Part shown: positions 1 through 64,000 of the stretch, piece by piece | Position numbering within the stretch: position 1 is the first letter of the stretch | How the letters are laid out: each line of letters begins with the position of its first letter | From: Dehalococcoidia bacterium | GTDB lineage: Bacteria > Chloroflexota > Dehalococcoidia > Lucifugimonadales > G963668185 | Direction of reading: 5' to 3' | NCBI GenBank assembly: GCA_965116985.1 | Contig: OZ220745.1 | Span: 2,691,092-2,755,091, forward strand | DNA length: 64,000 nucleotides | The notes under the pieces: model-generated | Databases searched by the model: none | The model's input: only the letters and a program-made list of their open reading frames with translations | What the model was told of the DNA's origin: nothing | Made by a program: the position numbers and the translations under genes

Positions 1-1
1 C

Positions 2-493
2 GGCAAGATCATCGGCGGCGGCACGCCCGTCGGAGCCTTCGGCGGCCGGGACGAGATCATGGCGCTCTACGATCCCACACTCCCGGGAACCAAGATCACG
101 CACGGGGGCACATTCAACGCCAACCCCATCACGATGGCTGCCGGCGTGACCGTCCTGGAGCACATGACGCCCGAAGTCTACGATCGCATGAACGCGCTCG
201 GTGAGGACCTGCGTAGACAGCTTCGCGCCGTCTTTGACGAGGCTGAAATCGAGGCTCAGGTCACCGGAGTCGGCTCGTTCTTCGGTATCCACTTCACTGA
301 CGAAGAGATTGACGGCTACGGCCCGGTTGCCAGGGCCGACAAGACGATGGGCAGCGCATTCTTCATGGGCCTGGTCAACGAGGGCATTCTCGTTCAGGGC
401 CGATGCCACGGCTCCCTCAGCGCCCTCACCACGCCCGAGGAGGTCACGGCGCTGGTAGATGCCGCCCGAAGAGTCGTTCAGCGAATCAAGTAG
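2..493 (+). CDS. class-III PLP aminotransferase, glutamate-1-semialdehyde 2,1-aminomutase-like. C-terminal part only, 5' end lies outside the window
   Basis: The frame is open from nt 2. GKIIGGGTPVGAFGGRDEIMALYDP...GTFNANPITMAAG resembles the C-terminal half of GSA-aminomutase/omega-aminotransferases. Stop at 491-493. Confidence 0.75.
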   Translation, partial: GKIIGGGTPVGAFGGRDEIMALYDPTLPGTKITHGGTFNANPITMAAGVTVLEHMTPEVYDRMNALGEDLRRQLRAVFDEAEIEAQVTGVGSFFGIHFTDEEIDGYGPVARADKTMGSAFFMGLVNEGILVQGRCHGSLSALTTPEEVTALVDAARRVVQRIK

Positions 494-520
494 CCTGCGC
501 CCTCCGGCGAACCTGCGACG

Positions 521-1318
521 CTAGGAGCCCTCGAATCGGGGCGCCCTCCTCTCGAGAAACGCCGCGCGGCCTTCCCGGTAGTCGGCGCTGTCGAATGCGG
601 CGTACTGGATCGCCTCCTGCTCCGGCGTAAGCTCGGCGATGTCGGTCACGCCGTCCTGGGCTCGCATCATCTCCTTGTGGAGCCGGTGAGACAGTGGCGA
701 AAGCCGCACGATACTGGCAACCAGGTCGTCGACGCATCGCTCCAGTTCGTCCCGCGCCACCACTCGCGTGACTAGCCCGATCCTTTGCGCCTCCGCCGCG
801 TCCACTAGCCTGCCGGTAACCAGTAGGTCCTTGGTGTTGCCATAGCCAATTAGCCTCACGAGCCGTCGCATCTCGTCATAGCTGACTAGGATCCCTAGCC
901 TCGCCACCGGCATCCCGAAGGTGCTGTCTTCGGTGGCAACTCTGATGTCGCAAGCAGCCGCCAGGTCGCAGCCCCCGCCGACGCAATACCCGCGGATCGC
1001 CGCCACCGTAGGCTTGCTCAGCCGCTCCACCGCCGCCAGCGCCCCGTCGATCGCCTCCCCGTAAGTCTGCGCTTGCTCGGAGTCGTTTCGCACCTGCTCG
1101 AACTCGGAGATATCGGCCCCCGCAGAGAATGCCCTGTCGCCCGCCCCCGAGAACACAACCGCTCGGACCTCGTCATCCTCATGGATGTCCGCCGCCAGAG
1201 CCCAAAGCGCGTTCCACCCATCGAGGCCAATGGCGTTCCGCCGCTCAGGCCGGTTGATCGTCACGAATGCGACGCATTCACGACGCTCAACTCCGAACAT
1301 CCCGTACGTGGTCTTCAT
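521..1318 (-). CDS. enoyl-CoA hydratase/isomerase (crotonase) family protein
   Basis: VAFVTINRPERRNA...VVFSGAGDRAFSAGADI...TVAAIRGYCVGGG crotonase signature. Start moved to ATG 1318 (MKTTYG), because the longer ORF N-terminus is Arg/Ser-rich junk. Confidence 0.85.
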   Translation of the reverse strand: MKTTYGMFGVERRECVAFVTINRPERRNAIGLDGWNALWALAADIHEDDEVRAVVFSGAGDRAFSAGADISEFEQVRNDSEQAQTYGEAIDGALAAVERLSKPTVAAIRGYCVGGGCDLAAACDIRVATEDSTFGMPVARLGILVSYDEMRRLVRLIGYGNTKDLLVTGRLVDAAEAQRIGLVTRVVARDELERCVDDLVASIVRLSPLSHRLHKEMMRAQDGVTDIAELTPEQEAIQYAAFDSADYREGRAAFLERRAPRFEGS

Positions 1319-1340
1319 CGATGCAGTTGAAGTGGTCTCG

Positions 1341-2312
1341 CTATCGGGCCGCGGCCGTCTCAGACTCGTGGATCGAACCCGGCAGTCCTTCCCGCAGCAG
1401 CTCCACGTGCTGCAGACCAACGCCGCAGCACCCCCCGATGATCTGCGCCCCCATGCCAACCCACTCACGTGCATTCCGCAGGTAGTCGGCCGGTGAGGTC
1501 ATCTCCACGTACTGCCAGTTTGGTCTGACCCAGTACCCTGAGTTGGCGTATGCCCCGGTCGTTCCTGTCCAGGAGGGCTTGGCAGTTTGCAGTCCGGGCC
1601 CGGTGCTCTCGACCTGCGAGTGAAAGACGAGCAGTGCCGAAGGGCCTTCCATCGCTGCGATCTTATCGACAGCCTCCGCGAATGTGATGTCGTCCACCCG
1701 CGCAGCCCGTTGGGAGAACGCCTCTCTGTCCCCATAGAGTACTTCCTGGCTGCCGTCCTCGATCATGCAGGTCACGCTTAGCCAGGCGGGCATGTTCGCT
1801 TCCGCAGCGAATCGACCCGCCGCCTCAACGCGGTCTATGCTCGTGGCCAGCATCTCAAGAAGCAGCAGGTCGACGCCGGCCTCAACGAGGATGCGGGTCT
1901 GCTCTTGGCAGCTCTCTATCACATCTGCTGGGGCGAACTCGGAACCGGCCCCCATCACGGACACCGAGCCGGCAACGTACACGGGACGGTCGGACGGCGT
2001 GCTCTCCCTCGCCTCAAGTGCAAGCTCCACGGTCCGCATGTTCCAGTCGCGCGTCCGGGCTTCGAAGCCGCCGTGCTGGATCACGTGCCTGGCAGCCATG
2101 TAGGTGTTGGTCGTGATTACGTCCACGCCCGCCCGGATGTAGTCCTCGTGGAGCTGCCTCACGCTTGCGGGATGAGTCTCGTTGGCGCTGGCCGCCCAAC
2201 AGTGGTAGTCCATCGGCACGCCCATGCGCTGCAGTTCGGTGCCGATTGCCCCATCGAGAATTATGACGTCACCGTCGTCAATTCGAAGCTGGAGATCGGA
2301 ATAATCTGGCAT
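1341..2312 (-). CDS. homocysteine S-methyltransferase domain protein
   Basis: VIILDGAIGTELQRMG N-terminus and C-terminal GGCCGVG zinc-ligand motif. ATG at 2312. Lies 22 nt upstream of the crotonase gene, so probably one operon. Confidence 0.8.
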   Translation of the reverse strand: MPDYSDLQLRIDDGDVIILDGAIGTELQRMGVPMDYHCWAASANETHPASVRQLHEDYIRAGVDVITTNTYMAARHVIQHGGFEARTRDWNMRTVELALEARESTPSDRPVYVAGSVSVMGAGSEFAPADVIESCQEQTRILVEAGVDLLLLEMLATSIDRVEAAGRFAAEANMPAWLSVTCMIEDGSQEVLYGDREAFSQRAARVDDITFAEAVDKIAAMEGPSALLVFHSQVESTGPGLQTAKPSWTGTTGAYANSGYWVRPNWQYVEMTSPADYLRNAREWVGMGAQIIGGCCGVGLQHVELLREGLPGSIHESETAAAR

Positions 2313-2426
2313 GGCTCACCCCTTCCGAAGGCCGCGGCTGGAACTTGTGGCGATGTTATCACGGGACGCTGTTTTCCCAGTCCAAATGCCCTCAGAATCG
2401 GTATGCCCACTAGCATGGAAACTGCA

Positions 2427-2455
2427 TTGACCTTATCTAGGCCTCTACCTATAAT
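2427..2455 (+). promoter_or_regulatory. sigma70-type promoter for the DUF1800/DUF1501/NHL cluster
   Basis: TTGACC (2427-2432), 17-nt spacer, TATAAT (2450-2455), about 70 nt upstream of ATG 2527. Confidence 0.55.
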
Positions 2456-2526
2456 CGCGAACGGTGGGGAAGGGCTGTGTCGGACTTTTGAGAGGCAGAA
2501 CTGGTTGTCCACTCTGGGAGGCTGGC

Positions 2527-3927
2527 ATGACTGACGAGAAACTCGCATTGATGGGTCACCTGATGCGTCGGGCCGGGTTTGGGGCCACTCGGACGGAGCT
2601 TGAAGGACTCACTTCAAAGGCCTACGAAGACGTAGTAGAAGAGCTCCTGCATCCCGAGCGATTCCCCGACGTCGAAGAGGACGTACTCAAGCGCTACTAC
2701 GCGGCGCTCAACTCGTGGGAACCTCTCTTCACCTGGTGTGGCCGCTGGTTGTACCGCATGATCAACACCAGGCGCCCGCTCGAAGAGAAGATGGCGCTCT
2801 TCTGGCACCACGTGTTTGCCACCGGCTACAACAAGAGCGAGCATACTCCAACGCTCGTCACCCAGATAGACTCCTTCCGCCAGAACGGCATGAAGGACAT
2901 GAAGACGATCCTGATGGATCTGTCTCGCGATCCTGCCATGATCGACTGGCTCGACAACAATGAGAACCATCGAGATGCTCCCAACGAGAATTACGGCAGG
3001 GAGCTGCTCGAGTTGTTCTCAATGGGAGTCGGCAATTACACCGAGTACGACATCAAGAACGCCGCCCGAGCCTTCACCGGCTGGACGATGCGGCAGGTCA
3101 TCCCTCTGTACCCGCACGGCCACCACGTCCCTGAGTTCGTCTACGACGAAGAGGACCATGACGACAGCGAGAAGGAGTTCCTCGGGCGCAAGGGCAGGTT
3201 CAACGGCGAAGACATCATTGACATTATCTTGGAAGAGCCGGCAACGGCCCGGTTCATCTGCAGACATCTCTACAACTTCTTCGTAGCCGATGAACCGCAG
3301 GTCCCCGCTTGGGAGACCGTGCCTCCGCAGGACCCGGAGGCAATTGAGACCCTCATGAACTCCTTCACGGAGTCGGGCTACTCGATCAAGGCCGTCCTGC
3401 GGACGCTGTTCAACTCAGACTTCTTCAAGCAGGCCCGCTACAAGAAGGTGAAGAGTCCAACCGAGTTGGTAGTTGGAATCGTACGCCTGACGGGCGAGCA
3501 TCGCTTCCCCGAGCCCGGCCTGGTGGACCTGGACACCGCCACGATGGTGATGGGTCAGAGGTTGATGGACCCGCCTACCGTGGAAGGCTGGCATACGGGC
3601 AAGGAATGGATCGACGGCGGCACACTGAACGAACGCGTCAACTTCGCGGTCGACAGGGTGGGCGACGTCGAGAAGCCGGGAATCAGAGACATCGTGGACG
3701 CCCTGGGTTCGGGTGGCTCGCTTTCGCCCGAGGACGTAGTCGAGGGCTGCCTGGAGCAGCTCGGCGCAATCGACGTAGGGCAGGACACGCGCCAGGCTCT
3801 CATGCACAACGCCGCGGCTGGCGGCTCCCTGAGCTTTGACACCGAGGAAGAAAGACAGAAAAGCGTGGAACGCATCCAGAGGACGCTTCAGTTGATCGTG
3901 GCGTCCACCGAGTTTCAATTCGCGTAG
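2527..3927 (+). CDS. DUF1800 domain-containing protein
   Basis: HLMRRAGFGAT...FWHHVFAT...ENYGRELLELFSMGVGNYTE is typical of DUF1800. GGGAGG lies 6 nt before ATG 2527. Confidence 0.8.
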   Translation: MTDEKLALMGHLMRRAGFGATRTELEGLTSKAYEDVVEELLHPERFPDVEEDVLKRYYAALNSWEPLFTWCGRWLYRMINTRRPLEEKMALFWHHVFATGYNKSEHTPTLVTQIDSFRQNGMKDMKTILMDLSRDPAMIDWLDNNENHRDAPNENYGRELLELFSMGVGNYTEYDIKNAARAFTGWTMRQVIPLYPHGHHVPEFVYDEEDHDDSEKEFLGRKGRFNGEDIIDIILEEPATARFICRHLYNFFVADEPQVPAWETVPPQDPEAIETLMNSFTESGYSIKAVLRTLFNSDFFKQARYKKVKSPTELVVGIVRLTGEHRFPEPGLVDLDTATMVMGQRLMDPPTVEGWHTGKEWIDGGTLNERVNFAVDRVGDVEKPGIRDIVDALGSGGSLSPEDVVEGCLEQLGAIDVGQDTRQALMHNAAAGGSLSFDTEEERQKSVERIQRTLQLIVASTEFQFA

Positions 3928-3970
3928 GGTCTGAAGGATAGCCGCGGCAGGATTGCCCAGGAGGAGATCG

Positions 3971-5110
3971 ATGGCAAAGAACGGCAACGGCAAAGACCCC
4001 GTCCTCGTAGTCATTCAGCTTACGGGCGGGAACGACTTCATGAACACCGTCATCCCTTACACCAATCCTGTCTACTACGACGCGAGGGGAACGACGGCGA
4101 TTCCGGAGGGAGAGTCCCTCCCGATCGACGACACACTGGCGTTCCACCCGTCGGCGGCGCCCTTGAAGGACCTGTACGAGGCGGGCGACGTCGCCGTCAT
4201 CCAGGGCATCGGCTACCCGAACTCCAGCAGATCGCACTTCCGCGCCATGGACATCTGGCACACCTGCGAGCCCAACGAAGTCGGCACTCAGGGCTGGCTC
4301 GGCCGGGCGACTGAGATTCTCGACCCTAATCAGGAGAACGTACTGACCACCGTGAACTTCGGCCGTGGCATGCCGAGGGCGCTGGCCAGCCCCGGAATCC
4401 CGATCACATCCGTCGGAGACCTCGACACCTACGGACTGATGTCCGGCATTTCCGATGTCGAGCAGCGGACCGAAGCGCTGGACATCTTCAAGCAGATGTA
4501 CGGCCCTGCAATCGGGTCCGGCCCGGTGGCCGACTACCTTGCCCGCACCGGCTTGGACGTCATCAAGGGCGCCGACGAGATTAAGGTCGCTCCAGACCTG
4601 TACGAGTCGACCGTCGAGTACGCAACCAACCCGATCGCTAAGAGCCTACGCGACGTGGCGCGAGTGCACCTGGCGGGCCTGGGCACTCGGATCTTCTACA
4701 CGCAGCACGGCGGCTACGACGTACACGCCAACGAGAACCCGACCCAGCCCAGGCTGCTCTCCGAGTTGACTGGCGCCATCTCCGACTTCATGCAGGACCT
4801 TAGGGAACACGACGCGGCTGACGAAATCGCGATCCTCGTGTTCACCGAGTTCGGCAGGCGTATGAGGGACAACGGTAGCGGTACCGACCACGGCTCCGGC
4901 GGCGGGGCGTTCATCATCGGCGAGAAAGTGGAGGGCGGCTTGTACGCCGAGTACCCGTCCCTCGAGCCGAGCGAATGGCTGAACGGCGAAGACCTGAAGC
5001 ACACCATCGACTTCCGCGGCATTTACGGCACCATGCTCCAGCAGTGGATGGACATCACGCCGAACGAGATCGTTGGCGGAGACTTCGAGCAGATCAACCC
5101 GTTCAGGTAA
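3971..5110 (+). CDS. DUF1501 (sulfatase-like fold) domain-containing protein
   Basis: LVVIQLTGGNDFMNTVIPY...RSHFRAMDIWHT...TEFGRRMRDNGSGTDHG. GGAGGA precedes ATG 3971. This is the usual DUF1800-DUF1501 gene pair. Confidence 0.8.
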   Translation: MAKNGNGKDPVLVVIQLTGGNDFMNTVIPYTNPVYYDARGTTAIPEGESLPIDDTLAFHPSAAPLKDLYEAGDVAVIQGIGYPNSSRSHFRAMDIWHTCEPNEVGTQGWLGRATEILDPNQENVLTTVNFGRGMPRALASPGIPITSVGDLDTYGLMSGISDVEQRTEALDIFKQMYGPAIGSGPVADYLARTGLDVIKGADEIKVAPDLYESTVEYATNPIAKSLRDVARVHLAGLGTRIFYTQHGGYDVHANENPTQPRLLSELTGAISDFMQDLREHDAADEIAILVFTEFGRRMRDNGSGTDHGSGGGAFIIGEKVEGGLYAEYPSLEPSEWLNGEDLKHTIDFRGIYGTMLQQWMDITPNEIVGGDFEQINPFR

Positions 5111-5146
5111 GCGGCGCACTCAGCGAAGGCAAGCGAGGTTTCGACC

Positions 5147-6160
5147 ATGGGCAGACCATACGCATTGCTCAGAGCCGGTTTCCCGTACTTCAAGACCATC
5201 GGCATGAGGAGGACCACAAACTTCCCGATGGACTTTGCGAGGTCCTCGGACGGCACCTGCTTCATTCTGGGCAGGGGACAGGCCGCCAGTGAGATTCGTA
5301 GGCTCTCGTGGGAAGATGACAACCTGGGCGCGATATCCGGCCTCGGCACGGATGAGGGAAAGATCTACTGGCCGGCCAGCATGGTAATCGACGATGAGGA
5401 CGTGATCTTCGTGTCCGACGAAGCAACTCATCGCATCTCGAAGTTCGACGCCGAAGGCGAGTTCATTGAGTGCTGGGGCGAGCATGGCAGTGGTGAGGGT
5501 TCGCTGGACCGCCCGGCAGGCCTCGCCCTGGACGCCGATCAGAACCTATACGTCGCGGACGGTCTGAACCATCGCATCCAGCTTTTCACCCGGGGCGGCG
5601 AGTACATCAGGTCCTTTGGGGAGCAGGGCAGCGGTCCGGGCCAGTTTGACATGCCGTGGGGTGTGACCGTCGACGAAGAGGGTTACGTCTACGTGGCTGA
5701 CTGGCGCAACGACCGGATCGTTAAGCTGACCCCTGAAGGCGACCCTGTGATGTGCATCGGGAAGTCCGGCTCCGAGGACGGCCAGTTCAACAGACCTGCT
5801 GGCGTAGCGGTGGATGCGCACGGTGACATCTACGTAGCCGACTGGGGCAACGACCGCGTCCAGTTGTTCGACCAGACCGGCAGATTCGTGGAGAAGTTCA
5901 TCGGCGATGCCACGCTTTCCAGGTCCGGCGTCTCATACATGATGACGAACGCCAAGCCAATGCGTCTCAGGGAGATGGCTCGGCTGGAAGAGCAGAAGCG
6001 CTTCGGTAGCCCTACGTCCGTGTACGTGGACGATGACTTCCATATGTTCGTGACGGACTATGCCAGGTATCGGGTGCAGATCTACAAGAAGGAAGCGTAC
6101 CCGCTCACAGAGGCGGAGATCATCCCGCCTCTGAACGCCCCGACCCTTCAGACCACCTGA
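5147..6160 (+). CDS. NHL-repeat beta-propeller protein
   Basis: Repeated (F)xRPxGxAxDxxGxxYVADxxNxRIxxF units, for example DRPAGLALDADQNLYVADGLNHRIQLF and FNRPAGVAVDAHGDIYVADWGNDRVQLF. Confidence 0.8.
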   Translation: MGRPYALLRAGFPYFKTIGMRRTTNFPMDFARSSDGTCFILGRGQAASEIRRLSWEDDNLGAISGLGTDEGKIYWPASMVIDDEDVIFVSDEATHRISKFDAEGEFIECWGEHGSGEGSLDRPAGLALDADQNLYVADGLNHRIQLFTRGGEYIRSFGEQGSGPGQFDMPWGVTVDEEGYVYVADWRNDRIVKLTPEGDPVMCIGKSGSEDGQFNRPAGVAVDAHGDIYVADWGNDRVQLFDQTGRFVEKFIGDATLSRSGVSYMMTNAKPMRLREMARLEEQKRFGSPTSVYVDDDFHMFVTDYARYRVQIYKKEAYPLTEAEIIPPLNAPTLQTT

Positions 6161-6337
6161 CCCGTAGCTGGGCTTTAAGTCCGGGCATCCTCCCTCCGAG
6201 GTGTGGTTCGACGCCCAATTTGGTGGGTCGAACAGCCCCGTCACGGCCCCCTCTCATATATAATTCGGGGCGCATCTGCGGATGCTTGGGCACGTTCCAT
6301 GTGCCCTGACTCAAGCCTGAATTCTTCGGGGACAACC

Positions 6338-7282
6338 ATGGCTCAGTTCGAGAATCTCAGCGTGTTCAGCGGCAACGCCCATCCCGAGTTGGCCGGCGAT
6401 ATCTGCGGCTATCTTGGGATGACGCTCGGGAAGTGCGACGTCTCCAAGTTTGCGAACGACAACACGTTCGTCAGGATCATGGAAAACGTCAGAGAGCGGG
6501 ACGTCTTCCTCGTCCAGCCGTCCGCCGTGCCCGTCGATCAGAACATCATGGAACTGCTCATCATGATCGACGCCGCCAAGCGTGCGTCCGCCGGGCGCAT
6601 CACGGCCGTTGTTCCCTTCTATCCATACGGCCGTTCAGACAAGAAGGACCAGCCTCGCGTCCCGATAACCGCTCGGCTGGTGGCTAACCTCATAACGACC
6701 GCCGGCGCCGACCGCTTGCTGACGATTGACCTCCACGCCGGACAGATCCAGGGCTTCTTTAACATCCCGGTCGATGAGTTGACCGCCGTGAGGCTGCTCT
6801 CGCGCTACTTCCAGGACAAGGGACTCGACGATCTCGTGGTCGTCGCGCCGGACGTGGGCGGGACCAGGCTGGCGAGGGAGTTCGCCGACCATCTGAACGC
6901 GCCCATTGCCATCGTGGAGAAGCAGCGCTTCGGCAACGACGACAGGTCCAGAGCGCGCAACCTGATCGGTGACGTAGACGGGCGTCCGGCCCTCATCGTT
7001 GACGATGAGATCGTCACCGGCGGCACGGTAATCAACACCATGGAAGTGCTGCGGGCGCGCGGTGCCGAGGCAGTCTACTGCGCGGGCACGCACCCCGTGC
7101 TTTGCGGTGACGCGGCAGACAATCTGAGGTGCCTGGATGAGGTCGTCGTAACCGATACGCTGGCGCTGGCCGATGAGCAGCGCTTCGAAAACCTTACCGT
7201 TCTCTCAGTGGCGTCGCTGCTAGGCGAAGCGATCCACCGCATCCACAGCGGCCTGTCTGTAGGAGCGATGTTCGAGAAATAG
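6338..7282 (+). CDS. prs: ribose-phosphate pyrophosphokinase
   Basis: LSVFSGNAHPELA...DLHAGQIQGFF...LIVDDEIVTGGT. Start placed at ATG 6338 (MAQFENL). Confidence 0.9.
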   Translation: MAQFENLSVFSGNAHPELAGDICGYLGMTLGKCDVSKFANDNTFVRIMENVRERDVFLVQPSAVPVDQNIMELLIMIDAAKRASAGRITAVVPFYPYGRSDKKDQPRVPITARLVANLITTAGADRLLTIDLHAGQIQGFFNIPVDELTAVRLLSRYFQDKGLDDLVVVAPDVGGTRLAREFADHLNAPIAIVEKQRFGNDDRSRARNLIGDVDGRPALIVDDEIVTGGTVINTMEVLRARGAEAVYCAGTHPVLCGDAADNLRCLDEVVVTDTLALADEQRFENLTVLSVASLLGEAIHRIHSGLSVGAMFEK

Positions 7283-7294
7283 GCCCCTGGCCTA
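7280..7294. terminator. short palindrome joining the convergent stop codons of prs and the S9 peptidase gene
   Basis: TAGGCC-cct-GGCCTA. The TAG of prs and the CTA (TAG on the minus strand) of the peptidase form the stem ends. There is no U-tract. Confidence 0.3.
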
Positions 7295-9295
7295 CGCCTT
7301 CAGGTACTTCTCGAACCACCGCAGGATGTGATTGAGTCGGCTGATCCTTCGGTCGGTGCGTCCTCCTCGAGAGAGACCGTGCGACTCCTCCGGAAAGCGG
7401 ACCAGTTCGGTATCCACGCCCAGTCGCTTTAGTGCCGTGAAGAGCTGCTCGCCCTGAGAAATCGGACACCTCAAGTCGTTCTCGCTGTGAATGATCAGAG
7501 TGGGAGTTCGAGCGTTTCCTATGTAGCGCAGCGGTGACTGCCTCCAGTAGCTCTCGAAGTCTTCCCACGGAGGTTTACCGCTGAAGACGTGCTCCCACGT
7601 CCAGCCCGTGTCGCTGGTGCCGTAGAAGTCCACCAGGTTCACAACGGAGCGTTGCGTGACCGCCGCCTTGAAGCGGTCCGTGTGTCCAATGATCCAATTG
7701 GTCATGAAGCCGCCGTAGCTGCCTCCGGTAACGCCCATTCGGTGTTCGTCGATGTAGGGCAGGTCCTGCACGTAGTCGGCCCAGGCCATCAGGTCTTCAT
7801 AGTCGGGCCCGCCCCAACGCTCTCGTATTGCGCTTGCGTGGGATTCACCGTAGCCGCGGCCTCCCCGGGGGTTGCAGAAATAGACAACGTAGTCGTGGGC
7901 GGCGAGGTACTGGAACTCATGCATGAAGACGTTGCCGTACTGCGCCCAGGGGCCGCCGTGGATCTGCATGATGGACGAGTATTTTCTTGTCGAGTCGAAG
8001 CCCGGCGGTTTGAGTATCCAGCCCTGTAGATCGACCCCTGCCGGGCCCGGAAACCACACCTCATCCACTTCGCCGAAATAGAGTCTGCTCAGTAGTTCAT
8101 CGTTGTGAGAGCTGACACGTCGCTGCGTGCGGATGTCCAGACTAAGCGAGTGGACCTCGCCCGGGCTGCGCTCAGAGACATCCACCCATGCAGCCGTCGA
8201 TCGGCTTTGGTCGAAGTCGAACTCGCCGGCGATGGCGTCGCGGTCGATGACAGCTTCCAGCTCGCAGTCCAGCGTCACGGAGCAGAGCTGCGTCCGTCCC
8301 TTGCTTGTGACCTGAAAGTAGACTCGCTCGGAGTCCGGCGTCCACACTGGTCTGGTGCTTGGTCCGTCTCCGCGTTCGCTGATGGTGTCGTTTCCAATCG
8401 ACACGTCGAACGCGGCCGTCAGACTTCGGGCGGGCTCTGAGCCGTCCATGGAAGCGAGCCAGAGTTCGGCATTCTTCCACGGGCTGTCGGCGCTCTCCGT
8501 GCCAACGTACGCCACCCACCCTCCGCTCGGTGAGACGCTTGGAAGAGCCTTCGGACCGCCGGGGGCTTCAATGCGCTGAATGTCACCGCCGGAAGCAGGT
8601 ACCGAGAACAGCTCCATCTCGTCGGGCCTGAGGTCCGCCTCGTCGCAGCGGTTGGACACAAAGACGACTCGTTCTCCGTCGGGCGTCCAGCAGGGGCTGT
8701 GCTCGTCGTAGTCGTCTCCGCTCGTGAGTTGGCAGAGGGATCCGGTGCTTACTTCTGCGGTCCACAAGTGTTGTCTGCTGTTGGGCCAGAAGCCGACGCC
8801 ATCCAGACGGTAGTACACTCGCTTGATCCACCGCTCCACCGGGACACTTGCGTTCTCCTCCTCGGAAGCGCCCTCTTCGGTCTCATCCGAGTCCTCCAGG
8901 CGAAGCTCGAAGACGATGCGTTCGCCGTTGGGTGACCAGTCGAAGCTGCCAATCTGTCCCTTCAATCTGGTCAGTTTCCTCGCTTCCCCGCCGTCGAACG
9001 GAATCAGGTACAGCTGCCTGATTCGTCCGTCTTCCCTGTCCGACAGGAACGCCAGCTGCGAACCGTCAGGGGAGAACTTCGCCCCGCTATCGGTCCAATC
9101 GCCCGCGGTGAAAGGGTGGCTGCTCTCACCATCGGTGCTGGCAAGCCAGATGTCCGAGTAGGTCTTCTTGCTGTTCTCGCAAACTCTCCGCACCGTGTAT
9201 GCGACGTGTCTGCCGTCCGGAGACACGTCGCATCCAGCGACGTTACGGAGACCGTAGAGGTCTTCCCCGCTGGTCCGTCTCAGTTCGTTGTTCAT
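7292..9295 (-). CDS. S9 family serine peptidase (prolyl oligopeptidase / acylaminoacyl-peptidase-like)
   Basis: N-terminal beta-propeller (WSPDG/FSPDG repeats). C-terminal GGSYGGFMTNW nucleophile elbow, then ...SENDLRCP... and ...EESHGL. Start moved to ATG 9295 (MNNELRR), preceded by GGAG. Confidence 0.85.
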   Translation of the reverse strand: MNNELRRTSGEDLYGLRNVAGCDVSPDGRHVAYTVRRVCENSKKTYSDIWLASTDGESSHPFTAGDWTDSGAKFSPDGSQLAFLSDREDGRIRQLYLIPFDGGEARKLTRLKGQIGSFDWSPNGERIVFELRLEDSDETEEGASEEENASVPVERWIKRVYYRLDGVGFWPNSRQHLWTAEVSTGSLCQLTSGDDYDEHSPCWTPDGERVVFVSNRCDEADLRPDEMELFSVPASGGDIQRIEAPGGPKALPSVSPSGGWVAYVGTESADSPWKNAELWLASMDGSEPARSLTAAFDVSIGNDTISERGDGPSTRPVWTPDSERVYFQVTSKGRTQLCSVTLDCELEAVIDRDAIAGEFDFDQSRSTAAWVDVSERSPGEVHSLSLDIRTQRRVSSHNDELLSRLYFGEVDEVWFPGPAGVDLQGWILKPPGFDSTRKYSSIMQIHGGPWAQYGNVFMHEFQYLAAHDYVVYFCNPRGGRGYGESHASAIRERWGGPDYEDLMAWADYVQDLPYIDEHRMGVTGGSYGGFMTNWIIGHTDRFKAAVTQRSVVNLVDFYGTSDTGWTWEHVFSGKPPWEDFESYWRQSPLRYIGNARTPTLIIHSENDLRCPISQGEQLFTALKRLGVDTELVRFPEESHGLSRGGRTDRRISRLNHILRWFEKYLKA

Positions 9296-9394
9296 AAGGG
9301 ACTCCGCTGATTGTTCAACGTACGGCATTATAGAGAGTCGTCCCTGCGCCAACGTGTGGCCGAAGGCGGCTCCGGGCTGCACCTCAATTGGCAT

Positions 9395-9403
9395 TGATAT
9401 AAT
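9395..9403 (+). promoter_or_regulatory. candidate extended -10 promoter element for secA
   Basis: TGaTATAAT at 9395-9403, about 60 nt upstream of ATG 9465. The -35 is weak. A TATAAT also lies on the minus strand at 9327-9332, facing the peptidase gene. Confidence 0.4.
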
Positions 9404-9464
9404 CTGGGGGCAGGCTTTGGCTGATGGAAGATCGGCCAGGGAACGGAGAGTCACTTACAGAACC

Positions 9465-12086
9465 ATGTTCAAGAAGCTTGCAAACCTGCTCGGCAACTCC
9501 AATGAGCGTGCTGTCAAGCAAGTCCAGGGCAGGGTCGAGGCGATCAACGCCTTGGAGCCCAAGCTCGAGGCGCTTGCGGAAGACCAGCTTCAGGCGAGGA
9601 CGGACAGGTTCCGCGAAGATCTCGACCGGGGCGCTGACCTTGACGAGATACTTCCCGAAGCCTTCGCTACTGTACGAGAGGCCGCTAAGCGCGCATTGGG
9701 ACAGCGTCACTACGATGTCCAGCTGATTGGTGGCGCGGTCCTCCATGAAGGGAAGATCGCGGAGATGCGCACCGGTGAGGGGAAGACCCTCGTAGCAACG
9801 CTTCCTTCCTACCTGAACGCCCTGACCGGACAGGGCGTCCATGTCGTCACAGTCAATGACTACCTGGCGCGGCGGGATGCCCAGTGGATGGGCGACGTCT
9901 ATCACATGCTTGGACTGTCGATCGGCGTCCTGCAGAACCAGGACGCATATGTCTTCGACCCGGACCCTCCAAGTCCGAAGCCGGGAATGGAGAAGCTTCG
10001 TGCGGCGTCCCGCGAAGAGGCCTACAAGGCCGATATCACTTACGGGACGAACAATGAGTTCGGGTTCGACTACCTGCGGGACAACATGGTCGTGGACCTT
10101 CCGAGCAGGGTCCAGAGAGGCCGCGTCTACGCCATAGTTGACGAAGTGGACAACATCCTCATCGATGAGGCCCGGACGCCGCTGATCATAAGCGGGCAGG
10201 CGGAGACCCAGCCCCGTGAGTACCAGCGCTTCGCGAAGCTGGCCCTCCAGTTGCGGGACTCTGAGGACTACACCGTCGACGAGAAGCACAAAGCCGTGTC
10301 CCTGACCGTTGAGGGTATGGGCAAGCTGGAGCGGATTCTCGGCGTTTCGAATCTGTACGACCCTTCCAACTTCGAACTCGTTCACTTCGTGGAGAACGCA
10401 GTCAAGGCGCAGGCCATCTACAAGAGGGACCGCGACTACGTGGTAAGAGACGGTGAAGTGGTGCTCGTGGACGAATTCACCGGCCGGCTCATGCCCGGGC
10501 GGCGCGTCTCCGATGGAATGCACCAGGCGATTGAGGCAAAGGAAGGGACCCGGGTCCAGCGCGAAACGACTACCCACGCCACGATTACCCTCCAGAACTA
10601 CTTCCGGCTGTACGAGAAGCTTGCGGGGATGACCGGCACGGCAGTCACGGAGGCTGAGGAGTTCTTCAAGATCTACAAGCTGGAGGTCGTGGAGATACCC
10701 ACTCACCGGCCGATGGTCAGGGACGACTCCAACGACCTGATCTACCGCGACCAGAAGGCGAAGTACAAGGCAGTTGTCGAAGACATCAAGAGTCGGCATG
10801 AGCGCGGTCAGCCTGTCCTTGTCGGGACTACCGACATCTCGAAGTCTGAGGCGCTCAGCGGGCTTCTGAAGAGGCAGGGCATCCCCCACGAGGTGCTGAA
10901 TGCCAAGCAGCACGAGCGCGAGGCCAACATCGTCGCGCAGGCCGGCCGGCCGGGCGCGGTCACGGTCGCGACGAATATGGCGGGGCGCGGCACGGACATC
11001 ATTCTGGGCGGCAGCCAGGACGGACTCGATGAGAGCGCGTGGGCCAAAGAGCACCAGAAAGTGCTGGACGCCGGCGGACTGCACATAGTCGGAACTGAGC
11101 GGCACGAGGCCCGCCGCATCGACAATCAGCTCCGAGGCCGGTCGGGCAGGCAGGGCGACCCGGGAAGCTCTCGTTACTACGTTGCGTTGGACGACGATCT
11201 TATGAGGCGCTTCGGCGGCGAGCGCATCAGGTCGGTCATGGACTGGGCGGGACTGGAGGATGACGTTCCCATCGAAAACCGCGTCATCAGCAAGTCGCTC
11301 GAAAGCGCCCAGGTCAAGGTCGAGGCCCACCACTTCGATATGCGCAAGCACCTGGTGGACTACGACGACGTTGTCAACACTCACAGGGACGTCATCTACA
11401 GCGAGCGAGACAAGATTCTTGGCGGCTCGGACCTTGAGAGCAACGTCCGATCCATGGTCGAAAGCGAGATCCAGGGAGTCCTGGACGGCTACCTGAACGA
11501 CCGGACCCACGAGGACTGGGATGTGGACGGCTTGCTGGCGGAGCTCGAGGCGCTCTTGCCGCTGCCTCCCGATCTTTCCAACGCAGACGAGGTGTTCGAT
11601 CTGCGGTCTGACGACATCACGAACCGTGTGCACCAGTGGGCCGATGAGTCGTACACGCGGCTGGAGGGCGAGGTCGGCGCCGGGGTCATGAGGTCTATCG
11701 AGCGGCACCTTATGCTCAGGATCATCGACGCCCACTGGGTAACCCACCTGACCGCGATGGAGAACCTGCGCCAGGGCATCGGCCTTCACGCGTACGGTCA
11801 GCGAGACCCGCTCGTGATGTACAAGAGGGAGGCGCACGAGAAGTTCCAGGACCTCATGGCGCGAATCCAGCGGGATATCGCGCACGCCATCTTCCGCGTC
11901 ACGGTCGCCCCGGGCGGCCCGGGTCCGAACGGAGTGCAGCGCCTGGGCCCTGCTCCGGCCAGGCCTGCCGCAAGGCGCGCGGCAGTCCCGGTCGGCGGTC
12001 CCGCGGCGTCGCGCAAGGTTGGCCGCAACGCTCCGTGCCCCTGCGGAAGCGGCAAGAAGTACAAGCGCTGCCACGGCGGGAACTGA
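9465..12086 (+). CDS. secA: preprotein translocase ATPase SecA
   Basis: MFKKLANLLGNSNERAVK..., DEAD-like motor motifs (MRTGEGKTLVATLP, DEVDNILIDEARTPLIISG), C-terminal zinc finger CPCGSGKKYKRCHG. Confidence 0.97.
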   Translation: MFKKLANLLGNSNERAVKQVQGRVEAINALEPKLEALAEDQLQARTDRFREDLDRGADLDEILPEAFATVREAAKRALGQRHYDVQLIGGAVLHEGKIAEMRTGEGKTLVATLPSYLNALTGQGVHVVTVNDYLARRDAQWMGDVYHMLGLSIGVLQNQDAYVFDPDPPSPKPGMEKLRAASREEAYKADITYGTNNEFGFDYLRDNMVVDLPSRVQRGRVYAIVDEVDNILIDEARTPLIISGQAETQPREYQRFAKLALQLRDSEDYTVDEKHKAVSLTVEGMGKLERILGVSNLYDPSNFELVHFVENAVKAQAIYKRDRDYVVRDGEVVLVDEFTGRLMPGRRVSDGMHQAIEAKEGTRVQRETTTHATITLQNYFRLYEKLAGMTGTAVTEAEEFFKIYKLEVVEIPTHRPMVRDDSNDLIYRDQKAKYKAVVEDIKSRHERGQPVLVGTTDISKSEALSGLLKRQGIPHEVLNAKQHEREANIVAQAGRPGAVTVATNMAGRGTDIILGGSQDGLDESAWAKEHQKVLDAGGLHIVGTERHEARRIDNQLRGRSGRQGDPGSSRYYVALDDDLMRRFGGERIRSVMDWAGLEDDVPIENRVISKSLESAQVKVEAHHFDMRKHLVDYDDVVNTHRDVIYSERDKILGGSDLESNVRSMVESEIQGVLDGYLNDRTHEDWDVDGLLAELEALLPLPPDLSNADEVFDLRSDDITNRVHQWADESYTRLEGEVGAGVMRSIERHLMLRIIDAHWVTHLTAMENLRQGIGLHAYGQRDPLVMYKREAHEKFQDLMARIQRDIAHAIFRVTVAPGGPGPNGVQRLGPAPARPAARRAAVPVGGPAASRKVGRNAPCPCGSGKKYKRCHGGN

Positions 12087-12093
12087 TGGTCAA

Positions 12094-13854
12094 GTGAACA
12101 ACACTCAGATCGCCGGCGTCTTCGAGGACATTGCCTTTCTTCTGGAGATGGCAGGGGAGAAGGTGTTCCAGATCCGCGCGTACCAGCGCGCCGCCAGAAC
12201 GATCAGCCACCTGCCGACTGAACTGGACCAGATGCTGCGGGAAGAGCAGGACCTCACTGAGATACCCGGCATTGGGAAGGCGATATCGGACAAGATAGGC
12301 GAGCTGATCGACACCGGTGAGCTGGCGTACCTCCAGAACCTCAAGACCAGATTCCCAGACCTCAGCCTTGACCTGCTCAAGGTGCCCGGGCTTGGCCCGA
12401 AGACCGTGGCCAGGCTCTACGGGGAGCTTGGCATATCGGACTTGGACGGGCTCAGGGAAGGTATCGAGAGCGGTGCGGTTGCGGCGCTGCCCCGGATGGG
12501 GAAGAAGAGCACAGACAACATTCTCCGGCAGATCGAGGCCGCGCGGACAAAGGACCAGAGGACGCCGGTTGGACGGGCGATGCGTGCGGCGGACCGTCTG
12601 ATCAGCGCGCTCCGGGAAGAATGCCCGAGCCTGACCAGGATCGAGGCGGCCGGAAGCCTCAGGCGATTCGAGGAGACCATCGGCGACATAGACCTGGTGT
12701 GCACGGCAGGCGACCACGCCGAAGTTCTTGCGGCTCTTGTCGGCCAGCCCAATGTGCGTGAAGTGCTTGGGCACGGGGGAACGAAGGCGTCGGTCGTGCT
12801 CAGCGAGGGCATCCAGGTGGACCTGCGCGTCGTGAAGGAAGGCCACTACGGTGCGCTGCTCCAGTACTTCACCGGCAGTCTGCAGCACAACGTCGAACTC
12901 AGAAGCAGGGCGCAGCGTATGGGCCTGTCGCTCAACGAGTACGGACTCACGAACACGGCCACCGGCGAGGTCGAGGAGTTCGCCGCCGAGGAGGAGCTGT
13001 ACGAGCGGCTGGAGATGGACACTCCTCCCCCGGAGCTGCGCCAGGGCATGTACGAGGTCCAGGCCGCTGCCGAAAGAGCCCTGCCTCGGCTGGTGACGGT
13101 GGAGGACGTGAAGGGAGACCTGCACGACCACACAGACTGGAGCGATGGGCGGGACCCGCTGGAGTTGATGCTGGCTGCAGCCGCCGGGCGCGGCCTGGAT
13201 TATGTGGCCATCACCGACCATTCCGTTGGCAGAGGCATCGCTAACGGCCTGAGCGTCGAACGGCTGAAGATGCAGGCCGCATCGTTGAAGGAGATCCGCG
13301 AACGCTTCAACGGCATGCGTGTCCTTCACGGTACGGAGATGGACATACGGGCGGACGGCAGCCTTGACTACGACGACGATGTGCTCGAGGAGTTGGACTG
13401 GGTCATAGGCTCGATTCATTCCGGCATGGGCCAGGACGCGGAGACGATGACGCGGCGGATCATCAAGGCCATGCACAACCCTCACGTGACGGTGATCGGC
13501 CACCTGAGCACGCGGCTTATCGGCCAGCGTCCTCCCATCGAGGCCGACTATGACGCGATTCTCAGAGCCGCGGCGGAGACCGGTACGGCAATGGAGATCA
13601 ACGCCTCCCCGGAGCGGCTGGACCTGAAGGACACGCTCGTGTACCGGGCAAGGGAGCTTGGCGTGCCTTTGGTCATCAGCACAGACGCCCACACAACCGA
13701 GGCGCTCGACAACACGCGTTTCGGCGTCGCGGTGGCGCGGCGGGGCTGGTGCGAGGCCCGGCACATACTGAACGCGCTGCCTCTCGAAGGCTTTCTCGAG
13801 TACTTGGCGACGGCGAAGCCGCAGCGGACGGAATGGTTTGCCCGCAATGCGTGA
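12094..13854 (+). CDS. polX: family X DNA polymerase with C-terminal PHP domain (PolX)
   Basis: NTQIAGVFEDIAFLLEMAGE..., HhH GIGKAISDKI, PHP LHDHTDWSDG...ITDHS...STDAH. Start proposed at in-frame GTG 12094, 8 nt after the secA stop. The track's upstream extension overlaps secA. Confidence 0.85.
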   Translation: MNNTQIAGVFEDIAFLLEMAGEKVFQIRAYQRAARTISHLPTELDQMLREEQDLTEIPGIGKAISDKIGELIDTGELAYLQNLKTRFPDLSLDLLKVPGLGPKTVARLYGELGISDLDGLREGIESGAVAALPRMGKKSTDNILRQIEAARTKDQRTPVGRAMRAADRLISALREECPSLTRIEAAGSLRRFEETIGDIDLVCTAGDHAEVLAALVGQPNVREVLGHGGTKASVVLSEGIQVDLRVVKEGHYGALLQYFTGSLQHNVELRSRAQRMGLSLNEYGLTNTATGEVEEFAAEEELYERLEMDTPPPELRQGMYEVQAAAERALPRLVTVEDVKGDLHDHTDWSDGRDPLELMLAAAAGRGLDYVAITDHSVGRGIANGLSVERLKMQAASLKEIRERFNGMRVLHGTEMDIRADGSLDYDDDVLEELDWVIGSIHSGMGQDAETMTRRIIKAMHNPHVTVIGHLSTRLIGQRPPIEADYDAILRAAAETGTAMEINASPERLDLKDTLVYRARELGVPLVISTDAHTTEALDNTRFGVAVARRGWCEARHILNALPLEGFLEYLATAKPQRTEWFARNA

Positions 13855-14548
13855 GACCGTTGCTGGTCCCTGTTCCTCCAGCGCCGAGGCCATCTCTCAG
13901 CTTCGTGCAGACGTGCGGGACGGCGTCCACTGGGCTGAGGCGGTCTTTCGGGCGATGGGGCAGTGGGCCAACGCGGAGGAAGAGGCAAATGGCCGGCATT
14001 TCAGGTACGTCATTGGAGGCGAGGCGTTCGACAGGACGCTCCTGGCCGAAAGGCTGCTCCAGGAGGTTGCAGGGGAGGTCCCTGAGGGCGAGATCGAGAA
14101 CTTCACAGTCCGGGGGGACCTGCCTGAAGGAATCGATGAGGACCGGATCCAGAGCTTGCTCGGCGTGGAGAAGTATCGGGGATACCTGAACTTCCACTAT
14201 GGCGTGACCGTGGAGGAGACGCTGCAGCTGGCGGTGGAGCAGGAGGTCATCAAGCGGTACGCGAGCAACGGCATCCGACGCATTGAAGACCCTGCCGAAG
14301 AGGCGTTCGCCAGAATCTACGGCGCCGGCCAGGCGGAACTGGCCGTGAGGTTCAGGCAAGAGGACGCAGGGGAGGGCGGCACGGCTGCGACACTCGACGA
14401 AGTGCCCATGACGATGTCGGAGTGCAAGGAGTTCACCTACTGGCTGTTCAAGCTCAGGCTCAGGCGATCTGACAAGCCAAAGATAGCCAGCGACACGAAA
14501 AAGGGCCTCGACCAGCTTCAGAGGATGCGCAAGGCAAGCCGCGCCTGA
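13847..14548 (+). CDS. hypothetical protein, translationally coupled to polX
   Basis: ATG 13847 overlaps the polX stop (ATGCGTGA). Codon usage looks coding. No family recognised. Confidence 0.6.
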   Translation: MRETVAGPCSSSAEAISQLRADVRDGVHWAEAVFRAMGQWANAEEEANGRHFRYVIGGEAFDRTLLAERLLQEVAGEVPEGEIENFTVRGDLPEGIDEDRIQSLLGVEKYRGYLNFHYGVTVEETLQLAVEQEVIKRYASNGIRRIEDPAEEAFARIYGAGQAELAVRFRQEDAGEGGTAATLDEVPMTMSECKEFTYWLFKLRLRRSDKPKIASDTKKGLDQLQRMRKASRA

Positions 14549-14565
14549 CCCCGTCCTGAGCCCGT

Positions 14566-15030
14566 CGAAGTGGCCCTACGCAAGCCAGCCCTCGCCCCAA
14601 GTCCGCCAAAGCGTAGCCCCCAACCCATTCGCCCTGACCCCGTCGAAGGGCCTTGCCCCGAACACCACCCGCCCCCCAAGTCCGCCAAAGCATAGCCCCC
14701 AATCCGTTCGCCCTGAGCCTGTCGAAGGGCCTTCCGCAAGCCAACTCTCGGCCCAAGTCCGCCAAAGAGCAGCCCCCAACCCATTCGCCCTGAGCCCGTC
14801 GAAGGGGCCTTCCACAAGCCAGCACTCGCCCCAAGTCCGCCAAAGTACCCTTACCCAATCCGTTCGCCCTGAGCCTGTCGAAGGGCCTTACGCAAGCCAC
14901 CTCTCGCCCCTAATCCGCCAAAGCGTAGCCCCCAATCCGTTCACCCTGAGCCTGTCGAAGGGCCTTACGCCGAGCAGCGTCCGCTAGAAGTCCGCCATCC
15001 CTCAGGCGTAGGGGCCGTTCGCGAACGACC
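14566..15030. repeat. tandem array of six composite A+D units, 76-79 bp period
   Basis: GTCGAAG landmark at 14566, 14642, 14721, 14798, 14877 and 14954 (spacings 76, 79, 77, 79, 77). The whole unit is repeated with point variation. There are no unique spacers. Confidence 0.85.
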
Positions 15031-15390
15031 CTCCCAGCAGTACCAACCCACGCCACAACCCCGTCATCCCGGCATTCACACGGCAGCGTGAACCCGGGGC
15101 CAGCCGGGATCCAGAGGGGCGGGGGCATTTCGCCTATCGAACCACTCGCCTCGATCACAGGAATCCGCACGGAACTGTCATTCTGAACGAAGCGAAGCGG
15201 AGTGAAGAATCTAAAGCCGTTGCCCGCAAAACAAGGTTGTTCCCAGACACCAACCCACACACCACAACCCCGCCATCCCCGCACTCCCGCGCCAGCGTGA
15301 ACCCGAGGGCCAGCCGGAATCCAGAGGGGCGGGGCACCCCACGCCCGCCAACACCCTCCGGCGATAGACCCTGCCACAAACCAGCACTCG

Positions 15391-15832
15391 CCCCAAGTCC
15401 GCCAAAGTGCCCTTACCCAATTCGTTCGCCCTGAGCCCGTCGAAGGGCCTTCCGGCGAGCAGCGTCCGCCAGAAGTCCGCCCGCCACCAACCCCCGCCCT
15501 CCAAAGACCACGCGTAGGGGCCGTTCGCGAACGGCCCGCCCAACCACGCGCCACACCGAAGCGTCGACAGGAACCCGTTCGCCCCAAGTCCGCCAAAGTG
15601 CCCTTACCCAACCCGTTCGCCCTGAGCCTGTCGAAGGGTCTTCCGGCGAGCAGCGTCCGCCAGAAGTCCGCCCGCCACCAACCCCCGCCCTCCAAAGACC
15701 ACGCGTAGGGGCCGTTCGCGAACGGCCCGCCCAACCACGCGCCACACCGAAGCATCGACAGGAACCCGTTCGCCCCGTTCGCCAAAGTGCCCTTACCCAA
15801 CCCGTTCGCCCTGAGCCTGTCGAAGGGCCTTA
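15391..15832. repeat. 191-bp higher-order tandem duplication (2 full units plus a partial third)
   Basis: CCCCAAGTCC landmark at 15391 and 15582, with CCCC at 15773. The palindrome module recurs at 15514 and 15705 (191 bp apart). Confidence 0.85.
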
Positions 15833-16053
15833 CGCAAGCCACCTCCCGCCCAAAGTCCGCCCCAGCCCCCACAACAGCCGCGCACGGCCCGTTCGCAAAC
15901 GGCCCACCCACCAACCCCCGCCACACCACAATCCCGCCATCCCCGCACTCCCGCGACAGCGTGAACCCGGGGGTAGCTGGAATCCAGCGGGGCGGGGCAC
16001 CCCACGCCCATCTACACCTGAGCCCTTCCCTCCAAATCCCACCAACCGCCCTC

Positions 16054-16083
16054 TTGACACACTAGTTCTCAGTGACTTAAACT
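16054..16083 (+). promoter_or_regulatory. candidate promoter giving a leaderless mRNA for CDS 16091-17074
   Basis: TTGACA 16054-16059, 18-nt spacer, TAAACT 16078-16083, then only 7 nt to ATG 16091 with no Shine-Dalgarno. The same geometry is conserved at the paralog (56049-56078, minus strand). Confidence 0.45.
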
Positions 16084-16090
16084 AGAACGC

Positions 16091-17074
16091 ATGTATAGCG
16101 AAACGCAGTCCATATCACCAATACAGAGCATCGTCCGAGAAGAGACAAAGGACGGCAGACTCATCGTGCGATTCCTCGTCGCCGCAATGCAGGACGAGAT
16201 TCGCGACGCCAAGCCTCATCACAGGCTCGACGCCGCACGCCAGCTGATCAAGCTCGGCTTCGACGAAGCGAAGGAGTTCGCCAGCATACCCGCGACATCA
16301 CTAAAGCGTGCAGGGCAGCCGAAGCCCGAGGCCGACACCATCGACACCTCCAACCTCAACCCAGACCTAGCGCTCTTCATACGCGCCGAGACCGACGGAG
16401 GCCGCCGGGCCGTACGCTTCCTCGTCGACGTCATGCTCGGATTCATGCCCGGGTTCGGACCGCACCATCGCATAGACGCAGCCAAGGAGCTGCTCCGCCG
16501 CGGCTTCGACGAAGCCCCCGACGACCTACCACTCTTTCCCCAGCCTGCCCTGATCTCGTCGAAGGAGTCTGTCCTGAGCCCGTCGAACGAGCCTGTCCTG
16601 AGCCTGTCGAAGGAACCTGTCGGACCGCAACAGGCGTCCTCTGACGACTCCCTCGCCGAAGCCGACATCCTCCTCGACTACGAACCCCCGTACGTCAACA
16701 CATACGGCCACAGCCGAGACGACGGTCTGAACACCCGAGCAGTCTTCAAAGCGTCGGACGCCCTGATGGACGCCGTCGGCAGGCTCCCGCCGCCCGAGAA
16801 ACCCGGAGCATTCAACCCCGACGAGACGAGCAGCATCATCGTGCACAACGGAACGGAGCACTACTTCAAGGAACACGCGCGCACAGCGGTAGAACTGTCC
16901 ATCGCCGCGGGCGAAGTCATGGACGCGATCAGGCGCATCCGTGATTCATGCCGGACACCCTCCGCCTTCCTCGCCCAAAATACCAAGAAGGACTCCGACC
17001 CCGGGGAAGAACCTGCCGATGACGACGAGAGCCTGTCCCGCCCCCCTCGAGGGAACGCCGACGCTCCCCCCTGA
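16091..17074 (+). CDS. hypothetical protein, paralog 1. Two tandem ~43-aa helical repeats, an internal module-derived 8-aa repeat and an unassigned C-terminal domain
   Basis: 327-aa ORF. Internal repeats DGRLIVRFLVAAM..KPHHRLDAARQLIKLGFDEA and GGRRAVRFLVDVM..GPHHRIDAAKELLRRGFDEA. About 92% nt identity to 55010-56041 over the first 120 nt (9 mismatches counted). Confidence 0.7.
   Translation: MYSETQSISPIQSIVREETKDGRLIVRFLVAAMQDEIRDAKPHHRLDAARQLIKLGFDEAKEFASIPATSLKRAGQPKPEADTIDTSNLNPDLALFIRAETDGGRRAVRFLVDVMLGFMPGFGPHHRIDAAKELLRRGFDEAPDDLPLFPQPALISSKESVLSPSNEPVLSLSKEPVGPQQASSDDSLAEADILLDYEPPYVNTYGHSRDDGLNTRAVFKASDALMDAVGRLPPPEKPGAFNPDETSSIIVHNGTEHYFKEHARTAVELSIAAGEVMDAIRRIRDSCRTPSAFLAQNTKKDSDPGEEPADDDESLSRPPRGNADAPP
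16554..16625 (+). repeat. in-frame 24-nt tandem repeat (3 units) derived from repeat module A, inside the CDS
   Basis: Units at 16554-16577, 16578-16601 and 16602-16625 encode SKESVLSP/SNEPVLSL/SKEPVGP. The paralog has 4 units. Confidence 0.85.
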
Positions 17075-17775
17075 TCCCCACGTCCCTGCCGCAGCGTGAC
17101 CTTCGAACACACGCCGCACATCGGCAAGAAAGCCAGCCCACCCCGCAAACCCGTCATTCCGGTATTCACGCGAAAGCGTGAACCAGGGGCAGCCGGAATC
17201 CAGCGGGGCGGGGCACGTCACGCCCGCCAACACCCTCCGGCAACAGAACCCCGCCGCCCTCCCTCAGGCGTAGGGGCCGTTCGCGAACGGCCCGTCCCAC
17301 CACGCGCCACACCAAAGCGTCGACAGGAACCTGTTCGCCCCCAAATCCGCCAGAGCGTAGCCCCCAATCCGTTCGCCCTGAGCCTGTCGAAGGGCCTGCC
17401 GCAAGCCAGCTCCCGCCCCAAGTCCGCCATCCCTCGGGCGTAGGGGCCGTTCGCGAACGGCCCGCCCAACCACGCGCCACACCAAAGCGTCGACAGGAAC
17501 CCATTCGCCCCCCAAATCCGCCAGAGCGTAGCCTCCAGTCCGTTCGCCCTGAGCCTGTCGAAGGGCCTTACGCAAGCCACCTCTCGCCCCAAGTCCGCCC
17601 CAGCGCCCACATCAGGCCGCGCGCATGGGCCTTTCGCGAACGACTCTCCCTCACCAACGCCCGCCCACCCCGCAACCCGTCAATCCCGTCATTCACGCGA
17701 AAGCGTGAACCGGGGGTTAGCCGGAATCCAGTGGGGCGGGGTCGTCCGCTACTCCCCCTGAGCCCGTCGAAGAAA
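17075..17775. repeat. 0.7-kb mosaic repeat array downstream of paralog 1, abutting the copA 3' end
   Basis: Module C at 17150-17213 and 17685-17741, containing the perfect hairpin TTCACGC-GAAA-GCGTGAA (17165-17182 and 17692-17709). Module B starts at 17270 and 17440. Module A at 17369-17396. Confidence 0.9.
17261..17600. repeat. 170-bp higher-order tandem duplication (2 units)
   Basis: CCCTCrGGCGTAGGGGCCGTTCGCGAACGGCCC landmark at 17261 and 17431. Confidence 0.8.
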
Positions 17776-17786
17776 TGAGGTTAGAG

Positions 17787-20075
17787 CTAAGACGCGGTGG
17801 GAAAGGTGCGCGGACGGAAGCGGCCCAGTCGGAGCGAGTTCGTGACTACCGACACGGAACTGAATGCCATCGCGCCCGCGGCGAGTATGGGATTCAGGAA
17901 ACCGTGATCGCCGAGAATGGGCGTGAGGGCTTCCGGTACGCCTGGACCGGCGAAGACGGGGTACAGGATGCCCGCGGCGATCGGAATCAGCGCGGCGTTG
18001 TAGGCGAATGCCCAGAACACGTTCTGCTTGATCGTGCGCATCGTTGCGCGGCTCAGGGACATCGCCGCGGAGACGTTGGACAGGTCCGCACCGACGAGGG
18101 TCACATCGGCCGCCTCCATGGCAACGTCGGTGCCGGCGCCGATAGCGATGCCGACATCGGCCTGGGTCAGGGCCGGCGCGTCGTTGATGCCGTCGCCGAC
18201 CATTCCCACCGTGCGGCCCTCCGACTGAAGGCCGCGGATCACGGCGACCTTGTCCTCCGGAAGGACTTCAGCAGCCACCTGCTCGATGCCAAGCTGGCCC
18301 GCAATGTGTTCCGCGGTTCGCCTGCCGTCGCCCGTGAGCATCACAACGTGCAGCCCTTGGCTTCGCAGAGCGGCGACTGCCTCGGCAGCGCCGGGCCGCA
18401 ACGTGTCGGCCACCGCGATCAGGCCGAGCGCGACCCCCTCGCAGGCCACAAAGAGCGGGGTCTTGCCGGCGGCGGCCAGGCCGTCGGCGTCCGCCGCGAG
18501 GCTCTCGACGGCGATGCCCTGCCCATCCATAAGGGCGCGGTTTCCGATCAGGACCGCTTCCCCGTCAACGGTGGTCCTTATGCCGTGGCCGGGGAGAGCT
18601 TCGAAGTCGGACGGCTCCGCCAGCGTCAAACCGCGCGAGCGGGCAGAGTCCAGCAGCGCGACGGCAATCGGATGCTCGGAGCGCTGTTCCGCGGAGGCCG
18701 CCAGCCGCAGCAGGCGGGACTCATCGACGCCGTCGGCGGGCACGATGTCGGTAACGGCTGGCTGGCCGATCGTAAGCGTTCCGGTTTTGTCCAGCACAAC
18801 GGTGTCCAGGTTGTGAGCGCGCTCAAGCGCCTCGGCGCTCCGCACCAGAATGCCGAGCCCGGCTCCCTTGCCGGTGCCGACCATGATCGCGGTAGGCGTC
18901 GCCAGGCCCATTGCGCACGGACAGGCGATGATGAGCACCGCGACGGCTGCCAGCATGGCATTGGCGTACGACGGGTCTGGACCGAAGGCCAGCCACAAGA
19001 GGAACACGACCGCAGCGATGCCAATCACGGTGGGCACGAAGTACGAAGAAACGGTGTCGGCCAGCCTCTGGACCGGGGCCTTGGAGCCCTGCGCCTCTTC
19101 GACAAGGCGCACTATCTGCGCGAGCACGGCGTCCTGTCCAACGCTCGTCGCCCGGTACGTGAAGGCGCCCGTGCTGTTCAGGGTCGCGCCGTAGACCGGA
19201 GAGCCCTCCGACTTGTCGACGGGCATGCTCTCGCCGGTCAGCATGGACTCGTCGACGGCGGAGGAGCCTTCGATGACTGTGCCGTCAACCGGCAGCCTCT
19301 CGCCGGGGCGGATGACCAGTACGTCGCCGGTCTCGACGTGGTCGACAGGCAAGTCGGCCTCGCGGCCGTCCCGGAGGACTCTTGCGGTATCAGGCCTCAG
19401 CCTCATGAGTCGCCTGATCGCGTTGGCGGCGCGGCCCTTGGCGCGGCCTTCGAGGAACTGTCCTACGAGGACCAGGCCGATGATGGCGGTCGAAGTGTCG
19501 AAGTATGTCGCCGAGCCATGAATGGAGAACACAGAGAGATCGTGGAGAAATGTGACGACCGCGCTGTACGCGAAGGCGGTGGTCGTTCCAACGGCAATCA
19601 GCGTGTGCATGTTCGACGTGCCATGCCTGAGCGCGGCCCATGCGGACCTGTAGAAGCCGGCGCCCGCCCAGAACTGGACCGGGGCGGCCAGGACCAGGAA
19701 GAGGTAGTCCGCGCGGAAGGGCATGTCCGGACTCAGGGCCATCAGAATCATGATGACCGCGGCTGAACCAAGGCTGAGGGCCATTTTCAGCTTTAGCTCG
19801 GTCGAACTGTCGTCATCGGAACTGAGGCCCGCCGCCGCCTCGTCCAGGGCATGGGGATCATATCCGGCGCTCTCGATGGCGTCATGGAAGTCGGAGACGC
19901 GCGCGGCTCCCGGCAGGTACTCGACTGTCGCCTTCTCCGTGGCAAGGTTGACAGCCGCGGAGACAACGCCGTCGACGCCGGAGAGGGCCTTCTCGACGTG
20001 GCCGACGCATGCGCCGCAGGTCATTCCGCGAACTCCAATTGTCACGCGTCCGGTGGGTTCGGCGGCTATGGCCAT
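17787..20075 (-). CDS. copA: copper-translocating P1B-type ATPase
   Basis: N-terminal [21 protein letters not shown] transmembrane motif ([13 protein letters not shown]), [17 protein letters not shown]. Confidence 0.93.
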
Positions 20076-20439
20076 GGGTTACCTCTGTCCCGGTTGCGTG
20101 GGCTTGGAGAGGTAAGCTGCATCATGCGGCCATGTTACCAAGCGGGGTGTATATGGTGTCAGGGTTATGGGTTGGGAAACACAGGCTGACCATTAGCGCA
20201 GTCCAGCGAACGTTGCCGAATGCCCTTTAGGAAAAGCAGCCACAAGCGCAAGTCCCAGCAAGTGACGGCCAGGCCGAATCAGCATTGCAGCAGTTCGTGC
20301 CCACCGCCTCTATCGCGAGGCTCTAGACTCCGTACGGCCGCCTCAGAGAAGGCTCACGGCTACGCTAGAAAAGACAACAGTGCAAGCGATGGCGGCAACT
20401 ACCGCTTTTCTGCCCCGCGCGTTGGCGGGAACTCGAGTC

Positions 20440-20871
20440 CTAGCTCTTGGTTGGGAGGGCGACGATGGCGTGGCCGGGCGTAGTTGTCTGGCCGTCTTCC
20501 TTCTCCAGCCTGATGTCGCACTCCACAATGTGCTCGCCGTCCCGCTCGTACTTCTTGCTGACGGTGCCCTTGGCGAAGACGGGAGTGCCGGGGACGTCCA
20601 TGCCCCTGTACTGGACTGACAGCTTCTTGAGAGTGCCCTGCAGCCCGATCCAGTCGGTCATCAGCTGGCCCAGGAACGCGTTCTTCAGCGCGCCGTGCAG
20701 GATGACGTCCGGCAGGCCGTTGTTCAGCGCGTAGTCCTTGTCGTAGTGGATCTGGTAGTAGTCGCCGGAGGCGCCCGCGTACATCACCAACTGCTGGGTG
20801 GTGGGGTCCTTTCGGAGAGTGGGAATGTCCATGCCCTCTTGAACGTCTTCGTAATAGACCTGCTCTGACAT
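20440..20871 (-). CDS. MaoC-like (R)-hydratase hot-dog domain protein
   Basis: LVMYAGASGDYYQIHYDKDYA...LPDVILHG hydratase motif region. Confidence 0.8.
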   Translation of the reverse strand: MSEQVYYEDVQEGMDIPTLRKDPTTQQLVMYAGASGDYYQIHYDKDYALNNGLPDVILHGALKNAFLGQLMTDWIGLQGTLKKLSVQYRGMDVPGTPVFAKGTVSKKYERDGEHIVECDIRLEKEDGQTTTPGHAIVALPTKS

Positions 20872-20952
20872 TGTGTACCCCTTTGCTGTTTGCTCTGTTG
20901 CTTGCTAGATACTTGCGGGAGTCACTTACACGCCGCCGTATTCACGCTGGCC

Positions 20953-20971
20953 CTCTCCCATCAAGGGAGAG
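20953..20971. repeat. intercistronic hairpin between the two MaoC genes
   Basis: CTCTCCC-atcaa-GGGAGAG, 7-bp perfect stem in the 115-nt spacer. Confidence 0.6.
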
Positions 20972-20986
20972 CGGACTATAGTCGCC

Positions 20987-21457
20987 TCACTTGGTGGCTT
21001 CCGGGTCGTAGCTGATGCCGGTGCTTCGCTGTATTGCGACTGTGTTACCGAACTGGTTCGCGTACCTTGTTTCGCGGATTGTGAACAGCATCGTGCCGAG
21101 GCGGCCCTTGCGCTCACTGTAATCGGCTATCTTGGCCGTAACGGTGATGCGGTCTCCCGGACGTACCGGCTCGAAGTATGTCCACTCGCTGCCGCCATCG
21201 AGGCCGGCGCTCAACTGAGTGGCGAACTCCCTCGGCGGTCTAGGCGCCCGCAACGATCGCAGGAAAGTGGGCGGCGCGACTATGCCTCCGAAGCGGGAAG
21301 CTCGGGCTGCCACTTCGTCGGAGTACATCGGATTGTCGTCGCCGATCGCGCGGGCAAACTTGACGATTGCGCCCTTTTCGATCTCGGTGGTGATCGGCTC
21401 GGACTCCTGGCCGATTGCCTCACGCATTTCGTCAGTAATGACAGAGTCTTCAGACAT
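20987..21457 (-). CDS. MaoC dehydratase N-terminal-type hot-dog protein, partner subunit of 20440-20871
   Basis: IVKFARAIGDDNPMYSDE...GGIVAPPTF. Pairing of two small hot-dog genes as in heterodimeric hydratases. Confidence 0.75.
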   Translation of the reverse strand: MSEDSVITDEMREAIGQESEPITTEIEKGAIVKFARAIGDDNPMYSDEVAARASRFGGIVAPPTFLRSLRAPRPPREFATQLSAGLDGGSEWTYFEPVRPGDRITVTAKIADYSERKGRLGTMLFTIRETRYANQFGNTVAIQRSTGISYDPEATK

Positions 21458-21528
21458 CTGTAAGTCTCCCTTGTGAACGCTGATTCCGGTTGGCGTGCAG
21501 TGAGTTTATGGAGCGCAGCGAATATGTG

Positions 21529-23721
21529 TCAAGAACGGCCGGCCCGCGTAAGCTTCGCAACGCTTGCGAGGAGGCGCTTGATTCCGGCGTCGCTATCGAA
21601 GGCCACGGTTACTTCGACATCTCCTTCCGACGGCCTTGAGTTGACCACGATACCGGCGCCAAACTTCGCGTGGTGCACCTTATCTCCCGTCGTGAACGAA
21701 AGTCCGGGGCCGGCGGACTCCGGCTCCGACTCTGGCCTCTCGCGTGTCTTCGCGGCGCTGGCCGACTTGCGGCGGACTTTGGGTGCAGCCGTATCCGCAG
21801 CCATGATGAGCTTCTGGGGGATGTCCGCGAGGAACCTCGAGGGGACGCGGCGCTCGAAACTGCCGCGAAAGCCGCGGCGGAAGGCCCGTAGCAGGTAGAG
21901 GCGTTCCTTTGCGCGGGTGACGCCGACGTAGCACAGTCGGCGCTCCTCCTCCAGCTCACTCTCGTCATCCAGGGACCTGATGTGGGGAAGAAGGCCTTCC
22001 TCCATGCCGGTGATGAAAACTACAGGAAACTCCAGCCCTTTGGCCTGATGGAGGGTGATCAGGGTGATCAGATCCTTCTCGTCCTCGTAGCTGTCCACGT
22101 CGCTGACCAGGCTCACTCTCTCAAGGAACTCCGTCAGCGCGTCTCCGGCTGCTAGGTGCAGGTACTCTGCGGCGGCGTCCCGGAACGCGCGCACGTTTTC
22201 TAGCCTCTCCTCGCCGCGTTCTTGTTCCTCCAGATACAGGCCGTATCCAGTCCGGTCCATCACGAGGTCGATGATGCCGGTCAGGTCCACGTGCTGAGCG
22301 CCCTCGGCCAGCGTGTCGACAAGGTCCCTGAACCGGCCCAACGCCTTCACGCTGCGGCCGGCCAGCCGGCCGGCCTCTCCAGCGAGGACAAGGTCGATCG
22401 CCTGCATCATAGAGACGTCTCTGTCGCGGGCGACACGTTCCACTTCATCGACGGTGCGCTGGCCGATGCCCCTCTGCGGGACGTTGATCACACGCTGCAG
22501 ACCGGCGTTGTCGTTGGGGTTGGCGATGAGCCGGAGGTAGCCGACGATGTCCCTGATCTCCTGGCGATGGTAGAAGCGCTGCCCGCCTATGATCTGGTAC
22601 GGCAGGCCTTCCCTGAGGCAGGCCTCTTCCAGCGCGCGCGACTGGGCGTTGACGCGGTACATGATGGCAATGTCGCGGTGGTTGATGCCGTCCTGCCGCA
22701 GGAGCGCGCCCACTTCTCTGACGACGAAGGCGGCTTCCTCCACATCGTCATAGCCTTCGTGCACGATTATGGGGACGCCGGCGCCGTTACGAGTCCAGAG
22801 GTCCTTTTCGAGGCGGCTCTGATTGGAGGAGATCAGTCCCGTTGCTGCGTCGAGGATCGTCTGCGATGAGCGGTAGTTCTCATCCAGGGTGATGACGCGC
22901 GCGTCCGGGAAGTCCTTTTGGAAGCTGAGGATGTTGCGGATGTCTGCGTTGCGCCATGAGTAGATCGATTGGTCTGGGTCGCCGACCGCGCATATGTTGC
23001 GGTTGGTCTCGCCGAGAAGCTTTGCGATGTTGTACTGGGCGACGTTCGTGTCCTGGAACTCGTCTACGAGGAAGTGTACGAACCGGTCCTGATAACTGCG
23101 GGCAACGTCCGGTACCTCCCTGAGGAGAGTGAAGGTGCGGAGGAGTATGTCATCGAAGTCCAGCGCGGAACTCTGGGCGAGGATTCCCTCATAGTCCTCA
23201 TAGACTCGGAGCGCGATCTCATCGACGTAGCTCTCCGTGTTGTACCGAAAGCCCTCCGAGGTCAGAAGGCGGCTCTTGGCGCCGGAGATGATCGACTGGA
23301 TGGACCGTGGATTGAAAGTCCGGTGGTCTATGTCCTGGGCCTTCATGATGCCTTTGATCGCGGACACCTGGTCATCGTCGTCGTAAATCGAGAAGTTGCG
23401 GTCTAGGCCGATCCGTTCGCCTTCGCGCCTGAGGATACGGGCGCAGAACCAGTGGAAAGTGCCGCAAGAGAGTTGGTCTGAGCGAGGTCCCAGCAACGGC
23501 CCGAGGCGCTCGCGCATCTCCCTGGCGGCCTTGTTGGTAAACGTCACGGCAGCGATGCGCCACGGACTGACCCCGCAGTCCCGCACGAGGAATGCAATGC
23601 GATGCGTGATGACGCGAGTCTTGCCGCTGCCGGGCCCGGCAATGACGAGCACCGGACCGTCCACGGCCTGCGCGGCTTCGCGTTGCTGGGGGTTGAGGCC
23701 TGAGAACAGATCGGTTGTCAT
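21529..23721 (-). CDS. pcrA: ATP-dependent DNA helicase, UvrD/PcrA family
   Basis: LNPQQREA...AGPGSGKTRVITHRIAFL, VDEFQDTN, VGDPDQSIYSWRNA, LHQAKGLEFPVVF. Confidence 0.93.
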   Translation of the reverse strand: MTTDLFSGLNPQQREAAQAVDGPVLVIAGPGSGKTRVITHRIAFLVRDCGVSPWRIAAVTFTNKAAREMRERLGPLLGPRSDQLSCGTFHWFCARILRREGERIGLDRNFSIYDDDDQVSAIKGIMKAQDIDHRTFNPRSIQSIISGAKSRLLTSEGFRYNTESYVDEIALRVYEDYEGILAQSSALDFDDILLRTFTLLREVPDVARSYQDRFVHFLVDEFQDTNVAQYNIAKLLGETNRNICAVGDPDQSIYSWRNADIRNILSFQKDFPDARVITLDENYRSSQTILDAATGLISSNQSRLEKDLWTRNGAGVPIIVHEGYDDVEEAAFVVREVGALLRQDGINHRDIAIMYRVNAQSRALEEACLREGLPYQIIGGQRFYHRQEIRDIVGYLRLIANPNDNAGLQRVINVPQRGIGQRTVDEVERVARDRDVSMMQAIDLVLAGEAGRLAGRSVKALGRFRDLVDTLAEGAQHVDLTGIIDLVMDRTGYGLYLEEQERGEERLENVRAFRDAAAEYLHLAAGDALTEFLERVSLVSDVDSYEDEKDLITLITLHQAKGLEFPVVFITGMEEGLLPHIRSLDDESELEEERRLCYVGVTRAKERLYLLRAFRRGFRGSFERRVPSRFLADIPQKLIMAADTAAPKVRRKSASAAKTRERPESEPESAGPGLSFTTGDKVHHAKFGAGIVVNSRPSEGDVEVTVAFDSDAGIKRLLASVAKLTRAGRS

Positions 23722-23749
23722 CTGGCAGTGGGTCGAGTGCTCAGAGTGG

Positions 23750-24676
23750 TCACTCCACGAAGATTGGGTCTTCCCTGGTGATCATGCGGGTCTCCGCCCG
23801 TAGAGCTTCGCGCAGGTACTTGGGCAACGAGGTAATCCCGCGCTGCGTTGTGCCGTCATAGAACCGGAGCGGCTGGGACACACGTTCAGCGATGCGATGA
23901 TCGATCTCTTCAGCCGTCAGCGCTCGCGGGTCCGGACCGAGCGAGCCGGCGACGAAGCCCCACGTGGAGCCGAAGGATGGAATAAAGGATTCGTATGGGA
24001 CGGTGATCGGGAACACCGCCTCCATTGTGTTGACGATTGCGGAAAAGCACTGTTCGTAGAACTCAGGGCCGGTGGGGCCGGCGTGAGTCGCGGCGATGCC
24101 GCCGGGCAGGAGCCGGTCCCGCACGAGTTCGTAGAACTCCCGGGTGTACAGCATCACAGCCGGTCCCGCCTCCAGCGGGTCTGAGACGTCGATCAGGATA
24201 ACGTCGTAACGGTCCGTGGTCTGTTCGAGGTGGGCGATGGCGTCGGCGAAGTGCAACTCGAGACGGGGGTCTTCGAACGCCCCCTTATGATGGTCTGGCA
24301 AGTGCTTGCGGCAGGCCTCCACGACCTCGCGATCGATGTCGACCATCGTCACGCGCTCGACGGCGTTGTGGGCGAGGGCCTCGCGGATGGTCGCGCCTTC
24401 GCCGCCGCCGGCGACGAACACGGATCTGGGCCCGTGGTGGCTGACCATGGGCGGCTGGACGAGCGACTCGTGATACACAAACTCGTCCGCCGTTGTGGAC
24501 TGTGTCTTGCCGTCAAGGATCAGTGCGCGACCGAACGCGAGTCCATCGTGGATCTCGATCTTTTGGAAGGGAGACTGCCCTTCAAAGACGACTCGCTTGA
24601 TGCGCTCCGCTTGATAGAGGTCTGGCGTTATCGACTCGGAGTGCCAGCGGCCCGGCGGAAGATCGATAGTTGACAT
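23750..24676 (-). CDS. speE: spermidine synthase (polyamine aminopropyltransferase)
   Basis: FQKIEI...LDG..Q....DEF.YHE, VAGGGEGATIREAL, ILIDVSDP. Confidence 0.9.
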   Translation of the reverse strand: MSTIDLPPGRWHSESITPDLYQAERIKRVVFEGQSPFQKIEIHDGLAFGRALILDGKTQSTTADEFVYHESLVQPPMVSHHGPRSVFVAGGGEGATIREALAHNAVERVTMVDIDREVVEACRKHLPDHHKGAFEDPRLELHFADAIAHLEQTTDRYDVILIDVSDPLEAGPAVMLYTREFYELVRDRLLPGGIAATHAGPTGPEFYEQCFSAIVNTMEAVFPITVPYESFIPSFGSTWGFVAGSLGPDPRALTAEEIDHRIAERVSQPLRFYDGTTQRGITSLPKYLREALRAETRMITREDPIFVE

Positions 24677-24679
24677 GCC

Positions 24680-25051
24680 CTAGGCGGTAGCGCTCTGCGG
24701 CTGGCGCGACGCTCCGCGCTCCAAGCGGGTGATCGAAGGCTCGCGGCAGGCGAGCCGTGCGACCACGACATCGGCGGCCTCCTGCGCCCGGAGTGCGCTG
24801 CCGCAGGTGAAGATGTCCACGGCCGCGTACCCGTGCTCCGGCCAGGTGTGGATGCAGAGGTGCGACTCCGAGATCAGGACGACGCCCGTGACGCCCATGG
24901 GACTGAACTTGTGGAAGCGCGCGCTCAGCACAGTTGCGCCAGCGGTCTCCGCCGCGAGGGTCAGCGACTCTCGGATGTACGTCTCATCGTCGAGCAGGCT
25001 GGCTTCGCAGCTTCTGAGATCGAGAAGGAGGTGTGTGCCTACCGCATCCAA
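24680..25051 (-). CDS. speH: S-adenosylmethionine decarboxylase proenzyme (small, pyruvoyl type)
   Basis: GTHLLLDL..C, self-cleavage region LISESHLCIHTWPE, DIFTCG. TTG start at 25051 with GGAGA 8 nt upstream. Lies 3 nt from speE. Confidence 0.85.
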   Translation of the reverse strand: MDAVGTHLLLDLRSCEASLLDDETYIRESLTLAAETAGATVLSARFHKFSPMGVTGVVLISESHLCIHTWPEHGYAAVDIFTCGSALRAQEAADVVVARLACREPSITRLERGASRQPQSATA

Positions 25052-25165
25052 TAGCCGGTCTCCGGGTCTAGTCTGGTGAGTTCAGCGCGGGATTCAAGTA
25101 TACAACAGGCCCTGACCGCTCTGAGGCGCGGAACAAGACAATGAATCTATCAGTGGATGGCTGGG

Positions 25166-26179
25166 CTAGCTCGCGCCTGTCAAGCCCAAGGTCGAGCGCA
25201 ACGCGTCCAGATCGAGGTGATCGCGCATCAAGTCAGACATGCGCTCCAACTTTGCGGAGTGGTCGAACCTGGCGCGCTCGTGGACGGTGTTAAGCATGTC
25301 CATCGCGGCCAGAGTGTCCGCTTCCGTGAGGATGACGGGCACCTCTTCCTCTCCCGCCTCGTACCTCACGTACTCGATCGGCATCATGTTCTTTGTGATG
25401 ACCATGCAGGCGGTGGGCGTGGAAAGCGCGGCCATCTGGATGTCCGGCCTGTCTCCCCTGACCACGACGGCCTTGTTGTCGTGGATGCCGAAGTACAACT
25501 CGCCGGGATCGAGTGTCTGGCAGCCGACCAGGACGTTGCTTACAAGGGCGGACCTGTCGCCTTCCTCAACTACGTACTCGCCACTGAAGTGGCGCGCGAT
25601 CTCATCGACCTTGACCGCCAGCAGGAGCCTGTCCTCGGGCAGGCAACCCGCGGGCTTCAGGCCTGCCTTCTCGAGAGCGGGCACTAGTTCAGATCGGGCG
25701 GGCCGAACGCGGTACTCCGTGACGCCGTTGACAAGCGAGCAGGCCAGCCGGTTTCCCAACGCCTCACGCCACGGGGCCAGCGATTCCGGATTGAAGCCGG
25801 GTTCGTAGCCGATCGTCAGCAGGACGGAGGCGCCAATCGACTCGGCGGCGGTTGCGGTGACGTCGGGGCCGAGCTGGTCGGAGCTTTCGACGAGCAATAC
25901 GTCATGTCTGGCCGACGCCTCCTCAACATGGGCCTGGAAGTTGGCCATCGCCTGGGATGCGAGCCCGGAGGCAGCGGCCGTCCCAGCAGCGATCGTCGGT
26001 CCCAGAAGCGCAGCGTAATCGGACGAGTCTGTGTCCTCGGAATCCCGGTGGGCAGCCGAGCTCAGCGGCTTGGCAACTCCGACGGAGACGCCATCGCCGG
26101 CCAGGATGTGAGCGAGGGCGGCGCATACGGCTGTCTTGCCGACTCTGGAACGGTTGCCGGCCACGAGAACTGTGGGCAC
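25166..26179 (-). CDS. P-loop (CobQ/BioD-like) plus DRTGG domain protein, resembling the N-terminal half of phosphotransacetylase
   Basis: GNRSRVGKTAVCAAL P-loop at the N-terminus. C-terminal VVRGDRPDIQMAAL...ITKN region is DRTGG-like. GTG start at 26179. Confidence 0.65.
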   Translation of the reverse strand: MPTVLVAGNRSRVGKTAVCAALAHILAGDGVSVGVAKPLSSAAHRDSEDTDSSDYAALLGPTIAAGTAAASGLASQAMANFQAHVEEASARHDVLLVESSDQLGPDVTATAAESIGASVLLTIGYEPGFNPESLAPWREALGNRLACSLVNGVTEYRVRPARSELVPALEKAGLKPAGCLPEDRLLLAVKVDEIARHFSGEYVVEEGDRSALVSNVLVGCQTLDPGELYFGIHDNKAVVVRGDRPDIQMAALSTPTACMVITKNMMPIEYVRYEAGEEEVPVILTEADTLAAMDMLNTVHERARFDHSAKLERMSDLMRDHLDLDALRSTLGLTGAS

Positions 26180-26307
26180 GATTCGTTAACTCCCGTGTGG
26201 TTTGCTCTGCCGGGCAAGTATAACAAGACAGGCCTGTTGACTTGGGTCGCGGCGCAGTCTTGACGGGGATTGGAGGCCGCTATAGGTTAACGGCCGGGGA
26301 GTAACCT

Positions 26308-28050
26308 GTGACCAACCTAGAAGTGCCTGACGAAAAAGTACCAGTTAGCGATGTCGTCTGTTCTTTTGAACGGGACTACATCGAGGAGTTGGTCATCGAC
26401 GTCCTCAAGAACCGTCCGAACATCTCCAATGGGGCGCGCAGCTCGCTCAATGCCGCTATCGACGCAGCAGTTAGGCTCGACGGATTTAGAAACGCCAGCA
26501 GAGCGGCGCCGGATCTTCTCACTCCCTGCATATTGGAGGAAATTGGCGGGGGTAACGATCGTATCGCCGCGTCCTTCCTGAGAGCTTGGTCGGATACGCG
26601 GGGCCCGCTCCGCAAGCTAGTAGCCACTCACTTGCGTGAGATATCCGTAAGTGCAGACGGCCTTGAGAATCGTGCGCACGAGTTCCACCTGAGTTGGACT
26701 AGGGACGAATGGCTACTTGAGATCGACGCGGTCATTGAGTCAAATCCTGACCTGTCCCCGAACGAAGTTGGTCTGATGCTCTGCTACGTTTCAGGAGGAG
26801 CCGTGTTGCAGGGGCTGGACGACACTTCTGTAGATTCAGAATTGCTCGCCGGATGGCTGGATCAGCTGAGAGAGTTGCCCATCGAGTCCGAAGACTGGGC
26901 AGATATCGAAGACTTTGCCCATATTGCATTGGCAATTGCGGCGAAGAAGCGTACTCAGATTGTGATCGACCGGCTCAGGGCCTTCCTGGAGGTACTTGCC
27001 GAACTGCAGCAGAACTTCGAACGGGAGCTTCGGTACCTGGAAGTCGACATGGACGCGGACAAGAGAACTCTCGAGGTGGCCGAGAGCGCCACGTTGCCGT
27101 CGCACTCCTCGTCTCTTCTGGAGGAGTTGCGGGAACGGCTTTCAGAGTACAGCGCCGTATTTCCGCGAGCTGACTCCCGGACAGAAGAGACGCAGCGGGC
27201 GGCGGAGAGGCAGCGCTGCGAAGAAGCGGTGCTGGACGTGATTGCGAGATGGGACGGATACGCTGCAGAGAAGCATGAATTGGAAGACGAGGAGGACCTC
27301 GAGGGCGATCCCGGAGGAGGTCAAGATGGCGCGAGCGAGGCTGTGGACGCGGTGCCTTCGGCGGAACACGAGGCCCTGCGCTGCGAGGTTGATGCGCTGA
27401 CCAGAGAGGTCGAGTCGCTTCGGGCCGAGAACGCAGGTCTTGTCCAGTTGAGTGACGGATTGAAGGCGGACAAGAAGGCGCTCGATGAACTCAAAGACAA
27501 ACTCAGCGAAGATTTGGAGGAAAGCCGCAGGACCGAAGAGAACTGGCGAAGGGTGTACATTGCTGAGAGAGTCGCCATCGCCGACGGTGAAGACGAATCT
27601 CCGGCCCATCCTAAGACTGTCAAAGAGGCGGTGACACTCGCTGAAAAGACGTTCCCGGACAAACTTGTCTTCGCGCTGAACTCGAAGTCTGACAGGAGAA
27701 GCCCCTTCCAGCGGCCTGAGGAAGTGTTCGATGCCCTTGCGTGGCTGGCCACGGTCTACTGCGAGACGAGGAAGAGGCCCGGACAACCGCCGGGATTCGA
27801 CAAGCTGCTGAAGGAGTCTTGCCCCGGCTGGTCGTACAAACCCAAGCAGACCGAGGTGACAAAGGAACAGTTCGAAGAGTGGTACACGACCACGGTGGAC
27901 GGCCAGCGGTACGAGCTGGATCCGCACATCGGCAAGGGGACCAGCTTCGATCGCCAGCGAACCATGAGGATCGCGTTCGCATGGGACAGCGCGGCCGAAC
28001 GTGTGGTGGTGGGTTTCATCGGGCTGCACCAGCGCACGCGGCGCTCGTGA
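26308..28050 (+). CDS. orphan hypothetical protein with a central acidic coiled-coil. No family recognised
   Basis: 580-aa ORF with GTG start after GGGGAG. Visibly lower GC than its neighbours. Heptad-like segment EHEALRCEVDALTREVESLRAENAGLVQLSDGLKADKKALDELKDKLSEDLEE. C-terminus ...HIGKGTSFDRQRTMRIAFAWDSAAERVVVGFIGLHQRT. Confidence 0.7.
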   Translation: MTNLEVPDEKVPVSDVVCSFERDYIEELVIDVLKNRPNISNGARSSLNAAIDAAVRLDGFRNASRAAPDLLTPCILEEIGGGNDRIAASFLRAWSDTRGPLRKLVATHLREISVSADGLENRAHEFHLSWTRDEWLLEIDAVIESNPDLSPNEVGLMLCYVSGGAVLQGLDDTSVDSELLAGWLDQLRELPIESEDWADIEDFAHIALAIAAKKRTQIVIDRLRAFLEVLAELQQNFERELRYLEVDMDADKRTLEVAESATLPSHSSSLLEELRERLSEYSAVFPRADSRTEETQRAAERQRCEEAVLDVIARWDGYAAEKHELEDEEDLEGDPGGGQDGASEAVDAVPSAEHEALRCEVDALTREVESLRAENAGLVQLSDGLKADKKALDELKDKLSEDLEESRRTEENWRRVYIAERVAIADGEDESPAHPKTVKEAVTLAEKTFPDKLVFALNSKSDRRSPFQRPEEVFDALAWLATVYCETRKRPGQPPGFDKLLKESCPGWSYKPKQTEVTKEQFEEWYTTTVDGQRYELDPHIGKGTSFDRQRTMRIAFAWDSAAERVVVGFIGLHQRTRRS

Positions 28051-28156
28051 TCCAGACCCAAAGGCAGATGCACCGTGTCTCTATGATGCGTTTGACCCCT
28101 GGCGATGATTGCGCTCGATTACAGGGCGGGTTGAATCACAGATGGGAGGTACTTCC

Positions 28157-28825
28157 ATGAGTTACTCGTCTCAACTTAAGGAACGGTATGGGGAGGTGTG
28201 GGAGGCGTCAGTCAATCATGCGTTTGTGAAGAGGATCGGCGACGGGTCATTGCCGCTGGATAACTTCCGCTACTACATGCGGCAGGACTTTCTGTTCCTG
28301 GTGGATATGTGCCGGGCGATGGCCTCGGCGGTGGCGAAGGCAGACTCGCTGGAGGACATGCAGTATTTCTCGCAGGGCCTCGACGCCACGCTCAACACGG
28401 AGATGAGCCTGCACACCGGCTACTGCGAGCAGCTAGGGATTACGGAGCAGCAGCTTCGGCAGACAGAGGCGTCACCCTCGACGCTGGAGTACACGGGGCA
28501 CCTGATCAGGGTAGCGTCCCAGGGCGGCCCGGGCGAGATCGCCGCGGCTATGCTGCCGTGTTCGTGGACTTATGCCGAGATCGGACTGATGCTGTACGAC
28601 AGGGGCCTGCCTCAGGAGCAGCCGCTGTACTGGCCGTGGATCGAGATGTATGCGTCCGAGGAGTATGTGAAGTCGGCGGAGCGAATGAAGGCGTTCGTTG
28701 ACAGGTGCGGCGTTGACGCGGGAGCGGCGGAGCTTGCGAGGATGGACTCGGCGTTCGACCTGGGGCTCAGGTATGAGCACCTGTTCTGGGATGCGGCGCT
28801 AACGATGGAGGAGTGGAAGCTCTAG
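28157..28825 (+). CDS. tenA: thiaminase II / aminopyrimidine aminohydrolase (TenA family)
   Basis: VNHAFVKRIGDGSLPLDNFRYYMRQDFLFL...MLPCSWTYAEIG. GGGAGG lies 7 nt before ATG 28157. Confidence 0.85.
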   Translation: MSYSSQLKERYGEVWEASVNHAFVKRIGDGSLPLDNFRYYMRQDFLFLVDMCRAMASAVAKADSLEDMQYFSQGLDATLNTEMSLHTGYCEQLGITEQQLRQTEASPSTLEYTGHLIRVASQGGPGEIAAAMLPCSWTYAEIGLMLYDRGLPQEQPLYWPWIEMYASEEYVKSAERMKAFVDRCGVDAGAAELARMDSAFDLGLRYEHLFWDAALTMEEWKL

Positions 28826-28837
28826 CGAGCCGGCAAC

Positions 28838-29494
28838 TTAGCTTCCGGCTGGGGAGGCTGCCGGGGCCTCGACCATGTACACGCAGTGCGGGTTGCCATC
28901 GCGGATGCTGTCGTCGCGCTGCGGATCAATTCCCAGGAAGCTCTTGATCATGTGGGCGTCATACTCGCAGACGGCTTCGTGGTCCACGGCGACGGACCTG
29001 AAGGGACAGTTGAGCAGCTTGATGCTGACTTTGCCTTCGCTGCTCTCCACTTCCGGATGAAATCCGTCGACTCCAAGCTGAGATATGAGGCCGTCCAGCT
29101 TGGCTTCAAACGTCTTGTCCATGACCTCATTCCGGCGGTCTTCCGACACACGATCCGAGATGCGCCCGAAGACCAGGGCCAACACGTCGCTGCCGCTCAT
29201 GTCGCGCGTGTCTTCCGGCTCGAGGGATGAGACCTCGCCGATCATCATGCCGAGGAGCCTGTCGTACGCCTTCGGCATGGCCTCGTGACCGAGGTCGGTC
29301 AGACGGAACGAGTAGCCGGGACGGCCCGTGCCTTTGCGGACCTCATCGAAGGTAACGTGCCCGTCTCGCCTGAGGTTGTCGAGGTGCCTTCGGATCGTGG
29401 CAAAGGATAGCCCGAGCGATCCGGAGATGCCAGCTACGGTATCCTGTCCGGAGCGCTGCAAGTGTTGCAGTATTCGTAGCCGCGAACCTTGCAT
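28838..29494 (-). CDS. winged-helix (ArsR/DeoR-like) transcriptional regulator with a C-terminal sensor-like domain
   Basis: RLRILQHLQRSGQDTVAGISGSLGLSFATIRRHLDNLRRDGHV. Start moved to ATG 29494. Confidence 0.7.
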   Translation of the reverse strand: MQGSRLRILQHLQRSGQDTVAGISGSLGLSFATIRRHLDNLRRDGHVTFDEVRKGTGRPGYSFRLTDLGHEAMPKAYDRLLGMMIGEVSSLEPEDTRDMSGSDVLALVFGRISDRVSEDRRNEVMDKTFEAKLDGLISQLGVDGFHPEVESSEGKVSIKLLNCPFRSVAVDHEAVCEYDAHMIKSFLGIDPQRDDSIRDGNPHCVYMVEAPAASPAGS

Positions 29495-29637
29495 TAGAAC
29501 TGTGTCGCGCCCAGCAGTGGAGATTATGGTCAAGTATATTTTTGCGGCCAATTGATGTCAAACTGGCCGGCTGACGCCAACGTGTCAACTACAGGTCTGG
29601 GAGCCGTGCGGCGCGTAGGGTGACCTCGCCGTGAAGG

Positions 29638-30402
29638 CTAGCGGAACAGGTCGCGGGAGCGCTCGCGGATAAGGGGCGCAACGCCTGTTTCCGAGGCATC
29701 GAATGGGTAGCCTCTGACGACGGCGACTGGGATGTTGTCAGACTTGCCGCCCGCAAGTTCAGCAGCGGCTGCGAGCTCGTCGGCCGCGGCGATGCGGGTT
29801 ACCTTGATCTCCTTGCCCACGGCGTCTCTCGTGCCGATGTAGTCTTTGATCGGCTCGAGGCCGGCCACGCCAATGGCGAAGTCCACGTGACCCTCTCGCC
29901 AGGCGCGTCCGAAGGTATCGGAGACGATGACGGCGACGTCCGCGCCGCCTTCGGCGCTCCGGATTTCGTCTCGGATGGTCCGGGCCGATCGATCAGGGTC
30001 TGCGGGCAGTAGCGCGACCGTTTCATTGCCGTGGACGTTCGACGAATCGATGCCTGCGTTCGCACAAACGAGGCCGTGGTGCGTCTCGGTGATGAGCACG
30101 CCGCGATCAGCGTCCATGCGGACGACGGACCTGCTCTCCCGCAGCACGAGTTCGATGAGACGGGGGTCTCTGCCGGCAGGTCCCGCGAACGAGGTGGCGA
30201 ATTCTGAAGGGTTGATCGAATTGAGGTCGACGAGCCGCCCCTCCGACTTGGAGACAATCTTCTGCGTTACGACCAGAACGTCGCCGTCGCGGAGGGGCGT
30301 GCCCTGGGCTTCGGCCGAAGCCAGTATGGCCCCTGCCACGCTGTCGCCGGGGACGAACTCGGGCATACCTGTCAGGCCGAAGACCTCAATGCGCGGGTAC
30401 AA
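29638..30402 (-). CDS. cofE: coenzyme F420-0:L-glutamate ligase
   Basis: IEVFGLTGMPEFVPGDSVA...VVTQKIVSKSEGR...ANAGID.SN. Start proposed at TTG 30402, 5 nt after GGAGG. Confidence 0.8.
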   Translation of the reverse strand: MYPRIEVFGLTGMPEFVPGDSVAGAILASAEAQGTPLRDGDVLVVTQKIVSKSEGRLVDLNSINPSEFATSFAGPAGRDPRLIELVLRESRSVVRMDADRGVLITETHHGLVCANAGIDSSNVHGNETVALLPADPDRSARTIRDEIRSAEGGADVAVIVSDTFGRAWREGHVDFAIGVAGLEPIKDYIGTRDAVGKEIKVTRIAAADELAAAAELAGGKSDNIPVAVVRGYPFDASETGVAPLIRERSRDLFR

Positions 30403-30487
30403 TTGTGCCTCCAGCCGGGAAGTGGCCGAGTTATAGCACGGTCTTTTTTCGAGAGTCAACGAAAGGGCCGGCAATTCGCCGGGCTGT

Positions 30488-30910
30488 GTGCGGAGAATGG
30501 ACGTGTCCGACGATCGGATTCAACTGCGTGGAATGACGTTCTTTGCGTACCACGGCGTCAACGATTCCGAGAAGGAACAGGGACAGCGATTCGTGGTCGA
30601 TGTGGAGATGGTCAAGGATCTGAGGCGGCCGGGTCATACGGACGCCCTCGGCGACACCGTCGATTATTCTAGCGTGTTTCGGACGGTCAAGCGAGTGGTG
30701 GAGGGGGCGAGCCGCAACCTGATAGAGAGAGTGGCGGAAGAGGTGGCCCGCGCCATTCTGGCGGGTTACGAGGTCGAGTCCGTCAGGGTAGTGGTGAAGA
30801 AGCCGGACGTGCCGATTGAGCATGCGAATCTAGACTACGCGGCAGTTGAGATCGTTCGTACTCGATCAGACGGCGATATGGGCGGTTCGAACTTGGGGCG
30901 AAGGGAGTAA
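30488..30910 (+). CDS. folB: dihydroneopterin aldolase
   Basis: IQLRGMTFFAYHGVNDSEKEQGQRFVVDVEM. Start is ambiguous (GTG 30488, ATG 30497, or GTG 30503, which has GGAGA 6 nt upstream). Confidence 0.85.
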   Translation: MRRMDVSDDRIQLRGMTFFAYHGVNDSEKEQGQRFVVDVEMVKDLRRPGHTDALGDTVDYSSVFRTVKRVVEGASRNLIERVAEEVARAILAGYEVESVRVVVKKPDVPIEHANLDYAAVEIVRTRSDGDMGGSNLGRRE

Positions 30911-30915
30911 GGAGA

Positions 30916-31125
30916 ATGTGCAGGAGCATCAAGACTCTCAGAACCGGGGCAATGCCGGCGTCCGACGAGGATATTGAGGCGGCGGCGCTTCAGTACGTAC
31001 GAAAGATCAGCGGGTACCGTAAGCCATCGGCGGCCAATGCGGCTGTGTTTGATGCAGCAGTGCTCGAGGTGGCGGAGGCTTCGCGAAGGCTGTTGACTTC
31101 ACTGAAGTACCGGGCGAGAGTGTAG
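30916..31125 (+). CDS. DUF2277 domain-containing small protein
   Basis: MCRSIKTLR....SDEDIEAAALQYVRKISGYRKPS is typical of DUF2277. Confidence 0.7.
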   Translation: MCRSIKTLRTGAMPASDEDIEAAALQYVRKISGYRKPSAANAAVFDAAVLEVAEASRRLLTSLKYRARV

Positions 31126-31185
31126 GCGGCGGACAGAGGGGAGGCGACATGCGCAAGGCCCATTGGCAGCCGCGAAGGGTAGCCT

Positions 31186-31250
31186 GCGTAAGGCCCATTG
31201 ACGGGCCAAGGGCGAACGGACTTGGGGCGCGTGATTTGGCGGACTTGTGG
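31186..31250. repeat. degenerate solo A+D repeat unit (reverse orientation) between convergent genes
   Basis: GCGTAAGGCCCaTtGACgGGCcaAGGGCGAACGGACTTGGGGCGcgtgATTTGGCGGACTTGTGG aligns to the reverse complement of the 77-79-bp unit. Confidence 0.7.
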
Positions 31251-31259
31251 AAAGTGTCG

Positions 31260-31679
31260 TCAGTCGCGGCTTTGGATGACATCGCCGCTTAGGCCTGTGA
31301 TCCTGTTTACCTTGATCAGGATGGCGATGCCCACGCGGTCAGGGTCGCGGTCGAGTTCCGGCTGAACTACGCGCGCCATTACCTGCTCCCGGATATCGTC
31401 ATCGCGATGGACCGTGGCTGTTCCGAAAAACTTGAGCCGGACACCATGTTCGAAGCTGACGAGCATGGCGAGCGCCTGAGGGTTCTCCTCGATTTGCGAG
31501 AGGCCCCTCTGCTGCGTACGATCCCAGAAGGCGAGATGTTCGTCGTCGAAGGCCATGAAGGAGCCGCGGAAGCTCATGTTTGGTTCGCCCGAGGCAGAGG
31601 CGGTAGCGACGATCATCGGGATGTCGTATGTGTAAGCATTGTCTACGTGCTTCTTCATATCTTCGGTGAACTTGATCAT
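31260..31679 (-). CDS. pyridoxamine 5'-phosphate oxidase-fold (split beta-barrel) flavin/deazaflavin-binding protein
   Basis: IPMIVATASASGEPNMSFRGSFMAFDDEHLAFWD. GGAGGA precedes ATG 31679. Confidence 0.7.
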   Translation of the reverse strand: MIKFTEDMKKHVDNAYTYDIPMIVATASASGEPNMSFRGSFMAFDDEHLAFWDRTQQRGLSQIEENPQALAMLVSFEHGVRLKFFGTATVHRDDDIREQVMARVVQPELDRDPDRVGIAILIKVNRITGLSGDVIQSRD

Positions 31680-31905
31680 GCTTTCCTCCGGGGCCGGCTC
31701 CGGCTGGCGACGGCCTTTGTCTGCGGCCCAAGCCTTGGGTTCCTGTCTGGCATCCAATCGTACCGTCAAGAGCGGCGCTATTCCAGAATTAGTAACTGAT
31801 GCGCATTGCTTCTCGTCGATGAGCCTTATGTCCCGCGCCGCTCCTGGATAGCGGCGTTCGCAGGCAACAAGCGTGAGCGATGCCTCTGCAATGATCGAGC
31901 GGCTT

Positions 31906-32691
31906 CTAGCTTGGCGGGCGCCTCGCGGCCACCAGGATGCGGCGGTAGTCGGCGACCCAGCGTCCGTCCTGAAACAGCGCCGGTTTGAGGCGGGCCTCGA
32001 CTAAGCCGATAAACTCGGAGGCCTGCTCCGGGGTCAGGTCTTCGAAGTAATGGCGACCGAAGACCTTCAGCCAGTTCCGCAGGCCTGAGTCGCCGTCATC
32101 CAACTCGGTGGGGCGGTCAGCGGTGCGGGCGATCTTGACTTCAAGTCCGGCGTTGCTGAGTACGGCGGTGTAGTCGTCGTCGCCCGGGAAGTACCAGGGA
32201 TTTCGGCCGTTTTGAGGAGGGGCGCCGAGCGACTCCAGGGCATCCGTGGCCGCTGTGGTGATCGCCTCGATGTTGCCCTTCGCTCCGAACTCGGCGACGA
32301 AGCGGCCTCCGGGCCTCAGTGCCTCGCGAATGCGGAAGGCTGTCAGCTTGGGGTCGCCGACCCAGTGAAGCGTCGCGTTCGAAAAGACGGCGTCGAAGGG
32401 CTCCGAGGTGACGAACGTCCTGACATCTGAGCAGCGGAAGTCGATGTCCGGATAGTTTCGGCGCGCTTCGTCAACCATCTCCGGCGAGCTGTCGATGCCC
32501 AGGACGGTTGAGCCCGCCTTTGCGATCCGCGCAGTCAGATGGCCGGTGCCGGAGCCGAAGTCGAGAATGCGCTCGCCCGGCTTTGGGTCGAGCATGTCGA
32601 GAAGATGATCCGCGAGCCTCCACACGAAGCCGTGTTTGTCATCGTATGCTTCCGCGTCCCAAGACTCCGCGCTGACGATGGCCTCTGTCAT
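31906..32691 (-). CDS. class I SAM-dependent methyltransferase
   Basis: ILDFGSGTGHLT motif I, FDAVFSNATLHW. The ATG overlaps the stop of the upstream MFS gene (ATGA). Confidence 0.8.
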   Translation of the reverse strand: MTEAIVSAESWDAEAYDDKHGFVWRLADHLLDMLDPKPGERILDFGSGTGHLTARIAKAGSTVLGIDSSPEMVDEARRNYPDIDFRCSDVRTFVTSEPFDAVFSNATLHWVGDPKLTAFRIREALRPGGRFVAEFGAKGNIEAITTAATDALESLGAPPQNGRNPWYFPGDDDYTAVLSNAGLEVKIARTADRPTELDDGDSGLRNWLKVFGRHYFEDLTPEQASEFIGLVEARLKPALFQDGRWVADYRRILVAARRPPS

Positions 32692-33995
32692 TGCATTAGC
32701 CGGATCCGCTTCTGGGTCGCCAGGAACAGGAGCGAGCCAAAGAGCAGCGTGCCGCCAAGGATGGCCACGGTTATCCGACCGCCCAGAACTTCGGCCAGGT
32801 AGCCTGCCGGCAGGACGCCGAGTGGCATCAAGCCCATGGTGAGCATCGAGATGCTGGAGACGCGGCCACGGAACTTGTCTGTGGTGTGCTCCATGGTGAG
32901 CGTGCTGCTGAGAGCCCAGGTTACGCCTTCGCCCAGTCCAACCAGAATCATGATCCCCAAGGCGGCGTAGTAGATGGGAATGCCGGCGACCAGGAACAGG
33001 CCAATCGCGGTGAGGAAGCCGCCGCCGATCATAACCAGGCCCCTGTGCCAGCGGCCGGCGGTAGCGACAAACATGGATCCGACGAGGGCGCCCGCGCCGA
33101 GGAAGCCGAGCATCAGTCCCATCGCCTCAGCCTCCAGATCATAGATGTCCTTGATGAATACGGGAATAAGCGTATGGAAGGGCCAGCTTAGGAAGAAGCT
33201 CATGAAGCCCAAGACCATAAGGAGCAGCACCAGCCTGTTGTTCCAGACGTAGCCCAGGCCTTCCTTGATTTCCGTCATCACAGTGGCGCCCTCGCTCTCG
33301 CCGGTGGGCGGGACCGGCCTGACGAGTGTGGTGAAGATTACGGAGACCACCTTAAGTGAGGACAGGGTCAGGAATACCGCGCCCGGCCCGGCGAGCCCAT
33401 AGATGCCGCCGGCCAGAACCGGCGAGAGCAGGGTCATGGCGCTGAAGGCCGCGGTGTTAAGGGAGATTGCGTTGGTGAGTTGATCGGGACTGACCAGACG
33501 GGGAACTATGGCGAGGCGGGCGGGCATCATGAAGGCGAACAGACTGCCCTCTATGAGCGCCATGATCATGAGATGCGTCCATGTGATCGCGCCGGTGAGG
33601 ATCAGGAACGCGACGGTGAACCCCACGATGACCTCAAGAGATTGGGCGATTTGAATGATCGTTCGCTTGTCGAGGCGGTCGGCCAGGACGCCGCCGAACA
33701 GAGAGAAGAGCAGGGTCGGGAAGGCGAAGGAGGCCTCGACGATGCCGAGCCGCAAGGCCGAGCCTGTGAGGTCGTAGACGAGGTAGCCGATTGCGACGAG
33801 TTCCATCTCGACGCCCGCGGCCAGGAAGAGCATGCCGATCCAGATATAACGGAAGTCCTTGTTGGCCAGCGAGGCGAACGGCACGCGCCAGCCTCCTGAC
33901 TTAGGCGCCAAGTCCTCGGGCGCAATCGGCGGCGCCTCCGCCGAAAGAGGTACGTGCGCCAGGGGCGAGTCGACAGACTGCGAATGCTGGTCCAA
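32688..33995 (-). CDS. MFS transporter
   Basis: 12-TM-like hydrophobic pattern, GGVLADRLDKRT loop motif. Paralog of 34002-35333. TTG start. Confidence 0.85.
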   Translation of the reverse strand: MDQHSQSVDSPLAHVPLSAEAPPIAPEDLAPKSGGWRVPFASLANKDFRYIWIGMLFLAAGVEMELVAIGYLVYDLTGSALRLGIVEASFAFPTLLFSLFGGVLADRLDKRTIIQIAQSLEVIVGFTVAFLILTGAITWTHLMIMALIEGSLFAFMMPARLAIVPRLVSPDQLTNAISLNTAAFSAMTLLSPVLAGGIYGLAGPGAVFLTLSSLKVVSVIFTTLVRPVPPTGESEGATVMTEIKEGLGYVWNNRLVLLLMVLGFMSFFLSWPFHTLIPVFIKDIYDLEAEAMGLMLGFLGAGALVGSMFVATAGRWHRGLVMIGGGFLTAIGLFLVAGIPIYYAALGIMILVGLGEGVTWALSSTLTMEHTTDKFRGRVSSISMLTMGLMPLGVLPAGYLAEVLGGRITVAILGGTLLFGSLLFLATQKRIRLMQ

Positions 33996-34001
33996 GCTCG
34001 G

Positions 34002-35333
34002 CTATTCCAGTCTGCGGACTTGCTTCTGCGTGATGAGCACCAATGTGGCTATCAAGGCAAGAAGTCCGGCCAGGAATCCGATTGTCGCCTGGCCTCCGAA
34101 GTACTCGATTGCGTATCCGGCCGGCAGCACGGCGAGTGGCATGAGGCCGAAGTTCATCATGAACACGCTGGAGACCCGGCCACGGTACTGGTCATCGACG
34201 TTCTCCATGATCAGCGTCATGCTGATTGTCCAGCGGGTGGCTTCGCCGAGGCCCATGATTATCATGATGCCGGCAGCAGCGTAGTAGACGGGGATTGCGG
34301 CAACCATCGCCAGGCCTATGGCGGTAACGAAGCTGCCCAGGATGAGCAGCATGCCGCGTTTCCACCTTCCAAGCTGAGCGATCACCAGCGCACCGATCAG
34401 CGAACCGAGGCCCATGAGGCTGATGAGCAGGCCCATCGCGTCGGCTTCCCTCTCGTATATGTCCACCACAAAGACGGGCATCAGCGCGCGGAAGGGCCAG
34501 CTCAGCAGGGTCGCCATGAGACCGACCGCGAGCAGGACCAGGATAAGCCGGTTCCGGAGCAGGTAGCGCAGACCGTCCATGATGTCGACAGCCACGGTCC
34601 CGGCGGTCGCCCTGGCGTCCGTCGGCCTTGGCGGGACGGGCCGGACCATCGTCGTGAACGTGACTGCCAGGACATGGAGCGAGGCGATAACGACGTACAC
34701 GCCCCCGGGCCCGAGCCAGGCGTAGAGGAATCCCGCTAAGGCGGGTGCGACCAGCGTCATGGAAGAGAACGCGGCGGAGTTGATGGCCATCGCGTTTGTG
34801 AATTCGTCCCTGCTTACGAGCTGAGGGATGATCGCCTGGCGGGCGGGCATCATGAAGGCGAAGAGGCTACCTTCAATGAGGGCCATGAAAAAGAGGTGCT
34901 GCCAGGTCACGGTCTCGGTGAAGATGGAGACGGCGATGAATGTGGACGCCCCCAGCTGAATTACCTGGCACAGCTGGATAACGCGCCTGCGGTCGATCCT
35001 GTCGGCAAGCGCGCCGCCGAAGAGAGCCAGGCCGAGCGTTGGAATTGCGAAGCCGGTCTCGACGAGGCCGAGCAGGCGTGCGTCGTTTGTGATGTCGTAG
35101 ACCAGGTAGCCGATGGCGAGCATCTCCATCTGAACACCGCCCATCATTGCCAGCATTCCCAACCACAGGTATCTGAAGTCCCTGTTCGCAAGGGACGAGA
35201 AGGTCCTGAGCATGGGGTGACGCCAGAAGGAGGAGGGGCGCGCGGGAATGTCCGTGGCCTGGGCTGCCGAAGCGGCTGCCGGCGGGGCCTGGACGGCTAC
35301 GGTCTGATCTGGTTGCTGCTGATCATTGGCCAT
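34002..35333 (-). CDS. MFS transporter
   Basis: Same architecture and the shared motif FRYLWLGML...GGALADRIDRRR. Tandem paralog. Confidence 0.85.
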   Translation of the reverse strand: MANDQQQPDQTVAVQAPPAAASAAQATDIPARPSSFWRHPMLRTFSSLANRDFRYLWLGMLAMMGGVQMEMLAIGYLVYDITNDARLLGLVETGFAIPTLGLALFGGALADRIDRRRVIQLCQVIQLGASTFIAVSIFTETVTWQHLFFMALIEGSLFAFMMPARQAIIPQLVSRDEFTNAMAINSAAFSSMTLVAPALAGFLYAWLGPGGVYVVIASLHVLAVTFTTMVRPVPPRPTDARATAGTVAVDIMDGLRYLLRNRLILVLLAVGLMATLLSWPFRALMPVFVVDIYEREADAMGLLISLMGLGSLIGALVIAQLGRWKRGMLLILGSFVTAIGLAMVAAIPVYYAAAGIMIIMGLGEATRWTISMTLIMENVDDQYRGRVSSVFMMNFGLMPLAVLPAGYAIEYFGGQATIGFLAGLLALIATLVLITQKQVRRLE

Positions 35334-35372
35334 ATATTAGGATCGCGCGCGGGCGATGAGCGATGAATTGAC

Positions 35373-35470
35373 GATAGAGGCGCGCAGGGCCTACGTCAAC
35401 GAATCTCGCCCTCAGATAGAGGCGCGCAGGGCCTACGTCAACGAATCTCGCCCTCAGATAGGGGCGAGAT
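35373..35470. repeat. perfect 42-bp tandem direct repeat (2 units plus a partial third)
   Basis: GATAGAGGCGCGCAGGGCCTACGTCAACGAATCTCGCCCTCA at 35373-35414 and 35415-35456. A third unit starts at 35457 and diverges. Confidence 0.9.
35446..35469 (-). terminator. candidate terminator hairpin after the M20 peptidase gene
   Basis: TCTCGCCC / GGGCGAGA 8-bp stem with an 8-nt loop. On the minus strand it is followed by TTCGTT, a weak U-tract. Confidence 0.35.
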
Positions 35471-35490
35471 GGGCAGGTGAATTCCGAGGG

Positions 35491-36849
35491 CTACTTGACG
35501 GCCAGGAGGTCTATGGCGAGGGCCAGCATGATCTTGGTTCCGGTCACGAGGCTGCGTATGCCGATGGACTCATCGGTGCCGTGGGCCCTGCTAAGCATAG
35601 GATCGTCGTCCGGATCGGAGCCTGAGAAGCCGTAGGTGATGGTGCCGAGCGGGCGCGTGAATCGGGAGTCTGTGAAGCCGGTGCTGACGGCAGGGACGAA
35701 GCGCACGTCCGGCCTGTCCGTGGCGAGCGCGGTGGCCTCCTGGATGCTGCCGGCGAAGTCTGTCTCGAAGTCCGAGGAGTTCGGAACTGCCATGTAGTCG
35801 ATCTCGTAGCTGACGCCGGGGATGCCGCTGAGGATCGTGTCCAGCTCTCCCCGCAGGTAGTCGTCGTCCTGATGGGGGAGAGTGCGAACGTCGCATGTCA
35901 GGCGGACGGACTCAGGGACGCTGTTGGACTTGATGCCGCCGCTGATCATGGTGGGGGTGAGCGTCATCCTGGAGAGCGCCCTCAGCATGGAGGCGAACCT
36001 GGGATTGTCCGGCTCGACCTCGGCGATGATGTCGTCCACGTTCTCTGCGGAAGGCCGGTGCTCGATGGCGAAGTTCGAAAGGTGCTGGAACAGGCTCGTG
36101 GATGTGTCGCGCTCGGGTTCGTAGGTTTCGATGCGCGAGAGGACCTGTGTCAGGCGGTACATGGCGTTGGTGCCCTGCCAGGGCACTGAGGCGTGGGAGC
36201 TCGTGCCGCGAACGTCGATTTCCACCTGGAGGCGGCCCTTTTCGCCGACGCCGAGGACGTACGTCAGGCCGCCGGCGGCCTCTATTGGGGTGCCGCCACC
36301 CTCGTTGACGGCGACGGGCGCGGCGATCAGGTCCGGATGGTGCTCGGCTAGCCAGCCGAAGCCGTAGCGGCCGCCGTGCTCTTCGTCTGCGCCGGACGTG
36401 AGGACGAGGCTGTCCTCAAGCTCGATGCCGTTGCGCTTCAGGAGGCGCATGGCGTAGAGCTGGGCGGAGAGGAGGCCCTTGCAGTCGGAGGCGCCGCGTC
36501 CGTATATGCGGCCATCGGCGATGGTTGCGCTGAAGGGCGGGAACCGCCATCTCTCCTCTTCCTCGACGGGGACGACGTCTGTGTGGGACATGAACATGAG
36601 GCCGTTCTTTCCGGAGCGGCCCGGGATGTTCGAGATGAGGTTGCCCCTGTTGGGAGCGGCCTCGAGGATTTGGCTCTCGATGCCGTCCTCGGCGAGCCAG
36701 TCTCGGGCGTACTCGCAGACCGGCGTCTCGTCGCCCGTCGGCATAAACCCGGTGTTGACGGAGGGGATGCGGACTAGCGCCTGGTGCAGCGCGATGATCT
36801 CCTCTTCTTCGCGGTCAACCTGGGCGAATAGGTCAGCGAGTTCAGTCAT
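35491..36849 (-). CDS. M20 family metallopeptidase (ArgE/DapE/acetylornithine deacetylase-like)
   Basis: MSHTDVVP, GRGASDCKG, GADEEHGG. GGAGG precedes ATG 36849. Confidence 0.85.
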   Translation of the reverse strand: MTELADLFAQVDREEEEIIALHQALVRIPSVNTGFMPTGDETPVCEYARDWLAEDGIESQILEAAPNRGNLISNIPGRSGKNGLMFMSHTDVVPVEEEERWRFPPFSATIADGRIYGRGASDCKGLLSAQLYAMRLLKRNGIELEDSLVLTSGADEEHGGRYGFGWLAEHHPDLIAAPVAVNEGGGTPIEAAGGLTYVLGVGEKGRLQVEIDVRGTSSHASVPWQGTNAMYRLTQVLSRIETYEPERDTSTSLFQHLSNFAIEHRPSAENVDDIIAEVEPDNPRFASMLRALSRMTLTPTMISGGIKSNSVPESVRLTCDVRTLPHQDDDYLRGELDTILSGIPGVSYEIDYMAVPNSSDFETDFAGSIQEATALATDRPDVRFVPAVSTGFTDSRFTRPLGTITYGFSGSDPDDDPMLSRAHGTDESIGIRSLVTGTKIMLALAIDLLAVK

Positions 36850-37066
36850 TGGTGCCTCCGTGTTGGCGTCCGCGTGAGGCCGGCGCGGTCGACACTGTAG
36901 CAAAGCAAGAGCGCGAGTTGCCAGACGAGCCGGCGCAGGTCTGAATTCCCGGGCTCCGCCGCCGGAGAAAAATGAAAGAGGTGTGACATTCCGGGACTCT
37001 TGGGACATTTCGTAGCTGGAGCGCTGCCGTGCGCGTCACCGTATTGACCCGAAAGTACTACTGGAA

Positions 37067-37115
37067 TGTCCCGAAACTGTCCCAAAAACGTGCGATTCTG
37101 TCCCAAACCTGTCCT
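37067..37115 (+). promoter_or_regulatory. four helically phased direct TGTCCC(A) repeats, a candidate protein-binding array
   Basis: TGTCCC at 37067, 37078 and 37099, and TGTCCT at 37110 (spacings 11, 21, 11). Inverted copies GGGACA at 37002 and GGGACT at 36993. Confidence 0.4.
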
Positions 37116-37264
37116 AGCTGAGAGGCTTGGGCATCCCCGCCGCGCGTGGGTGCGTCCGAGGTGTAATTTGTCGTTCATACAGCCATAATAGCACACTCGT
37201 TCGCTGAGTGGAAGTGGCGGGCGGCATGGACTGCCGTATGGGTGTAGTGGCGCACGCCGTGACG

Positions 37265-37289
37265 TCTGAGATCTCTCGAGAGACTCAGA
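37265..37289. other. 25-nt near-perfect palindrome
   Basis: TCTGAG(a)TCTCTC|GAGAGACTCAGA, 12 bp per arm with one bulged A. Confidence 0.6.
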
Positions 37290-37565
37290 ATTGTAGATGT
37301 CGGGGGAGGTTGGCGGCTGGCGCAAGTGCCTTCGACTAGCCCCTTCGGCAAGATCAGGACGGCGTCAAGGCGAACAGGTTGGGGCAAGCGATGCCGGACA
37401 AAGGGATCTTCCGCAGAACCGGCAACGGGGAGGGTGAAGAGTGTGGCTGTGGGCGTGGTCTGGCTCCCGGCGGTCTGATGTTGGCAGTTCTCATGGAACG
37501 ATTTTGGGGGACGGCGCATATTATCTAGTGAAGCTTTATCCGGGGACGGCCTCGAGGTCTGAACT

Positions 37566-38114
37566 GTGAACGACGACGAAGCCATCGGGCAGTGCAAGGA
37601 AGGCCATCGCGACGCCTTCCGCCACCTGGTGGAACGATACAAGGACGTGCTGTTCGGCACTGCGGTGCTGATGACGGGCAATCGCGCCGTTTCCGAGGAG
37701 ATTGTGCAGGAGGCGCTGCTTTCGGCCTGGCGCGGGATCGGAGGGTTCAAGAGCGGCCGGCCCTTCAAGCCCTGGGTTGTGCGCATTCTGGTCAACGAGG
37801 TTTTGGCACGGCAGCGAAGGAAGGCAGTTCCGACTGTGCCGATCTCCGACACGGAGCTCGCCGCCGTCTCGTCTGAAGACGGAGAGCCGGAAGACTTCGA
37901 GAGCAGGGCACTTGTAAGGCAGGCGATTTCCGATCTTGTACCAGAACAGAAGCAGGTTGTTGTGCTCAGGTACTTTGCCGAGTTGTCCGTGCCCGAGGTG
38001 GCGAGAGCGATAGGCGTGAGAGAAGGGACTGTCAAGTCGCGATTGCACCGGGCGCTCGCTCGACTGCGGGAGAGCCTGGGGGAGGCCGGGAAGGAGGTTG
38101 TCTGTCATGCGTAG
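37566..38114 (+). CDS. ECF-type RNA polymerase sigma-70 factor
   Basis: Region 2 VQEALLSAWRGIGGF. Region 4 QKQVVVLRYFAELSVPEVARAIGVREGTVKSRLHRA. GTG start. Confidence 0.9.
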   Translation: MNDDEAIGQCKEGHRDAFRHLVERYKDVLFGTAVLMTGNRAVSEEIVQEALLSAWRGIGGFKSGRPFKPWVVRILVNEVLARQRRKAVPTVPISDTELAAVSSEDGEPEDFESRALVRQAISDLVPEQKQVVVLRYFAELSVPEVARAIGVREGTVKSRLHRALARLRESLGEAGKEVVCHA

Positions 38115-40161
38115 GGAAGATTCCGGCGACAGCGAAATCGAGCGAGTCCTGCACGGACACTTCAGAGCGGAGGCCTCTGGGCTGCGAATGCCACGGGACC
38201 CCTGGACCTGGCTGGAGCGTCGATTAGACCCCGACTATGAGCCTTCGTTGACCGGAGGGTGGTTGGGGGTCAGACTTGGCCGATTAAGATTGACCCCAAG
38301 GGCACTGGGGGCATTGGCGCTGACTAGTTGCGTTGCAGCCTTTGTCGTCGGTGTGTTTTGGGTTTCCTCGAATACAACAGACTACGGGAGCGTTGCGGGC
38401 CCTGCAGGGCCCGCCGGACCTAGTGTTCAATCATCCCCAGAGACCACGGCGTCGAGTGCAGGGCTTACCGCGGAGGAAGTAGACGCGATGATCGCCGAGG
38501 CGGTCGCTGAATCAAGCGACATGCTCTCCGATCAGTTGGCCATGATGGAAAACGGGACGTTGGAAGAAGAAATGGAGGCCATGACGGAGGAGGCGATGGC
38601 TTCGGCCGAAGACACGATTGTCATGGAGGCGATGCCCGAACCTGTGGATGAAGAAGTCTTGATGGAGCCTTCGGCGGAGCCGACCGCCGTAGCGGCGGTC
38701 CCGAGTGTGACTACCAAGGCGGAATCGGTCCAGCCCGCGGACACGACGTTCCAGGACACCACGCGGCAGCCGTCCGTGTCCACGTGGGAGGACAATGTTT
38801 CGACGTTCAGCCTGGATACGGACCGAACGTCGTACCACCTTGCGCTGAATTGGGCCCGGTCGGGTTACGAGGTGGACCCGGACTCGGTGCGTGCCGAGGA
38901 GTGGATAAACGCGTTCGATTACCAGTACGAGCCTCCGCTCCGGAATGACAGCTTTGCCATATCCACGGACGTCGTCGCTCACCCGCTCGATGGCGGCAAG
39001 CACCTGGCCCGCATCGCATTCCAGGCGCCCGCGTTGTCGGAGGACACCCCTGTTAACGTGACGCTGGTGTTGGACGCTTCCGGCTCGATGGCTGACGGCG
39101 ACCGCGTCAGCATTGCGAGGGAGGCCGCGGAGACCATTAGACTGAGCCTGCGGAACCGGGACCGAATCGCGGTTGTCCACTTCACCACGAATGTTATCGA
39201 CGCCTTGACTGTCGAGCATAACGTCCCGGACTCCCGCGAAGTGCGACGGTCAATTGAACGGCTCGAGCCGCACAACTCGACGAATGTGCAGGCAGGCCTG
39301 GACCTGGGCGTCCGGCTGGCCGACCGCGCGCGGCGTAAACGGCCGGACGCGCACAACTACATCATCCTGATGTCGGACGGGGTGGCGAACGTGGACGCGA
39401 CCGACCCGTTTGCGATTCTCGAATCTGTCGGCGACGACTACCGGGAGAACCCGTTGAGGCTGATCACGATCGGGGTCGGTATCGAGAACTACAATGACTA
39501 TCTGCTCGAGCAGTTGGCGCAGCATGGGAACGGCTGGTACCGGTACCTGAGTACGGAGGCGCAGGCCCGAGCGACGTTCGCCCGCGGCAATTGGCTTGCG
39601 CTGTCAGCACCGTTCGCGGACCAGACGAGGGCGCAGGTTGCCTGGGACCCCAACATGGTTGAGACGTGGCGGCTGATCGGATACGAGAACCGGGTGACTT
39701 CCGACCAGTCGTTTACCCAGGCTCGGAGGGAGTTCGCCGAGATTCCGGCAGGCGCGGCAACCACGGTGTTCTACGAGCTGGAGTTGACAGACCGCGGGGA
39801 GTGGACGGGGGCCAAGCTGGGTGATGTCGAGGTCCGGTGGGTCACGCCGTTGACGGGCGATTCGAACCGCCAGCATGCCGCGATTCAGGACCCGCAGTAC
39901 TCCGGCGCCGACCCGCTGGAAGATGCGCTGCTGGACTTCGGAGCGATCGTCGCGCTGACGTCCGACCTGTACAGCGCCCTGCCGTACGCGGGCTATCCAG
40001 ATGCTCAGTTGGAAAGGGACATAATTCTGCTACGGGACGAGCTGCAGCTTCTGGAGGGCCCGCTAGGCGACCTGCCGGCCTTCCGGGACTTCAGGTTCCT
40101 GATCAAGCACATCACGCGAAACTTCGCAGACAGTTCGGAGCCGACCGGATACAGCCAGTAG
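38107..40161 (+). CDS. membrane-anchored anti-sigma-like protein fused to a von Willebrand factor A domain (YfbK-like)
   Basis: ATG 38107 lies 9 nt after AAGGAGG and overlaps the sigma gene stop by 8 nt. One TM segment (ALALTSCVAAFVVGVFWV), an acidic Met/Glu-rich linker, then VSTFSLDTDRTSY...VNVTLVLDASGSM...ILMSDGVAN. Confidence 0.8.
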   Translation: MRREDSGDSEIERVLHGHFRAEASGLRMPRDPWTWLERRLDPDYEPSLTGGWLGVRLGRLRLTPRALGALALTSCVAAFVVGVFWVSSNTTDYGSVAGPAGPAGPSVQSSPETTASSAGLTAEEVDAMIAEAVAESSDMLSDQLAMMENGTLEEEMEAMTEEAMASAEDTIVMEAMPEPVDEEVLMEPSAEPTAVAAVPSVTTKAESVQPADTTFQDTTRQPSVSTWEDNVSTFSLDTDRTSYHLALNWARSGYEVDPDSVRAEEWINAFDYQYEPPLRNDSFAISTDVVAHPLDGGKHLARIAFQAPALSEDTPVNVTLVLDASGSMADGDRVSIAREAAETIRLSLRNRDRIAVVHFTTNVIDALTVEHNVPDSREVRRSIERLEPHNSTNVQAGLDLGVRLADRARRKRPDAHNYIILMSDGVANVDATDPFAILESVGDDYRENPLRLITIGVGIENYNDYLLEQLAQHGNGWYRYLSTEAQARATFARGNWLALSAPFADQTRAQVAWDPNMVETWRLIGYENRVTSDQSFTQARREFAEIPAGAATTVFYELELTDRGEWTGAKLGDVEVRWVTPLTGDSNRQHAAIQDPQYSGADPLEDALLDFGAIVALTSDLYSALPYAGYPDAQLERDIILLRDELQLLEGPLGDLPAFRDFRFLIKHITRNFADSSEPTGYSQ

Positions 40162-40209
40162 GCGGGCCGGTGTGGAGGGCGAGGTACGTTCTTGGAAGGG
40201 AACGGGAGC

Positions 40210-40233
40210 GGGCCGTTCGCGAACGGTCCCTAC
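40210..40233. repeat. solo palindromic module B between convergent genes
   Basis: GGGCCGTTCGCGAACGGtCCCTAC. Confidence 0.8.
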
Positions 40234-40298
40234 CCAGAATTGGTATGTCACCATCGCTCCTGCGGTTTCGGCTGAGGCTGGAGAAGAAGAACGTAAGG

Positions 40299-41906
40299 CT
40301 ATGGCGTGAAGGTGCGGTAGTAGTCGAAGTTGTAGAGGTTGGCTCGGAGGGCTTTGCCGTCGACTATTGCGCCGAAGTGGACGCGCTCTGGGGACTCGGG
40401 GTCTGAGCCGACGCGGAAGCTGCCGTCTTCCGCGGGCGCGAGGCGGGAGCCGGGCGTGCCGGGGAGGGCGAGCGTCAGGCGGCCCTTTCGCACGAAGACG
40501 CGGAAGTTGGTGTACCAGGGGTTGTGAGACCTGTAGTGGCCAGTGAATGCGTCCCACTCTTGTGGCGTGTCGAACTCCGTTGGGCCGTCGTAGCTTTCGG
40601 TGACGAACCAGTCCGAGCCGTGGAAGGCCTCGACGACCTCGCCTTCGTTTCGCGTGAAGGTCAGCAGGTGGAGGCGGAAGTCGGGATGGTCGGCGTGGAA
40701 GCGGTCGCGGCCGCGGAGTTCCAGCGTGGCGCTGCCACCGGCCGCACGGAGTTCGAGGGCAGAGCCGTTGGCCGCGATGCTGAAGGTGCCGTTTTCGCTG
40801 GAGTACTCGCCAACGTAGTCGGCGGCATTGGGGACGTGACTGGGATCAGGCAGTTCGGCGACCGGGTCCGGAGTTTCGCCAATGCCGTTTGCGGCGCGCA
40901 GGGCGCGCAGCGCAAAGTCGGCCACCTCGGTGGGCTCCAGTGTGCCGTTGGTGAGCACGGTTACGCCGATGCCGTTGTCCAGATCCGCCATCATGGTCGC
41001 GTGGTGGCCGAGCATGAGGCCGCCGTGGTCGACGTGACGGAAGCCGTGCCTATCGCTGACGTTCAGTCCGTAGCCGTACCAAGTATCCCGTACGTATCCG
41101 ACCGGAATATGTCTGCCGGTCATCAGGTCGAAGCTGGAGGATGATATGAGGGAGCCTCCTCCGTTGAGGAGCAGGCGGACGTACGCGGCCATGTCGGCAG
41201 CGGTCGAGGCGATGCTGCCGTCGCCCGAGCCGTACTCGTGCCAAGGGGCTGGAACTACGGGATTGCCCGGCGGGGAAGGACGGTCGTCGTAGCGGGGCCA
41301 GTAGCCCTGGGCCATGAGGTCGTGCGTGTCGAACGTGGTCACGGGGTGGGTATCGGCCATGGCGAGAGGGTCCAGTATGCGGGACTGGACGTTGGCGGCG
41401 TAGCCGACGCCTGTGACCGTCTCGAGCAGGTGGCCGAGGGCCTTGTAGCCGACGTTGGAGTAGTTGAACCGGTTGCCGGGCGGGCCGCCGGTTACAGCTT
41501 TCCGAAGAGCCCAGACCTCGTACTGGCCGTAGGGGGCGTAATCGCCGCCGCGCGTGATGCCTGCGGAGTGGGTAAGTAGGTGGTGGACCGTGATTGGGTC
41601 GTGCCCCGTGCAGACTTCGAACCAGGGGAGGTAATCGGCAGCCGGTCGATGCAGGTCCAGATTGCCGGCTTCCGCTAGCTGGAGCAGGCAGAGCGCGGTG
41701 AATGACTTACCGATGGAGCCGGCCTCGAAGAGGGTCCCGGCGCCGATGGGCTCACGGCGTTCCAGGTTAGAGAAGCCGAGGTGCATGACGCGGAGCGTCT
41801 GATCGCGGTCGGTGATTGACATGGACAGGCCGGGCACGTTGTGGAGCGACATCCAGCGCTCTGCGAAGCGGTCGATCTGGGTGTGCGCGTGGGTGACGTC
41901 CGGCAT
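40299..41906 (-). CDS. serine hydrolase, beta-lactamase/PBP (class C-like) family with a C-terminal extension
   Basis: SxxK motif GSIGKSFT, YxN motif NYSNVGY. GGAGG precedes ATG 41906. Confidence 0.85.
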   Translation of the reverse strand: MPDVTHAHTQIDRFAERWMSLHNVPGLSMSITDRDQTLRVMHLGFSNLERREPIGAGTLFEAGSIGKSFTALCLLQLAEAGNLDLHRPAADYLPWFEVCTGHDPITVHHLLTHSAGITRGGDYAPYGQYEVWALRKAVTGGPPGNRFNYSNVGYKALGHLLETVTGVGYAANVQSRILDPLAMADTHPVTTFDTHDLMAQGYWPRYDDRPSPPGNPVVPAPWHEYGSGDGSIASTAADMAAYVRLLLNGGGSLISSSSFDLMTGRHIPVGYVRDTWYGYGLNVSDRHGFRHVDHGGLMLGHHATMMADLDNGIGVTVLTNGTLEPTEVADFALRALRAANGIGETPDPVAELPDPSHVPNAADYVGEYSSENGTFSIAANGSALELRAAGGSATLELRGRDRFHADHPDFRLHLLTFTRNEGEVVEAFHGSDWFVTESYDGPTEFDTPQEWDAFTGHYRSHNPWYTNFRVFVRKGRLTLALPGTPGSRLAPAEDGSFRVGSDPESPERVHFGAIVDGKALRANLYNFDYYRTFTP

Positions 41907-42087
41907 GGGGTCCTCCGTGTCTGTCGTGGTGCGGCCATGCTATCGCGCGGATGGGGGTTGGGGAAGGTTGCGGAGGGGGGCATCGTGTGCAAGACTGGAA
42001 TCCGAACGGTGAGCCGCGCCCGTAGCTACGTCACCGTTTCGCGCAAGTTTGCCGTTCCCCCTCTTTCACAGCTTGGAGAACCCACAT

Positions 42088-43494
42088 ATGCCGAAGGAAA
42101 ACGGCCGAAGGCCAGAGACTATAGGTCAGCTTCGTGAGAGCGGTTACCGGGTGGTGACCGTGAAGGAGGAGATGCGCCGGAACCTGATCGCGAGGATCGA
42201 GTCGGGGGACGAGCTGTTTCCGGGGATCGTCGGGTTCGATGACTCGGTCATCCCGCAACTGGTGAACGCGCTGCTGGCGGGCCAGGACATCATCCTGCTT
42301 GGAGAGCGGGGTCAGGCGAAGTCGAGGCTGATCAGGTCTCTCGTTACGCTTCTGGATGACGAGATCCCGATGATGGCCGGCTGCGAGATTAACGACAACC
42401 CGTTTGAGCCGATATGCGTGCCGTGCGTAGAGCTGGCGCGGGTGCAGGGCGACGACGCGGGCATCGAGTGGCTGCCCAGGGAGCGGCGGTACGCGGAGAA
42501 GCTGTCTACGCCGGACATCACGGTGGCAGACCTGATCGGGGAGATCGACCCGATCAAGGTGGCGGAAGGACGATACCTTTCGGACGAGACGGCGATCCAC
42601 TTTGGGCTGGTGCCGCGGACGAACCGGGGAATCTTCTCCATCAACGAGCTGCCGGACCTGGCGGAGCGGATACAGGTTGCGCTGTTCAACCTGATGCAGG
42701 AGCGCGACATCCAGATCAAGGGGTACAGGGTGCCGCTGCCGATCGACGTCTTTCTCATTGCGAGCGCGAACCCGGAGGACTACACGAACAGGGGCAGGAT
42801 CGTGACCCCGCTGAAGGACCGGTACGGCGCGCAGATCCGCACGCACTACCCGGCGACGCATGCGGACGAGATCGCGATCGTGGAGCAGGAGTACTCTCGG
42901 TTCGACGACACGTGCGAGCGCGTGCGGATGCCGGAATACATGAAGCAGGTGGTGGCGGAATTCACGTCGCTGGCTCGGCGGAGCCCTGAGATCGACCAGC
43001 GATCGGGCGTGAGCCTGCGGGTGTCGATCGCGAACTACGAGACGCTGCTGAGCAGCGCGTTCGTGCGGGCGCTGCGGCACGGCGAGGACGCCTGCCCACG
43101 GGCGAGCGACCTGCCGGGGCTGTTCGCTTCGACGGCGGGCAAGATCGAGCTTGAGACGGTTGAGGAGGGGATGGAGGCGAAGGTCATCGACAACCTGCTC
43201 AAGAGGGCGGTGCTGAACGTGTTTGGGAACTACTTCAGCGCGTCGGAGTTCGACGAACACCTGGAGCGTTTCGACGAGGGGCTGGTGGTGGAGACGGGCG
43301 CGGAGGTGGAGTCGGAGGCGTACGCGGGCGCCGCGGGGGAACTGGATGAGTTCGGCGAACTGCTGAAGCGCATCGAGCCTTCGGACGAGCCGGCCGCGGT
43401 CGCCTCGGCGATGGACTTCGTGCTGGAGGGGCTGCACCTCAATCGGAAGCTGAACCGCCACCTGGTGGACGGGATCAACGTGTACTCAAGATGA
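42088..43494 (+). CDS. AAA+ ATPase, Mg-chelatase ChlI-like / sigma-54-interaction-domain family
   Basis: IVGFDDSVIPQLVNALLAGQDIILLGERGQAKS, NRGIFSINELPDL, FLIASANPEDYTNRGRIVTPLKDRYG. GGAGA precedes ATG 42088. Confidence 0.8.
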   Translation: MPKENGRRPETIGQLRESGYRVVTVKEEMRRNLIARIESGDELFPGIVGFDDSVIPQLVNALLAGQDIILLGERGQAKSRLIRSLVTLLDDEIPMMAGCEINDNPFEPICVPCVELARVQGDDAGIEWLPRERRYAEKLSTPDITVADLIGEIDPIKVAEGRYLSDETAIHFGLVPRTNRGIFSINELPDLAERIQVALFNLMQERDIQIKGYRVPLPIDVFLIASANPEDYTNRGRIVTPLKDRYGAQIRTHYPATHADEIAIVEQEYSRFDDTCERVRMPEYMKQVVAEFTSLARRSPEIDQRSGVSLRVSIANYETLLSSAFVRALRHGEDACPRASDLPGLFASTAGKIELETVEEGMEAKVIDNLLKRAVLNVFGNYFSASEFDEHLERFDEGLVVETGAEVESEAYAGAAGELDEFGELLKRIEPSDEPAAVASAMDFVLEGLHLNRKLNRHLVDGINVYSR

Positions 43495-43546
43495 GCGACA
43501 GGCAACAAACGAGCGGACTCAGACAAACAGATTCAAGGAGCGATTC

Positions 43547-43732
43547 ATGCCGATAGTCACTGTGCAGCTTTTTCCGGGCCGGACGAACGAGCAGAAGAGG
43601 GACATGGCGAAGGAGATCACCGAGGCGGTGGTGCGCATAGCGAAGACGACGCCGGAAGCGACGCACGTGATCTTCCAGGACGTTGACCAGAGCGACTGGG
43701 CGGAGGCGGGCACGCTGATGTCGGAGAAGTAG
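43547..43732 (+). CDS. 4-oxalocrotonate tautomerase family protein
   Basis: 61 aa, MPIVTVQLFPGRTNEQKRDMAKEITEAV with catalytic Pro after Met. Confidence 0.8.
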   Translation: MPIVTVQLFPGRTNEQKRDMAKEITEAVVRIAKTTPEATHVIFQDVDQSDWAEAGTLMSEK

Positions 43733-43759
43733 GGGGCGCTAGCTTGGCACTTCCCTGGT

Positions 43760-44194
43760 TCAATCGAGTGTCCAGGGATTGAGGACGTCTATTCCACAAT
43801 CGTGAAAGCCGCCTTCGTCCCTGGTGGCGACCGCGGCTCCTTCGGACCGCGCTATGGCGGCGATCTGACAGTCCGCGTAGCTGATTGGATTGCCGGCGGA
43901 GCGCCGGGCTGCGGCTATCGTTGCGTAGGCTGAGGCAGCCCGCCTGTCGAACGGCAGAATGCGCCCGGCGAAGTCTACGTTGAGCATCTCCTCAATCTCC
44001 GCTGTGAGCCTGTCGCGTCGACGACCCGCAGGCAGCAGTTCGGCGCCATATCGCAGCTCGGCCTCGCTGATCGTCGTCAAGTAAAGGGACGTGGCTGTCT
44101 GATTCATCACCCAATTGATGACGCTTGCGGCAGGTGAGGGCGCAATCAACTCCGAGACGACGTTTGTGTCCAAGACAATCATGATTGGCATCAT
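43760..44194 (-). CDS. vapC: type II toxin, PIN-domain ribonuclease VapC
   Basis: IVLDTNVVSEL...TISEAELRYG. ATGA overlap with the upstream antitoxin gene. Confidence 0.85.
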   Translation of the reverse strand: MMPIMIVLDTNVVSELIAPSPAASVINWVMNQTATSLYLTTISEAELRYGAELLPAGRRRDRLTAEIEEMLNVDFAGRILPFDRRAASAYATIAAARRSAGNPISYADCQIAAIARSEGAAVATRDEGGFHDCGIDVLNPWTLD

Positions 44195-44436
44195 TCAAAG
44201 CGGGGTGGTTCAGGTATAGGCTCTCGCGGCGGTAACTCAAGCTCCACGCCGCCATAGGGCTCGAATCTGTCACGAATCGCCCGGACGAGGTCTGCTCCCG
44301 TGGGAACCTCCTGTTCGAGTGCGGCCCTCAGTATGTCCCTGACTTCCTGCTCCATGGACTTCCCGTTCTCGGCGGCCCGTACGCGCAGGCGGCGCTTCAG
44401 GTTCTCGTCTATGTTGCGGACCGTGATGCTCGCCAT
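44191..44436 (-). CDS. vapB: type II antitoxin, ribbon-helix-helix (FitA/VapB-like)
   Basis: MASITVRNIDENLKRRLRVRAAENGKSMEQEVRDIL. Confidence 0.8.
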   Translation of the reverse strand: MASITVRNIDENLKRRLRVRAAENGKSMEQEVRDILRAALEQEVPTGADLVRAIRDRFEPYGGVELELPPREPIPEPPRFE

Positions 44437-44597
44437 GTCTGCTCCCTGCTTGTCTTTCTTGCGCGCGCATGCATTGATGGCAGTGCAATCATAGCAGATT
44501 GAGTCCAAATGAGGGAATTGCGGGCGTCCAATGTATCAGCAGGGCCTTTGCGAGATACTCTGATGGATTAGGAGGCTTGTGGACTGTGCAAGCCGAT

Positions 44598-45590
44598 ATG
44601 CCAGTCTATAGAAGAGACAAATCGAAGAATAAGCGGGGCAATCATTTGGAGAGACACCTTGAATCTGTAGCTGACGCTCCTATCCATGTAGTCACCGGCG
44701 CTTCCGGGTACACGGGGCGGTACATTGCGCGGCGGCTGCTGGACGGAGGAGCGCGGGTGCGGTCGCTTACGGGGCACGTGGACCGGCCGAGTCCTTTCGG
44801 TGGCGAGGTGCAGGCCTTTCCGTACAGGTTCGATGACCCGGACGCGATGGCGCACAGCCTCGAGGGCGCGGACACGTTGTTCAATACGTACTGGATACGT
44901 TTCGCGCGGGGCGTCCTGACTCACGATGTGGCGGCGCGCAACAGCAGGGCGCTGTTCGAGGCGGCGTCGAAGGCGGGCGTTCGGCGGATTGTGCACGTGA
45001 GCATCACCAACGCCTCAGTGGAGTCGCCGCTGCCGTACTTCCGGGGGAAGGCGCTGGTCGAGCGGGCGCTGCGGGAGTCGGGCGTGTCGTACGCGGTCCT
45101 CAGGCCGACGATCATCTTTGGGCGTGAGGATATCCTGCTGAACAACATCGCATGGGCGCTGCGACGGTTTCCGGTCCACCCGATACCGGGCAGGGGAGAC
45201 TACCCGGTGCAGCCGGTCTACGTGGAGGACCTTGCCGAGCTCGCGGTGAATCTGGGCGCGGCAAGCGATGACGTGGAACTGGACGCAGTCGGGCCGGACG
45301 TGATGAGCTACGAGAAGATGGTGAGGCTGATCGCGGACAAGGTTGGGTCTTCGGCGAGGCTGGTGCGGGTGCCGGCATGGCTGGCGCTGACGGGGGCGCG
45401 GATCGCTGGGCTAGCGGTGAGGGACGTTGTGCTGACGCGCGAGGAGGTGGACGGGCTTACGGCTGGGCTGCTGGTGTCGAGGTCGGGGGCGCGGCCTGCG
45501 GGCACGACGCGGCTGTCGGACTGGCTGGCCACGAACGCTGAGGCGCTGGGGACGCGGTACTCGAACGAGCTGGCGCGGCACTATCGGTAG
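44598..45590 (+). CDS. NAD(P)H-binding NmrA/atypical SDR family protein
   Basis: Rossmann VVTGASGYTGRYIARRLL. Start is uncertain (ATG 44598 or TTG 44646). Confidence 0.75.
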   Translation: MPVYRRDKSKNKRGNHLERHLESVADAPIHVVTGASGYTGRYIARRLLDGGARVRSLTGHVDRPSPFGGEVQAFPYRFDDPDAMAHSLEGADTLFNTYWIRFARGVLTHDVAARNSRALFEAASKAGVRRIVHVSITNASVESPLPYFRGKALVERALRESGVSYAVLRPTIIFGREDILLNNIAWALRRFPVHPIPGRGDYPVQPVYVEDLAELAVNLGAASDDVELDAVGPDVMSYEKMVRLIADKVGSSARLVRVPAWLALTGARIAGLAVRDVVLTREEVDGLTAGLLVSRSGARPAGTTRLSDWLATNAEALGTRYSNELARHYR

Positions 45591-45678
45591 GGGGTGGCAA
45601 GCGAGAGGCCTCTGTCTGCGTGACGCCATCGGACAGGTAGGGCTGAACGGCACTTGGGGCGAATGGCGGTCTGAGAGA

Positions 45679-45698
45679 GGCCCTTCGACAGGCTCAGG
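45679..45698. repeat. solo module A core (reverse orientation)
   Basis: GGCCCTTCGACAGGCTCAGG. Confidence 0.75.
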
Positions 45699-45771
45699 TG
45701 GAGTGGACTGCTGGCGAGGCCCCTAAGCTTGCGGAGGACCCTTCGGCGGGCTTATGGACAGCTGTCGGGAT

Positions 45772-45808
45772 GGTGGCAAGGGCAGGTCTCAAACCTGCCC
45801 TTGCCACC
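45772..45808. terminator. perfect 16-bp-stem hairpin between convergent genes, a candidate bidirectional terminator or repeat element
   Basis: GGTGGCAAGGGCAGGT-ctcaa-ACCTGCCCTTGCCACC. There are no flanking U/A tracts. Confidence 0.5.
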
Positions 45809-45831
45809 TGTTGTCTCGATGCTGGCTTGGC

Positions 45832-46938
45832 TTAGCTACGGCGGCGGCGAATTCTAAGGCGTTCGCCTTTGGGGTCGTAGCGGCGAGAGGCGGTTATGGC
45901 GGCCTCGCGCTCGCTGCCCTCGGTGGTAACGCTGGCCATTGTGCCCTCTTCGGCGAACTCGGCCTTGACCATGCCGAGCGCGATGTTGCCTCCAAGGAAA
46001 TAGCCCTGCGTGGCGACGGTCACGTTGCCGACCTCAACGCCGTCCACGAGTATCGGATCGCCGGGCTTGGCGACGTCATCGCCGTCGATGTCGAGGCCAA
46101 CAACGAGGCGCTCGGCGCCCTCCGCCTTGATGCGGGCTGCGGCATCCCTGCCGATGAAGTTGCGGTTCTGGAGTTTGACGAAGATGTCCAGCCGGCACTC
46201 GTACGGGTTGGAGCCCTTGTACTCGGAGCCTCCGATGAGGCCCTTCTCGACGCGCAGGCTGTTCATGGCCATGAGGCCCATGGGAATCACACCGTGGTCT
46301 TTGCCCGCCTCGAGAATCGCGTTCCAGACCTCGACGCCGTCTTCGGCGAGCGGGAACAGTTCGAATCCGTCCTCGCCGGTATAGCCGGCGCGGTCCACGT
46401 AGCAGGGGAAGCCGGCGACCGTGCACTGGGCGCCCCAGAAGAAGTACATCGTGGAGAGGTCTTCGTCCGTGATCGATTGCAGGACCTCTTCGGACTTCGG
46501 GCCCTGGAGCGCGATTGGGCCGGCATAGCCGGAGGATACGTCCGTGACCACGGCGTCCGCGATGGGCTCGAGCATCTTGAATCGGCCTACGATGTCAGGC
46601 CTGCTGGTGGGAAACGACTGGAAGTGTTCATCGTTGAGCTTGAGCAGAGTTCCGTCGTCAATGATCTGACCGTTGTGGTCAAGGATCGAGGTGTACATCA
46701 TCTGGTCGTCCTGCAGGCGCTTCGGGTCGTTCGCGCAGACCAGGTCGACGAGGGCTTCGGCGCCGCGACCCTTGATGTCGATGATGGGCATTGTGGACAG
46801 GTCCTGGAGCGCGGCGCCCTCGCGGGCGGCCATGTGTTCCGCCTCCTGGCCGGTGGGGTAGCTGAGCGCCCAGTTGCCGGTGGGGAGCATGGTGGCTCCG
46901 TTCTCAACGTGCCAGTAGTAGTAGGGCATTCGCTTCAT
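45832..46938 (-). CDS. aminomethyltransferase (glycine-cleavage T / GcvT family) folate-dependent enzyme
   Basis: DLSTMPIIDIKGRGA..., RAGYTGEDGFELF, NSLRVEKGL. The exact substrate cannot be assigned. Confidence 0.85.
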   Translation of the reverse strand: MKRMPYYYWHVENGATMLPTGNWALSYPTGQEAEHMAAREGAALQDLSTMPIIDIKGRGAEALVDLVCANDPKRLQDDQMMYTSILDHNGQIIDDGTLLKLNDEHFQSFPTSRPDIVGRFKMLEPIADAVVTDVSSGYAGPIALQGPKSEEVLQSITDEDLSTMYFFWGAQCTVAGFPCYVDRAGYTGEDGFELFPLAEDGVEVWNAILEAGKDHGVIPMGLMAMNSLRVEKGLIGGSEYKGSNPYECRLDIFVKLQNRNFIGRDAAARIKAEGAERLVVGLDIDGDDVAKPGDPILVDGVEVGNVTVATQGYFLGGNIALGMVKAEFAEEGTMASVTTEGSEREAAITASRRYDPKGERLRIRRRRS

Positions 46939-47161
46939 CGTTCGTTTCTCCTTCTGTGGCTTGGCAGTCTCTTGGTTGAATTGCGGCTACGGTCGACTTG
47001 GCGCTTTGCGCCGGATCCCCTCATTCCTTCGACAAGCTCAGGACAGGCTCTAACCTTATCCCACAAGGGTGGAAGGAACCGGAATTGCTCCTTTGACTAA
47101 CCTCATTGCAGTCAAGTTCAAAGTGACGTAGGGCACACGCTGTTGCTTTCGGATTGACTTG

Positions 47162-48787
47162 CTACAGGCCGGTGATGTTGCCGAGGGCGTCCACGTCCAG
47201 CTTGCGGGGCCTGCTTGGGAGGCCGGGCATGGTGACGATGTCTCCCGCGATGGGGTATATGAATCCTGCGCCGACGGAGGCGCGGACGTCGTTGATCTCG
47301 AATGTGTAGTCGGACGGGCAGCCGAGCAGGCGGCGGTTGTGCGAGATGGACAGGTGCGTCTTGGCCATGCAGACCGGCAGGTCGCCCCAGCCCAGCCGCT
47401 CGTAGCGGCGCAGCTGCCGTCTCGCGGCGGGCGCCCAGCTTACGTCGTTCGCGTTGTACACGGTCTGCGCGAGCTTCAGCGCCTTGTCTTCGACGGTGTC
47501 TTCGACGAGGTATGGATACGTCACCTCGGCGGGAGGCCCGTCCTCTGCGGCGTCGACAACAGCCTCCGCCAGGTCGACGGCGCCGTCGCCGCCGAGCGCG
47601 AAGTGGTTGGCGAGCGGCGCAGAGTGCGCTCCGGCCGCCTCGGACCTGCGCTGCGCGAGGGCGACCTCGTTGGGCCTGTCCGTGGGGAACGAGTTCAGGG
47701 CCACGACGACGGTGAGGCCGTAAGACTTGATCATCCGGATCAGGTGCTCGAGGTTCGAGAGACCGGCCTCCACGGCCTCCTCGTTAGGCTCGTCAAGCTC
47801 CCTGCGCGGCACGCCGCCATGGGACTTGAGCGCCCTGACGGTGGCGACAATGACGACGGCGCTGGGCTCGAGGCCGTTGAAGCGCGCCTTGATGTCCATG
47901 AACTTTTCGAAGCCGAGATCGGCGCCGAAGCCTGCCTCAGTGACGACGTAGTCGACGTAGCCGAGCATCATCCTGTCGCCGACCACGGAGCTGCAGCCGT
48001 GGGCGATGTTGCCGAACGGCCCGGTGTGCACTGTGGCGGCCTGACCCTCGCCGGTCTGGACGAGGTTCGGCTGGATCGCGTAGCGCAGCAGCGACATCAT
48101 CGAGCCGACGGCGTCGACGTCGTCCGCGGTTACGGGCTGGCCGTCGCTGGTGAAGGCGACGACGGTGCGGGCGAGCCTCTCGCGGAGATCGTCGAGGTCT
48201 CGGGCCAGGGCCAGGATGGCCATGACCTCGGAGGCGGTGACGATGTCGAATCCCGCCGACCTCAGCGGGGCGTTGGCGGTACCGCCGAGTCCGGAGATGA
48301 TCTGGCGGAGGCCGCGGTCCTCGATGTCCATCACCCTTCGCCATGTGATGCCGTCCGGCGTCAGGCCGTCGATGTTGCCCAGCCTCGCCTCGTTTTCGGT
48401 GAAAGCGCCGAGCAGGTTGTGGGCGGACGCCACGGCGTGTGCATCGCCCGTGAAGTGGACGTTGATCTCGTCAAGCGGCTCGATCACGGCCTTGCCGCCG
48501 CCGGTGCCCCCTCCCTTGATGCCGAAGATGGGGCCGAGGGAGGGCTCGCGCAGGTTGACGCAAACGCTCTTGCCAAGCTTGCCCAGGCCATCGGTCAGGC
48601 CAACAGCGGTCGTGGTCTTGCCTTCTCCGGCCTGCGTGGGCGTGATGCCGGTCACCAGGATCATCTTGCCCTTTGGGCCGTCTTCGCGAACGAAGTCCAG
48701 GGGCAGCTTGGCCTTGTAATGGCCCTGCGGGATGATGGCCTTGGTGTCCAACCCTACCTTTTCGGCTATTTCTGCGATTGGCCTCAT
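47162..48787 (-). CDS. fhs: formate--tetrahydrofolate ligase
   Basis: ILVTGITPTQAGEGKTTTAVGL, ...AATVHTGPFGNIAHG.... GGAGGA precedes ATG 48787. Confidence 0.93.
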   Translation of the reverse strand: MRPIAEIAEKVGLDTKAIIPQGHYKAKLPLDFVREDGPKGKMILVTGITPTQAGEGKTTTAVGLTDGLGKLGKSVCVNLREPSLGPIFGIKGGGTGGGKAVIEPLDEINVHFTGDAHAVASAHNLLGAFTENEARLGNIDGLTPDGITWRRVMDIEDRGLRQIISGLGGTANAPLRSAGFDIVTASEVMAILALARDLDDLRERLARTVVAFTSDGQPVTADDVDAVGSMMSLLRYAIQPNLVQTGEGQAATVHTGPFGNIAHGCSSVVGDRMMLGYVDYVVTEAGFGADLGFEKFMDIKARFNGLEPSAVVIVATVRALKSHGGVPRRELDEPNEEAVEAGLSNLEHLIRMIKSYGLTVVVALNSFPTDRPNEVALAQRRSEAAGAHSAPLANHFALGGDGAVDLAEAVVDAAEDGPPAEVTYPYLVEDTVEDKALKLAQTVYNANDVSWAPAARRQLRRYERLGWGDLPVCMAKTHLSISHNRRLLGCPSDYTFEINDVRASVGAGFIYPIAGDIVTMPGLPSRPRKLDVDALGNITGL

Positions 48788-49134
48788 GCCTATTCCTCCA
48801 TGGTCGGGAACCGTACACCCGAAGGGCATCTCACGATCTCCCGGCAATTCCGGCGTCGCGAGTGACGGGACGACGGGCGGGATTTTATCACGTACCGCAG
48901 CATAGGACGGGTCTGGAGCGGAGCGGCGGCCTGCCGCCGCCATCAGGGCGGTGTTGCCGATGTAGAATGGCCGCGGCGCTACTGGCCGGTGAACGCCGTC
49001 ACGAGTACGTAAGCGATGAGCGGCGCCAGCAACAGCCAGAGCAGCTTCCGAGGCGTGATCTTGAAGAGTTCTTTCATGTTTGGATGGCGGTTGCCAATCT
49101 TAGCAGTATCGTTCGATGGGCCAGCGTGTTGCCG

Positions 49135-49944
49135 ATGCCTTACCGGCTGATCGCGCTCGACATAGATGGGACTATCCGAACTCACGGGAGCCCAGTTTCA
49201 AACAGGGCCAGGGAGGCGATCGATCGAGTCAAGGAGGCCGGTGCGGTCGTCACACTGGCGACCGGCAGGGCGTTCGAGTCGGCGCTAAGGTCCGCGATCG
49301 AGCTCGGCATCACCAGTCCGCTGACTTCGTTTCAGGGCGCGCAGGTCTCCGACCCCATGACGCGGCGAGTGCTGTGGCGCCGCCCGCTGACCGCGGCGAT
49401 GGCGCGCCGGGCGCTGGACGCGCTCGAAGGCTGGCCGGTGGAGGTGATGGCGTACCACGAGGACGATGTCTACGTGAGCCGCATGACCAGGTTTGCGGAC
49501 GGCTACCGCGACCGGAACGGTATCAACGTGGAGCTGGTGGACGACCTGCGAGAGGTCGAGGAGTGGGGACTTACAAGACTGCTGGCGGTTGCGGAAGAAG
49601 AGAAGGTTGCCGAGCTGAACTCCCATCTGCGGCGGACGCAGGCCGGGGAGCTTTACGTCACCCGGTCGCTGCCACACTTCTGCGAGATACTTAGCCCGGC
49701 CGGCGGCAAGGAGAAAGCGCTGTCCTGGATCTGCCACTGCCTGGGGATCGAGCGCTCGGAGGTGCTTGCGTTCGGGAACGGCTACAACGATGTGCCGATG
49801 CTGGAGTGGGCTGGGCTGGGCGTGGCGGTCGCCGACGGCGTGGACGAGGCGAAGGACGCCGCGGACCTGCTGGCGCCAGGTATCGCGGAGGACGGTGTGG
49901 CGCATGTGCTGGACTCGATGCTGGAGGCAGGCGAGATTGGGTAG
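49135..49944 (+). CDS. Cof-type HAD-IIB family hydrolase
   Basis: YRLIALDIDGTI (DxDGT), ...FGNGYNDVPMLEWAG. Confidence 0.8.
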   Translation: MPYRLIALDIDGTIRTHGSPVSNRAREAIDRVKEAGAVVTLATGRAFESALRSAIELGITSPLTSFQGAQVSDPMTRRVLWRRPLTAAMARRALDALEGWPVEVMAYHEDDVYVSRMTRFADGYRDRNGINVELVDDLREVEEWGLTRLLAVAEEEKVAELNSHLRRTQAGELYVTRSLPHFCEILSPAGGKEKALSWICHCLGIERSEVLAFGNGYNDVPMLEWAGLGVAVADGVDEAKDAADLLAPGIAEDGVAHVLDSMLEAGEIG

Positions 49945-49965
49945 CGGCGAGACGGCGGCGCGGGC

Positions 49966-50949
49966 TTGGCGCGGAGGAAGCTCGTGCGAGCTGCCGGTGA
50001 AGAAGGGGCGCGATTGAGTCCCAGTTCCGACAGGCCGGCTGTGGTCGTTCTTGGCAGCATCAACATGGACCTCGTCGTGCAGACGGAGCGCGTGCCGGAA
50101 GCAGGGGAGACAATCAAGGGCGGCGAGCTTCGGACGGCATCAGGCGGCAAGGGCGCGAACCAGGCGGTCGCGGTGGCGCGGCTCGGGGCCGGGGTGCGGA
50201 TGGTCGGCCGCGTCGGGAGCGACGAGTTTGGCGAGTCGCTGATCGCGGGGCTGGCGTCGCACGGCGTTGACGTCGAAAGCGTGTCCGTTGACGCCGGCCA
50301 TGCTTCCGGTGTGGCGGTCATACTGCTCGACGCCGCGAAGGAGAACCGGATCGTCGTCGTGTCAGGCGCGAACATGGCGTGCGGGCCCGGGGAGTCCGAG
50401 GCCGCCGGCCGCGCCCTGGGAGGAGCTCAGGCGCTGTTGCTGCAGCACGAGATTCCGATGAGCGTGAGCCTCGATGCGGCGAAGAAGGCTTCCGGGGCGG
50501 GGGTCAAGGTCGTCTGGAACCCCGCGCCGTTCGAGCAGATTCCTGGCGACGCTTACCCGCTCATCGATGTCATCACGCCGAACCGCAACGAGGCTGCAGC
50601 TCTAACCGGACTCGACGTTACCGATGCTTCGTCGGCGGACGAGGCGGCGGAGCGGCTGGTCGAGCGCGGCGTGGGCGCGGCGGTCGTGACGCTGGGCGAG
50701 CTTGGCGCCGTGTACGCGACGCAGGGCGAGACCGGGTTCGTGGTCGCGCCGAGCGTCGAGCCGGTGGACACGGTGGGCGCGGGCGACGCCTTCAACGGAG
50801 CGCTGGCCGTGACGCTTGCGGAGGGCCGGCCGCTGCTGGACGCTGTGCGCCACGGCGTGATGGCAGGCACAGCCGCGGTCACGAGGCCGGGAGCGCAGGA
50901 CGGGATGCCGGACCGGGCGGCGGTCGAGGCGATGCTGCGAAGGTTGTAG
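49966..50949 (+). CDS. rbsK: ribokinase
   Basis: VVVLGSINMDLV..., GGKGANQAVA, DTVGAGDAFNGALA. Start is uncertain (TTG 49966, GTG 49984 or TTG 50014). Confidence 0.85.
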   Translation: MARRKLVRAAGEEGARLSPSSDRPAVVVLGSINMDLVVQTERVPEAGETIKGGELRTASGGKGANQAVAVARLGAGVRMVGRVGSDEFGESLIAGLASHGVDVESVSVDAGHASGVAVILLDAAKENRIVVVSGANMACGPGESEAAGRALGGAQALLLQHEIPMSVSLDAAKKASGAGVKVVWNPAPFEQIPGDAYPLIDVITPNRNEAAALTGLDVTDASSADEAAERLVERGVGAAVVTLGELGAVYATQGETGFVVAPSVEPVDTVGAGDAFNGALAVTLAEGRPLLDAVRHGVMAGTAAVTRPGAQDGMPDRAAVEAMLRRL

Positions 50950-51041
50950 GGGCTCAGGTGCTGCGGAGTTGGGTCGGCACTGGGCGGTGGTAAGATACGG
51001 ATTGTAGTTGACTACTGCGAAATACGAAGGGGAGCCAGGCG

Positions 51042-51287
51042 ATGATCGCGAAAATACCTCTGGTCCTAGAGCCTCAACCCGAAGGTGGATATACAGTCAC
51101 TTCTCCCCTGTTGCCAGAACTGATTACCGAGGGAGACAGCATCTCCGAGATACTTGCCAATGTGGAGGACGCCTTCGCCGCCGTTGTGGAAATCTACCAA
51201 GATAGAGGCCGCCCGCTGCCTTCTGATCTCTATGTGGACGACACGGATGGACCGGTGACCATTGAAACCCTTGTCTCTGTCGCTTGA
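51042..51287 (+). CDS. hicB: type II antitoxin HicB family (UPF0150 domain only)
   Basis: IPLVLEPQPEGGYTVTSPLLPELITEGDSISEILANVEDA. Confidence 0.8.
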   Translation: MIAKIPLVLEPQPEGGYTVTSPLLPELITEGDSISEILANVEDAFAAVVEIYQDRGRPLPSDLYVDDTDGPVTIETLVSVA

Positions 51288-51496
51288 GATACAGAGATGC
51301 GGCGCGCAAGCTGGAGAGACTTGGCTGTTACGAGGTTCCCCGTCGTGGTGGAGGCTCACACAGGAAGTGGTTAAATCCGAGCGTGGGCAAGGATGGAGTG
51401 CTGCCGGACTGGGGCAGCCGCGATCTGAAGATCGGTACGCTACGCTCGGCAATCAGGCAACTAGGTATTGACTGGAACGAGTTTCGAGAGGCGTAG
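51284..51496 (+). CDS. hicA: type II toxin HicA family mRNA interferase
   Basis: RDAARKLERLGCYEVPRRGGGSHRKW. TTG start overlaps the hicB stop (TTGA). Confidence 0.8.
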   Translation: MRYRDAARKLERLGCYEVPRRGGGSHRKWLNPSVGKDGVLPDWGSRDLKIGTLRSAIRQLGIDWNEFREA

Positions 51497-51523
51497 GCCT
51501 TCGTCCGTCCAGGTGATGGGGCC

Positions 51524-52291
51524 CTACGAAGGCTCCTGGCCGGACTCGATGGCCTGGATGCGGTCTTCAAGTTGGCCCAGGCTTGCGTACTCCTGCTGGA
51601 TCAGCATGAAGCACCTCTTGAGGTAGAGGTCGGCGAGGACCGGGCCGCTGGAGTCCGACTTCTTGGCGGCCAGGACCAGGTCTTCGATGCGGTGGTTGTC
51701 GGGGAGGTGCCTGGCCATGATGCCGATGTCCTGCTCGGCTTCCTGAAGGACGTTATCGTCCGAGACGTCCACGGCGAACCTCAGCCGTCCCACCAGCTTG
51801 GTGAGCTCGTTTAGCTTGTCGGAATCGCTCATCAGGCCGTACATGACGTCGGTCACGCCCAGGCCTTCCGATTCCGTACCGGCCGCCTCGATCGGCTTCG
51901 GCTGCGAGCCCTCGACGTGCTGCGTATAGAGATCGGCGTAGCTCTGGACGGCTGTGGTGACGGCCATCATCGCGGAGCCGACGTCCGACGCGTCGATCAC
52001 GCCGCCGTATAGCAGGTCGTCGCCCCGCGTGTCAGCCAGCCACTCGATCTCCTCCTTGCCCGACATCTTTTCGGGAGCAGGGGGAAAGGCGAAGCACGAC
52101 AGGTCCTTGGGGCCGATGTCCCCGACCTGGTTCATCAGGAACGGCGGCACGTACTTGGTGACGTCCACGGAGACCGGGAGGATCACAACGTAGGTTGCCC
52201 ATACTTCACTGGCATCGGACGAGGACGCGAAGTAGAGCAGCGCGTGGCCCTTCGGCTGCGAGTCGCTGCCCTTTTCGAATGTGCTAGCCAT
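51524..52291 (-). CDS. hypothetical protein
   Basis: 255-aa ORF with ATG start and coding-like composition. No family recognised. Confidence 0.6.
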   Translation of the reverse strand: MASTFEKGSDSQPKGHALLYFASSSDASEVWATYVVILPVSVDVTKYVPPFLMNQVGDIGPKDLSCFAFPPAPEKMSGKEEIEWLADTRGDDLLYGGVIDASDVGSAMMAVTTAVQSYADLYTQHVEGSQPKPIEAAGTESEGLGVTDVMYGLMSDSDKLNELTKLVGRLRFAVDVSDDNVLQEAEQDIGIMARHLPDNHRIEDLVLAAKKSDSSGPVLADLYLKRCFMLIQQEYASLGQLEDRIQAIESGQEPS

Positions 52292-52406
52292 CTCGGTGTC
52301 CTGCGTAATCGTCTATCATGCCAGTGAAGATGGAGGCCGCCTGTTGTGACCATTATATCGCGCGCGGACGCTGATCCGGGGCTGCCGCTCTGACGGGAAC
52401 TCCAAC

Positions 52407-53498
52407 CTGTTACTGCTGAACACAGACGCGTACGCTCGCCTGCTCAGGCCTGTTCTGTTCAGGCTCCCGCCCGAAACGGCGCAGAAGTTCGCGGACTCCG
52501 CTCTCAATCTCGACTTCCTATGGAGGGCTGCGTCTGCCATCGCCGAGCCCGTGGATGGCCGGATTGCCACGAGGCTCGGTCCGATCGTTCTTCGCAGCCC
52601 CATCGGGCTTGCCGCGGGGTACGACAAGGACTGCGAGTACCTGAAGGCTCTGTCGACGCTGGGATTCGGGTACGTGGTTGGCGGGACGGTCACGATCGAC
52701 GCGCGGCCGGGTAATCCGAAGCCGCGCGTGCGCCGGATCGTCTCCGGGGAGGCGCTCGTGAATGCGCTGGGCTTCCCCGGCCGGGGGCTCGAGCGGGCCG
52801 AGGCCAGGCTCAGGGCCGCCGCTGAGTCCGGGCTGGGCGCGCCGGCGATCGTCAGCGTTTCGGGCACAGAGATAGCGGATGTGGCGGCCTGCCACGCGCG
52901 TCTGGAACCATACGCGGCCGCGATCGAGGTGAACATCAGCTCCCCCAACACGCGGGGGCTGCGGGTGTTCCAGGAGCGGCCCGCGCTGGACGTCCTGCTG
53001 GCGGAGATCAACGAAGCCAGGCAGAAGCCGCTGTTCGTCAAGCTGCCTCCCTACGCCGCGTCGCCGGCTGCGGGCGTCCCCGAGTCGCCGCTGCTCGACC
53101 GGGCCGCGGGAGAGGAGGCGAGGGAGAACTTCCACTCGCTCCTCGACGCATGCATCGAGGCCGGCGTGGACGGAGTCACGGTCGCCAACACGCGGCCGGT
53201 GCCGGACGCCGGCCTTGCTATGGGCGCGGGCGGGCTGAGCGGCAGGCCGCTGTTCGCGGACACGCTGCGAATGGTGCGCGATGCGAGGGGCCACGCGGGC
53301 AGCAGCCTCGCGGTCAATGCGTGCGGCGGAGCATCGACCGGCGACGACGTCTGGGAACTCCTGGCCGCCGGCGCCGACTCCGTCCAGATTCTGACGGCGA
53401 TGGTCTACCGGGGGCCAGGAGCCGCGCGGGCAATCGGCAGGGAGCTGGCCGGCCGAATGCTGCGCGAAGGCGCTACTGAGCTGCCAGCGCACCCCTGA
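52407..53498 (+). CDS. pyrD: dihydroorotate dehydrogenase (quinone), class 2
   Basis: GLAAGYDKD, NISSPNT, GGLSGRP. The N-terminal YARLLRPVLFRLPPETAQKF matches the class-2 N-terminus but lies upstream of the first canonical start (GTG 52551). Start tentatively set at CTG 52407. Confidence 0.8.
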   Translation: MLLLNTDAYARLLRPVLFRLPPETAQKFADSALNLDFLWRAASAIAEPVDGRIATRLGPIVLRSPIGLAAGYDKDCEYLKALSTLGFGYVVGGTVTIDARPGNPKPRVRRIVSGEALVNALGFPGRGLERAEARLRAAAESGLGAPAIVSVSGTEIADVAACHARLEPYAAAIEVNISSPNTRGLRVFQERPALDVLLAEINEARQKPLFVKLPPYAASPAAGVPESPLLDRAAGEEARENFHSLLDACIEAGVDGVTVANTRPVPDAGLAMGAGGLSGRPLFADTLRMVRDARGHAGSSLAVNACGGASTGDDVWELLAAGADSVQILTAMVYRGPGAARAIGRELAGRMLREGATELPAHP

Positions 53499-54459
53499 GA
53501 TGCTTCATCGAGATGTTGCCGCCGCTGAGGACGATGGCGACCTTGAGACCTTCAAGCTCGTCCTTGCGCTTCAGCGCCCCTGCCAGCGCGGACGCGCCGG
53601 CGTGCTCGGCGAGATCGCGAGTCAGCTCCAGGTGAAGGAGCACCGCCTCGTCAAGCTCGGCCTCTGAAACCAGGACGAAGTCGTCAAGCATGTCGCGCAT
53701 GATGCCCACCGTGAACTCGAATCCGAGGGAGGTTGCCAGTCCCTCCGCGCGGGTGTTCATCGGGTAGCTCTCCATGAAGCCGGACTTCCAGGACAGGTAC
53801 GCGGCCTGCGCAGCCTCCGCCTGGACGCCGACGACGCGCACGCCGGGGTTTACGCCCTTGGCGGCGACGCAGGTGCCGCAGGCCCCGCTGCCGCCTCCGA
53901 TGCCGACGAAGATCACGTCCACGTCCGGCACGTCTTCCATGATCTCAAGACCGTAAGTGCCGACGCCTTCGATGAGCGCGGGCTCGTTGGCCGAGTGGAT
54001 GTACCGCATCCCCTCCTCACGGGAAAGCTGCTCGACGTGCTCCCTGGCGTCGTCGAAGCTGTCGCCGTGAAAGATCACGTTGGCCCCCAGGTCCTGCATG
54101 GACTGGACCTTGCCGGGATTGGCGTCTTCCGGCACGACGATCGTGGCGGCGGCGCCGAACTGCCGGGCCGCGAAGGCGATCGACTGTCCGTGGTTGCCGG
54201 TGGACGCGGAGATGACGCCCATGGCGCGCTCCTCCGGCGTCATCTGCGAGACCAGGTTCAGGCCGCCCCTCACCTTGAAGGCGCCCAGGATCTGGTAGTT
54301 CTCATGCTTGACGTAGACCTCGGCTGCGCCGAGGAGCCGTTCGAGAGAGTGGTACCGATGCAGCGGAGTCCTAATAATGTAAGGAGAAATCCGTTTTCTG
54401 GCGTTAAGAACGTCTTGCAATACTGGCCTTTTCAGGTGCAACTGAACTTCTCCTTTCAA
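53473..54459 (-). CDS. PLP-dependent threonine/serine dehydratase
   Basis: ENYQILGAFKVRGG (PLP Lys), SASTGNHGQ, GIGGGSG. TTG 54441 (8 nt after GGAG) is a likelier start than TTG 54459. The 3' end overlaps the pyrD 3' end by 26 nt. Confidence 0.85.
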   Translation of the reverse strand: MKGEVQLHLKRPVLQDVLNARKRISPYIIRTPLHRYHSLERLLGAAEVYVKHENYQILGAFKVRGGLNLVSQMTPEERAMGVISASTGNHGQSIAFAARQFGAAATIVVPEDANPGKVQSMQDLGANVIFHGDSFDDAREHVEQLSREEGMRYIHSANEPALIEGVGTYGLEIMEDVPDVDVIFVGIGGGSGACGTCVAAKGVNPGVRVVGVQAEAAQAAYLSWKSGFMESYPMNTRAEGLATSLGFEFTVGIMRDMLDDFVLVSEAELDEAVLLHLELTRDLAEHAGASALAGALKRKDELEGLKVAIVLSGGNISMKHLRGALAAQ

Positions 54460-54535
54460 GGATTTGGGAGCTCAAGCGAGGTCCCTCAAGTAAGTTGCGG
54501 ACGCCAATCGCGCCCGCACGAAATCCAGCATAACA

Positions 54536-54551
54536 TGTGATATGAATCACA
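54536..54551. promoter_or_regulatory. perfect CRP/FNR-family consensus half-sites
   Basis: TGTGA-tatgaa-TCACA in an AT-rich patch, about 80-95 nt upstream of the dehydratase start. Confidence 0.4.
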
Positions 54552-54698
54552 AACATCGTTTAGGTCGAACGGAACATCAATGCCCCGAGACTCCTAACGG
54601 CGGCAGCCGTTCAAATATTGGGCGGATGGATTCAAGCTGTTGAGCGCGGCTGCTTACCCCTGTAAGCATCGAGGCAGGGGATTGAGAGCCTGCCCTGA

Positions 54699-54909
54699 TC
54701 CCGTCCTGAGCCTGACGAAGGGGCCCGTGCCCCAACCCGTTCGCCCTGAGCCCGTCGAAGGGCCTTCCGCCGAGCAGCGTCCGCTAGAAGTCCGCCCGCC
54801 ACCAATCCCCGCCCTCCAATGACCACGCGTAGGGGCCGTTCGCGAACGGCCCGCCCCGGGACGCCACGCCGGCGAAGTAGAAGCGACCCACACCGCAACC
54901 CCGTCAACG
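54699..54909. repeat. mosaic repeat array (modules A and B) on the 3' side of paralog 2
   Basis: Module A at 54737-54764, module B at 54829-54852. Collinear with the A-linker-B composite seen at 15420-15540. Confidence 0.85.
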
Positions 54910-54928
54910 AATTAGATGACACTTACAA
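54905..54928. repeat. left arm of the inverted repeat bracketing the paralog-2 block
   Basis: CAACGAATTAGATGACACTTACAA. Positions 54910-54928 are the perfect reverse complement of 56628-56646, and the match is 23/24 when extended. It sits in the loop of the hairpin AACCCCGTCA...TGACGGGGTT. Confidence 0.85.
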
Positions 54929-55009
54929 ATGACGGGGTTGTGTTGTGGGCGGGCTCTCTTGCCGGTGCGGCGTGTGTTCGAATGTCACGCTGCGGCAGGG
55001 ACGTGGGGA

Positions 55010-56041
55010 TCAAGGGGGAGCGTCGGCGTTCCCTGGAGGAACTCCTTCGACAAGCCCAGGACGGGGTTGGGACGGGCTCCCGTCGTCATCGGCAGGTTCT
55101 TCCCCGGGGTCCGAGTCCTTTTTGGTATTTTGGGCGAGGAAGGCGGAGGGTGTCCGGCATGAGTCACGGATGCGCCTGATCGCGTCCATGACTTCGCCTG
55201 CTGCGATGGACAGTTCTACCGCTGTGCGGGCGTGTTCCTTGAAGTAGTGCTCCGTTCCGTTGTGCACGATGATGCTGCTCGTCTCGTCGGGGTTGAATGC
55301 TCCGGGCTTCTCGGGCGGCGGTAGCCTGCCTACGGCGTCCATCAGGGCGTCCGACGCCTTGAAGACTGCCCGGGTGTTCAGACCGTCGTCCCGGCTGTGG
55401 CCGTATGTGTTGACGTACGGGGGCTCGTAGTCGAGGAGCACGTCGGCTTCGGTGGGGGAGTCGTCGGAGGACGTCTGTTGCGGTCCGACAGGTTCCTTCG
55501 ACAGGCTCAGGACAGGCTCGTTCGACGGGCTCAGGACAGGCTCGTTCGACGGGCTCAGGACAGGCTCGTTCGACGGGATCTGAGAAGGCTGGGGAAAGAG
55601 TGGCAGGTCGGCGGGGGCTTCATCGAAGCCGCGGCGGAGCAGTTCCTTGGCGGCGTCTATGCGATGGTGCGGCCCGAACCCGGGCATGAATCCGAGCATG
55701 ACGTCGACGAGGAAGCGTACGGCCCGTCGGCCTCCGTCGGTCTCGGCGCGTATGAAGAGCGCGAGGTCGGGGTTGAGGTTGGCGGTGTCGATGGTGTCGG
55801 CCTCGGGCTTCGGGTGCTCTGCGCGCTTTAGTGATGTCGCGGGTATGCTGGCGAACTCTTTCGCTTCGTCGAAGCCGAGCTTGATTAGCTGGCGTGCGGC
55901 GTCGAGCCTGTGATGAGGCTTGGCATCGCGTATCTCGTCCTGCATTGCGGCGACGAGGAATCGCACGATGAGTCTGCCGTCCCTGGTCTCTTCGCGGACG
56001 ATGCTCTGTATTGGTGATAAGGCCTGCGTTTCGCTGGACAT
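55010..56041 (-). CDS. hypothetical protein, paralog 2 of 16091-17074
   Basis: 343 aa with the same domain order. It differs by one extra 24-nt unit in the internal repeat and by a 24-nt module-like net insertion near the C-terminus (55043-66). Confidence 0.7.
   Translation of the reverse strand: MSSETQALSPIQSIVREETRDGRLIVRFLVAAMQDEIRDAKPHHRLDAARQLIKLGFDEAKEFASIPATSLKRAEHPKPEADTIDTANLNPDLALFIRAETDGGRRAVRFLVDVMLGFMPGFGPHHRIDAAKELLRRGFDEAPADLPLFPQPSQIPSNEPVLSPSNEPVLSPSNEPVLSLSKEPVGPQQTSSDDSPTEADVLLDYEPPYVNTYGHSRDDGLNTRAVFKASDALMDAVGRLPPPEKPGAFNPDETSSIIVHNGTEHYFKEHARTAVELSIAAGEVMDAIRRIRDSCRTPSAFLAQNTKKDSDPGEEPADDDGSPSQPRPGLVEGVPPGNADAPP
55483..55578 (-). repeat. in-frame 24-nt tandem repeat (4 units) inside paralog 2
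   Basis: Units at 55483-55506, 55507-55530, 55531-55554 and 55555-55578. Encodes SNEPVLSP x3 plus SNEPVLSLSKEPV. Confidence 0.85.
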
Positions 56042-56048
56042 GGGTTCT

Positions 56049-56078
56049 AGCTTAAGGCATTGAGAACTAGTGTGTCAA
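56049..56078 (-). promoter_or_regulatory. candidate leaderless-mRNA promoter of paralog 2
   Basis: Minus strand: TTGACA (56078-56073), 18-nt spacer, TAAGCT (56054-56049), then 7 nt to ATG 56041. Confidence 0.45.
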
Positions 56079-56627
56079 GACGGTGTTTGGACGGACTTGT
56101 GGAGGGAAGGGTCCACGTCTTGATGGGCGTGGGGATCCCCGGCCCGCTGGATTCCGGCTAGCCCCTGGTTCACGCTGGCGCGGGAGTGCGGGGATGGCGG
56201 GGTTGTGGTGTGTGGGCTGGTACTGCTGGGAGGGTCGTTCGCGAATTGGTCATGTGCGCGGCTGTTGTGGCTGCGGGGGCGGACTTGGGGCGGGAGCTGG
56301 CTTGCGTAAGGCCCTTCGACAGGCTCAGGGCGAACGGGTTCCTGTCGACGTTTTGGTGCGGCGCGTGGTTGGGCGGGCCGTTCGCGAACGGCCCCTACGC
56401 CTGAGGGATGGCGGCGGGGTTCTGTCGCCGGAAGGTGTTGGCGGGCGTGGGGTGCCCCGCCCCTCTGGATTCCGGCTGGCGCCGGGTTCACGCTGACGCG
56501 GTTTTGGTGTATGGGTTGGTTCAACTTCGCCGGCGTGGCGCGTGGTTGGGCGGGCCGTTCGCGAACGGCCCCTACTCCTGAGGGATGGCGAACGGGTCAT
56601 GCGCGGCAGGGGTGGCGATCGGCGGAA
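56079..56627. repeat. mosaic repeat array on the 5' side of paralog 2 (modules C, B, D and A in reverse orientation)
   Basis: Module A (reverse complement) at 56310-56337. Module B (reverse complement) at 56375-56398 and 56552-56575, 177 bp apart. Module C (reverse complement) at about 56130-56190 and 56445-56500. The order is collinear with 15790-16053. Confidence 0.9.
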
Positions 56628-56651
56628 TTGTAAGTGTCATCTAATTTGTTG
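56628..56651. repeat. right arm of the inverted repeat bracketing the paralog-2 block
   Basis: TTGTAAGTGTCATCTAATTTGTTG. Confidence 0.85.
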
Positions 56652-56858
56652 GCAGAATATTCAGAGTTTCCAATGGGGTCGCGGGGAGGCCCGTTGTGTG
56701 CTTGGTGAAATCCGCTGGTTTGTCTAGTCGAGCAGACCCTTCATTCGCGTTGGTTAGGAGAAGTCGCGTCAAACAGTACTGGTGATAAGATGACCTCGCT
56801 GGCACATCCTGTTAGAATCCTGGCTGAATACGGAAAACAAGCGAGAAGTTGAGGGCGA

Positions 56859-57956
56859 TTGCTTCAACGCCTCATAAAACAGGACTCCCCCTCCAAGTCT
56901 AGCGACAGGTCCGCACTCTATGTCGATGTGGATAACCTGCGCGACGGTGCCCAGACCGTTATTGAAGACCTGATCAGGAACTGGCCGTCGTCTATTCCGA
57001 CAGCCGGCAGGCTGTGCCTCTACGTCAGGGCCGAAAACCTCGACCTGTGGGAGATGTGGGCCAAAAGCCAGTTCCCCGAACTGGCCGTGGTGGTCAAGGG
57101 CGTCCAGCATTACAGTTTCCACCCGTCGAAGAACGCGGCGGACATGTCGATCGCGATGGACGCGCTCTCGGACATGATGCTGCGCCGCGCGAACTGGGTG
57201 GTGGTGTTCAGCGACGACAGCGACTTCATCGGCCTGTACGCGAAGGTCAAGGAGATCCACGAGGAGTCCGGCGGCGACGGCCGCAACGCCCCGTTCACGT
57301 GGGTGCTCACGGACCGCAGGGACACTCGGTCCGGAACGATCAGGGACTACTTCCCCAACGATCACGTCTACACGATCAAGTTCCCGACAGGCAGGAGGAT
57401 GTCGCCCGCGCCGGCTCCGACGGCCCGTTCTTCGCAGGGCACTGCCAGGACGCCGGCACGCACATCCCAGGCCGCGCCTAGGCCTTCGCGGGCCGCGCAG
57501 CCCGCTTCCAGGACTGCCCGCACTCCGCAGCCCGCTTCCAGGACCGCCCGCACCCCGCAGCCGGCGCCGAGACCTGCCCGCGCCGCGCAGCCTGCTTCCA
57601 GGCCTGCCCGAAGCGCAGAGGCTTCTCCGACGGAGTGTAAGCACCGCGGCAGGAGCAAGGCCGACGATGACAGGCGCAACGGGCGGATACTCAGCCAGAT
57701 GGCCGAGACCATTCTCAGAGAGGTGCCGGTGGGCTTCTTTGGGAGCGGAGACTGCCAGAAGATCGTGAAGAAGATCTGGCCGGACCACAGCCTGGCGAGG
57801 TCGAGCCCATCAGGATTCGGAACGAAGTTCGCGAACTCGATCCTGCCGATCCTGAAGGAGAAGGGTGTTACCGAGCCCAATCCCAATCGCAGGCCCAGGC
57901 GTTACGAGATGACCGAGGACGCCAAGGGCGCTGCCGCTCGCCAGGGCTCGTCTTGA
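56859..57956 (+). CDS. NYN (LabA/DUF88-like PIN-fold) nuclease domain, Pro/Ala/Arg-rich repeat linker, and an OST-HTH/LOTUS-like C-terminal domain
   Basis: ALYVDVDNL, SKNAADMSIAMDA, VVVFSDDSDFIGL (NYN acidic residues). The C-terminal ...FFGSGDCQKIVKKIWPDHSL...GFGTKFANSILPIL is LOTUS-like. TTG start. Confidence 0.7.
   Translation: MLQRLIKQDSPSKSSDRSALYVDVDNLRDGAQTVIEDLIRNWPSSIPTAGRLCLYVRAENLDLWEMWAKSQFPELAVVVKGVQHYSFHPSKNAADMSIAMDALSDMMLRRANWVVVFSDDSDFIGLYAKVKEIHEESGGDGRNAPFTWVLTDRRDTRSGTIRDYFPNDHVYTIKFPTGRRMSPAPAPTARSSQGTARTPARTSQAAPRPSRAAQPASRTARTPQPASRTARTPQPAPRPARAAQPASRPARSAEASPTECKHRGRSKADDDRRNGRILSQMAETILREVPVGFFGSGDCQKIVKKIWPDHSLARSSPSGFGTKFANSILPILKEKGVTEPNPNRRPRRYEMTEDAKGAAARQGSS
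57434..57614 (+). repeat. about six units of a 30-nt (10-aa) in-frame tandem repeat in the NYN protein linker
   Basis: GCAG landmark at 57497, 57527, 57557 and 57587 (exact 30-nt period), with two degenerate units upstream. Encodes QPASRTARTP-like decapeptides. Confidence 0.85.
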
Positions 57957-58387
57957 ACATCTTTTTCGACGTTGACTACACGATCCAGGGCGTGGATGGG
58001 AGTCTCCGACCCGGCACCAGCGAAGTGTTCGACCGGCTGGTGAAGGACGGCCACACTGTGTTCATCTGGTCCGGCGTGGGCGACCGCACATCCGATGTGA
58101 AGCGGCACCAGCTGGAGGGCTTTGTGAGCGGCGTGTTCGAGAAGCCCATCAACGACTTCGAGGCGGGCCTGACGCGGTTCAAAGTCACGGTCAGGCCGGA
58201 CTTCGTCATCGACGACTACCCGGAGATCGTTGGCGTGTTCGGTGGCACGGTGATCCGCCCTTACTACTTTCCGTCTTCGTCGGACGGCGAGATGGAGCGC
58301 GTGTACCAGGTGATCGCGGAGTATGCCCAGACCGGCGCTTCGTCCGACTCCATGTTCCGGCAGCCCAACGGTGGCACGCCGGCCTAA
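57953..58387 (+). CDS. small HAD-superfamily phosphatase-like protein
   Basis: MNIFFDVDYT (DxDxT motif I), VFIWSG (motif II), FVIDDY (motif IV). TTG start overlaps the NYN gene stop (TTGA). Confidence 0.7.
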   Translation: MNIFFDVDYTIQGVDGSLRPGTSEVFDRLVKDGHTVFIWSGVGDRTSDVKRHQLEGFVSGVFEKPINDFEAGLTRFKVTVRPDFVIDDYPEIVGVFGGTVIRPYYFPSSSDGEMERVYQVIAEYAQTGASSDSMFRQPNGGTPA

Positions 58388-58471
58388 CGGCCGCTCGCAG
58401 CCGCCAACCGCAGCAGAGGCGGCCCGCGCCGCTGTGCCGCCTGCCAGCCCGGTCACCCCGGCAAGGTAGTC

Positions 58472-60238
58472 ATGGCCGCGCCTTTGGAATCGGGCAGTTC
58501 CAGCCGTCAGATCAAGGTCCTGCCGGCAGAGCTTGCGTCCAAAATCGCGGCCGGGGAGGTGGTTGAGCGGCCCGCGTCCGTGGTCAAGGAACTGGTCGAG
58601 AACTCGCTGGACGCCGGCGCGCTGGAGATCACAGTTGAAGTCGCCCGCGGCGGCATGGAGTCGATCCGCGTCTCCGACAACGGCACGGGCATACCGCCTG
58701 ACGAGGTGGAGCTTGCGGTGCAGAGGTTCGCGACCAGCAAGGTCACCTCTTCGAACGACCTTGACTCGATCTCCACGCTGGGCTTTCGCGGCGAGGCGCT
58801 GCCGAGCATCGCGGCCGTGTCCGAGTTCACGATCGTCACACAGACGGGTACGGACGATGTGGGGACCCGCCTGGAGGTTGTGGAAGGTGAGGCGGTGCGG
58901 CTCTTGCCCGAGGGAGCGCCGCGGGGCACGACCGTCTCGGTCCGCCATCTTTTCCGCAACTTTCCCGCAAGAAGAAAATTCCTGAGGACGGAGGCCACCG
59001 AGGCGTCGCGGATCCACGCGCTGCTGACGCGGTACGCGATGGCGTACCCGGAGGTGCGGTTCCGGCTGGCGTCCACGGGTTCGAGAAGGTTCGAGACGTC
59101 AGGGTCGGGCGACCTTCGGGAGGTCGTGGCCGCCGTCTATTCGCTGGACGTTGCGGACTCGATGCTGGAGCTGTCGTCGGATGCCGGCGACGGAGGCGGG
59201 CCGTTCGTGTGGGGGCTGATCGGGCCGCCATCTCTCGACAGGGCGAGCCGGGCGTACGTCAGCGTGTTCGTGAACCGGCGGTGGGTGCAGAGCCGGATGG
59301 TGATGCAGGCCATCGAGCAGGCCTACCACGGTTTCATGGGGGAGCGGCGGTACCCGCTGGCAGTGGTGAACCTCGCGGTGCCGTACCACGAGCTGGACGT
59401 AAACATCCATCCGGCCAAGACAGAGGTCAGGTTCACAAAGTCCGGCGAGGCGTTCAGGGCCGTCCAGGGGTCGGTCCGGCGCACGCTGACGGCGCTTTCG
59501 CCGGTGCCCTCGCCGTCTGCCGTTGCCACGCCCCATGCGCCGCCGGCAGGGTCCGCGCGTCCGGTGACGGCGCCGTTCTGGCCGGACTCGCTCAGGCGAC
59601 CGGTCCCGGCAGGAAGGGACGACACGGTCCAGTTCGATCCGGAGGCGAACCTGACGCCCAAGAGGGCGCTGCCTGTGCTCCGCCCACTGGGTCAGGTCCA
59701 GACTACGTACATCGTCGCGGACGGCCCGGACGGCGTGTACCTGATAGATCAGCACGCGGCGCACGAGCGGGTGGTGTTCGAGCAGGTGCGAGAGGAGGCG
59801 CGCAGCAGGCGGTCGCCGAGCCAGGCGCTGCTGGAGCCGGCGACCGTGGATCTGAGCCTCAGGCACTTGGAGTTGTTGGAAGAGCATCGAGCGGCGCTGG
59901 AGAGCGTTGGGTTCGAGATCGAGGCATTCGGGCCAGAGTCGGTGCTACTCAGACGCGTGCCCAGCCTCCTGAATGAGGGCGATCCGGCGGCCGCGTTCCT
60001 GGACATCCTGGACCTGATCGGCGAAGGCCGGGAATGGGAGTCCTGGGAGGAGAGGGCGGCGTACTCGATCGCGTGCCACAAGGCCATCCGGGCGGGCCGG
60101 GTGCTCAGCGTCGAGGAGATTGCCGAGCTCACGCGCCAGCTGGAGAACTGCACGCAGCCTCACACGTGCCCGCATGGGAGGCCGACGATGATCTTCATGA
60201 GCACGGCGCACGTGGAGCGGGAGTTCGGCCGCCGCTGA
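58472..60238 (+). CDS. mutL: DNA mismatch repair endonuclease MutL
   Basis: IAAGEVVERPASVVKELVENSLDAGA, GFRGEAL, C-terminal ...ACHKAIRAG....CPHGRP. Confidence 0.95.
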   Translation: MAAPLESGSSSRQIKVLPAELASKIAAGEVVERPASVVKELVENSLDAGALEITVEVARGGMESIRVSDNGTGIPPDEVELAVQRFATSKVTSSNDLDSISTLGFRGEALPSIAAVSEFTIVTQTGTDDVGTRLEVVEGEAVRLLPEGAPRGTTVSVRHLFRNFPARRKFLRTEATEASRIHALLTRYAMAYPEVRFRLASTGSRRFETSGSGDLREVVAAVYSLDVADSMLELSSDAGDGGGPFVWGLIGPPSLDRASRAYVSVFVNRRWVQSRMVMQAIEQAYHGFMGERRYPLAVVNLAVPYHELDVNIHPAKTEVRFTKSGEAFRAVQGSVRRTLTALSPVPSPSAVATPHAPPAGSARPVTAPFWPDSLRRPVPAGRDDTVQFDPEANLTPKRALPVLRPLGQVQTTYIVADGPDGVYLIDQHAAHERVVFEQVREEARSRRSPSQALLEPATVDLSLRHLELLEEHRAALESVGFEIEAFGPESVLLRRVPSLLNEGDPAAAFLDILDLIGEGREWESWEERAAYSIACHKAIRAGRVLSVEEIAELTRQLENCTQPHTCPHGRPTMIFMSTAHVEREFGRR

Positions 60239-60251
60239 CGCGCTTTGAGGG

Positions 60252-61370
60252 TCAGTCTATGAGGACGGCATCCACTGAGTTGACCGGCGGAAGGCTGTCG
60301 ATAAGCAGATTCCAGCTATCGCCTTCGTCGGCGCTGTGGAAGACCTGGCCGCTGGTGGTGGCGACGTAGACTCCCGCTGGGTCGCACTCGTCCGTTGCCA
60401 AGTTCTCCCGCATCGCGTGCAGGTACACCTTTCGCTGTGGCAGGCCATTGGACAGGCCTTCCCAGTTCGCGCCGCCATCGCGGGTGCGATAGACGCGGAA
60501 CCGGCCGTCGGGCACGAAGCGGTACGCGCCGCCTAGCTCGTCGCCCGTGGCGCTGTCTTCGGGCAGGACGTATGCCGTCGAGGTGTCGCGCGGGTGCGTG
60601 GCCAACGGCAGGCCGAACCTGGAGGGCAGGCCCTCGGAGATGTCTTCCCAGTAGTCTCCGCCGTCATCTGAACGGTAAACGCCGCAGTGGTTCTGCTGAT
60701 ACAGCACGTCCGGCGCATCCTCGTACCCCAGCAGTTTGTGCGTGCACTGGCCGACTTCTGGATGCCTGTCAGGCAGGAAGTCCGCCCTGACGTTCGTGTT
60801 GATAGGCTGCCAGGTCTCGCCTGCGTCCTCGGTGCGGAAAGCGCCGGCCGCGGAGATGCCGATCCACATTCGTTCAGGACGCTCGTGATCGAGGACGATG
60901 CTGTGAAGGATGAGGCCCGCCATGCCCGGATGCCACACTTCCCTGGTCGAGTGTTCCGTGAGTCCCCGGACGTCCTCCCAAGTCTCGCCGCCGTCATGGC
61001 TCCGAAGCAGCGCCGCAGGCTCTACGCCCAGGTAGATTGCGCCCGGCTCGCTGGGTCTTCCGGGCAGTACGTGCCACACGCGCTTCACGGTGAGGCCCGT
61101 CTCTTCCGGAAACCTGGGCGGGTTCTCAGTGGACTGCCAGGTTGCTCCAAGGTCGCGGCTGAGCATGACTTCGGGCCCATAAACGGTGCGATTAACGGCA
61201 GCCAGCACTGTCTTCGCGTTGGCGTCGTACGACATGTGGAAGACATCATCCCCCGGGAGCATCAGGTCCGACAGATCCCAGTTCCTGCGCGCCTCGTCGC
61301 TTGTGGCGATGAACGCGCCTTTGCGGGTGCCTATGAGCACAGCAACTTTGCGGCTTCCGTTCTCAGTCAC
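60252..61370 (-). CDS. BNR/Asp-box repeat beta-propeller protein (sialidase/xyloglucanase-like fold)
   Basis: Six SxDxGxxW-type boxes (SRDLGATW, SHDGGETW, TEDAGETW, SDDGGDYW, TRDGGANW, SADEGDSW). Start moved to GTG 61370, 8 nt after AAGGAGG. Confidence 0.8.
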   Translation of the reverse strand: MTENGSRKVAVLIGTRKGAFIATSDEARRNWDLSDLMLPGDDVFHMSYDANAKTVLAAVNRTVYGPEVMLSRDLGATWQSTENPPRFPEETGLTVKRVWHVLPGRPSEPGAIYLGVEPAALLRSHDGGETWEDVRGLTEHSTREVWHPGMAGLILHSIVLDHERPERMWIGISAAGAFRTEDAGETWQPINTNVRADFLPDRHPEVGQCTHKLLGYEDAPDVLYQQNHCGVYRSDDGGDYWEDISEGLPSRFGLPLATHPRDTSTAYVLPEDSATGDELGGAYRFVPDGRFRVYRTRDGGANWEGLSNGLPQRKVYLHAMRENLATDECDPAGVYVATTSGQVFHSADEGDSWNLLIDSLPPVNSVDAVLID

Positions 61371-61553
61371 GATGGATTCCTCCTTAGTACAAACATGCCG
61401 GTGGGGGTAAATCTTACTGCCCGGCTGGGGCTGCTTGCGATGCTTTCCGCTGCGCCGACCGGCGAATTTGGTTAAATGCGGGGCCTCCGAACGGTAAAAT
61501 GTGGAGATGGACTGTAGACGCCATCTAAGGGAGTCTTCGACCGCGGCAATTGC

Positions 61554-61599
61554 GCTTGCCCGGGAGTTTGCCGCTTGCCCGGAGTTTGCCGCTTGATCG
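61554..61599. repeat. short tandem duplication GCTTGCCCGG(G)AGTTTGCC x2 plus a partial third, at the 5' edge of the nhaA ORF
   Basis: Units at 61554-61572 (19 nt) and 61573-61590 (18 nt), with a partial unit starting at 61591. Confidence 0.8.
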
Positions 61600-62957
61600 A
61601 AAGGGCGATTGAACTCAAGAGGGGTTTGACGGACCCGACCTACTTCCTCAAGGCCTTCAGACTCCCCGTCCAAGCGTTCATTCAGACAGAGCAGACCGGG
61701 GCGCTGATCCTGCTGCTTGCTGCCGCCGCGGCCATGGTCTGGGTGAACTCTCCATTTTCCGAGTCGTACTTCGAGCTCTGGCACACGAACGTCTCCTTCG
61801 ACCTCTTCGTGTTCAGCATATCCAAGGACCTCGAGCATCTCGTCAACGACGGACTAATGGCCGTCTTCTTCTATGTTGTCGGGCTAGAGATCAAGCGGGA
61901 GCTGATACACGGCGAGTTGTCCGACTTTCGCAGGGCCGTACTTCCGGCGGCGGCTGCGGTCGGCGGCATGGCGGCGCCGGCGCTGATCTACTTTGCGTTC
62001 AACGGCACTGGCGAGGGCAGCTCCGGGTGGGGCATTCCAATGGCGACCGACATAGCGTTCGCTCTTGGCGTGCTGGGGCTTCTGGGACGAAGGCTGCCAG
62101 CTCAGTTGCGGGTTTTCCTGCTCGGCCTGGCCGTGGTCGACGACCTGGGCGCGATCGGCGTGATTGCCGTGTTCTATACGGACTCGATTCAGTGGCACTA
62201 CCTCGGGCTGTCAGTGGGCCTGGTGTTGGGTATGGCGTTGATGATTCGCCTCGGAATCCAGTCAATGGGCTTCTATGTGATCGTCAGCATACTCATGTGG
62301 CAGTTCCTCCTACAGTCCGGAGTGCATGCCACGATAGCCGGAGTGATGATGGCAGCGATAACGCCCTCCGAGCCGTATCTCCGGCGGCAGCATTACGCCA
62401 AAACGGTTGAGGGTCTGCTGGCAAGATTCAAGGCGGCAATGGACGAAGGCGACGAGCAGAAGGCCGAGACCGTGGTGATGTCCATCGAGAGGCTGAGCCA
62501 GGGCACAGAAGGGCCAATGGAACGTCTCGAACGGTCTGTCCATCCGTGGACCAGCTTTGTCATATTGCCGCTATTCGCGCTGGCGAACGCGGGGATAGTG
62601 CTGTCTTCAGAAGCGTTGACCGCGGCGGCGGACAGCCGCGTAACGCTGGCGATACTTGTGGCGCTGCCCGCCGGCAACGCGGTAGGCATATTCAGCCTGA
62701 CCTGGCTTGCAGTCCGATCGGGCCTGGGCCAGCTTCCTTTCGGCGTGAGCTGGTGGCAGATTATGGGAGTCGCGCTGCTGGGAGGCGTGGGATTTACAGT
62801 GTCGATCTTCATATCCAACATCGCGTTTGACAGCGACCATCTGGTGGACATGGCCAAGCTTGGCGTGCTTGGCGGATCGATACTGTCGGGGTGCCTGGGC
62901 TATGCGCTGTTGAGGCTCAGCGGAGGGCCGGGAGGCACACAAGTCTACAAGCCCTGA
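61575..62957 (+). CDS. nhaA: Na+/H+ antiporter NhaA
   Basis: ...VWVNSPFSESYFELWHT..., ELIHGEL, AVVDDLGAI. The true start is probably downstream of 61575 (for example TTG 61593). Confidence 0.88.
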   Translation: MPGVCRLIERAIELKRGLTDPTYFLKAFRLPVQAFIQTEQTGALILLLAAAAAMVWVNSPFSESYFELWHTNVSFDLFVFSISKDLEHLVNDGLMAVFFYVVGLEIKRELIHGELSDFRRAVLPAAAAVGGMAAPALIYFAFNGTGEGSSGWGIPMATDIAFALGVLGLLGRRLPAQLRVFLLGLAVVDDLGAIGVIAVFYTDSIQWHYLGLSVGLVLGMALMIRLGIQSMGFYVIVSILMWQFLLQSGVHATIAGVMMAAITPSEPYLRRQHYAKTVEGLLARFKAAMDEGDEQKAETVVMSIERLSQGTEGPMERLERSVHPWTSFVILPLFALANAGIVLSSEALTAAADSRVTLAILVALPAGNAVGIFSLTWLAVRSGLGQLPFGVSWWQIMGVALLGGVGFTVSIFISNIAFDSDHLVDMAKLGVLGGSILSGCLGYALLRLSGGPGGTQVYKP

Positions 62958-62993
62958 CTGTCCCGGAGACTCGCTCCGTAACTCCCCTTGCAG

Positions 62994-64000
62994 CTACTCT
63001 TCGAAGCTCTTGAAGACCAGGCTTGAGTTCTGGCCGCCAAACCCGAAGCTGTTGGACATGGCGGCATTGACCGTGTGCTTCCTGGACTGGTTGGGAACGT
63101 AGTCCAGATCGCAGTCCGGGTCGGGCGTGTCGAGGTTAATCGTGGGATGGATCTCGTTGTTGACGATCGAGAGAATTGCCGCGATGCCTTCCAGTGCACC
63201 TGAAGCTCCCAGAGCGTGGCCGATCATGGACTTGGTGGAGCTGATCGGTACGTCATAGGCGCGGTCGCCGAACGCCAGCTTGATGGCGAGTGTCTCCACC
63301 AGATCGTTCTTGGGCGTTGATGTGCCGTGCGCGTTGATGTAGTCGATGTCGCCCGGAGACATACCCGCGTCTTCGAGCGCCCAACGGATGGCGCGGGCCG
63401 CTCCCCGGCCGTCTTCGTCGGGCTCGACGGAATGGAATGCGTCAGCGGACACGCCCAGGCCTGCGACCTCGGCGATGATGTTCGCGCCGCGGTCGAGAGC
63501 GTGGCGCATATCTTCCAGCACGACCATGCCGGCGCCCTCCGCGGGTACGAAGCCGTCCCGGTTCGCGTCGAACGGTCGGCTGGCGCGCTCGGGCACATCG
63601 TTCTGGCGCGTGAGGGCCTTGATGACGTTGAAGCCGCCCAGACCGAGGTGGCTTATACCGGCCTCGCAGCCGCCGGTGAGGACGGCATCGGCCGCGCCTC
63701 GTCTTATGATTTCGGCGCCCTCGCCGATGGCGTGAGTGCCAGCGGCGCATGCGGTGATGATCGTGGAGTTGTAGCCCTTGAGGCCGAACAGCCTGCTCAC
63801 GTTGGCCGCGGCCATGTTCGGGAGGATCATGGGAATGAAGAAGGGGCTCACCCTCATCCCGCCGCGGTCAAAGAGGAGTTTCGCGTTCAGCTCGGTGGTC
63901 GGAAAGCCGCCGTTGCCGTTGCCCATGACCACGCCGATGCGCTCATCGTCGAGCCCCGACACGTCCAGGCCCGCGTCTTCGAGGGCGAGGCCGGAAGCGG
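62994..64000 (-). CDS. fabF: 3-oxoacyl-ACP synthase II (5' end outside the window)
   Basis: ITACAAGTHAIG (active-site Cys), NAHGTSTP, GHALGASG. The frame stays open to the window edge (…ASGLALEDAGLDVSGLDDERIGVV). Confidence 0.9.
   Translation of the reverse strand, partial: ASGLALEDAGLDVSGLDDERIGVVMGNGNGGFPTTELNAKLLFDRGGMRVSPFFIPMILPNMAAANVSRLFGLKGYNSTIITACAAGTHAIGEGAEIIRRGAADAVLTGGCEAGISHLGLGGFNVIKALTRQNDVPERASRPFDANRDGFVPAEGAGMVVLEDMRHALDRGANIIAEVAGLGVSADAFHSVEPDEDGRGAARAIRWALEDAGMSPGDIDYINAHGTSTPKNDLVETLAIKLAFGDRAYDVPISSTKSMIGHALGASGALEGIAAILSIVNNEIHPTINLDTPDPDCDLDYVPNQSRKHTVNAAMSNSFGFGGQNSSLVFKSFEE

Follow-up and report, generated by a model that had tools for sequence, protein, structure and literature searches.

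What can be the relation between a single gene of 327 codons and the dense field of short repeats in which it lies? CDS 16091-17074 is the only coding sequence in a 3.2-kb stretch. The first-pass annotation likened this arrangement to that of REP-associated tyrosine transposases (RAYTs) and proposed that the protein is dedicated to binding or mobilizing the repeats. We examined the locus in its window (the whole stretch of 64,000 nucleotides that was analysed) and in related genomes.

Organization of the repeat arrays

The non-coding DNA around the gene totals 2254 bp (1542 + 712). It extends from 1 nt past the stop codon (14548) of ORF 13838-14548 to the stop codon (17787) of a Cu-ATPase gene (17787-20075, minus strand). 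Mosaic module families had been described as filling this space, and modules indeed make up 91-92% of it: 91% of 14549-16053 and 92% of 17075-17786 are repeated elsewhere in the window, versus ~0% of the rest. Pattern counts were far above chance, with 25 matches in the window to CCTGAGCCYGTCGAAG (0.13 expected), 11 to GGGCCGTTCGCGAACGGCCC (0.00), 7 to AGCCGGAATCCAGNGGGGCGGGG (0.01) and 14 to CCCCAAGTCCGCCAAAG (0.28). The modules are stacked into higher-order units, arranged as follows.

14549-14970, plus: upstream array, part 1; 77-bp unit x5.3 (14555-14970 by Tandem Repeats Finder, TRF; also repeat search and pattern counts), made of M1 (CCTGAGCCYGTCGAAGGGC), M4 (CCCCAAGTCCGCCAAAG) and a spacer
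15008-15031, plus: M2, GTAG followed by the 20-nt palindrome GGGCCGTTCGCGAACGRCCC (repeat search, counts, fold)
15514-15537, 15705-15728, 17270-17293 and 17440-17463, plus: further M2 copies
15886-15905 and 17627-17646: degenerate M2 copies
15043-15124, plus: M3 copy 1, dRS3-like nested hairpin, laid out as CCCGTCATYCCGG ... TTCACRCG-loop-CGTGAA ... CCGGRATCCAG.GGGGCGGGG (repeat search, pattern count)
15177-15211, plus: M5, GTCATTCTGAACGAAGCGAAGCGGAGTGAAGAATC, read from the sequence, single occurrence at this locus
15252-15334, plus: M3 copy 2, 5' arm degenerate (repeat search, pattern count)
15388-15831, plus: upstream array, part 2; 191-bp unit x2.3, 96% identity, made of M4, M1, spacer, M2 and M6 (TRF, repeat search)
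15916-15997, plus: M3 copy 3, ending 94 nt before the ATG (repeat search, pattern count)
17133-17214, plus: M3 copy 4, first downstream module (repeat search, pattern count, fold)
17254-17599, plus: downstream array; 171-bp unit x2.0, made of M2, M6, an M4 variant and M1 (TRF, repeat search)
17660-17772, plus: M3 copy 5 (17660-17741) and terminal M1 (17753-17772) (repeat search, pattern counts)
40208-40233, 45678-45698 and 47024-47050: single M1/M2 copies

The tandem units noted at first reading were confirmed, except that the shortest has 5.3 copies and not six. M2 was assigned to the GTAG class of REPs (PMC3733652). The description of the arrays as clusters of palindromic repeats holds for two families only, M2 and M3 (z = -4.4 for the fold, computed on the sister M3 copy at 17133-17216); M1, M4 and M6 folded no better than shuffled sequences. 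M5, a relative of the GTCAT...ATC hairpin class with a weak stem, likewise folded no better than shuffles, and a similar module occurs at related locus L014. Every module at this locus is co-oriented with the gene and inverted pairs are absent. Successive M3 copies are spaced by 209, 664, 1217 and 527 bp, with several other module types in between. Elsewhere in the window, lone modules occur at ~31.2, 40.2, 45.7 and 47.0 kb.

The gene and its protein

16054-16083, plus: promoter TTGACA-18 nt-TAAACT, the sole promoter-like site in 14400-17900
16091-17074, plus: CDS, 327 aa, member of an orphan multicopy family
16115-16285, plus: helical repeat 1 (aa 9-65)
16358-16513, plus: helical repeat 2 (aa 90-141)
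16514-16732, plus: disordered acidic linker (aa 142-214)
16542-16621, plus: 24-bp unit x3.3, M1-derived, in frame (TRF, pattern counts)
16733-16960, plus: small C-domain (aa 215-290), followed by a disordered tail

The CDS is real, as shown by 791 homologues, a dN/dS of less than 0.05 for the folded regions when compared with a paralogue in the same window, and a confident structure model of the N-domain. Between the two window copies, the folded domains have dS of 0.15-0.2 and dN of 0-0.008 and are under strong purifying selection; omega in the linker is ~0.8. The two tandem helical repeats noticed at first reading were recovered at residues 10-64 and 91-139 with pLDDT >90, and the N-domain is modeled as a strongly conserved, novel-looking helical domain of two 3-helix repeats with invariant Arg/His positions. 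The acidic disordered region evolves rapidly and the C-domain is lineage-specific. Overall the protein is acidic (pI 4.9), with a near-neutral N-domain.

A domain search agreed with the earlier reading that the protein has no HUH/Y1 motif, and no catalytic motif, nuclease or transposase fold, or HTH match was found in it. The protein had no match at E <= 1 in Pfam, NCBIfam, PHROG or PADLOC, no sequence or structure match in the PDB and no relative by Foldseek. The absence of an IMG/VR relative, a PHROG match or a BFVD fold match argued against a phage-borne gene. No transposase, RAYT, IS110 domain or recombinase was detected in any window ORF scanned.

As the ATG lies only 7 nt past the -10 hexamer, the family mRNA is probably leaderless. 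The TTGACA/-10 promoter and its spacing to the ATG are kept in all family loci examined (more than 70).

Module sequence does occur inside the ORF, as had been claimed, and it is in frame. The 24-bp units encode (V/P)LSPSNEP or VLSLSKEP, and number four in the window paralogue and one or two in other paralogues. The linker is made from modules, and in some paralogues several module types form most of it. All in-frame insertions are confined to regions predicted to be disordered.

A second copy and a multicopy family

The locus is not unique, since a second gene and array lie at 54.7-56.65 kb of the same window.

55010-56041, minus: paralogue, 343 aa (database protein P0001, 100% identity); DNA 93-94% identical to the first copy
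56049-56627, minus: promoter TTGACA-18-TAAGCT (56049-56078) and upstream array of co-oriented M3, M1, M2 and M6
54905-54928, minus: 24-nt AT-rich inverted repeat, TTGTAAGTGTCATCTAATTCGTTG, with its partner at 56628-56651, plus; the pair brackets paralogue and array
54694-54860, plus: two M1 and one M2 outside this bracket, in the orientation opposite to the paralogue

The intragenic units of the paralogue lie at 55487-55577, and an extra M1-type insertion is present near its C-terminus (55045-55060). Its upstream array is 0.55 kb long, compared with ~1.5 kb at the first copy.

The source genome, recognized by the full identity of the window paralogue to P0001, carries at least 15 clusters and ~25 paralogue sequences, counted on a contig of 3,218,282 bp. 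Related Dehalococcoidia metagenome-assembled genomes carry 9-21 or more copies: OY764162.1 has 21 loci, CAXXRM has 18 and CBDCYU has 9. Among 185,579 species genomes scanned, all 80 confirmed family loci were in Dehalococcoidia/Chloroflexota. An insertion sequence or transposon was considered and rejected: there is no transposase domain, the bracketing inverted repeat is found at the second window copy only, paralogues are 80-93% identical, and their homology starts at the promoter, in several genomes only ~45 nt before the ATG.

Association of the gene with repeat arrays

Both window copies (2/2) are embedded in arrays. In OY764162.1, modules lie no more than 600 bp upstream or 400 bp downstream of 19 of the 21 copies; their density is 2.9 per kb in this zone and 0.44 in the far flanks. 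In a third genome, CAXXRM, family copies are preceded by arrays of co-oriented hairpin modules. The association therefore recurs in three genomes but is not obligatory. CBDCYU has nine fairly similar family copies without flanking repeats or hairpin modules, so arrays are not required for maintenance of the family, and independent arrays without a family gene occur in 7 of 21 OY764162.1 flanks.

These exceptions would fit passive accumulation, in which selfish or neutral intergenic repeats collect at any site that tolerates insertion, such as the flanks and the disordered linker of a gene that is dispensable and self-contained. The arrays would then have no effect on the gene, and recombination among paralogues would proceed independently of them. 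Singleton modules 3' of gcvT and of the formate-THF ligase gene, each co-oriented with its gene, are consistent with this explanation, as is the restriction of in-frame insertions to predicted disordered regions. However, arrays of three or more modules were present at 2/2 family copies in the window versus 0 of ~50 other intergenic regions. In OY764162.1 they were present at 12 of 21 copies versus 7 of ~190 others, the latter denominator being a back-of-envelope estimate, not a count, for ~180 kb of far flanks. Particular module types also keep a fixed position relative to the gene, with a GTAG REP 11 nt past the stop codon in 7 of 21 OY764162.1 copies and a hairpin near -95. We consider accumulation by tolerance alone distinctly unlikely.

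Positions and orientations raise another explanation. Counts of dRS3-like elements gave 24 between -500 and 0 and 17 just after the stop codon, with 79 in the plus and 5 in the minus orientation, and co-orientation with the gene persists even 2-5 kb away. The promoter-gene unit may be a mobile cassette, excised and inserted by recombination at the co-oriented dRS3-like hairpins that bracket it. Either RecA or a site-specific recombinase encoded elsewhere, of the Piv/IS110 type or another, could carry this out, in the manner imagined for integron cassettes and for genes flanked by arrays, and repeated insertion into existing modules would leave co-oriented arrays around every copy. The almost exclusively direct orientation agrees with such a process, and a dRS3-like module is near-constant upstream, at a matching distance (-89 to -101) in the paralogue and in several OY764162.1 copies, with another just downstream. 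At the first locus, the conserved GTCATT of the 5' arm of M3 copy 4 begins 79 nt past the stop codon, and colinear homology of the two window copies stops inside that arm (…cccgtcatt, 17158). The neighbours of the window copies are shared by none of the 21 OY764162.1 loci, and a DUF1800/DUF1501 operon that has a family copy beside it in other genomes lacks one in the window. In Neisseria, moreover, a phage recombinase uses dRS3 as its target for integration (PMC1797815). Against this, no pair of empty and filled sites was found, the window holds no recombinase and the CBDCYU copies have no hairpin modules. Homology that begins at the promoter and copies that are 80-93% identical, where an active element should be near-identical, also speak against it, as do loci L070 and L062, which resemble old positional orthologues. 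On balance we regard a mobile cassette as unlikely.

Modules outside the lineage

M1 is identical at 31/31 nt to repeats in Sphingobium megaplasmids, present at 8-20 places per record. Modules were found in Sphingobium, Comamonas, Moraxella, Neisseria, Azospirillum and Photobacterium; M1- and M3-type modules are present in Alpha-, Beta- and Gammaproteobacteria. The dRS3-like hairpin occurs at no fewer than 40 places in N. gonorrhoeae (88% match to M3 over 34 nt) and also in Azospirillum and Photobacterium. Among the hairpin modules, the unpaired flanks are conserved and the stems vary. The modules as a whole are intergenic repeats of an ordinary kind, very widespread in bacteria, and are not private to the gene family.

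These results bear on the proposal that the protein is a dedicated binding or mobilizing factor of the modules, a non-HUH analogue of RAYTs. It was recognized at the outset that the proposal would fail if the family were common in genomes lacking modules, or the reverse, or if comparable arrays surrounded many unrelated genes of one genome. Such situations were largely encountered, in CBDCYU, in Proteobacteria and in the gene-free arrays. A dedicated mobilizing protein is therefore unlikely. Co-localization in three genomes and the invariant Arg/His positions of the two-repeat domain would suit such a factor, and conserved flanks with variable stems are what a structure-specific binding protein would recognize. 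The abundance of modules in Proteobacteria, where the scan of species genomes confirmed no family locus, the ~25 copies per genome, the acidic protein and the lack of a catalytic motif, a nuclease or transposase fold or an HTH match nevertheless make this explanation very improbable.

Recombination among paralogues

The four-gamete test failed for 52% of the informative site pairs among the 21 paralogues. A PHI-like statistic was 0.401 versus 0.517 +/- 0.010 after permutation (p <= 0.002), and the longest shared tract exceeded that of all 200 permutations in 54 of 210 pairs; these PHI- and GENECONV-like tests were home-made. L070 and L062 have downstream genes in common, yet are only 68% identical to each other and 88% and 97% identical, respectively, to paralogues in their own genomes. 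Paralogues thus recombine heavily and evolve in concert within each genome, although within-genome similarity could alternatively come from recent bursts of duplication.

Comparison with known repeat systems

In the NIMEs of Neisseria, 20-bp dRS3 inverted repeats (ATTCCC-N8-GGGAAT) separate RS units (PMC1797815). M3 and Neisseria dRS3 copies have CCCGTCATTCC…GGAATCCAG in common, and at two related loci, L072 and L077, the family gene is preceded by the exact ATTCCC-N8-GGGAAT. M3 in the window reads ATTCCGG-N31-CCGGAAT, with a nested 31-nt insert and the same outer flanks (CCCGTC…CCAG). As with NIMEs, the arrays form long mosaics, their number and length change from copy to copy, and they adjoin genes that vary and recombine. 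Unlike NIMEs, they lack the regular dRS3-RS-dRS3 order with RS units of 50-150 bp, intermix GTAG REPs and non-palindromic modules, and are wholly co-oriented with a gene that is a multicopy, cytoplasmic-looking orphan and not a surface antigen. The phylum also differs, being Chloroflexota here; as of 2007, NIME arrays were stated to be unobserved in organisms other than Neisseria (PMC1797815).

REP and BIME elements and their RAYT (TnpA-REP, Y1 HUH) transposases (PMC2817692, PMC3733652, PMC3479197) offer a second comparison. M2 is a palindrome that is G+C-rich and carries the GTAG tag, and the gene has repeats on both sides. REP clusters are already known to be reiterated in tandem together with flanking DNA, and most REPs are located downstream of genes. 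The RAYT-like layout was nevertheless not upheld: the protein has no Y1/HUH domain, there are ~25 gene copies instead of one or few, the flanking repeats are direct and not inverted, most modules (M1, M4 and M6 among them) are not palindromic, and M1/M3-type repeats are not restricted to genomes with the family protein. In E. coli-type BIMEs, REPs alternate in orientation across defined linker motifs, whereas copies at the first locus all have one orientation.

The in-frame units resemble Rickettsia RPEs and intragenic REPs (PMC3733652), as 8-aa units lie in an insertion-tolerant region of a functional ORF and vary in number between paralogues. Here, however, one gene family is hit repeatedly, several module types make up most of the linker in some paralogues, and the inserted unit multiplies in tandem with a 24-bp period. 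Integron cassettes are similarly single genes bounded by co-oriented structured (hairpin) repeats, with many copies or sites per genome. The family units differ in having a promoter each, in the absence of an integrase and of attI, and in being dispersed with no cassette array; their mobility is only putative.

A model for the locus

We propose, with a probability of about one half, that mosaic arrays akin to NIMEs and BIMEs are linked here to a multigene family that varies, through recombination and with no dedicated enzyme; the recombinational coupling itself is likely. The first locus is one of ~25 small expression units, each with its own consensus promoter, a probably leaderless ATG and a protein of 300-350 aa. 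Its arrays are assembled from M2 as a GTAG-tagged REP palindrome, M3 as a dRS3-like hairpin, M1 (~30 nt) as in Sphingomonads, and non-palindromic spacer modules. They would lengthen in place as blocks of several modules duplicate in tandem, giving the 77-, 191- and 171-bp units. Paralogues swap segments and are homogenized within each genome, with the repeat-rich flanks as likely substrates and by-products of the exchange; we infer by analogy that arrays promote paralogue recombination. Modules captured in frame in the disordered linker and tail expand and contract, and so vary protein length. The protein is not the transposase of the repeats, and a RAYT-like mobilizer is not supported.

This model has precedents in the recombination hypothesis for NIME arrays beside variable genes (PMC1797815) and in GTAG REPs (Chloroflexi included), reiterated REP clusters and in-frame intragenic REPs (PMC3733652). 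Against it stands the co-orientation of all modules, which a NIME/BIME model does not predict. Strict co-orientation, together with dRS3-like elements fixed near -95 and shortly after the stop codon, hints at a specific, site-directed process. A bolder and quite unlikely idea is that the hairpin-bounded promoter-gene unit constitutes a new type of gene cassette in the chromosome, copied or moved at pan-bacterial hairpin modules, whose recognition the two-repeat domain might aid. If the cassette reading were true, it would provide the first mechanistic handle on why near-identical 30-nt modules persist across phyla.

Repeat arrays around the gene

The first-pass annotation described stacked families of short repeat modules around copy 1, the gene at 16091-17074 (+) that encodes a 327-aa protein. 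This description was borne out by tandem-repeat detection, module counts and self-comparison. Tandem Repeats Finder also located an array inside the ORF, in agreement with the earlier observation that module sequence occurs within the gene.

Tandem arrays at the copy 1 locus
14555-14970, 77-bp unit, 5.3 copies
15388-15831, 191-bp unit, 2.3 copies, 96% identity
16542-16621, inside the ORF, 24-bp M1-derived unit, 3.3 copies
17254-17599, 171-bp unit, 2.0 copies

A separate repeat search split the same stretch into module families. Module counts in the window were set against dinucleotide-preserving shuffles, and all four patterns occurred far more often than expected.

Module matches in the window
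CCTGAGCCYGTCGAAG (M1), 25 matches, 0.13 expected
GGGCCGTTCGCGAACGGCCC (M2 core), 11 matches, 0.00 expected
AGCCGGAATCCAGNGGGGCGGGG (3' half of M3), 7 matches, 0.01 expected
CCCCAAGTCCGCCAAAG (M4), 14 matches, 0.28 expected

By self-comparison, 91% of 14549-16053 and 92% of 17075-17786 recurred elsewhere in the window, compared with approximately 0% of the remaining ~59 kb. The space from the stop of ORF 13838-14548 to the stop of the Cu-ATPase gene (17787) was wholly filled by arrays, which in the lineage of the window are of unusual length.

The claim that clusters of palindromic repeats flank the gene on both sides held in part. M2, consisting of GTAG and a perfect 20-nt palindrome, and M3, a nested hairpin (z = -4.4 against shuffles), are truly palindromic, but M1, M4 and M6 folded no better than shuffled sequence. 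Arrays fill both flanks, and all modules at the copy 1 locus have the same orientation as the gene.

Spurious long ORFs (up to 339 aa) cross the arrays on both strands, for example at 14910-15929 (-), and render modules as peptides such as FDRLRANG and LRQAQGER; these ORFs are likely to carry hypothetical-protein annotations in public records. No RNA genes were detected in the window with Rfam at gathering thresholds or with ARAGORN. Two further repeats lie in the window, the 42-bp one unrelated to the modules:

35373-35466, perfect 42-bp tandem repeat, 2.2 copies, in the spacer that separates the genes for an MFS transporter (34002-35333) and an M20 peptidase (35491-37008)
57496-57610, 30-bp repeat, 3.8 copies, within an NYN-domain gene (56859-57956, +), coding for a Pro/Ala/Arg-rich low-complexity stretch

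Identity of the modules

With its GTAG head and G+C-rich palindrome, M2 fits the definition of the GTAG super-family of REPs, which Di Nocera et al. recorded in Chloroflexi and other phyla. The same study describes REP clusters that recur in tandem together with their flanking DNA, as well as in-frame intragenic REPs (PMC3733652). M1, a non-coding 30-mer with striking cross-phylum conservation, matched intergenic repeats of Sphingobium megaplasmids at 31 of 31 nt (CCGTTCGCCCTGAGCCTGTCGAAGGGCCTTC; 15422-15452 and other copies, and 1500-1531 of the related locus L081). M1-type repeats occupied 8-20 places per Sphingobium megaplasmid record, and M1 was found in Comamonas, Moraxella and Novosphingobium as well.

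Simple M3-type variants taken from related family loci gave at least 40 matches in one Neisseria gonorrhoeae chromosome and also matched Azospirillum and Photobacterium; these matches were confined to the simpler variants, and the window's own M3 variant had no plasmid match. The Neisseria copy, tcccgtcattcccgcgcagacgggaatccagaccccc, is dRS3 (ATTCCC-N8-GGGAAT), the repeat that bounds neisserial intergenic mosaic elements (NIMEs), and in the 2007 meningococcal comparison NIME arrays were unseen outside Neisseria (PMC1797815). Exact Neisseria-type dRS3, with CCCGTC…CCAC flanks, precedes the family gene by ~75 nt at the related Dehalococcoidia loci L072 and L077, and occurs at 401-434 of L082. 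A literature search on the module sequences returned nothing relevant. With such matches in other bacteria, the modules are private neither to the gene family nor even to the phylum.

A second copy in the window

The copy 1 locus is not unique: the window holds a second copy with an array and the source genome approximately 25 paralogues. Copy 2, at 55010-56041 (-), encodes a 343-aa paralogue whose DNA is 93-94% identical to copy 1 and whose protein is 100% identical to a database entry (P0001) on a 3.22-Mb contig, which marks that contig as the source genome. Colinear homology between 15514-17158 and 56575-54928 takes in the promoter and gene together with ~580 bp of the upstream array and ~85 bp downstream, and terminates within a hairpin arm.

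A 24-nt AT-rich inverted repeat, TTGTAAGTGTCATCTAATTYGTTG, at 54905-54928 and 56628-56651 encloses copy 2 and its upstream array (~1.7 kb), and the modules immediately beyond it (54694-54860) run the opposite way. This arrangement could reflect an inversion, or insertion into a palindrome. The inverted repeat was found neither at copy 1 nor in 80 related loci, and a single metagenome scan yielded nothing beyond chance matches to low-GC coding sequence. Inverted repeats of this bracketing kind do not characterize the family.

The gene and its product

The family copies examined, in every genome, share the upstream motif CCCCTTGACA-N17/18-TAnnnT-AGAAC-N2-ATG. The sole promoter-like site in 14400-17900 is TTGACA-18-TAAACT (16054-16083). 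Its -10 hexamer lies 7 nt before the ATG, a spacing from which we infer that the copy 1 mRNA is leaderless.

AlphaFold modeled the two tandem helical repeats noted earlier as 3-helix repeats (residues 10-64 and 91-139; pLDDT above 90), and the N-domain modeled separately gave a pLDDT of 84.7 and a pTM of 0.77. Residues 142-214 form a disordered linker and the tail is likewise disordered, while the small C-domain comprises a helix, a beta-hairpin and a long helix (pLDDT 60-78). The earlier failure to recognize a known domain was upheld: searches of Pfam, NCBIfam, PHROGs and PADLOC with the protein and the long family members returned nothing, and Foldseek revealed no relative of the full or N-domain model in PDB, or of the full model in BFVD (best E ≥ 0.07, TM < 0.3). 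The sole PDB sequence-profile match, ribosome recycling factor, was dismissed as chance. With an acidic pI of 4.9 for the whole protein and a near-neutral 6.4 for the N-domain, charge gives no support to nucleic-acid binding, and DNA binding on this ground was rejected.

Between copies 1 and 2, dS was 0.15-0.2 and dN in the folded domains 0-0.008, with near-neutral evolution of the linker (omega ~0.8). Copy 1 is thus a functional protein gene and not a repeat artefact. In the family alignment, variable linkers and tails are visibly composed of translated modules (for example VLSLSKGP, PLPQSAGEGRDGV, VRADRVLSPSKGPVEAP, IRHSGIPATAGTGEEAGIQRGG and SFRRRPEPRGG), and the copy number of the 24-bp unit differs by paralogue (3, 4 or 1-2). 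C-domain dN was 0 between copies 1 and 2. Among the paralogues of the related MAG OY764162.1 (L001-L021), C-domain dN approximated dS (0.068 vs 0.064) and dN of the second N-terminal repeat was 0, which suggests that selection on the C-domain is relaxed or diversifying in one lineage.

Family distribution and association with arrays

A protein search recovered 791 unnamed relatives without a Pfam domain, and an exhaustive profile search yielded 605 clusters at 50% identity. At 90% identity, at least 15 clusters fell on the 3,218,282-bp source contig and approximately 25 on a 2,779,407-bp contig. Scanning one genome per species gave 80 confirmed loci, all in Dehalococcoidia or Chloroflexota MAGs and many per genome (OY764162.1, n=21; CAXXRM, n=18; CBDCYU, n=9). 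No relative was present among IMG/VR viral contigs. The names of several family-bearing MAGs hint at a possible origin in sponge microbiomes.

Neighbors of the window copies were common to none of the OY764162.1 loci, and partial synteny in other genomes was too rearranged for insertion boundaries to be fixed. At L006, L070 and L062, in three other genomes, the family gene adjoins homologues of one or another of the following window genes:

1341-2312, homocysteine S-methyltransferase gene
2464-5110, DUF1800/DUF1501 operon
7292-9454, S9 peptidase gene

Where other genomes hold the family gene, the window has a mere 150-bp spacer (2312-2464), possibly an ancestral family-gene site that is now empty.

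In the window, the two arrays and the two family genes coincide, with singletons only elsewhere. In OY764162.1, module density was 2.9/kb close to the gene (up to 600 bp upstream or 400 bp downstream) compared with 0.44/kb in far flanks; at least one module was near 19 of the 21 copies, and at least three near 12. The dRS3-like hairpins of this genome were most frequent in the 500 bp before the gene (24) and immediately past the stop (17), with 79 in '+' and 5 in '-' orientation, and a GTAG REP lay 11 nt past the stop in 7 copies. CAXXRM copies had upstream arrays of 100-350 bp with co-oriented GTCATTCTCGCCGCAGCGGGAATCCAG modules and others. The link between gene and array is real, but three results argue against its being exclusive: 7 of the 21 OY764162.1 loci also showed an independent array away from any family gene, the 9 CBDCYU copies had no repeated flanks whatsoever, and the arrays of the window lineage are exceptional in length.

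Two single M1 copies (45683-45698 and 47027-47042) lie directly 3' of gcvT (45832-46938, -) and a formate-THF ligase gene (47162-48943, -), each oriented as the preceding gene. Their position is consistent with a transcript-level (3' end) role or with transcription-coupled insertion.

Even at a distance of several kb, modules kept the orientation of the family gene. Module orientation might be set by the replication strand, and a weak GC-skew bias accords with this: 1.5-5 kb from family genes the sense strand was C-rich at 58 of 75 loci (L001-L080 flanks; binomial p ~1e-5 in the non-OY set), copy 2 (49000-62000) conforming. Against this explanation, copy 1 departs from the bias, and the orientations of loci are patchy along the OY764162.1 chromosome.

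Recombination among paralogues

Recombination tests were applied to the 21 OY764162.1 paralogues. The four-gamete test was failed by 52% of informative site pairs, and neighboring sites were more compatible than permuted ones (0.401 vs 0.517 ± 0.010, p ≤ 0.002). In 54 of 210 pairs, the shared tract was longer than in all 200 permutations. L070 (CAXXRM) and L062 (CAXXNJ) both lie upstream of the same genes, which are ~65% identical in DNA; these two copies share only 68% identity with each other, against 88% and 97%, respectively, with paralogues of their own genomes. Synonymous divergence was 0.15-0.2 within and 0.7-0.8 between genomes. On these comparisons, the pattern is that of concerted evolution by gene conversion, with lineage-specific bursts as the alternative.

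Discussion

The locus had been likened to that of a REP-associated tyrosine transposase, with a dedicated repeat-binding or repeat-mobilizing protein. Apart from the GTAG palindrome, it fails all defining features of such a layout, and no transposase, RAYT or IS110-type gene was found among the window ORFs scanned. The proposed repeat/protein partnership survives as an association of gene and array, but a dedicated mobilizer is unlikely given family members without repeats and arrays without the gene. The description that best fits the arrays is of NIME/BIME-like mosaics, built of widespread modules and enlarged locally by tandem duplication of multi-module blocks, beside a multigene family that recombines and varies in length.

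In the hypothesis of Bentley et al., NIME arrays stimulate recombination at neighboring variable genes and themselves grow through recombination that is error-prone (PMC1797815). By analogy, the arrays described here may promote exchange among paralogues, whereas exchange in Neisseria is with imported DNA. A more specific, cassette-type mechanism could conceivably act at the dRS3-like hairpins, in keeping with the strict co-orientation of modules, the fixed positions of hairpins relative to the gene and the end of inter-copy homology within a hairpin arm.

What is new is a variant of REP/BIME/NIME-related arrays that is associated with a multicopy gene family not described before. The family is unannotated, has a confidently predicted fold without known relatives and a disordered region built from modules, and provides a clean example of repeats recruited into coding sequence. 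The analysis also brings to light cross-phylum conservation of short non-coding modules, notably of M1 and the dRS3-like element. The analogy with a transposase and its private repeats gives way to a testable idea, that arrays are partners of a multigene family whose members recombine and vary in length. NIME-type arrays have been described as Neisseria-specific (PMC1797815); the presence of dRS3-like hairpins, GTAG REPs and a Sphingomonad-identical module around a ~25-copy family in Dehalococcoidia suggests a general mechanism of array-associated gene variation.

Follow-up and report, generated by a model that had tools for sequence, protein, structure and literature searches.

Intergenic repeat modules lie in frame within predicted-disordered segments of one array-dwelling gene family in a Dehalococcoidia bacterium

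Introduction

REPs are typically extragenic and untranslated. Coding VNTRs, which vary by slipped-strand mispairing, are found in bacterial surface and contingency proteins. Rickettsia palindromic elements (RPEs) are described as palindromic repeats of ~150 bp that lie in frame in protein genes, with insertions known from dozens of genes that are unrelated to each other (Ogata et al. 2000, as summarized in PMC10969869).

In this study, we analyzed a 64,000-nt stretch of DNA (the window; positions 2,691,092 to 2,755,091 of contig OZ220745.1, assembly GCA_965116985.1) from a Dehalococcoidia bacterium. The genome, denoted G000, is a single contig of 3,218,282 bp with 62.6% G+C and is 95% complete. 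Two paralogous genes in the window carry a tandem 24-nt repeat that shares its sequence with an intergenic repeat, termed module A. The case is a dense, family-restricted variant of the known phenomenon of repeats inside genes.

As with RPEs, a repeat that is abundant between genes (261 copies outside the family coding sequences) also stands in frame inside intact ORFs, where it is read through and adds a peptide at places that the fold tolerates. However, unlike in RPEs, the unit here is 24 nt long and module A forms no significant hairpin; the inserts are tandemly variable, nested and present in two frames; and they are found in one gene family, itself located inside repeat arrays, rather than in many unrelated genes. 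Short G+C-rich intergenic modules in mosaic arrays with an embedded gene also resemble REP/BIME and REPIN-RAYT systems. Unlike REP and REPIN-RAYT systems, G000 has no Y1 (RAYT) transposase, and the modules are co-oriented rather than arranged in inverted pairs as in REPINs. The inserts differ from MITEs in having neither terminal inverted repeats nor a target-site duplication. A unit length that is a multiple of three, a copy number of 0-4 among paralogs, identical neighboring units and a low-complexity segment are shared with coding VNTRs. However, the unit is a piece of a genome-wide intergenic repeat and not gene-specific, and the family protein bears no sign of being a surface protein, unlike VNTR-bearing surface and contingency proteins.

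Results and discussion

Two paralogs with a 24-nt coding repeat

The two paralogs in the window have opposite orientations, lie ~39 kb apart and encode proteins that are 94% identical (Table 1). The first-pass annotation had counted three repeat units in paralog 1 and four in paralog 2, and these were recovered as TRF arrays inside intact ORFs. In paralog 1, one unit is degenerate (CCTGATCTCGTCGAAGG) and two contain the module A core, with core matches in frame 2 and a predicted reading of SKESVLSP / SNEPVLSL / SKEPV. In paralog 2, two units are identical at 24/24 positions in the linker DNA alignment, and at this level paralog 1 plus one extra exact copy of GAGCCTGTCCTGAGCCCGTCGAAC equals paralog 2.

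In the protein alignment, the length difference (327 versus 343 aa) is made up of two 8-aa gaps and nothing else, just as had been proposed; the first is in the repeat and the second close to the C-terminus. The 24-nt insertion behind the second gap is real; its earlier coordinates (55043-55066) were ~4 nt off, which is within alignment ambiguity. The "11 unrelated nt" ascribed to copy 1 at this point disappeared on alignment, as the flanks align directly and paralog 2 carries a clean insertion between CCAACCCC and CTCCAGGG.

The candidate promoter of paralog 1 is conserved at paralog 2 and is covered by inverted-repeat arm I1. The array upstream of paralog 1 includes six 77-nt units bearing module A, co-oriented with the gene.

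Table 1. Features of the two paralogs and their surroundings (positions in the window)
Feature	Position	Strand	Description
Paralog 1	16091..17074	+	Intact ORF, 327 aa, codon score positive
Paralog 2	55010..56041	-	Intact ORF, 343 aa, codon score positive
Coding repeat of paralog 1	16542..16621	+	TRF period 24, 3.3 copies, 83% matches
Coding repeat of paralog 2	55487..55577	-	TRF period 24, 3.8 copies, 95% matches, 4 units
Candidate sigma-70-like promoter	16054..16083	+	TTGACA, 18 nt, TAAACT; ends 7 nt 5' of paralog 1 ATG
Upstream array of paralog 1	14549..16033	+	Intergenic modules (TRF, copy-number profile)
Downstream array of paralog 1	17100..17786	+	Same module families as upstream array (TRF, copy-number profile)
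Tail module X of paralog 1	17029..17056	+	GAGCCTGTCCCGCCCCCCTCGAGGGAAC, predicted SLSRPPRGN (tail DNA alignment)
Module A variant in paralog 2 tail	~55039-55062	-	Clean 24-nt insertion GTCCTGGGCTTGTCGAAGGAGTTC
Gene-plus-array block of paralog 2	54556..56786	-	Extent from alignment with congeners

Likeness of the coding repeat to intergenic module A

Module A is the most abundant intergenic repeat of G000. Its 17-nt core, CCTGAGCCTGTCGAAGG, has 117 exact copies in the genome and 279 at ≤2 mismatches, of which 18 lie in family CDSs and 261 outside them. Each gene segment was compared with G000 after all family coding sequences had been masked. For the linkers of paralogs 1 and 2, the longest exact match outside the family was 24 nt, which is the whole unit, and linkers bearing a second module (see below) gave exact matches of 27-38 nt. 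A linker without a unit matched over 15 nt at most, and segments of the folded domains (300-456 nt) over 15-19 nt. By our own arithmetic, an exact 17-mer match is expected ~4e-4 times in G000 by chance. On these sequence comparisons, what the coding repeat and module A have in common is more than chance. Core matches and the linker alignment thus bear out the earlier claim that the coding and intergenic repeats share sequence and that the indels keep the frame.

A T-variant of module A, with 98 intergenic copies, contains the same stutter as the coding repeat (CCCTGACCGTGTCCTGAGCCTGTCGAAGGGGCCTGTCGAAGGGCC), and 24-nt tandems of module A occur at two intergenic sites. Since intergenic module A stutters likewise, the tendency to 24-nt duplication is a property of the repeat and not of the gene. 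The 9-mer GAGCCYGTC occurs in the unit every 11 and 13 nt. The higher-order intergenic units found by TRF are 77 and 191 nt long; neither is a multiple of three, suggesting that the multiple-of-three rule in the gene reflects selection.

A hairpin reading of module A was rejected because the module folds no better than shuffled sequence (z = -0.38). The coding repeat, with z = +1.0 to +1.15, likewise has no folding advantage over shuffled sequence.

Linkers and tails across the paralogs

The two paralogs noticed in the first pass are both real, but they belong to a family of 22 close paralogs in G000. An alignment of the homologs, as had been suggested, shows that the unit number varies from 0 to 4: with the degenerate first unit counted, 12 paralogs have no unit, two have one, five have two, two have three and one has four. 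The indels all have lengths divisible by 3 (24 nt or otherwise), and 22/22 copies are intact. The main insert of the G000 copies is module A as a 24-nt tandem, and the linkers are unlike one another among nearly all paralogs. On one linker backbone the alleles differ by a clean 24 nt: GGTGAG is joined directly to TCTGTCGGACC in three paralogs, whereas two read GAG, the insert CCTGTCCTGAGCCTGTCGAAGGGA and then TCTGTCGGACC. Arguing against a simple reading of such pairs as insertions, 0-unit alleles could equally be slippage deletions of one-unit alleles.

Module A is accompanied by other intergenic modules. A second one, CTTCCCCAGTCTGCTGGGGAAG, lies in frame in the different linker of nine paralogs, where its predicted reading is FPSLLGK; it forms a strong hairpin (z = -5.2). 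The third, module X, is a 24-nt block (GAGCCTGTCCCGAGTCCCTCGAGGGA) found in four of the nine FPSLLGK-type linkers, with a predicted reading of ACPESLEG, and G3-type linkers either contain this 24-nt block or lack it. The same block also forms the long C-terminal tail, in another frame (predicted SLSQPPRGN). In paralog 1, the module X palindrome CCCTCGAGGG is unoccupied and corresponds to the empty site of the module A insertion in paralog 2. That insertion, with a predicted reading of RPGLVEGV, is nested within module X, an arrangement found in three paralogs (paralog 2 and two others). One and the same gene therefore contains module A in two reading frames, with VLSLSK predicted for the linker (frame 2) and PGLVEG for the tail (frame 0). 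The 24-nt inserts have no terminal inverted repeats and no target-site duplication, and are flanked only by the internal direct repeat YCTGTC. Judged from sequence, the two frames, the nesting and the several unrelated modules point to DNA events that were blind to reading frame, followed by selection.

These observations also bear on the possibility that slippage built the repeat in place from an old, short proto-repeat of the gene, its likeness to module A being coincidental or convergent and no DNA having come from the intergenic family. A linker without a unit already reads GAGTCTGTCGGA, which is near the core; linkers of the G2 and G3 types start with a degenerate module-A-like unit; and the period-11/13 substructure favors slippage. 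However, the full 24-nt unit, including a GAAGG that is absent from the no-unit allele, matches intergenic DNA exactly, and a chance match of even 17 nt is hardly expected, as calculated above. Furthermore, module A recurs in the tail, in another frame and inside a different module; both G000 and its congener G003 contain several other, unrelated intergenic modules in frame; and the composite FPSLLGK-plus-X segment suggests insertion alleles with module sequence beyond the tandem unit. We therefore consider growth in place of the whole repeat quite improbable, although the degenerate first unit means that part of the array could have arisen in this way.

Domains, selection and recombination in the family

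A tblastn search of G000 detected, besides the 22 close paralogs (80-92% identical to paralog 1), one divergent copy (57%) and four relatives with the N-domain only. The family copies score as ordinary genes in a crude codon-usage gene finder. At dS of 0.12-0.17, pairwise dN/dS came to 0.16 in the N-domain and to 0.045 in the C-domain, indicating real genes under purifying selection.

In the AlphaFold2 model of paralog 1, two helical repeats at the N-terminus are followed by a disordered linker, the C-domain and a tail that is again disordered. The two helical repeats are confident (residues 10-64 and 91-138) and the alpha/beta C-domain is weaker (residues 214-287). Residues 69-85, 142-192 and 291-325 have pLDDT below 50 and are predicted to be disordered. 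The indel zones of the family alignment coincide with these three segments, and the modules are confined to them, as far as the model predicts disorder.

The N-domain tree conflicts with the C-domain tree, and neither agrees with the grouping by linker and tail type, a pattern indicating gene conversion among the copies. An attempt to read the order of gain and loss of units from the gene trees failed because the trees are incongruent through recombination, and for the same reason they are useless for deciding which allele came first.

Searches of Pfam, PHROGs, NCBIfam and PADLOC gave no match for the family protein, and PDB searches by sequence and profile, as well as Foldseek on the AlphaFold2 model, returned nothing. 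Sequence, profile and structure searches thus recognized no catalytic domain or fold. The sole hint of function is a weak resemblance of a distant homolog to the terminase small subunit. Literature on the repeat peptides yielded nothing relevant.

The first-pass annotation had described the repeat as co-opted in frame. The units are indeed in frame, but a use for them is unsupported, and the modules lie only in predicted-disordered segments. The variable repeat might nevertheless be selected, either because the length or composition of the linker tunes the protein or because the module acts as a nucleic-acid signal in the mRNA or gene. The copies are intact despite frequent indels (22 in G000 and 20 in G003), the linkers differ between nearly all paralogs, and coding copies retain the base pair beside the core (T-A in 10, T-G in 7, C-A in 1). 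However, neither the coding repeat nor module A gives a fold signal, the inserts come from many unrelated modules, and purifying selection on the downstream C-domain explains why the copies are intact. We think that such selection on the repeat itself has only a small chance of being the explanation.

Restriction to one family and ties to repeat arrays

In the scan of coding sequences that had been suggested, in-frame modules were confined to this family. Among the other CDSs of G000 (1852 well-scoring ones called by the crude codon-usage gene finder), intergenic modules were present inside 0/1852. High-copy words in these CDSs came only from ordinary paralogs and from the genes' own repeats, and the ~5 two-mismatch core matches in unrelated CDSs are near chance, with the expectation from our own arithmetic.

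The family is closely tied to the repeat arrays. The 22 largest repeat islands, 1.3-3.2 kb in size, have one family copy apiece, and arrays are likewise found next to the four N-domain relatives. Of the 279 module A copies, 160 lie in family genes or within 2.5 kb of them, i.e., in ~5% of the genome, and 119 are far away. Among the flanking copies, 139/142 are co-oriented with the family gene. No Rfam family was found in the island. A profile search for the Y1 (RAYT/IS200-type) transposase (PF01797) gave no match in G000 and matches in 6/14 control genomes, and no insertion enzyme was identified in G000.

The restriction to one family, together with the location of every copy inside an array, suggests that the likely route was uptake from repeat-rich surroundings rather than genome-wide exaptation. 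Uptake from the gene's own flanking array is not supported, since the best exact matches are in other islands.

Related genomes and empty sites

The 2.78-Mb genome of the congener G003 encodes at least 25 homologs, which are 348-510 aa long. All 20 copies fetched were intact and all 20 contained in-frame modules, with the three disordered segments packed with them. The G003 modules include PLPQSAGASL in 1-6 tandem 30-nt units, PLPQSAGEGRDGV, SVIPAKAGIHPPEP (0-4 copies), DPFPSLLGKAGMGS (0-3 copies) and NPFVVSLSNH; the peptides PLPQSAGEGRDG and DPFPSLLGKAGMGS are present in G003 copies. Module A itself is nested as PLPQSAGE[EPVLSPSK]GRDGV in 4/20 G003 copies, in the first or second linker. Across the linkers of G003 and metagenome homologs we found PLPQSAGASL (1-6 copies), SVIPAKAGIH, DPFPSLLGKAGMGS, VLSPSKG and AEPVEA modules, to which the metagenome homologs add SVRAEPVEAP, VLSPSKGPVEA, SVGAVREPP and others. 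It had been considered that homologs in related genomes might lack the repeat, with the likeness to module A limited to the two loci and due to local contamination of the ORF by its flanking array. The G003 homologs do carry modules, but the similarity is confined to one array-embedded family.

The congeners G001 and G002 have one N-domain relative each and no other family copy. The genes that flank the paralog-1 block in G000 are 0.8-1.0 kb apart in G001 and G002, and the G001 gap has no array. At the paralog-2 block, the flanking genes are separated by 2.4 kb in G000 but by 195-261 nt in G001, G002 and G003, the extra DNA being at ~54556-56786; this block is thus absent from the corresponding intergenic site in three congeners. 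Alignment across the junction of the 2.2-kb block revealed no target duplication and no defined ends. Furthermore, a contig of another sample (P0004, L043), which on one flank is 96-98% identical to G000, has an IS110 together with a family copy at a site that in G000 is occupied only by a 0.6-kb array. This copy has one full unit and a PRPELVEG tail.

Module A copies were counted per genome by core matches at ≤2 mismatches, with 1-6 copies in the controls. G000 (22 close family copies) and G003 had 279 and 254 copies, respectively, and G001 and G002 had 51 and 32. Genomes of the same order with no family match had 63 (G015), 61 (G012) and 30 (G005) copies, and two more, G008 and G016, were at the control level with five and two. 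Module A is therefore more widespread than the family and independent of it, although its copy number is several-fold higher in the genomes with an expanded family, which leaves some chance of a link between the two. Its occurrence beyond the range of the family makes it more likely that the gene acquired the repeat than that the repeat came from the gene.

If intergenic module A instead derived from the gene, the arrays would be decayed or amplified linker fragments. Arrays adjoin every copy in co-orientation with the gene, and every intergenic module type appears in the linker of some homolog. However, module A occurs in genomes without the family and at the 119 sites far from family genes, the intergenic 77- and 191-nt units are not multiples of three, and two reading frames are not expected for an original coding sequence. 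We regard an origin in the gene as very improbable; from the sequence evidence, the gene most likely took up the repeat.

The co-location of genes and arrays also raises the alternative that the gene-plus-array block, or the family protein, is a repeat-spreading unit without a known transposase fold, the in-frame modules being by-products or footprints of its activity. A protein with a double helical repeat would then recognize the short modules and start or enlarge arrays in its own surroundings. The single family copy in each of the 22 largest islands, the arrays beside the N-domain relatives, and the clustering and co-orientation of module A around family genes are consistent with this alternative. 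So are the higher counts of module A in G000 and G003, where family copies exceed 20 (279 and 254, versus 32-51 in congeners without full-length copies), the absence of blocks from congeners (the paralog-1 site in G001 and G002, the paralog-2 site in G001-G003) and the near-identical strain, in which a gene copy occupies a site that in G000 contains an array alone. The helical N-terminal repeats bear the weak likeness to a terminase small subunit mentioned above, and G000 has no Y1 transposase. However, 30-63 copies of module A, above the control level, occur in same-order genomes without a family match, so the family is not needed for the existence of the module. The 119 distant copies likewise speak against a spreading unit, and co-orientation and co-location can be inherited if one ancestral block was duplicated. 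In addition, the protein has no recognizable catalytic domain or fold, and neither defined ends nor target duplications were found. A repeat-spreading unit thus seems unlikely, although its chances are not negligible.

A model for uptake, and its meaning

In the explanation that we favor and consider fairly probable, a fragment of module A was taken up in frame in the disordered linkers of a multicopy, array-dwelling gene, where it has since slipped, been shuffled and been tolerated. Module DNA would have entered the linkers by a process blind to reading frame, for which templated insertion or recombination at short homologies such as GAGCCTGTC are candidate routes. The unit number would then have been altered by replication slippage or unequal exchange, which the recurrence of GAGCCYGTC within the unit would promote, and alleles would have been shuffled among the paralogs by gene conversion. 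Selection may act as a filter only, retaining an insert if its length is divisible by three, it introduces no stop and it falls in a floppy segment. With selection merely a filter, the inserts are most likely tolerated passengers that alter linker length and have no function of their own, rather than functional parts; we infer their neutrality.

The locus shows how non-coding repeat DNA becomes predicted protein sequence. Modules are read in two ways, nested, and expanded or contracted in tandem within disordered spacers, while the folded domains stay tightly conserved. For genome annotation, the analysis separates a real gene family from the many spurious ORFs that such arrays otherwise yield. 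The confinement to one array-dwelling family sets this case apart from Rickettsia and raises the question of a link between the protein and the repeat.

Occurrence of the family blocks in related genomes

The two blocks in the window, each comprising a gene of the multicopy family and its flanking repeat arrays (14549-17786 for paralog 1 and 54556-56786 for paralog 2), were both absent from the corresponding intergenic sites of the congeneric genomes checked. The paralog-2 site spanned only 195-261 nt in the three congeners (G001-G003), with no block. For the genes flanking paralog 1, the spacing was 0.8-1.0 kb in both G001 and G002; in G003 it was 7.4 kb, and that interval held no family copy. 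Because the blocks are missing from the same sites in these genomes, both were gained in the lineage of the source genome (G000), or else three losses occurred. No target-site duplication was found at the single block junction aligned.

At another locus, a contig of a near-identical strain (ENA ERZ24894577; one flank with 96-98% identity) carried a copy of the family gene together with one for an IS110 transposase, adjoining an M20 peptidase gene, whereas G000 (C1:2315693-2319700) had only a 0.6-kb repeat array at the equivalent position.

Relatives of the family and other repeat-bearing genes

Four further genes of G000 share the N-terminal double helical repeat with the family (about 52% identity), and each is adjoined by a repeat array. 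Their C-terminal domains are unlike that of the family and end in ...HWY..ERRFP.

An in-frame 30-nt tandem repeat (3.8 copies; 57496-57610), read as PQPASRTART..., is located in the linker of the neighbouring NYN-type gene (ORF 56859-57956, +). It shares no sequence relationship with module A, the commonest intergenic repeat of G000. Outside the window, a giant ORF (C1:2452139-2476993; about 8284 aa) contains many internal repeats (VTVSFEQ...DDDVPSV), and it surfaced among the high-copy words only because these repeats generate such words.

Module A and the predicted promoters of family genes

Among intergenic copies of module A genome-wide, the base pair flanking the core was C-G in 150, T-G in 77 and T-A in 20, while only 8 copies had C-A. 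That T-G outnumbers C-A would be consistent with G-U wobble pairing in RNA of the same strand, but the hairpin itself was non-significant, and mutation bias could equally produce the excess.

Repeat arrays, predicted promoters, and N-domain relatives in G000
Feature	Position	Details
Array inside the upstream array of paralog 1	window 14555-14970	77-nt unit, 5.3 copies, module A as head
Array	window 15388-15831	191-nt unit
Array	window 17254-17599	171-nt unit
Predicted sigma-70-type promoter upstream of paralog 1	window 16054-16083	near-consensus; TTGACA, 18 nt, TAAACT
Matching promoter stretch upstream of paralog 2	window about 56049-56078	
Four N-domain relatives (outside window)	C1 about 996747, 1291778, 2087357, 3142401	roughly 365-400 aa each

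The predicted promoter of paralog 1 ends just 7 nt upstream of the ATG. Given this distance, the family mRNA may be leaderless; the transcript would then exclude the upstream array.

What the first reader, a model, noticed from the sequence alone, without database searches (positions are those of the whole stretch)
54905..56651. Second copy of the gene-plus-array block is bracketed by a 19-bp perfect (23/24) inverted repeat
AATTAGATGACACTTACAA (54910-54928) and its exact reverse complement (56628-56646) flank a 1.7-kb segment. That segment carries paralog 2, its promoter and about 0.55 kb of upstream array. Homology to the copy-1 locus runs collinearly through the array, promoter, gene and about 60 nt of 3' flank. 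It ends at the left arm: copy 1 continues CCCGTCATTCCGG..., whereas copy 2 reads CCCGTCATTTGTAAGTG.... The arms are AT-rich in a GC-rich context, and I did not find this sequence elsewhere in the window. The left arm sits in the loop of a 10-bp (20 bp with 2 mismatches) hairpin. The layout fits three readings: termini of a non-autonomous mobile unit, an invertible segment, or two copies of a further repeat family. I saw no flanking direct target duplication.
Basis: seen in the sequence. Interest (0 to 1): 0.7.

Follow-up and report, generated by a model that had tools for sequence, protein, structure and literature searches.

The report
Short inverted repeat marking a local inversion
A real 24-base inverted repeat brackets a 1.7-kb gene-plus-repeat block in an uncultured Chloroflexota-like bacterium; it most likely marks a one-off local inversion rather than a mobile element or a genetic switch, so it is of modest interest.

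Summary
The repeat is real. AATTAGATGACACTTACAA (54910-54928) and its reverse complement (56628-56646) match perfectly, and 23/24 when extended. They are the longest inverted repeat in the window not made of array modules.

Four related genomes carry the same PALP|NYN-MutL neighbourhood. They lack the whole 2.2-kb stretch 54562-56758, including both arms. The arms lie 343 and 107 nt inside that stretch, so they are not its edges.

Of six loci of this multi-copy gene family, only this one has such a repeat. It has no target-site duplication. The window holds no recombinase or transposase. Public collections give only chance hits to the 19-mer.

The right arm is continuous with an AT-rich spacer. 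The left arm is an isolated AT island, sitting where array polarity flips between two head-to-head repeat-unit starts. Flipping the block back rebuilds a co-oriented 870-nt array.

Best reading (about 0.45): a local inversion copied about 24 nt of adjacent spacer, inverted, to the other breakpoint. A reversible switch, transposon termini and a low-copy repeat family remain possible but unsupported. Interest is low to moderate.

The parts
54905..54928 (+). Left arm, CAACGAATTAGATGACACTTACAA (perfect core 54910-54928). An isolated AT-rich island (GC 0.33) between GC-rich array pieces. Inferred to be the copy.
   Evidence: (I9)
56628..56651 (-). Right arm, the reverse complement of the left arm (perfect core 56628-56646). 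It is the first half of the AT-rich tract 56628-56676, which is continuous with unique spacer. Inferred to be the original.
54887..54906 (+). a1: the start of a 'D5' array unit (CCCACACCGCAACCCCGTCA), cut off at the 5' foot of the D5 hairpin. It is the last element of the outer, plus-oriented array.
   Evidence: D5; I12
54930..54949 (-). a2: the start of the D5 unit in the 3' flank of paralog 2, cut off at the same GTCA position. With a1 it forms the 20-bp stem that holds the left arm in its loop.
   Evidence: (I12)
55010..56041 (-). Paralog 2: an intact 343-aa ORF of a multi-copy family with no Pfam, PHROG or NCBIfam match.
56073..56078 (-). TTGACA box of the promoter-like sequence conserved upstream of copy 1, copy 2 and the L006 copy.
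   Evidence: sequence comparison
56100..56627 (-). Inner upstream array of repeat modules, co-oriented with the gene. Only 56100-56340 is collinear with copy 1.
54690..54906 (+). Outer-left array, in the opposite orientation to the inner array. Positions 54731-54856 are 95% identical to copy-1 units.
   Evidence: D4; I1-I4
54824..54906 (+). Rare module variant (contains CGCCACGCCGGCGAAGTAGAA). Its only relative in the window is the inverted copy at 56499-56580.
   Evidence: (I3, I4)
56499..56580 (-). Inverted partner of the rare module. It would be a tandem neighbour, at a 130-nt offset, if the block were flipped back.
54562..56758 (.). Lineage-specific stretch, absent from the syntenic PALP|NYN spacer of four relatives. 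It contains both arms.

Best explanation
The repeat is a rearrangement scar, not a working site.

**Proposed ancestral layout.** The spacer between the divergent PALP and NYN promoters held, in this order: unique DNA, a co-oriented repeat array, the promoter, the paralog on the plus strand, its 3' flank ending in a truncated D5 unit (...CCCGTCAT), and then an AT-rich spacer starting TTGTAAGTGTCATCTAATTTGTTG.

**Proposed event.** One event inverted the 1.7-kb piece. It ran from inside the array (left break after ...CCCGTCA of another D5 unit) to the edge of the AT-rich spacer. The right break was staggered by about 24 nt, or the repair polymerase switched template. As a result, those 24 nt were kept in place and also carried, inverted, to the left junction. 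This gives the layout A-s'-C'...B'-s-D that is seen.

**Shown:**
- the repeat itself
- its uniqueness
- its absence from relatives and from other family loci
- the polarity flip at the left arm
- the AT-rich continuity at the right arm

**Inferred:** the ancestral order and the break and repair mechanism.

Today the 24-bp arms could at most support rare homologous flipping.
For: 1. The layout matches the staggered-break inversion model. In that model, unique sequence next to one breakpoint is found inverted at both ends of the inverted segment, sometimes for one breakpoint only (PMC1885836).
2. The right arm is the start of a 50-nt AT-rich tract continuous with unique spacer. The left arm is a 22-24-nt AT island between GC-rich array pieces.
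3. The inner edge of each arm coincides with a homology break. Copy 1 and L006 homology stop at 54928, and the array stops at 56627.
4. Array polarity flips at the left arm.
5. A module variant found only twice in 64 kb lies inverted on the two sides of the left arm, and the two copies are reciprocal best matches.
6. Flipping the block back in silico gives an 870-nt array made only of direct repeats. The junction module finds its best match 130 nt downstream. The junction reads CCCGTCA|TTCCG, as in intact D5 units (GTCATTCCGG).
7. Two-nt overlaps (CA and AA) at both edges of the left arm fit microhomology joining.
8. Only this one of six family loci has such a repeat.
9. There is no recombinase or transposase in 64 kb.
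Against: - No outgroup carries the block, so the ancestral orientation is inferred from internal evidence only.
- Array polarity also flips downstream of the L006 paralog without any such arm, so the flip alone does not prove an inversion.
- The rare-module pair is only 77% identical, whereas true tandem neighbours are 92-94%.
- The TTCCG match at the rebuilt junction is only 5 nt. It could also be read as the common module start AAGTCCGCC.
- The model does not explain why both D5 units are cut at the same GTCA position.
- Staggered-break inversions are documented in flies, not in bacteria, and it is unknown whether this organism has end joining.
- Only 64 kb of the 3.2-Mb source genome was visible.
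Confidence: 0.45

Rival explanations
1. Templated patch without inversion. The convergent arrays (two D5 starts head to head) are ancestral, as in L006. The D5 hairpin between them was lost at a break. The gap was filled with a 22-24-nt copy, inverted, of sequence 1.7 kb away, through a template switch across the replication fork.
For: - L006 shows the same gene / D5 / reversed-D5 / reversed-array layout.
- L006 also has a clean 24-nt insertion whose nearest relative is an inverted copy 1.4 kb away, across the gene, with no rearrangement of the flanks.
- There are 2-nt microhomologies at the arm edges.
- D5 units show other deletions ending at GTCA.
Against: - It does not explain why the template starts exactly at the boundary between array and spacer (56627/56628).
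- It does not explain the inverted rare-module pair.
- The L006 patch is a unit of a high-copy module, so its true donor may lie elsewhere in that genome.
Confidence: 0.15
2. Programmed invertible segment (inverton). The arms are recombination sites for a recombinase encoded elsewhere. Flipping redirects the paralog's transcription towards PALP or towards NYN-MutL.
For: - Short inverted repeats flanking a segment are the defining anatomy of invertons (PMC11602134 and PMC11892184 abstracts).
- Internal evidence suggests the block has flipped at least once.
- A related contig carries an IS110/Piv-type DEDD recombinase next to a paralog.
- The right arm carries weak promoter-like hexamers that point inward.
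Against: - No recombinase in 64 kb.
- The arm has no internal dyad symmetry: 3 of 12 positions, read from the sequence.
- The segment is a self-contained gene with its own promoter, and nothing crosses a boundary.
- None of five other family loci has such arms.
- The model does not explain how an inverted copy of spacer sequence came to lie inside an array.
Confidence: 0.12
3. Two copies of a low-copy dispersed element, for example solo ends of a decayed IS or MITE, or the spacer of a REPIN-like doublet. Under this reading they flank the block by accident or through targeting of the D5 hairpin foot.
For: - Both arms abut array modules.
- The left arm lies in the loop of two inverted repeat-unit starts, which resembles a REPIN doublet (PMC3337134 abstract).
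- An IS110-family element in L006 sits inside an array module core, so elements that target these repeats exist in this group.
Against: - Only two copies in the window at up to 3 mismatches.
- None in about 93 kb of related loci at up to 6 mismatches of 24.
- Public scans give only chance-level single hits in low-GC coding contexts.
- The sharp 24-nt boundaries and the AT-rich continuity at the right arm fit a local copy better.
Confidence: 0.13
4. Terminal inverted repeats of a non-autonomous mobile unit (arm - block - arm) that inserted between the outer array and the spacer.
For: - The repeat is 23/24 and sharply bounded, and the arm edges coincide with the edges of the block.
- The gene family is multi-copy with near-identical paralogs in the source genome.
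Against: - No target-site duplication.
- No such termini at five other family loci.
- The block's protein has no transposase or nuclease signature or fold.
- The arms are not at the edges of the lineage-specific DNA.
- The right arm blends into the flanking AT-rich tract.
- The inner module's closest relative lies just outside the left arm.
Confidence: 0.1
5. Assembly artefact in a long-read metagenome-assembled genome.
For: - The closest contigs have hifiasm or Flye-style names.
- Repeat arrays are hard to assemble.
Against: - A 24-bp repeat with unique flanks is far shorter than a read.
- Fold-back artefacts give long palindromes, not this layout.
- The ORF is intact.
Confidence: 0.03

Closest known systems
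Inversions with inverted duplications at the breakpoints (staggered-break model; Ranz et al. 2007, PMC1885836)
   Same: Non-repetitive sequence next to one breakpoint is present, inverted, at both ends of the inverted segment. Only one breakpoint's sequence may be duplicated. There is no transposon and no target duplication.
   Different: The model was described for megabase inversions in Drosophila, with duplications of 46 bp to 1.9 kb. Here the inversion is 1.7 kb, the duplication is 24 bp and the host is a bacterium. The ancestral state is not observed, and the repair pathway is unknown.
Invertons / site-specific invertible segments (Hin, Gin, Fim, Piv; PhaseFinder-type invertons)
   Same: A short inverted repeat brackets a DNA segment of about 1-2 kb that lies between divergent genes.
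   Different: No recombinase is nearby. The sites are not dyad-symmetric. The segment carries a whole gene with its own promoter rather than a promoter or alternative gene ends. No population evidence for two orientations is available.
IS/MITE or composite transposon with terminal inverted repeats
   Same: A 24-bp near-perfect inverted repeat lies at the two ends of a discrete block.
   Different: There is no target-site duplication, no transposase and no other copies. The cargo is a paralog of a chromosomal family whose other loci lack these ends.
REP / BIME / REPIN arrays and template-switch remodelling of quasi-palindromes
   Same: The setting is a mosaic array of GC-rich hairpin modules. 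The left arm sits in the loop of two inverted module starts, like a REPIN doublet. The breakpoints lie at a hairpin foot.
   Different: The arm sequence is AT-rich, is not a module and is two-copy. No RAYT-type gene was seen in the window.

Membership tests
IS/MITE-type element with terminal inverted repeats | Inverted repeats at the two termini | tested here: met
   24 nt, 23/24
IS/MITE-type element with terminal inverted repeats | Direct target-site duplication immediately outside the termini | tested here: not met
   With the 24-nt arms the outer flanks read ...AACCCCGT| and |GCAGAATA. With the 19-nt arms they read ...GTCAACG| and |TGTTGGC. No shared 2-12-mer in either case.
IS/MITE-type element with terminal inverted repeats | Further copies with the same termini in the same or related genomes | tested here: inconclusive
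   No further copy in the window, in six related loci or at five other family loci. Public scans give chance hits only. The rest of the source genome could not be read.
IS/MITE-type element with terminal inverted repeats | A transposase inside the unit or elsewhere | tested here: not met
   The inner ORF has no Pfam, PHROG or NCBIfam hit and no nuclease or transposase fold. There is no transposase domain in the window's large ORFs. The wider genome could not be tested.
Site-specific invertible segment (inverton) | Inverted repeats flanking the segment | tested here: met
Site-specific invertible segment (inverton) | Both orientations present in the population (reads) | not testable with these tools
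   No read data. The source genome is not retrievable.
Site-specific invertible segment (inverton) | A serine or tyrosine (or DEDD) recombinase encoded nearby | tested here: not met
   None among the large ORFs of the 64-kb window. A recombinase acting in trans from elsewhere cannot be excluded.
Site-specific invertible segment (inverton) | Hin/Gin-type site: each site is itself an imperfect palindrome around a 2-bp core | tested here: not met
   The half-sites CAACGAATTAGA and TTGTAAGTGTCA agree at 3 of 12 positions (read).
Site-specific invertible segment (inverton) | An orientation-dependent output: a promoter or a gene part that crosses the boundary | tested here: inconclusive
   The segment holds a complete gene with its own promoter. 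Only weak promoter-like hexamers lie at the right arm.
Inversion with breakpoint inverted duplication (staggered breaks) | The duplicated sequence is non-repetitive and lies inverted at both ends of the segment | tested here: met
Inversion with breakpoint inverted duplication (staggered breaks) | One copy is continuous with its native flank and the other is an island at the far junction | tested here: met
   The AT-rich tract 56628-56676 contrasts with the isolated island at 54905-54928. This rests on base composition only.
Inversion with breakpoint inverted duplication (staggered breaks) | The segment is inverted relative to the ancestral order seen in an outgroup | tested here: inconclusive
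   The outgroups lack the whole block. Internal evidence favours an inversion: the array polarity, the rare-module pair and the rebuilt co-oriented array.
REP/REPIN dispersed palindromic repeat | Many dispersed copies of the same short sequence | tested here: not met
   There are two copies of the arm only. The surrounding array modules do meet this feature.

The most novel reading that the evidence does not exclude
Bacteria of this group have a recurrent process, tied to the repeat arrays and the multi-copy helical-protein gene family. It plants inverted copies of about 24 nt across a paralog gene. Candidates are the window arms, the 24-nt inverted patch in L006, and the 24-nt module period in the gene's linker. 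The inverted repeats this creates would make whole gene cassettes invertible, possibly as a population-level switch of read-through into neighbouring operons.
Probability: 0.08. Interest if true: 0.65.

Novelty: new member of a known kind. Interest (0 to 1): 0.3.

Why it matters
If the scar reading is right, this is a clean bacterial example of an inversion that carries an inverted micro-duplication of breakpoint sequence. That signature is well documented in flies and rarely noted in prokaryotes. It would also show that the hairpin-rich arrays of these Chloroflexota-like genomes are breakage hot spots that reshuffle a highly expanded gene family of unknown function. It would not reveal a new mobile element or regulatory switch. 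The gene family and its arrays are more interesting than the repeat itself.

Tried and rejected
- **Chance:** rejected.
- **Dispersed repeat in public data:** the 19-mer gave 5 single hits in GTDB genome representatives, 10 in JGI metagenomes and 0 in IMG/VR. All hits are in low-GC unrelated contigs, several in a KLDDTYK coding context, so they are chance.
- **Retrieving the source genome:** exact-protein look-ups for window proteins and for P0001 and P0004 all failed. A whole-genome count of the 19-mer was therefore impossible.
- **Empty site:** four syntenic relatives were found, but they lack the whole 2.2 kb and any arm. They cannot show an empty site for the arm-bounded unit.
- **Structured RNA:** no Rfam hit in 54300-57000.
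- **Terminator or promoter role of the arms:** only weak consensus matches.
- **Function of the paralog:**
  - No Pfam family reached its cut-off (one weak sub-threshold PT-repeat match), and PHROG and NCBIfam gave no hits.
  - The PDB sequence search gave only weak matches (best E = 0.033) and Foldseek gave none with E <= 0.001.
  - There were no phage or IMG/VR relatives.
- **Replicative-transposition inversion (IS - t' ... IS' - t):** the predicted positions of the target copies do not fit, because both D5 starts flank the same arm.
- **IS200/IS605-like reading (TTAC inside the arm; D5 hairpins in direct orientation on both sides of the gene):** considered, but there is no HUH motif or fold, so it was dropped.
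- **TRF on the rebuilt array:** found nothing because the units are too diverged. BLAST self-comparison was used instead.
Full report
**1. The observation**

The 19-mer AATTAGATGACACTTACAA occurs at 54910-54928 (+) and 56628-56646 (-). It occurs nowhere else in the window, even with 3 mismatches allowed, and shuffles expect none. The repeat extends outward to 24 nt at 23/24 (CAACGAATTAG... against CAACAAATTAG...), with 1699 nt between the arms. All longer perfect inverted repeats in the window come from the two gene copies or from array modules. With those set aside, this pair is the longest in 64 kb, and the next pair at 200-5000 nt spacing is 13 nt.

The arms bracket three things:
- an intact 343-aa ORF (55010-56041, minus strand)
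- a TTGACA box shared with copy 1 and a third copy in L006
- about 530 nt of repeat array

The hairpin around the left arm is real: a 20-bp stem, dG -20.6 kcal/mol, z = -5.1. No direct target duplication flanks the arms.

- Collinearity with copy 1 covers only 56340 to 54928 (1415 nt, 89%). The distal array matches modules at other positions.
- The 3' flank up to the arm is 81 nt.
- Array modules also lie outside the left arm, in the opposite orientation.

**2. Context**

The window is ordinary chromosome, with SecA, UvrD/PcrA, FTHFS, DHODH, a PALP enzyme and MutL among its genes. No recombinase or transposase domain appears in any large ORF. Names on distant homologues of the NYN protein point to Chloroflexota (Dehalococcoidia / SAR202).

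The paralog belongs to a large unannotated family. It has at least 14 clusters on the 3.2-Mb source contig, more than 20 on a 2.78-Mb relative, and 785 hits overall. AlphaFold gives two confident three-helix bundles, a disordered linker and a small C-terminal domain. PDB comparison by fold gave no significant match, and by sequence only weak ones. The protein has no relatives in the phage collection or IMG/VR. Nothing suggests it is a transposase.

**3. Relatives**

Four contigs carry the same order DHODH - PALP(-) | NYN(+) - 144 aa - MutL, with NYN 81-86% identical: L011, L008, L009 and L010. In them, the two conserved promoter blocks are separated by only about 25-270 nt of mutually unrelated sequence.

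Window orthology stops at 54561 and resumes at 56759. The stretch 54562-56758 is therefore lineage-specific. It contains, in order:
- unique DNA
- a plus-oriented array
- the left arm
- the block
- the right arm
- 107 nt of unique DNA

No relative has the arm, even at up to 6 mismatches of 24. The arms are thus inside the lineage-specific DNA, not at its edges. No empty site for an arm-bounded unit can be shown.

**4. Is it a repeat family or a family-wide terminus?**

Scans of genome representatives, JGI metagenomes and IMG/VR gave 5, 10 and 0 hits. Every hit is single and lies in a low-GC unrelated contig, several in the same coding context, so this is the chance level. Among six loci of the gene family (copy 1, copy 2, L006, L007, L022, L023), only copy 2 has a unique flanking inverted repeat. 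The others have only array-module matches. The source genome outside the window could not be retrieved.

**5. Anatomy of the junctions**

- Homology of the block to copy 1 and to L006 ends at 54928, inside a 'D5' array unit. It ends at the 5' foot of that unit's hairpin (...CCCGTCAT|), where intact units continue TCCGGTATTCACGCG....
- Immediately left of the arm, the outer array ends in another D5 start cut at the same GTCA. The left arm therefore lies between two head-to-head D5 starts (I12).
- The inner array ends at 56627 in the middle of a module.
- The right arm is the first half of a 50-nt AT-rich tract (GC 0.29-0.45) that runs on into the unique spacer. The left arm is an isolated AT island between stretches of 65-68% GC. 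I infer that the right arm is the original and the left arm is the copy.
- Two-nt overlaps (CA with the outer D5 start, AA with the inner one) lie at the edges of the left arm.

**6. Evidence for an inversion**

In copy 1, all modules on both sides of the gene share its orientation. At copy 2, the inner array is co-oriented with the gene, but the outer-left array is opposite.

A module variant containing CGCCACGCCGGCGAAGTWGAA occurs only twice in the window. One copy lies just outside the left arm (+) and the other inside, near the right arm (-). The two are reciprocal best matches at 77%. Elsewhere in these arrays, best matches are tandem neighbours at 92-94%.

I rebuilt the un-inverted state: 54562-54906, then the reverse complement of 54929-56627, then 56628 onward. 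This gives an 870-nt array made only of direct repeats. The junction module finds its best match 130 nt downstream, and the next offset is 177 nt. The rebuilt junction reads CCCGTCA|TTCCG, like intact D5 units.

The present layout is then A-s'-C'...B'-s-D. This is exactly what the staggered-break model predicts when one break is staggered (PMC1885836).

**7. Caveats**

- L006 shows convergent arrays downstream of its paralog without any such arm.
- L006 also has a clean 24-nt insertion whose nearest relative is an inverted copy across the gene, and a 19-nt perfect inverted repeat between module variants. Inverted copying of short pieces may therefore occur without segment inversion.
- The rare-module pair is fairly diverged, and the 5-nt junction match is weak.
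- No outgroup fixes the ancestral orientation.
- No model explains why both D5 units are cut at GTCA. That hairpin foot is a recurrent endpoint, also seen in the D5 variants near 56505 and 17676-17691.

**8. Verdict**

- Best reading (0.45): a one-off local inversion that duplicated about 24 nt of breakpoint spacer in inverted orientation.
- Rivals:
  - templated inverted patch without inversion (0.15)
  - low-copy element remnants (0.13)
  - programmed inverton (0.12)
  - termini of a mobile unit (0.10)
  - assembly artefact (0.03)

The repeat is real but probably a passive scar, so interest is low to moderate. The expanded gene family and its hairpin arrays, whose modules are even translated inside the gene's linker, are the more remarkable feature of this region.

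Noticed in passing
window 16091-17074 and 55010-56041; proteins P0001-P0039: The paralog belongs to a highly expanded, unannotated family. It has at least 14 clusters on the 3.2-Mb source contig, more than 20 on a 2.78-Mb relative, and 785 homologues overall. The conserved part is two N-terminal three-helix bundles. No Pfam, PHROG or NCBIfam family and no PDB match was found.
   Followed up: partly
window 55487-55582; alignment A1 columns about 350-500: The disordered linker and tails of these proteins are built from translated array modules. Examples are the 24-nt period PSNEPVLS units here, and PLPQSAGEGRDG, VIPAKAGIH and LSPSKGPVEAP in relatives. The same DNA repeats therefore colonise both the intergenic arrays and the coding sequence.
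   Followed up: partly
window 14540-16030, 17130-17770, 54690-54906, 56100-56627; also 31165-31230 and 45652-47065: These are mosaic arrays of GC-rich hairpin modules (CCCTGAGCCTGTCGAAGGG, GTAGGGGCCGTTCGCGAACGGCCC, and D5 with TTCACGCGAAAGCGTGAA). Local tandem units have periods of 78, 171-177 and 191 nt. A D5 unit lies in direct orientation on each side of the gene in copy 1 and L006.
   Followed up: partly
L006 6983-7006 and 8407-8430; also 8147-8165 and 8431-8449: L006 has a clean 24-nt insertion relative to window copy 1, with identical flanks. Its nearest relative (22/24) is an inverted copy 1.4 kb away, on the other side of the paralog gene. A perfect 19-nt inverted repeat also links the gene's 3' coding end to the downstream reversed array.
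   Followed up: partly
L006 5596-6543 (flanks about 5590 and about 6700): An IS110-family (DEDD) transposase lies next to a paralog. The array-module halves on its two sides (GCCCTTCGACAGGCTCAG near 5580 and GGGCGAACGG near 6705) suggest it is inserted within the module core.
   Followed up: partly
window 54536-54551: A perfect CRP/FNR-type palindrome, TGTGA-TATGAA-TCACA, lies upstream of the PALP gene. It is kept intact (TGTGATATGAATCACA) in L010 and L011 and with one substitution in L008 and L009.
   Followed up: no
window 54562-56758 against L008 about 9031-9250, L009 about 2464-2732, L010 about 9906-9929 and L011 1233-1312: The spacer between the divergent PALP and NYN promoters is hypervariable. 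Every genome examined has unrelated sequence there, ranging from about 25 nt to 2.2 kb.
   Followed up: yes
window 35373-35456: A perfect tandem duplication of a 42-nt unit (GATAGAGGCGCGCAGGGCCTACGTCAACGAATCTCGCCCTCA) lies between an MFS transporter gene and an M20 peptidase gene.
   Followed up: no
window 56627-56655 (minus strand): Promoter-like hexamers CTGCCA-17 nt-TACAAT span the right arm and point into the block. The second hexamer is completed by the first base inside the block.
   Followed up: no
window 43760-44508: A PIN-domain toxin and a FitA-like ribbon-helix-helix antitoxin form a gene pair.
   Followed up: no
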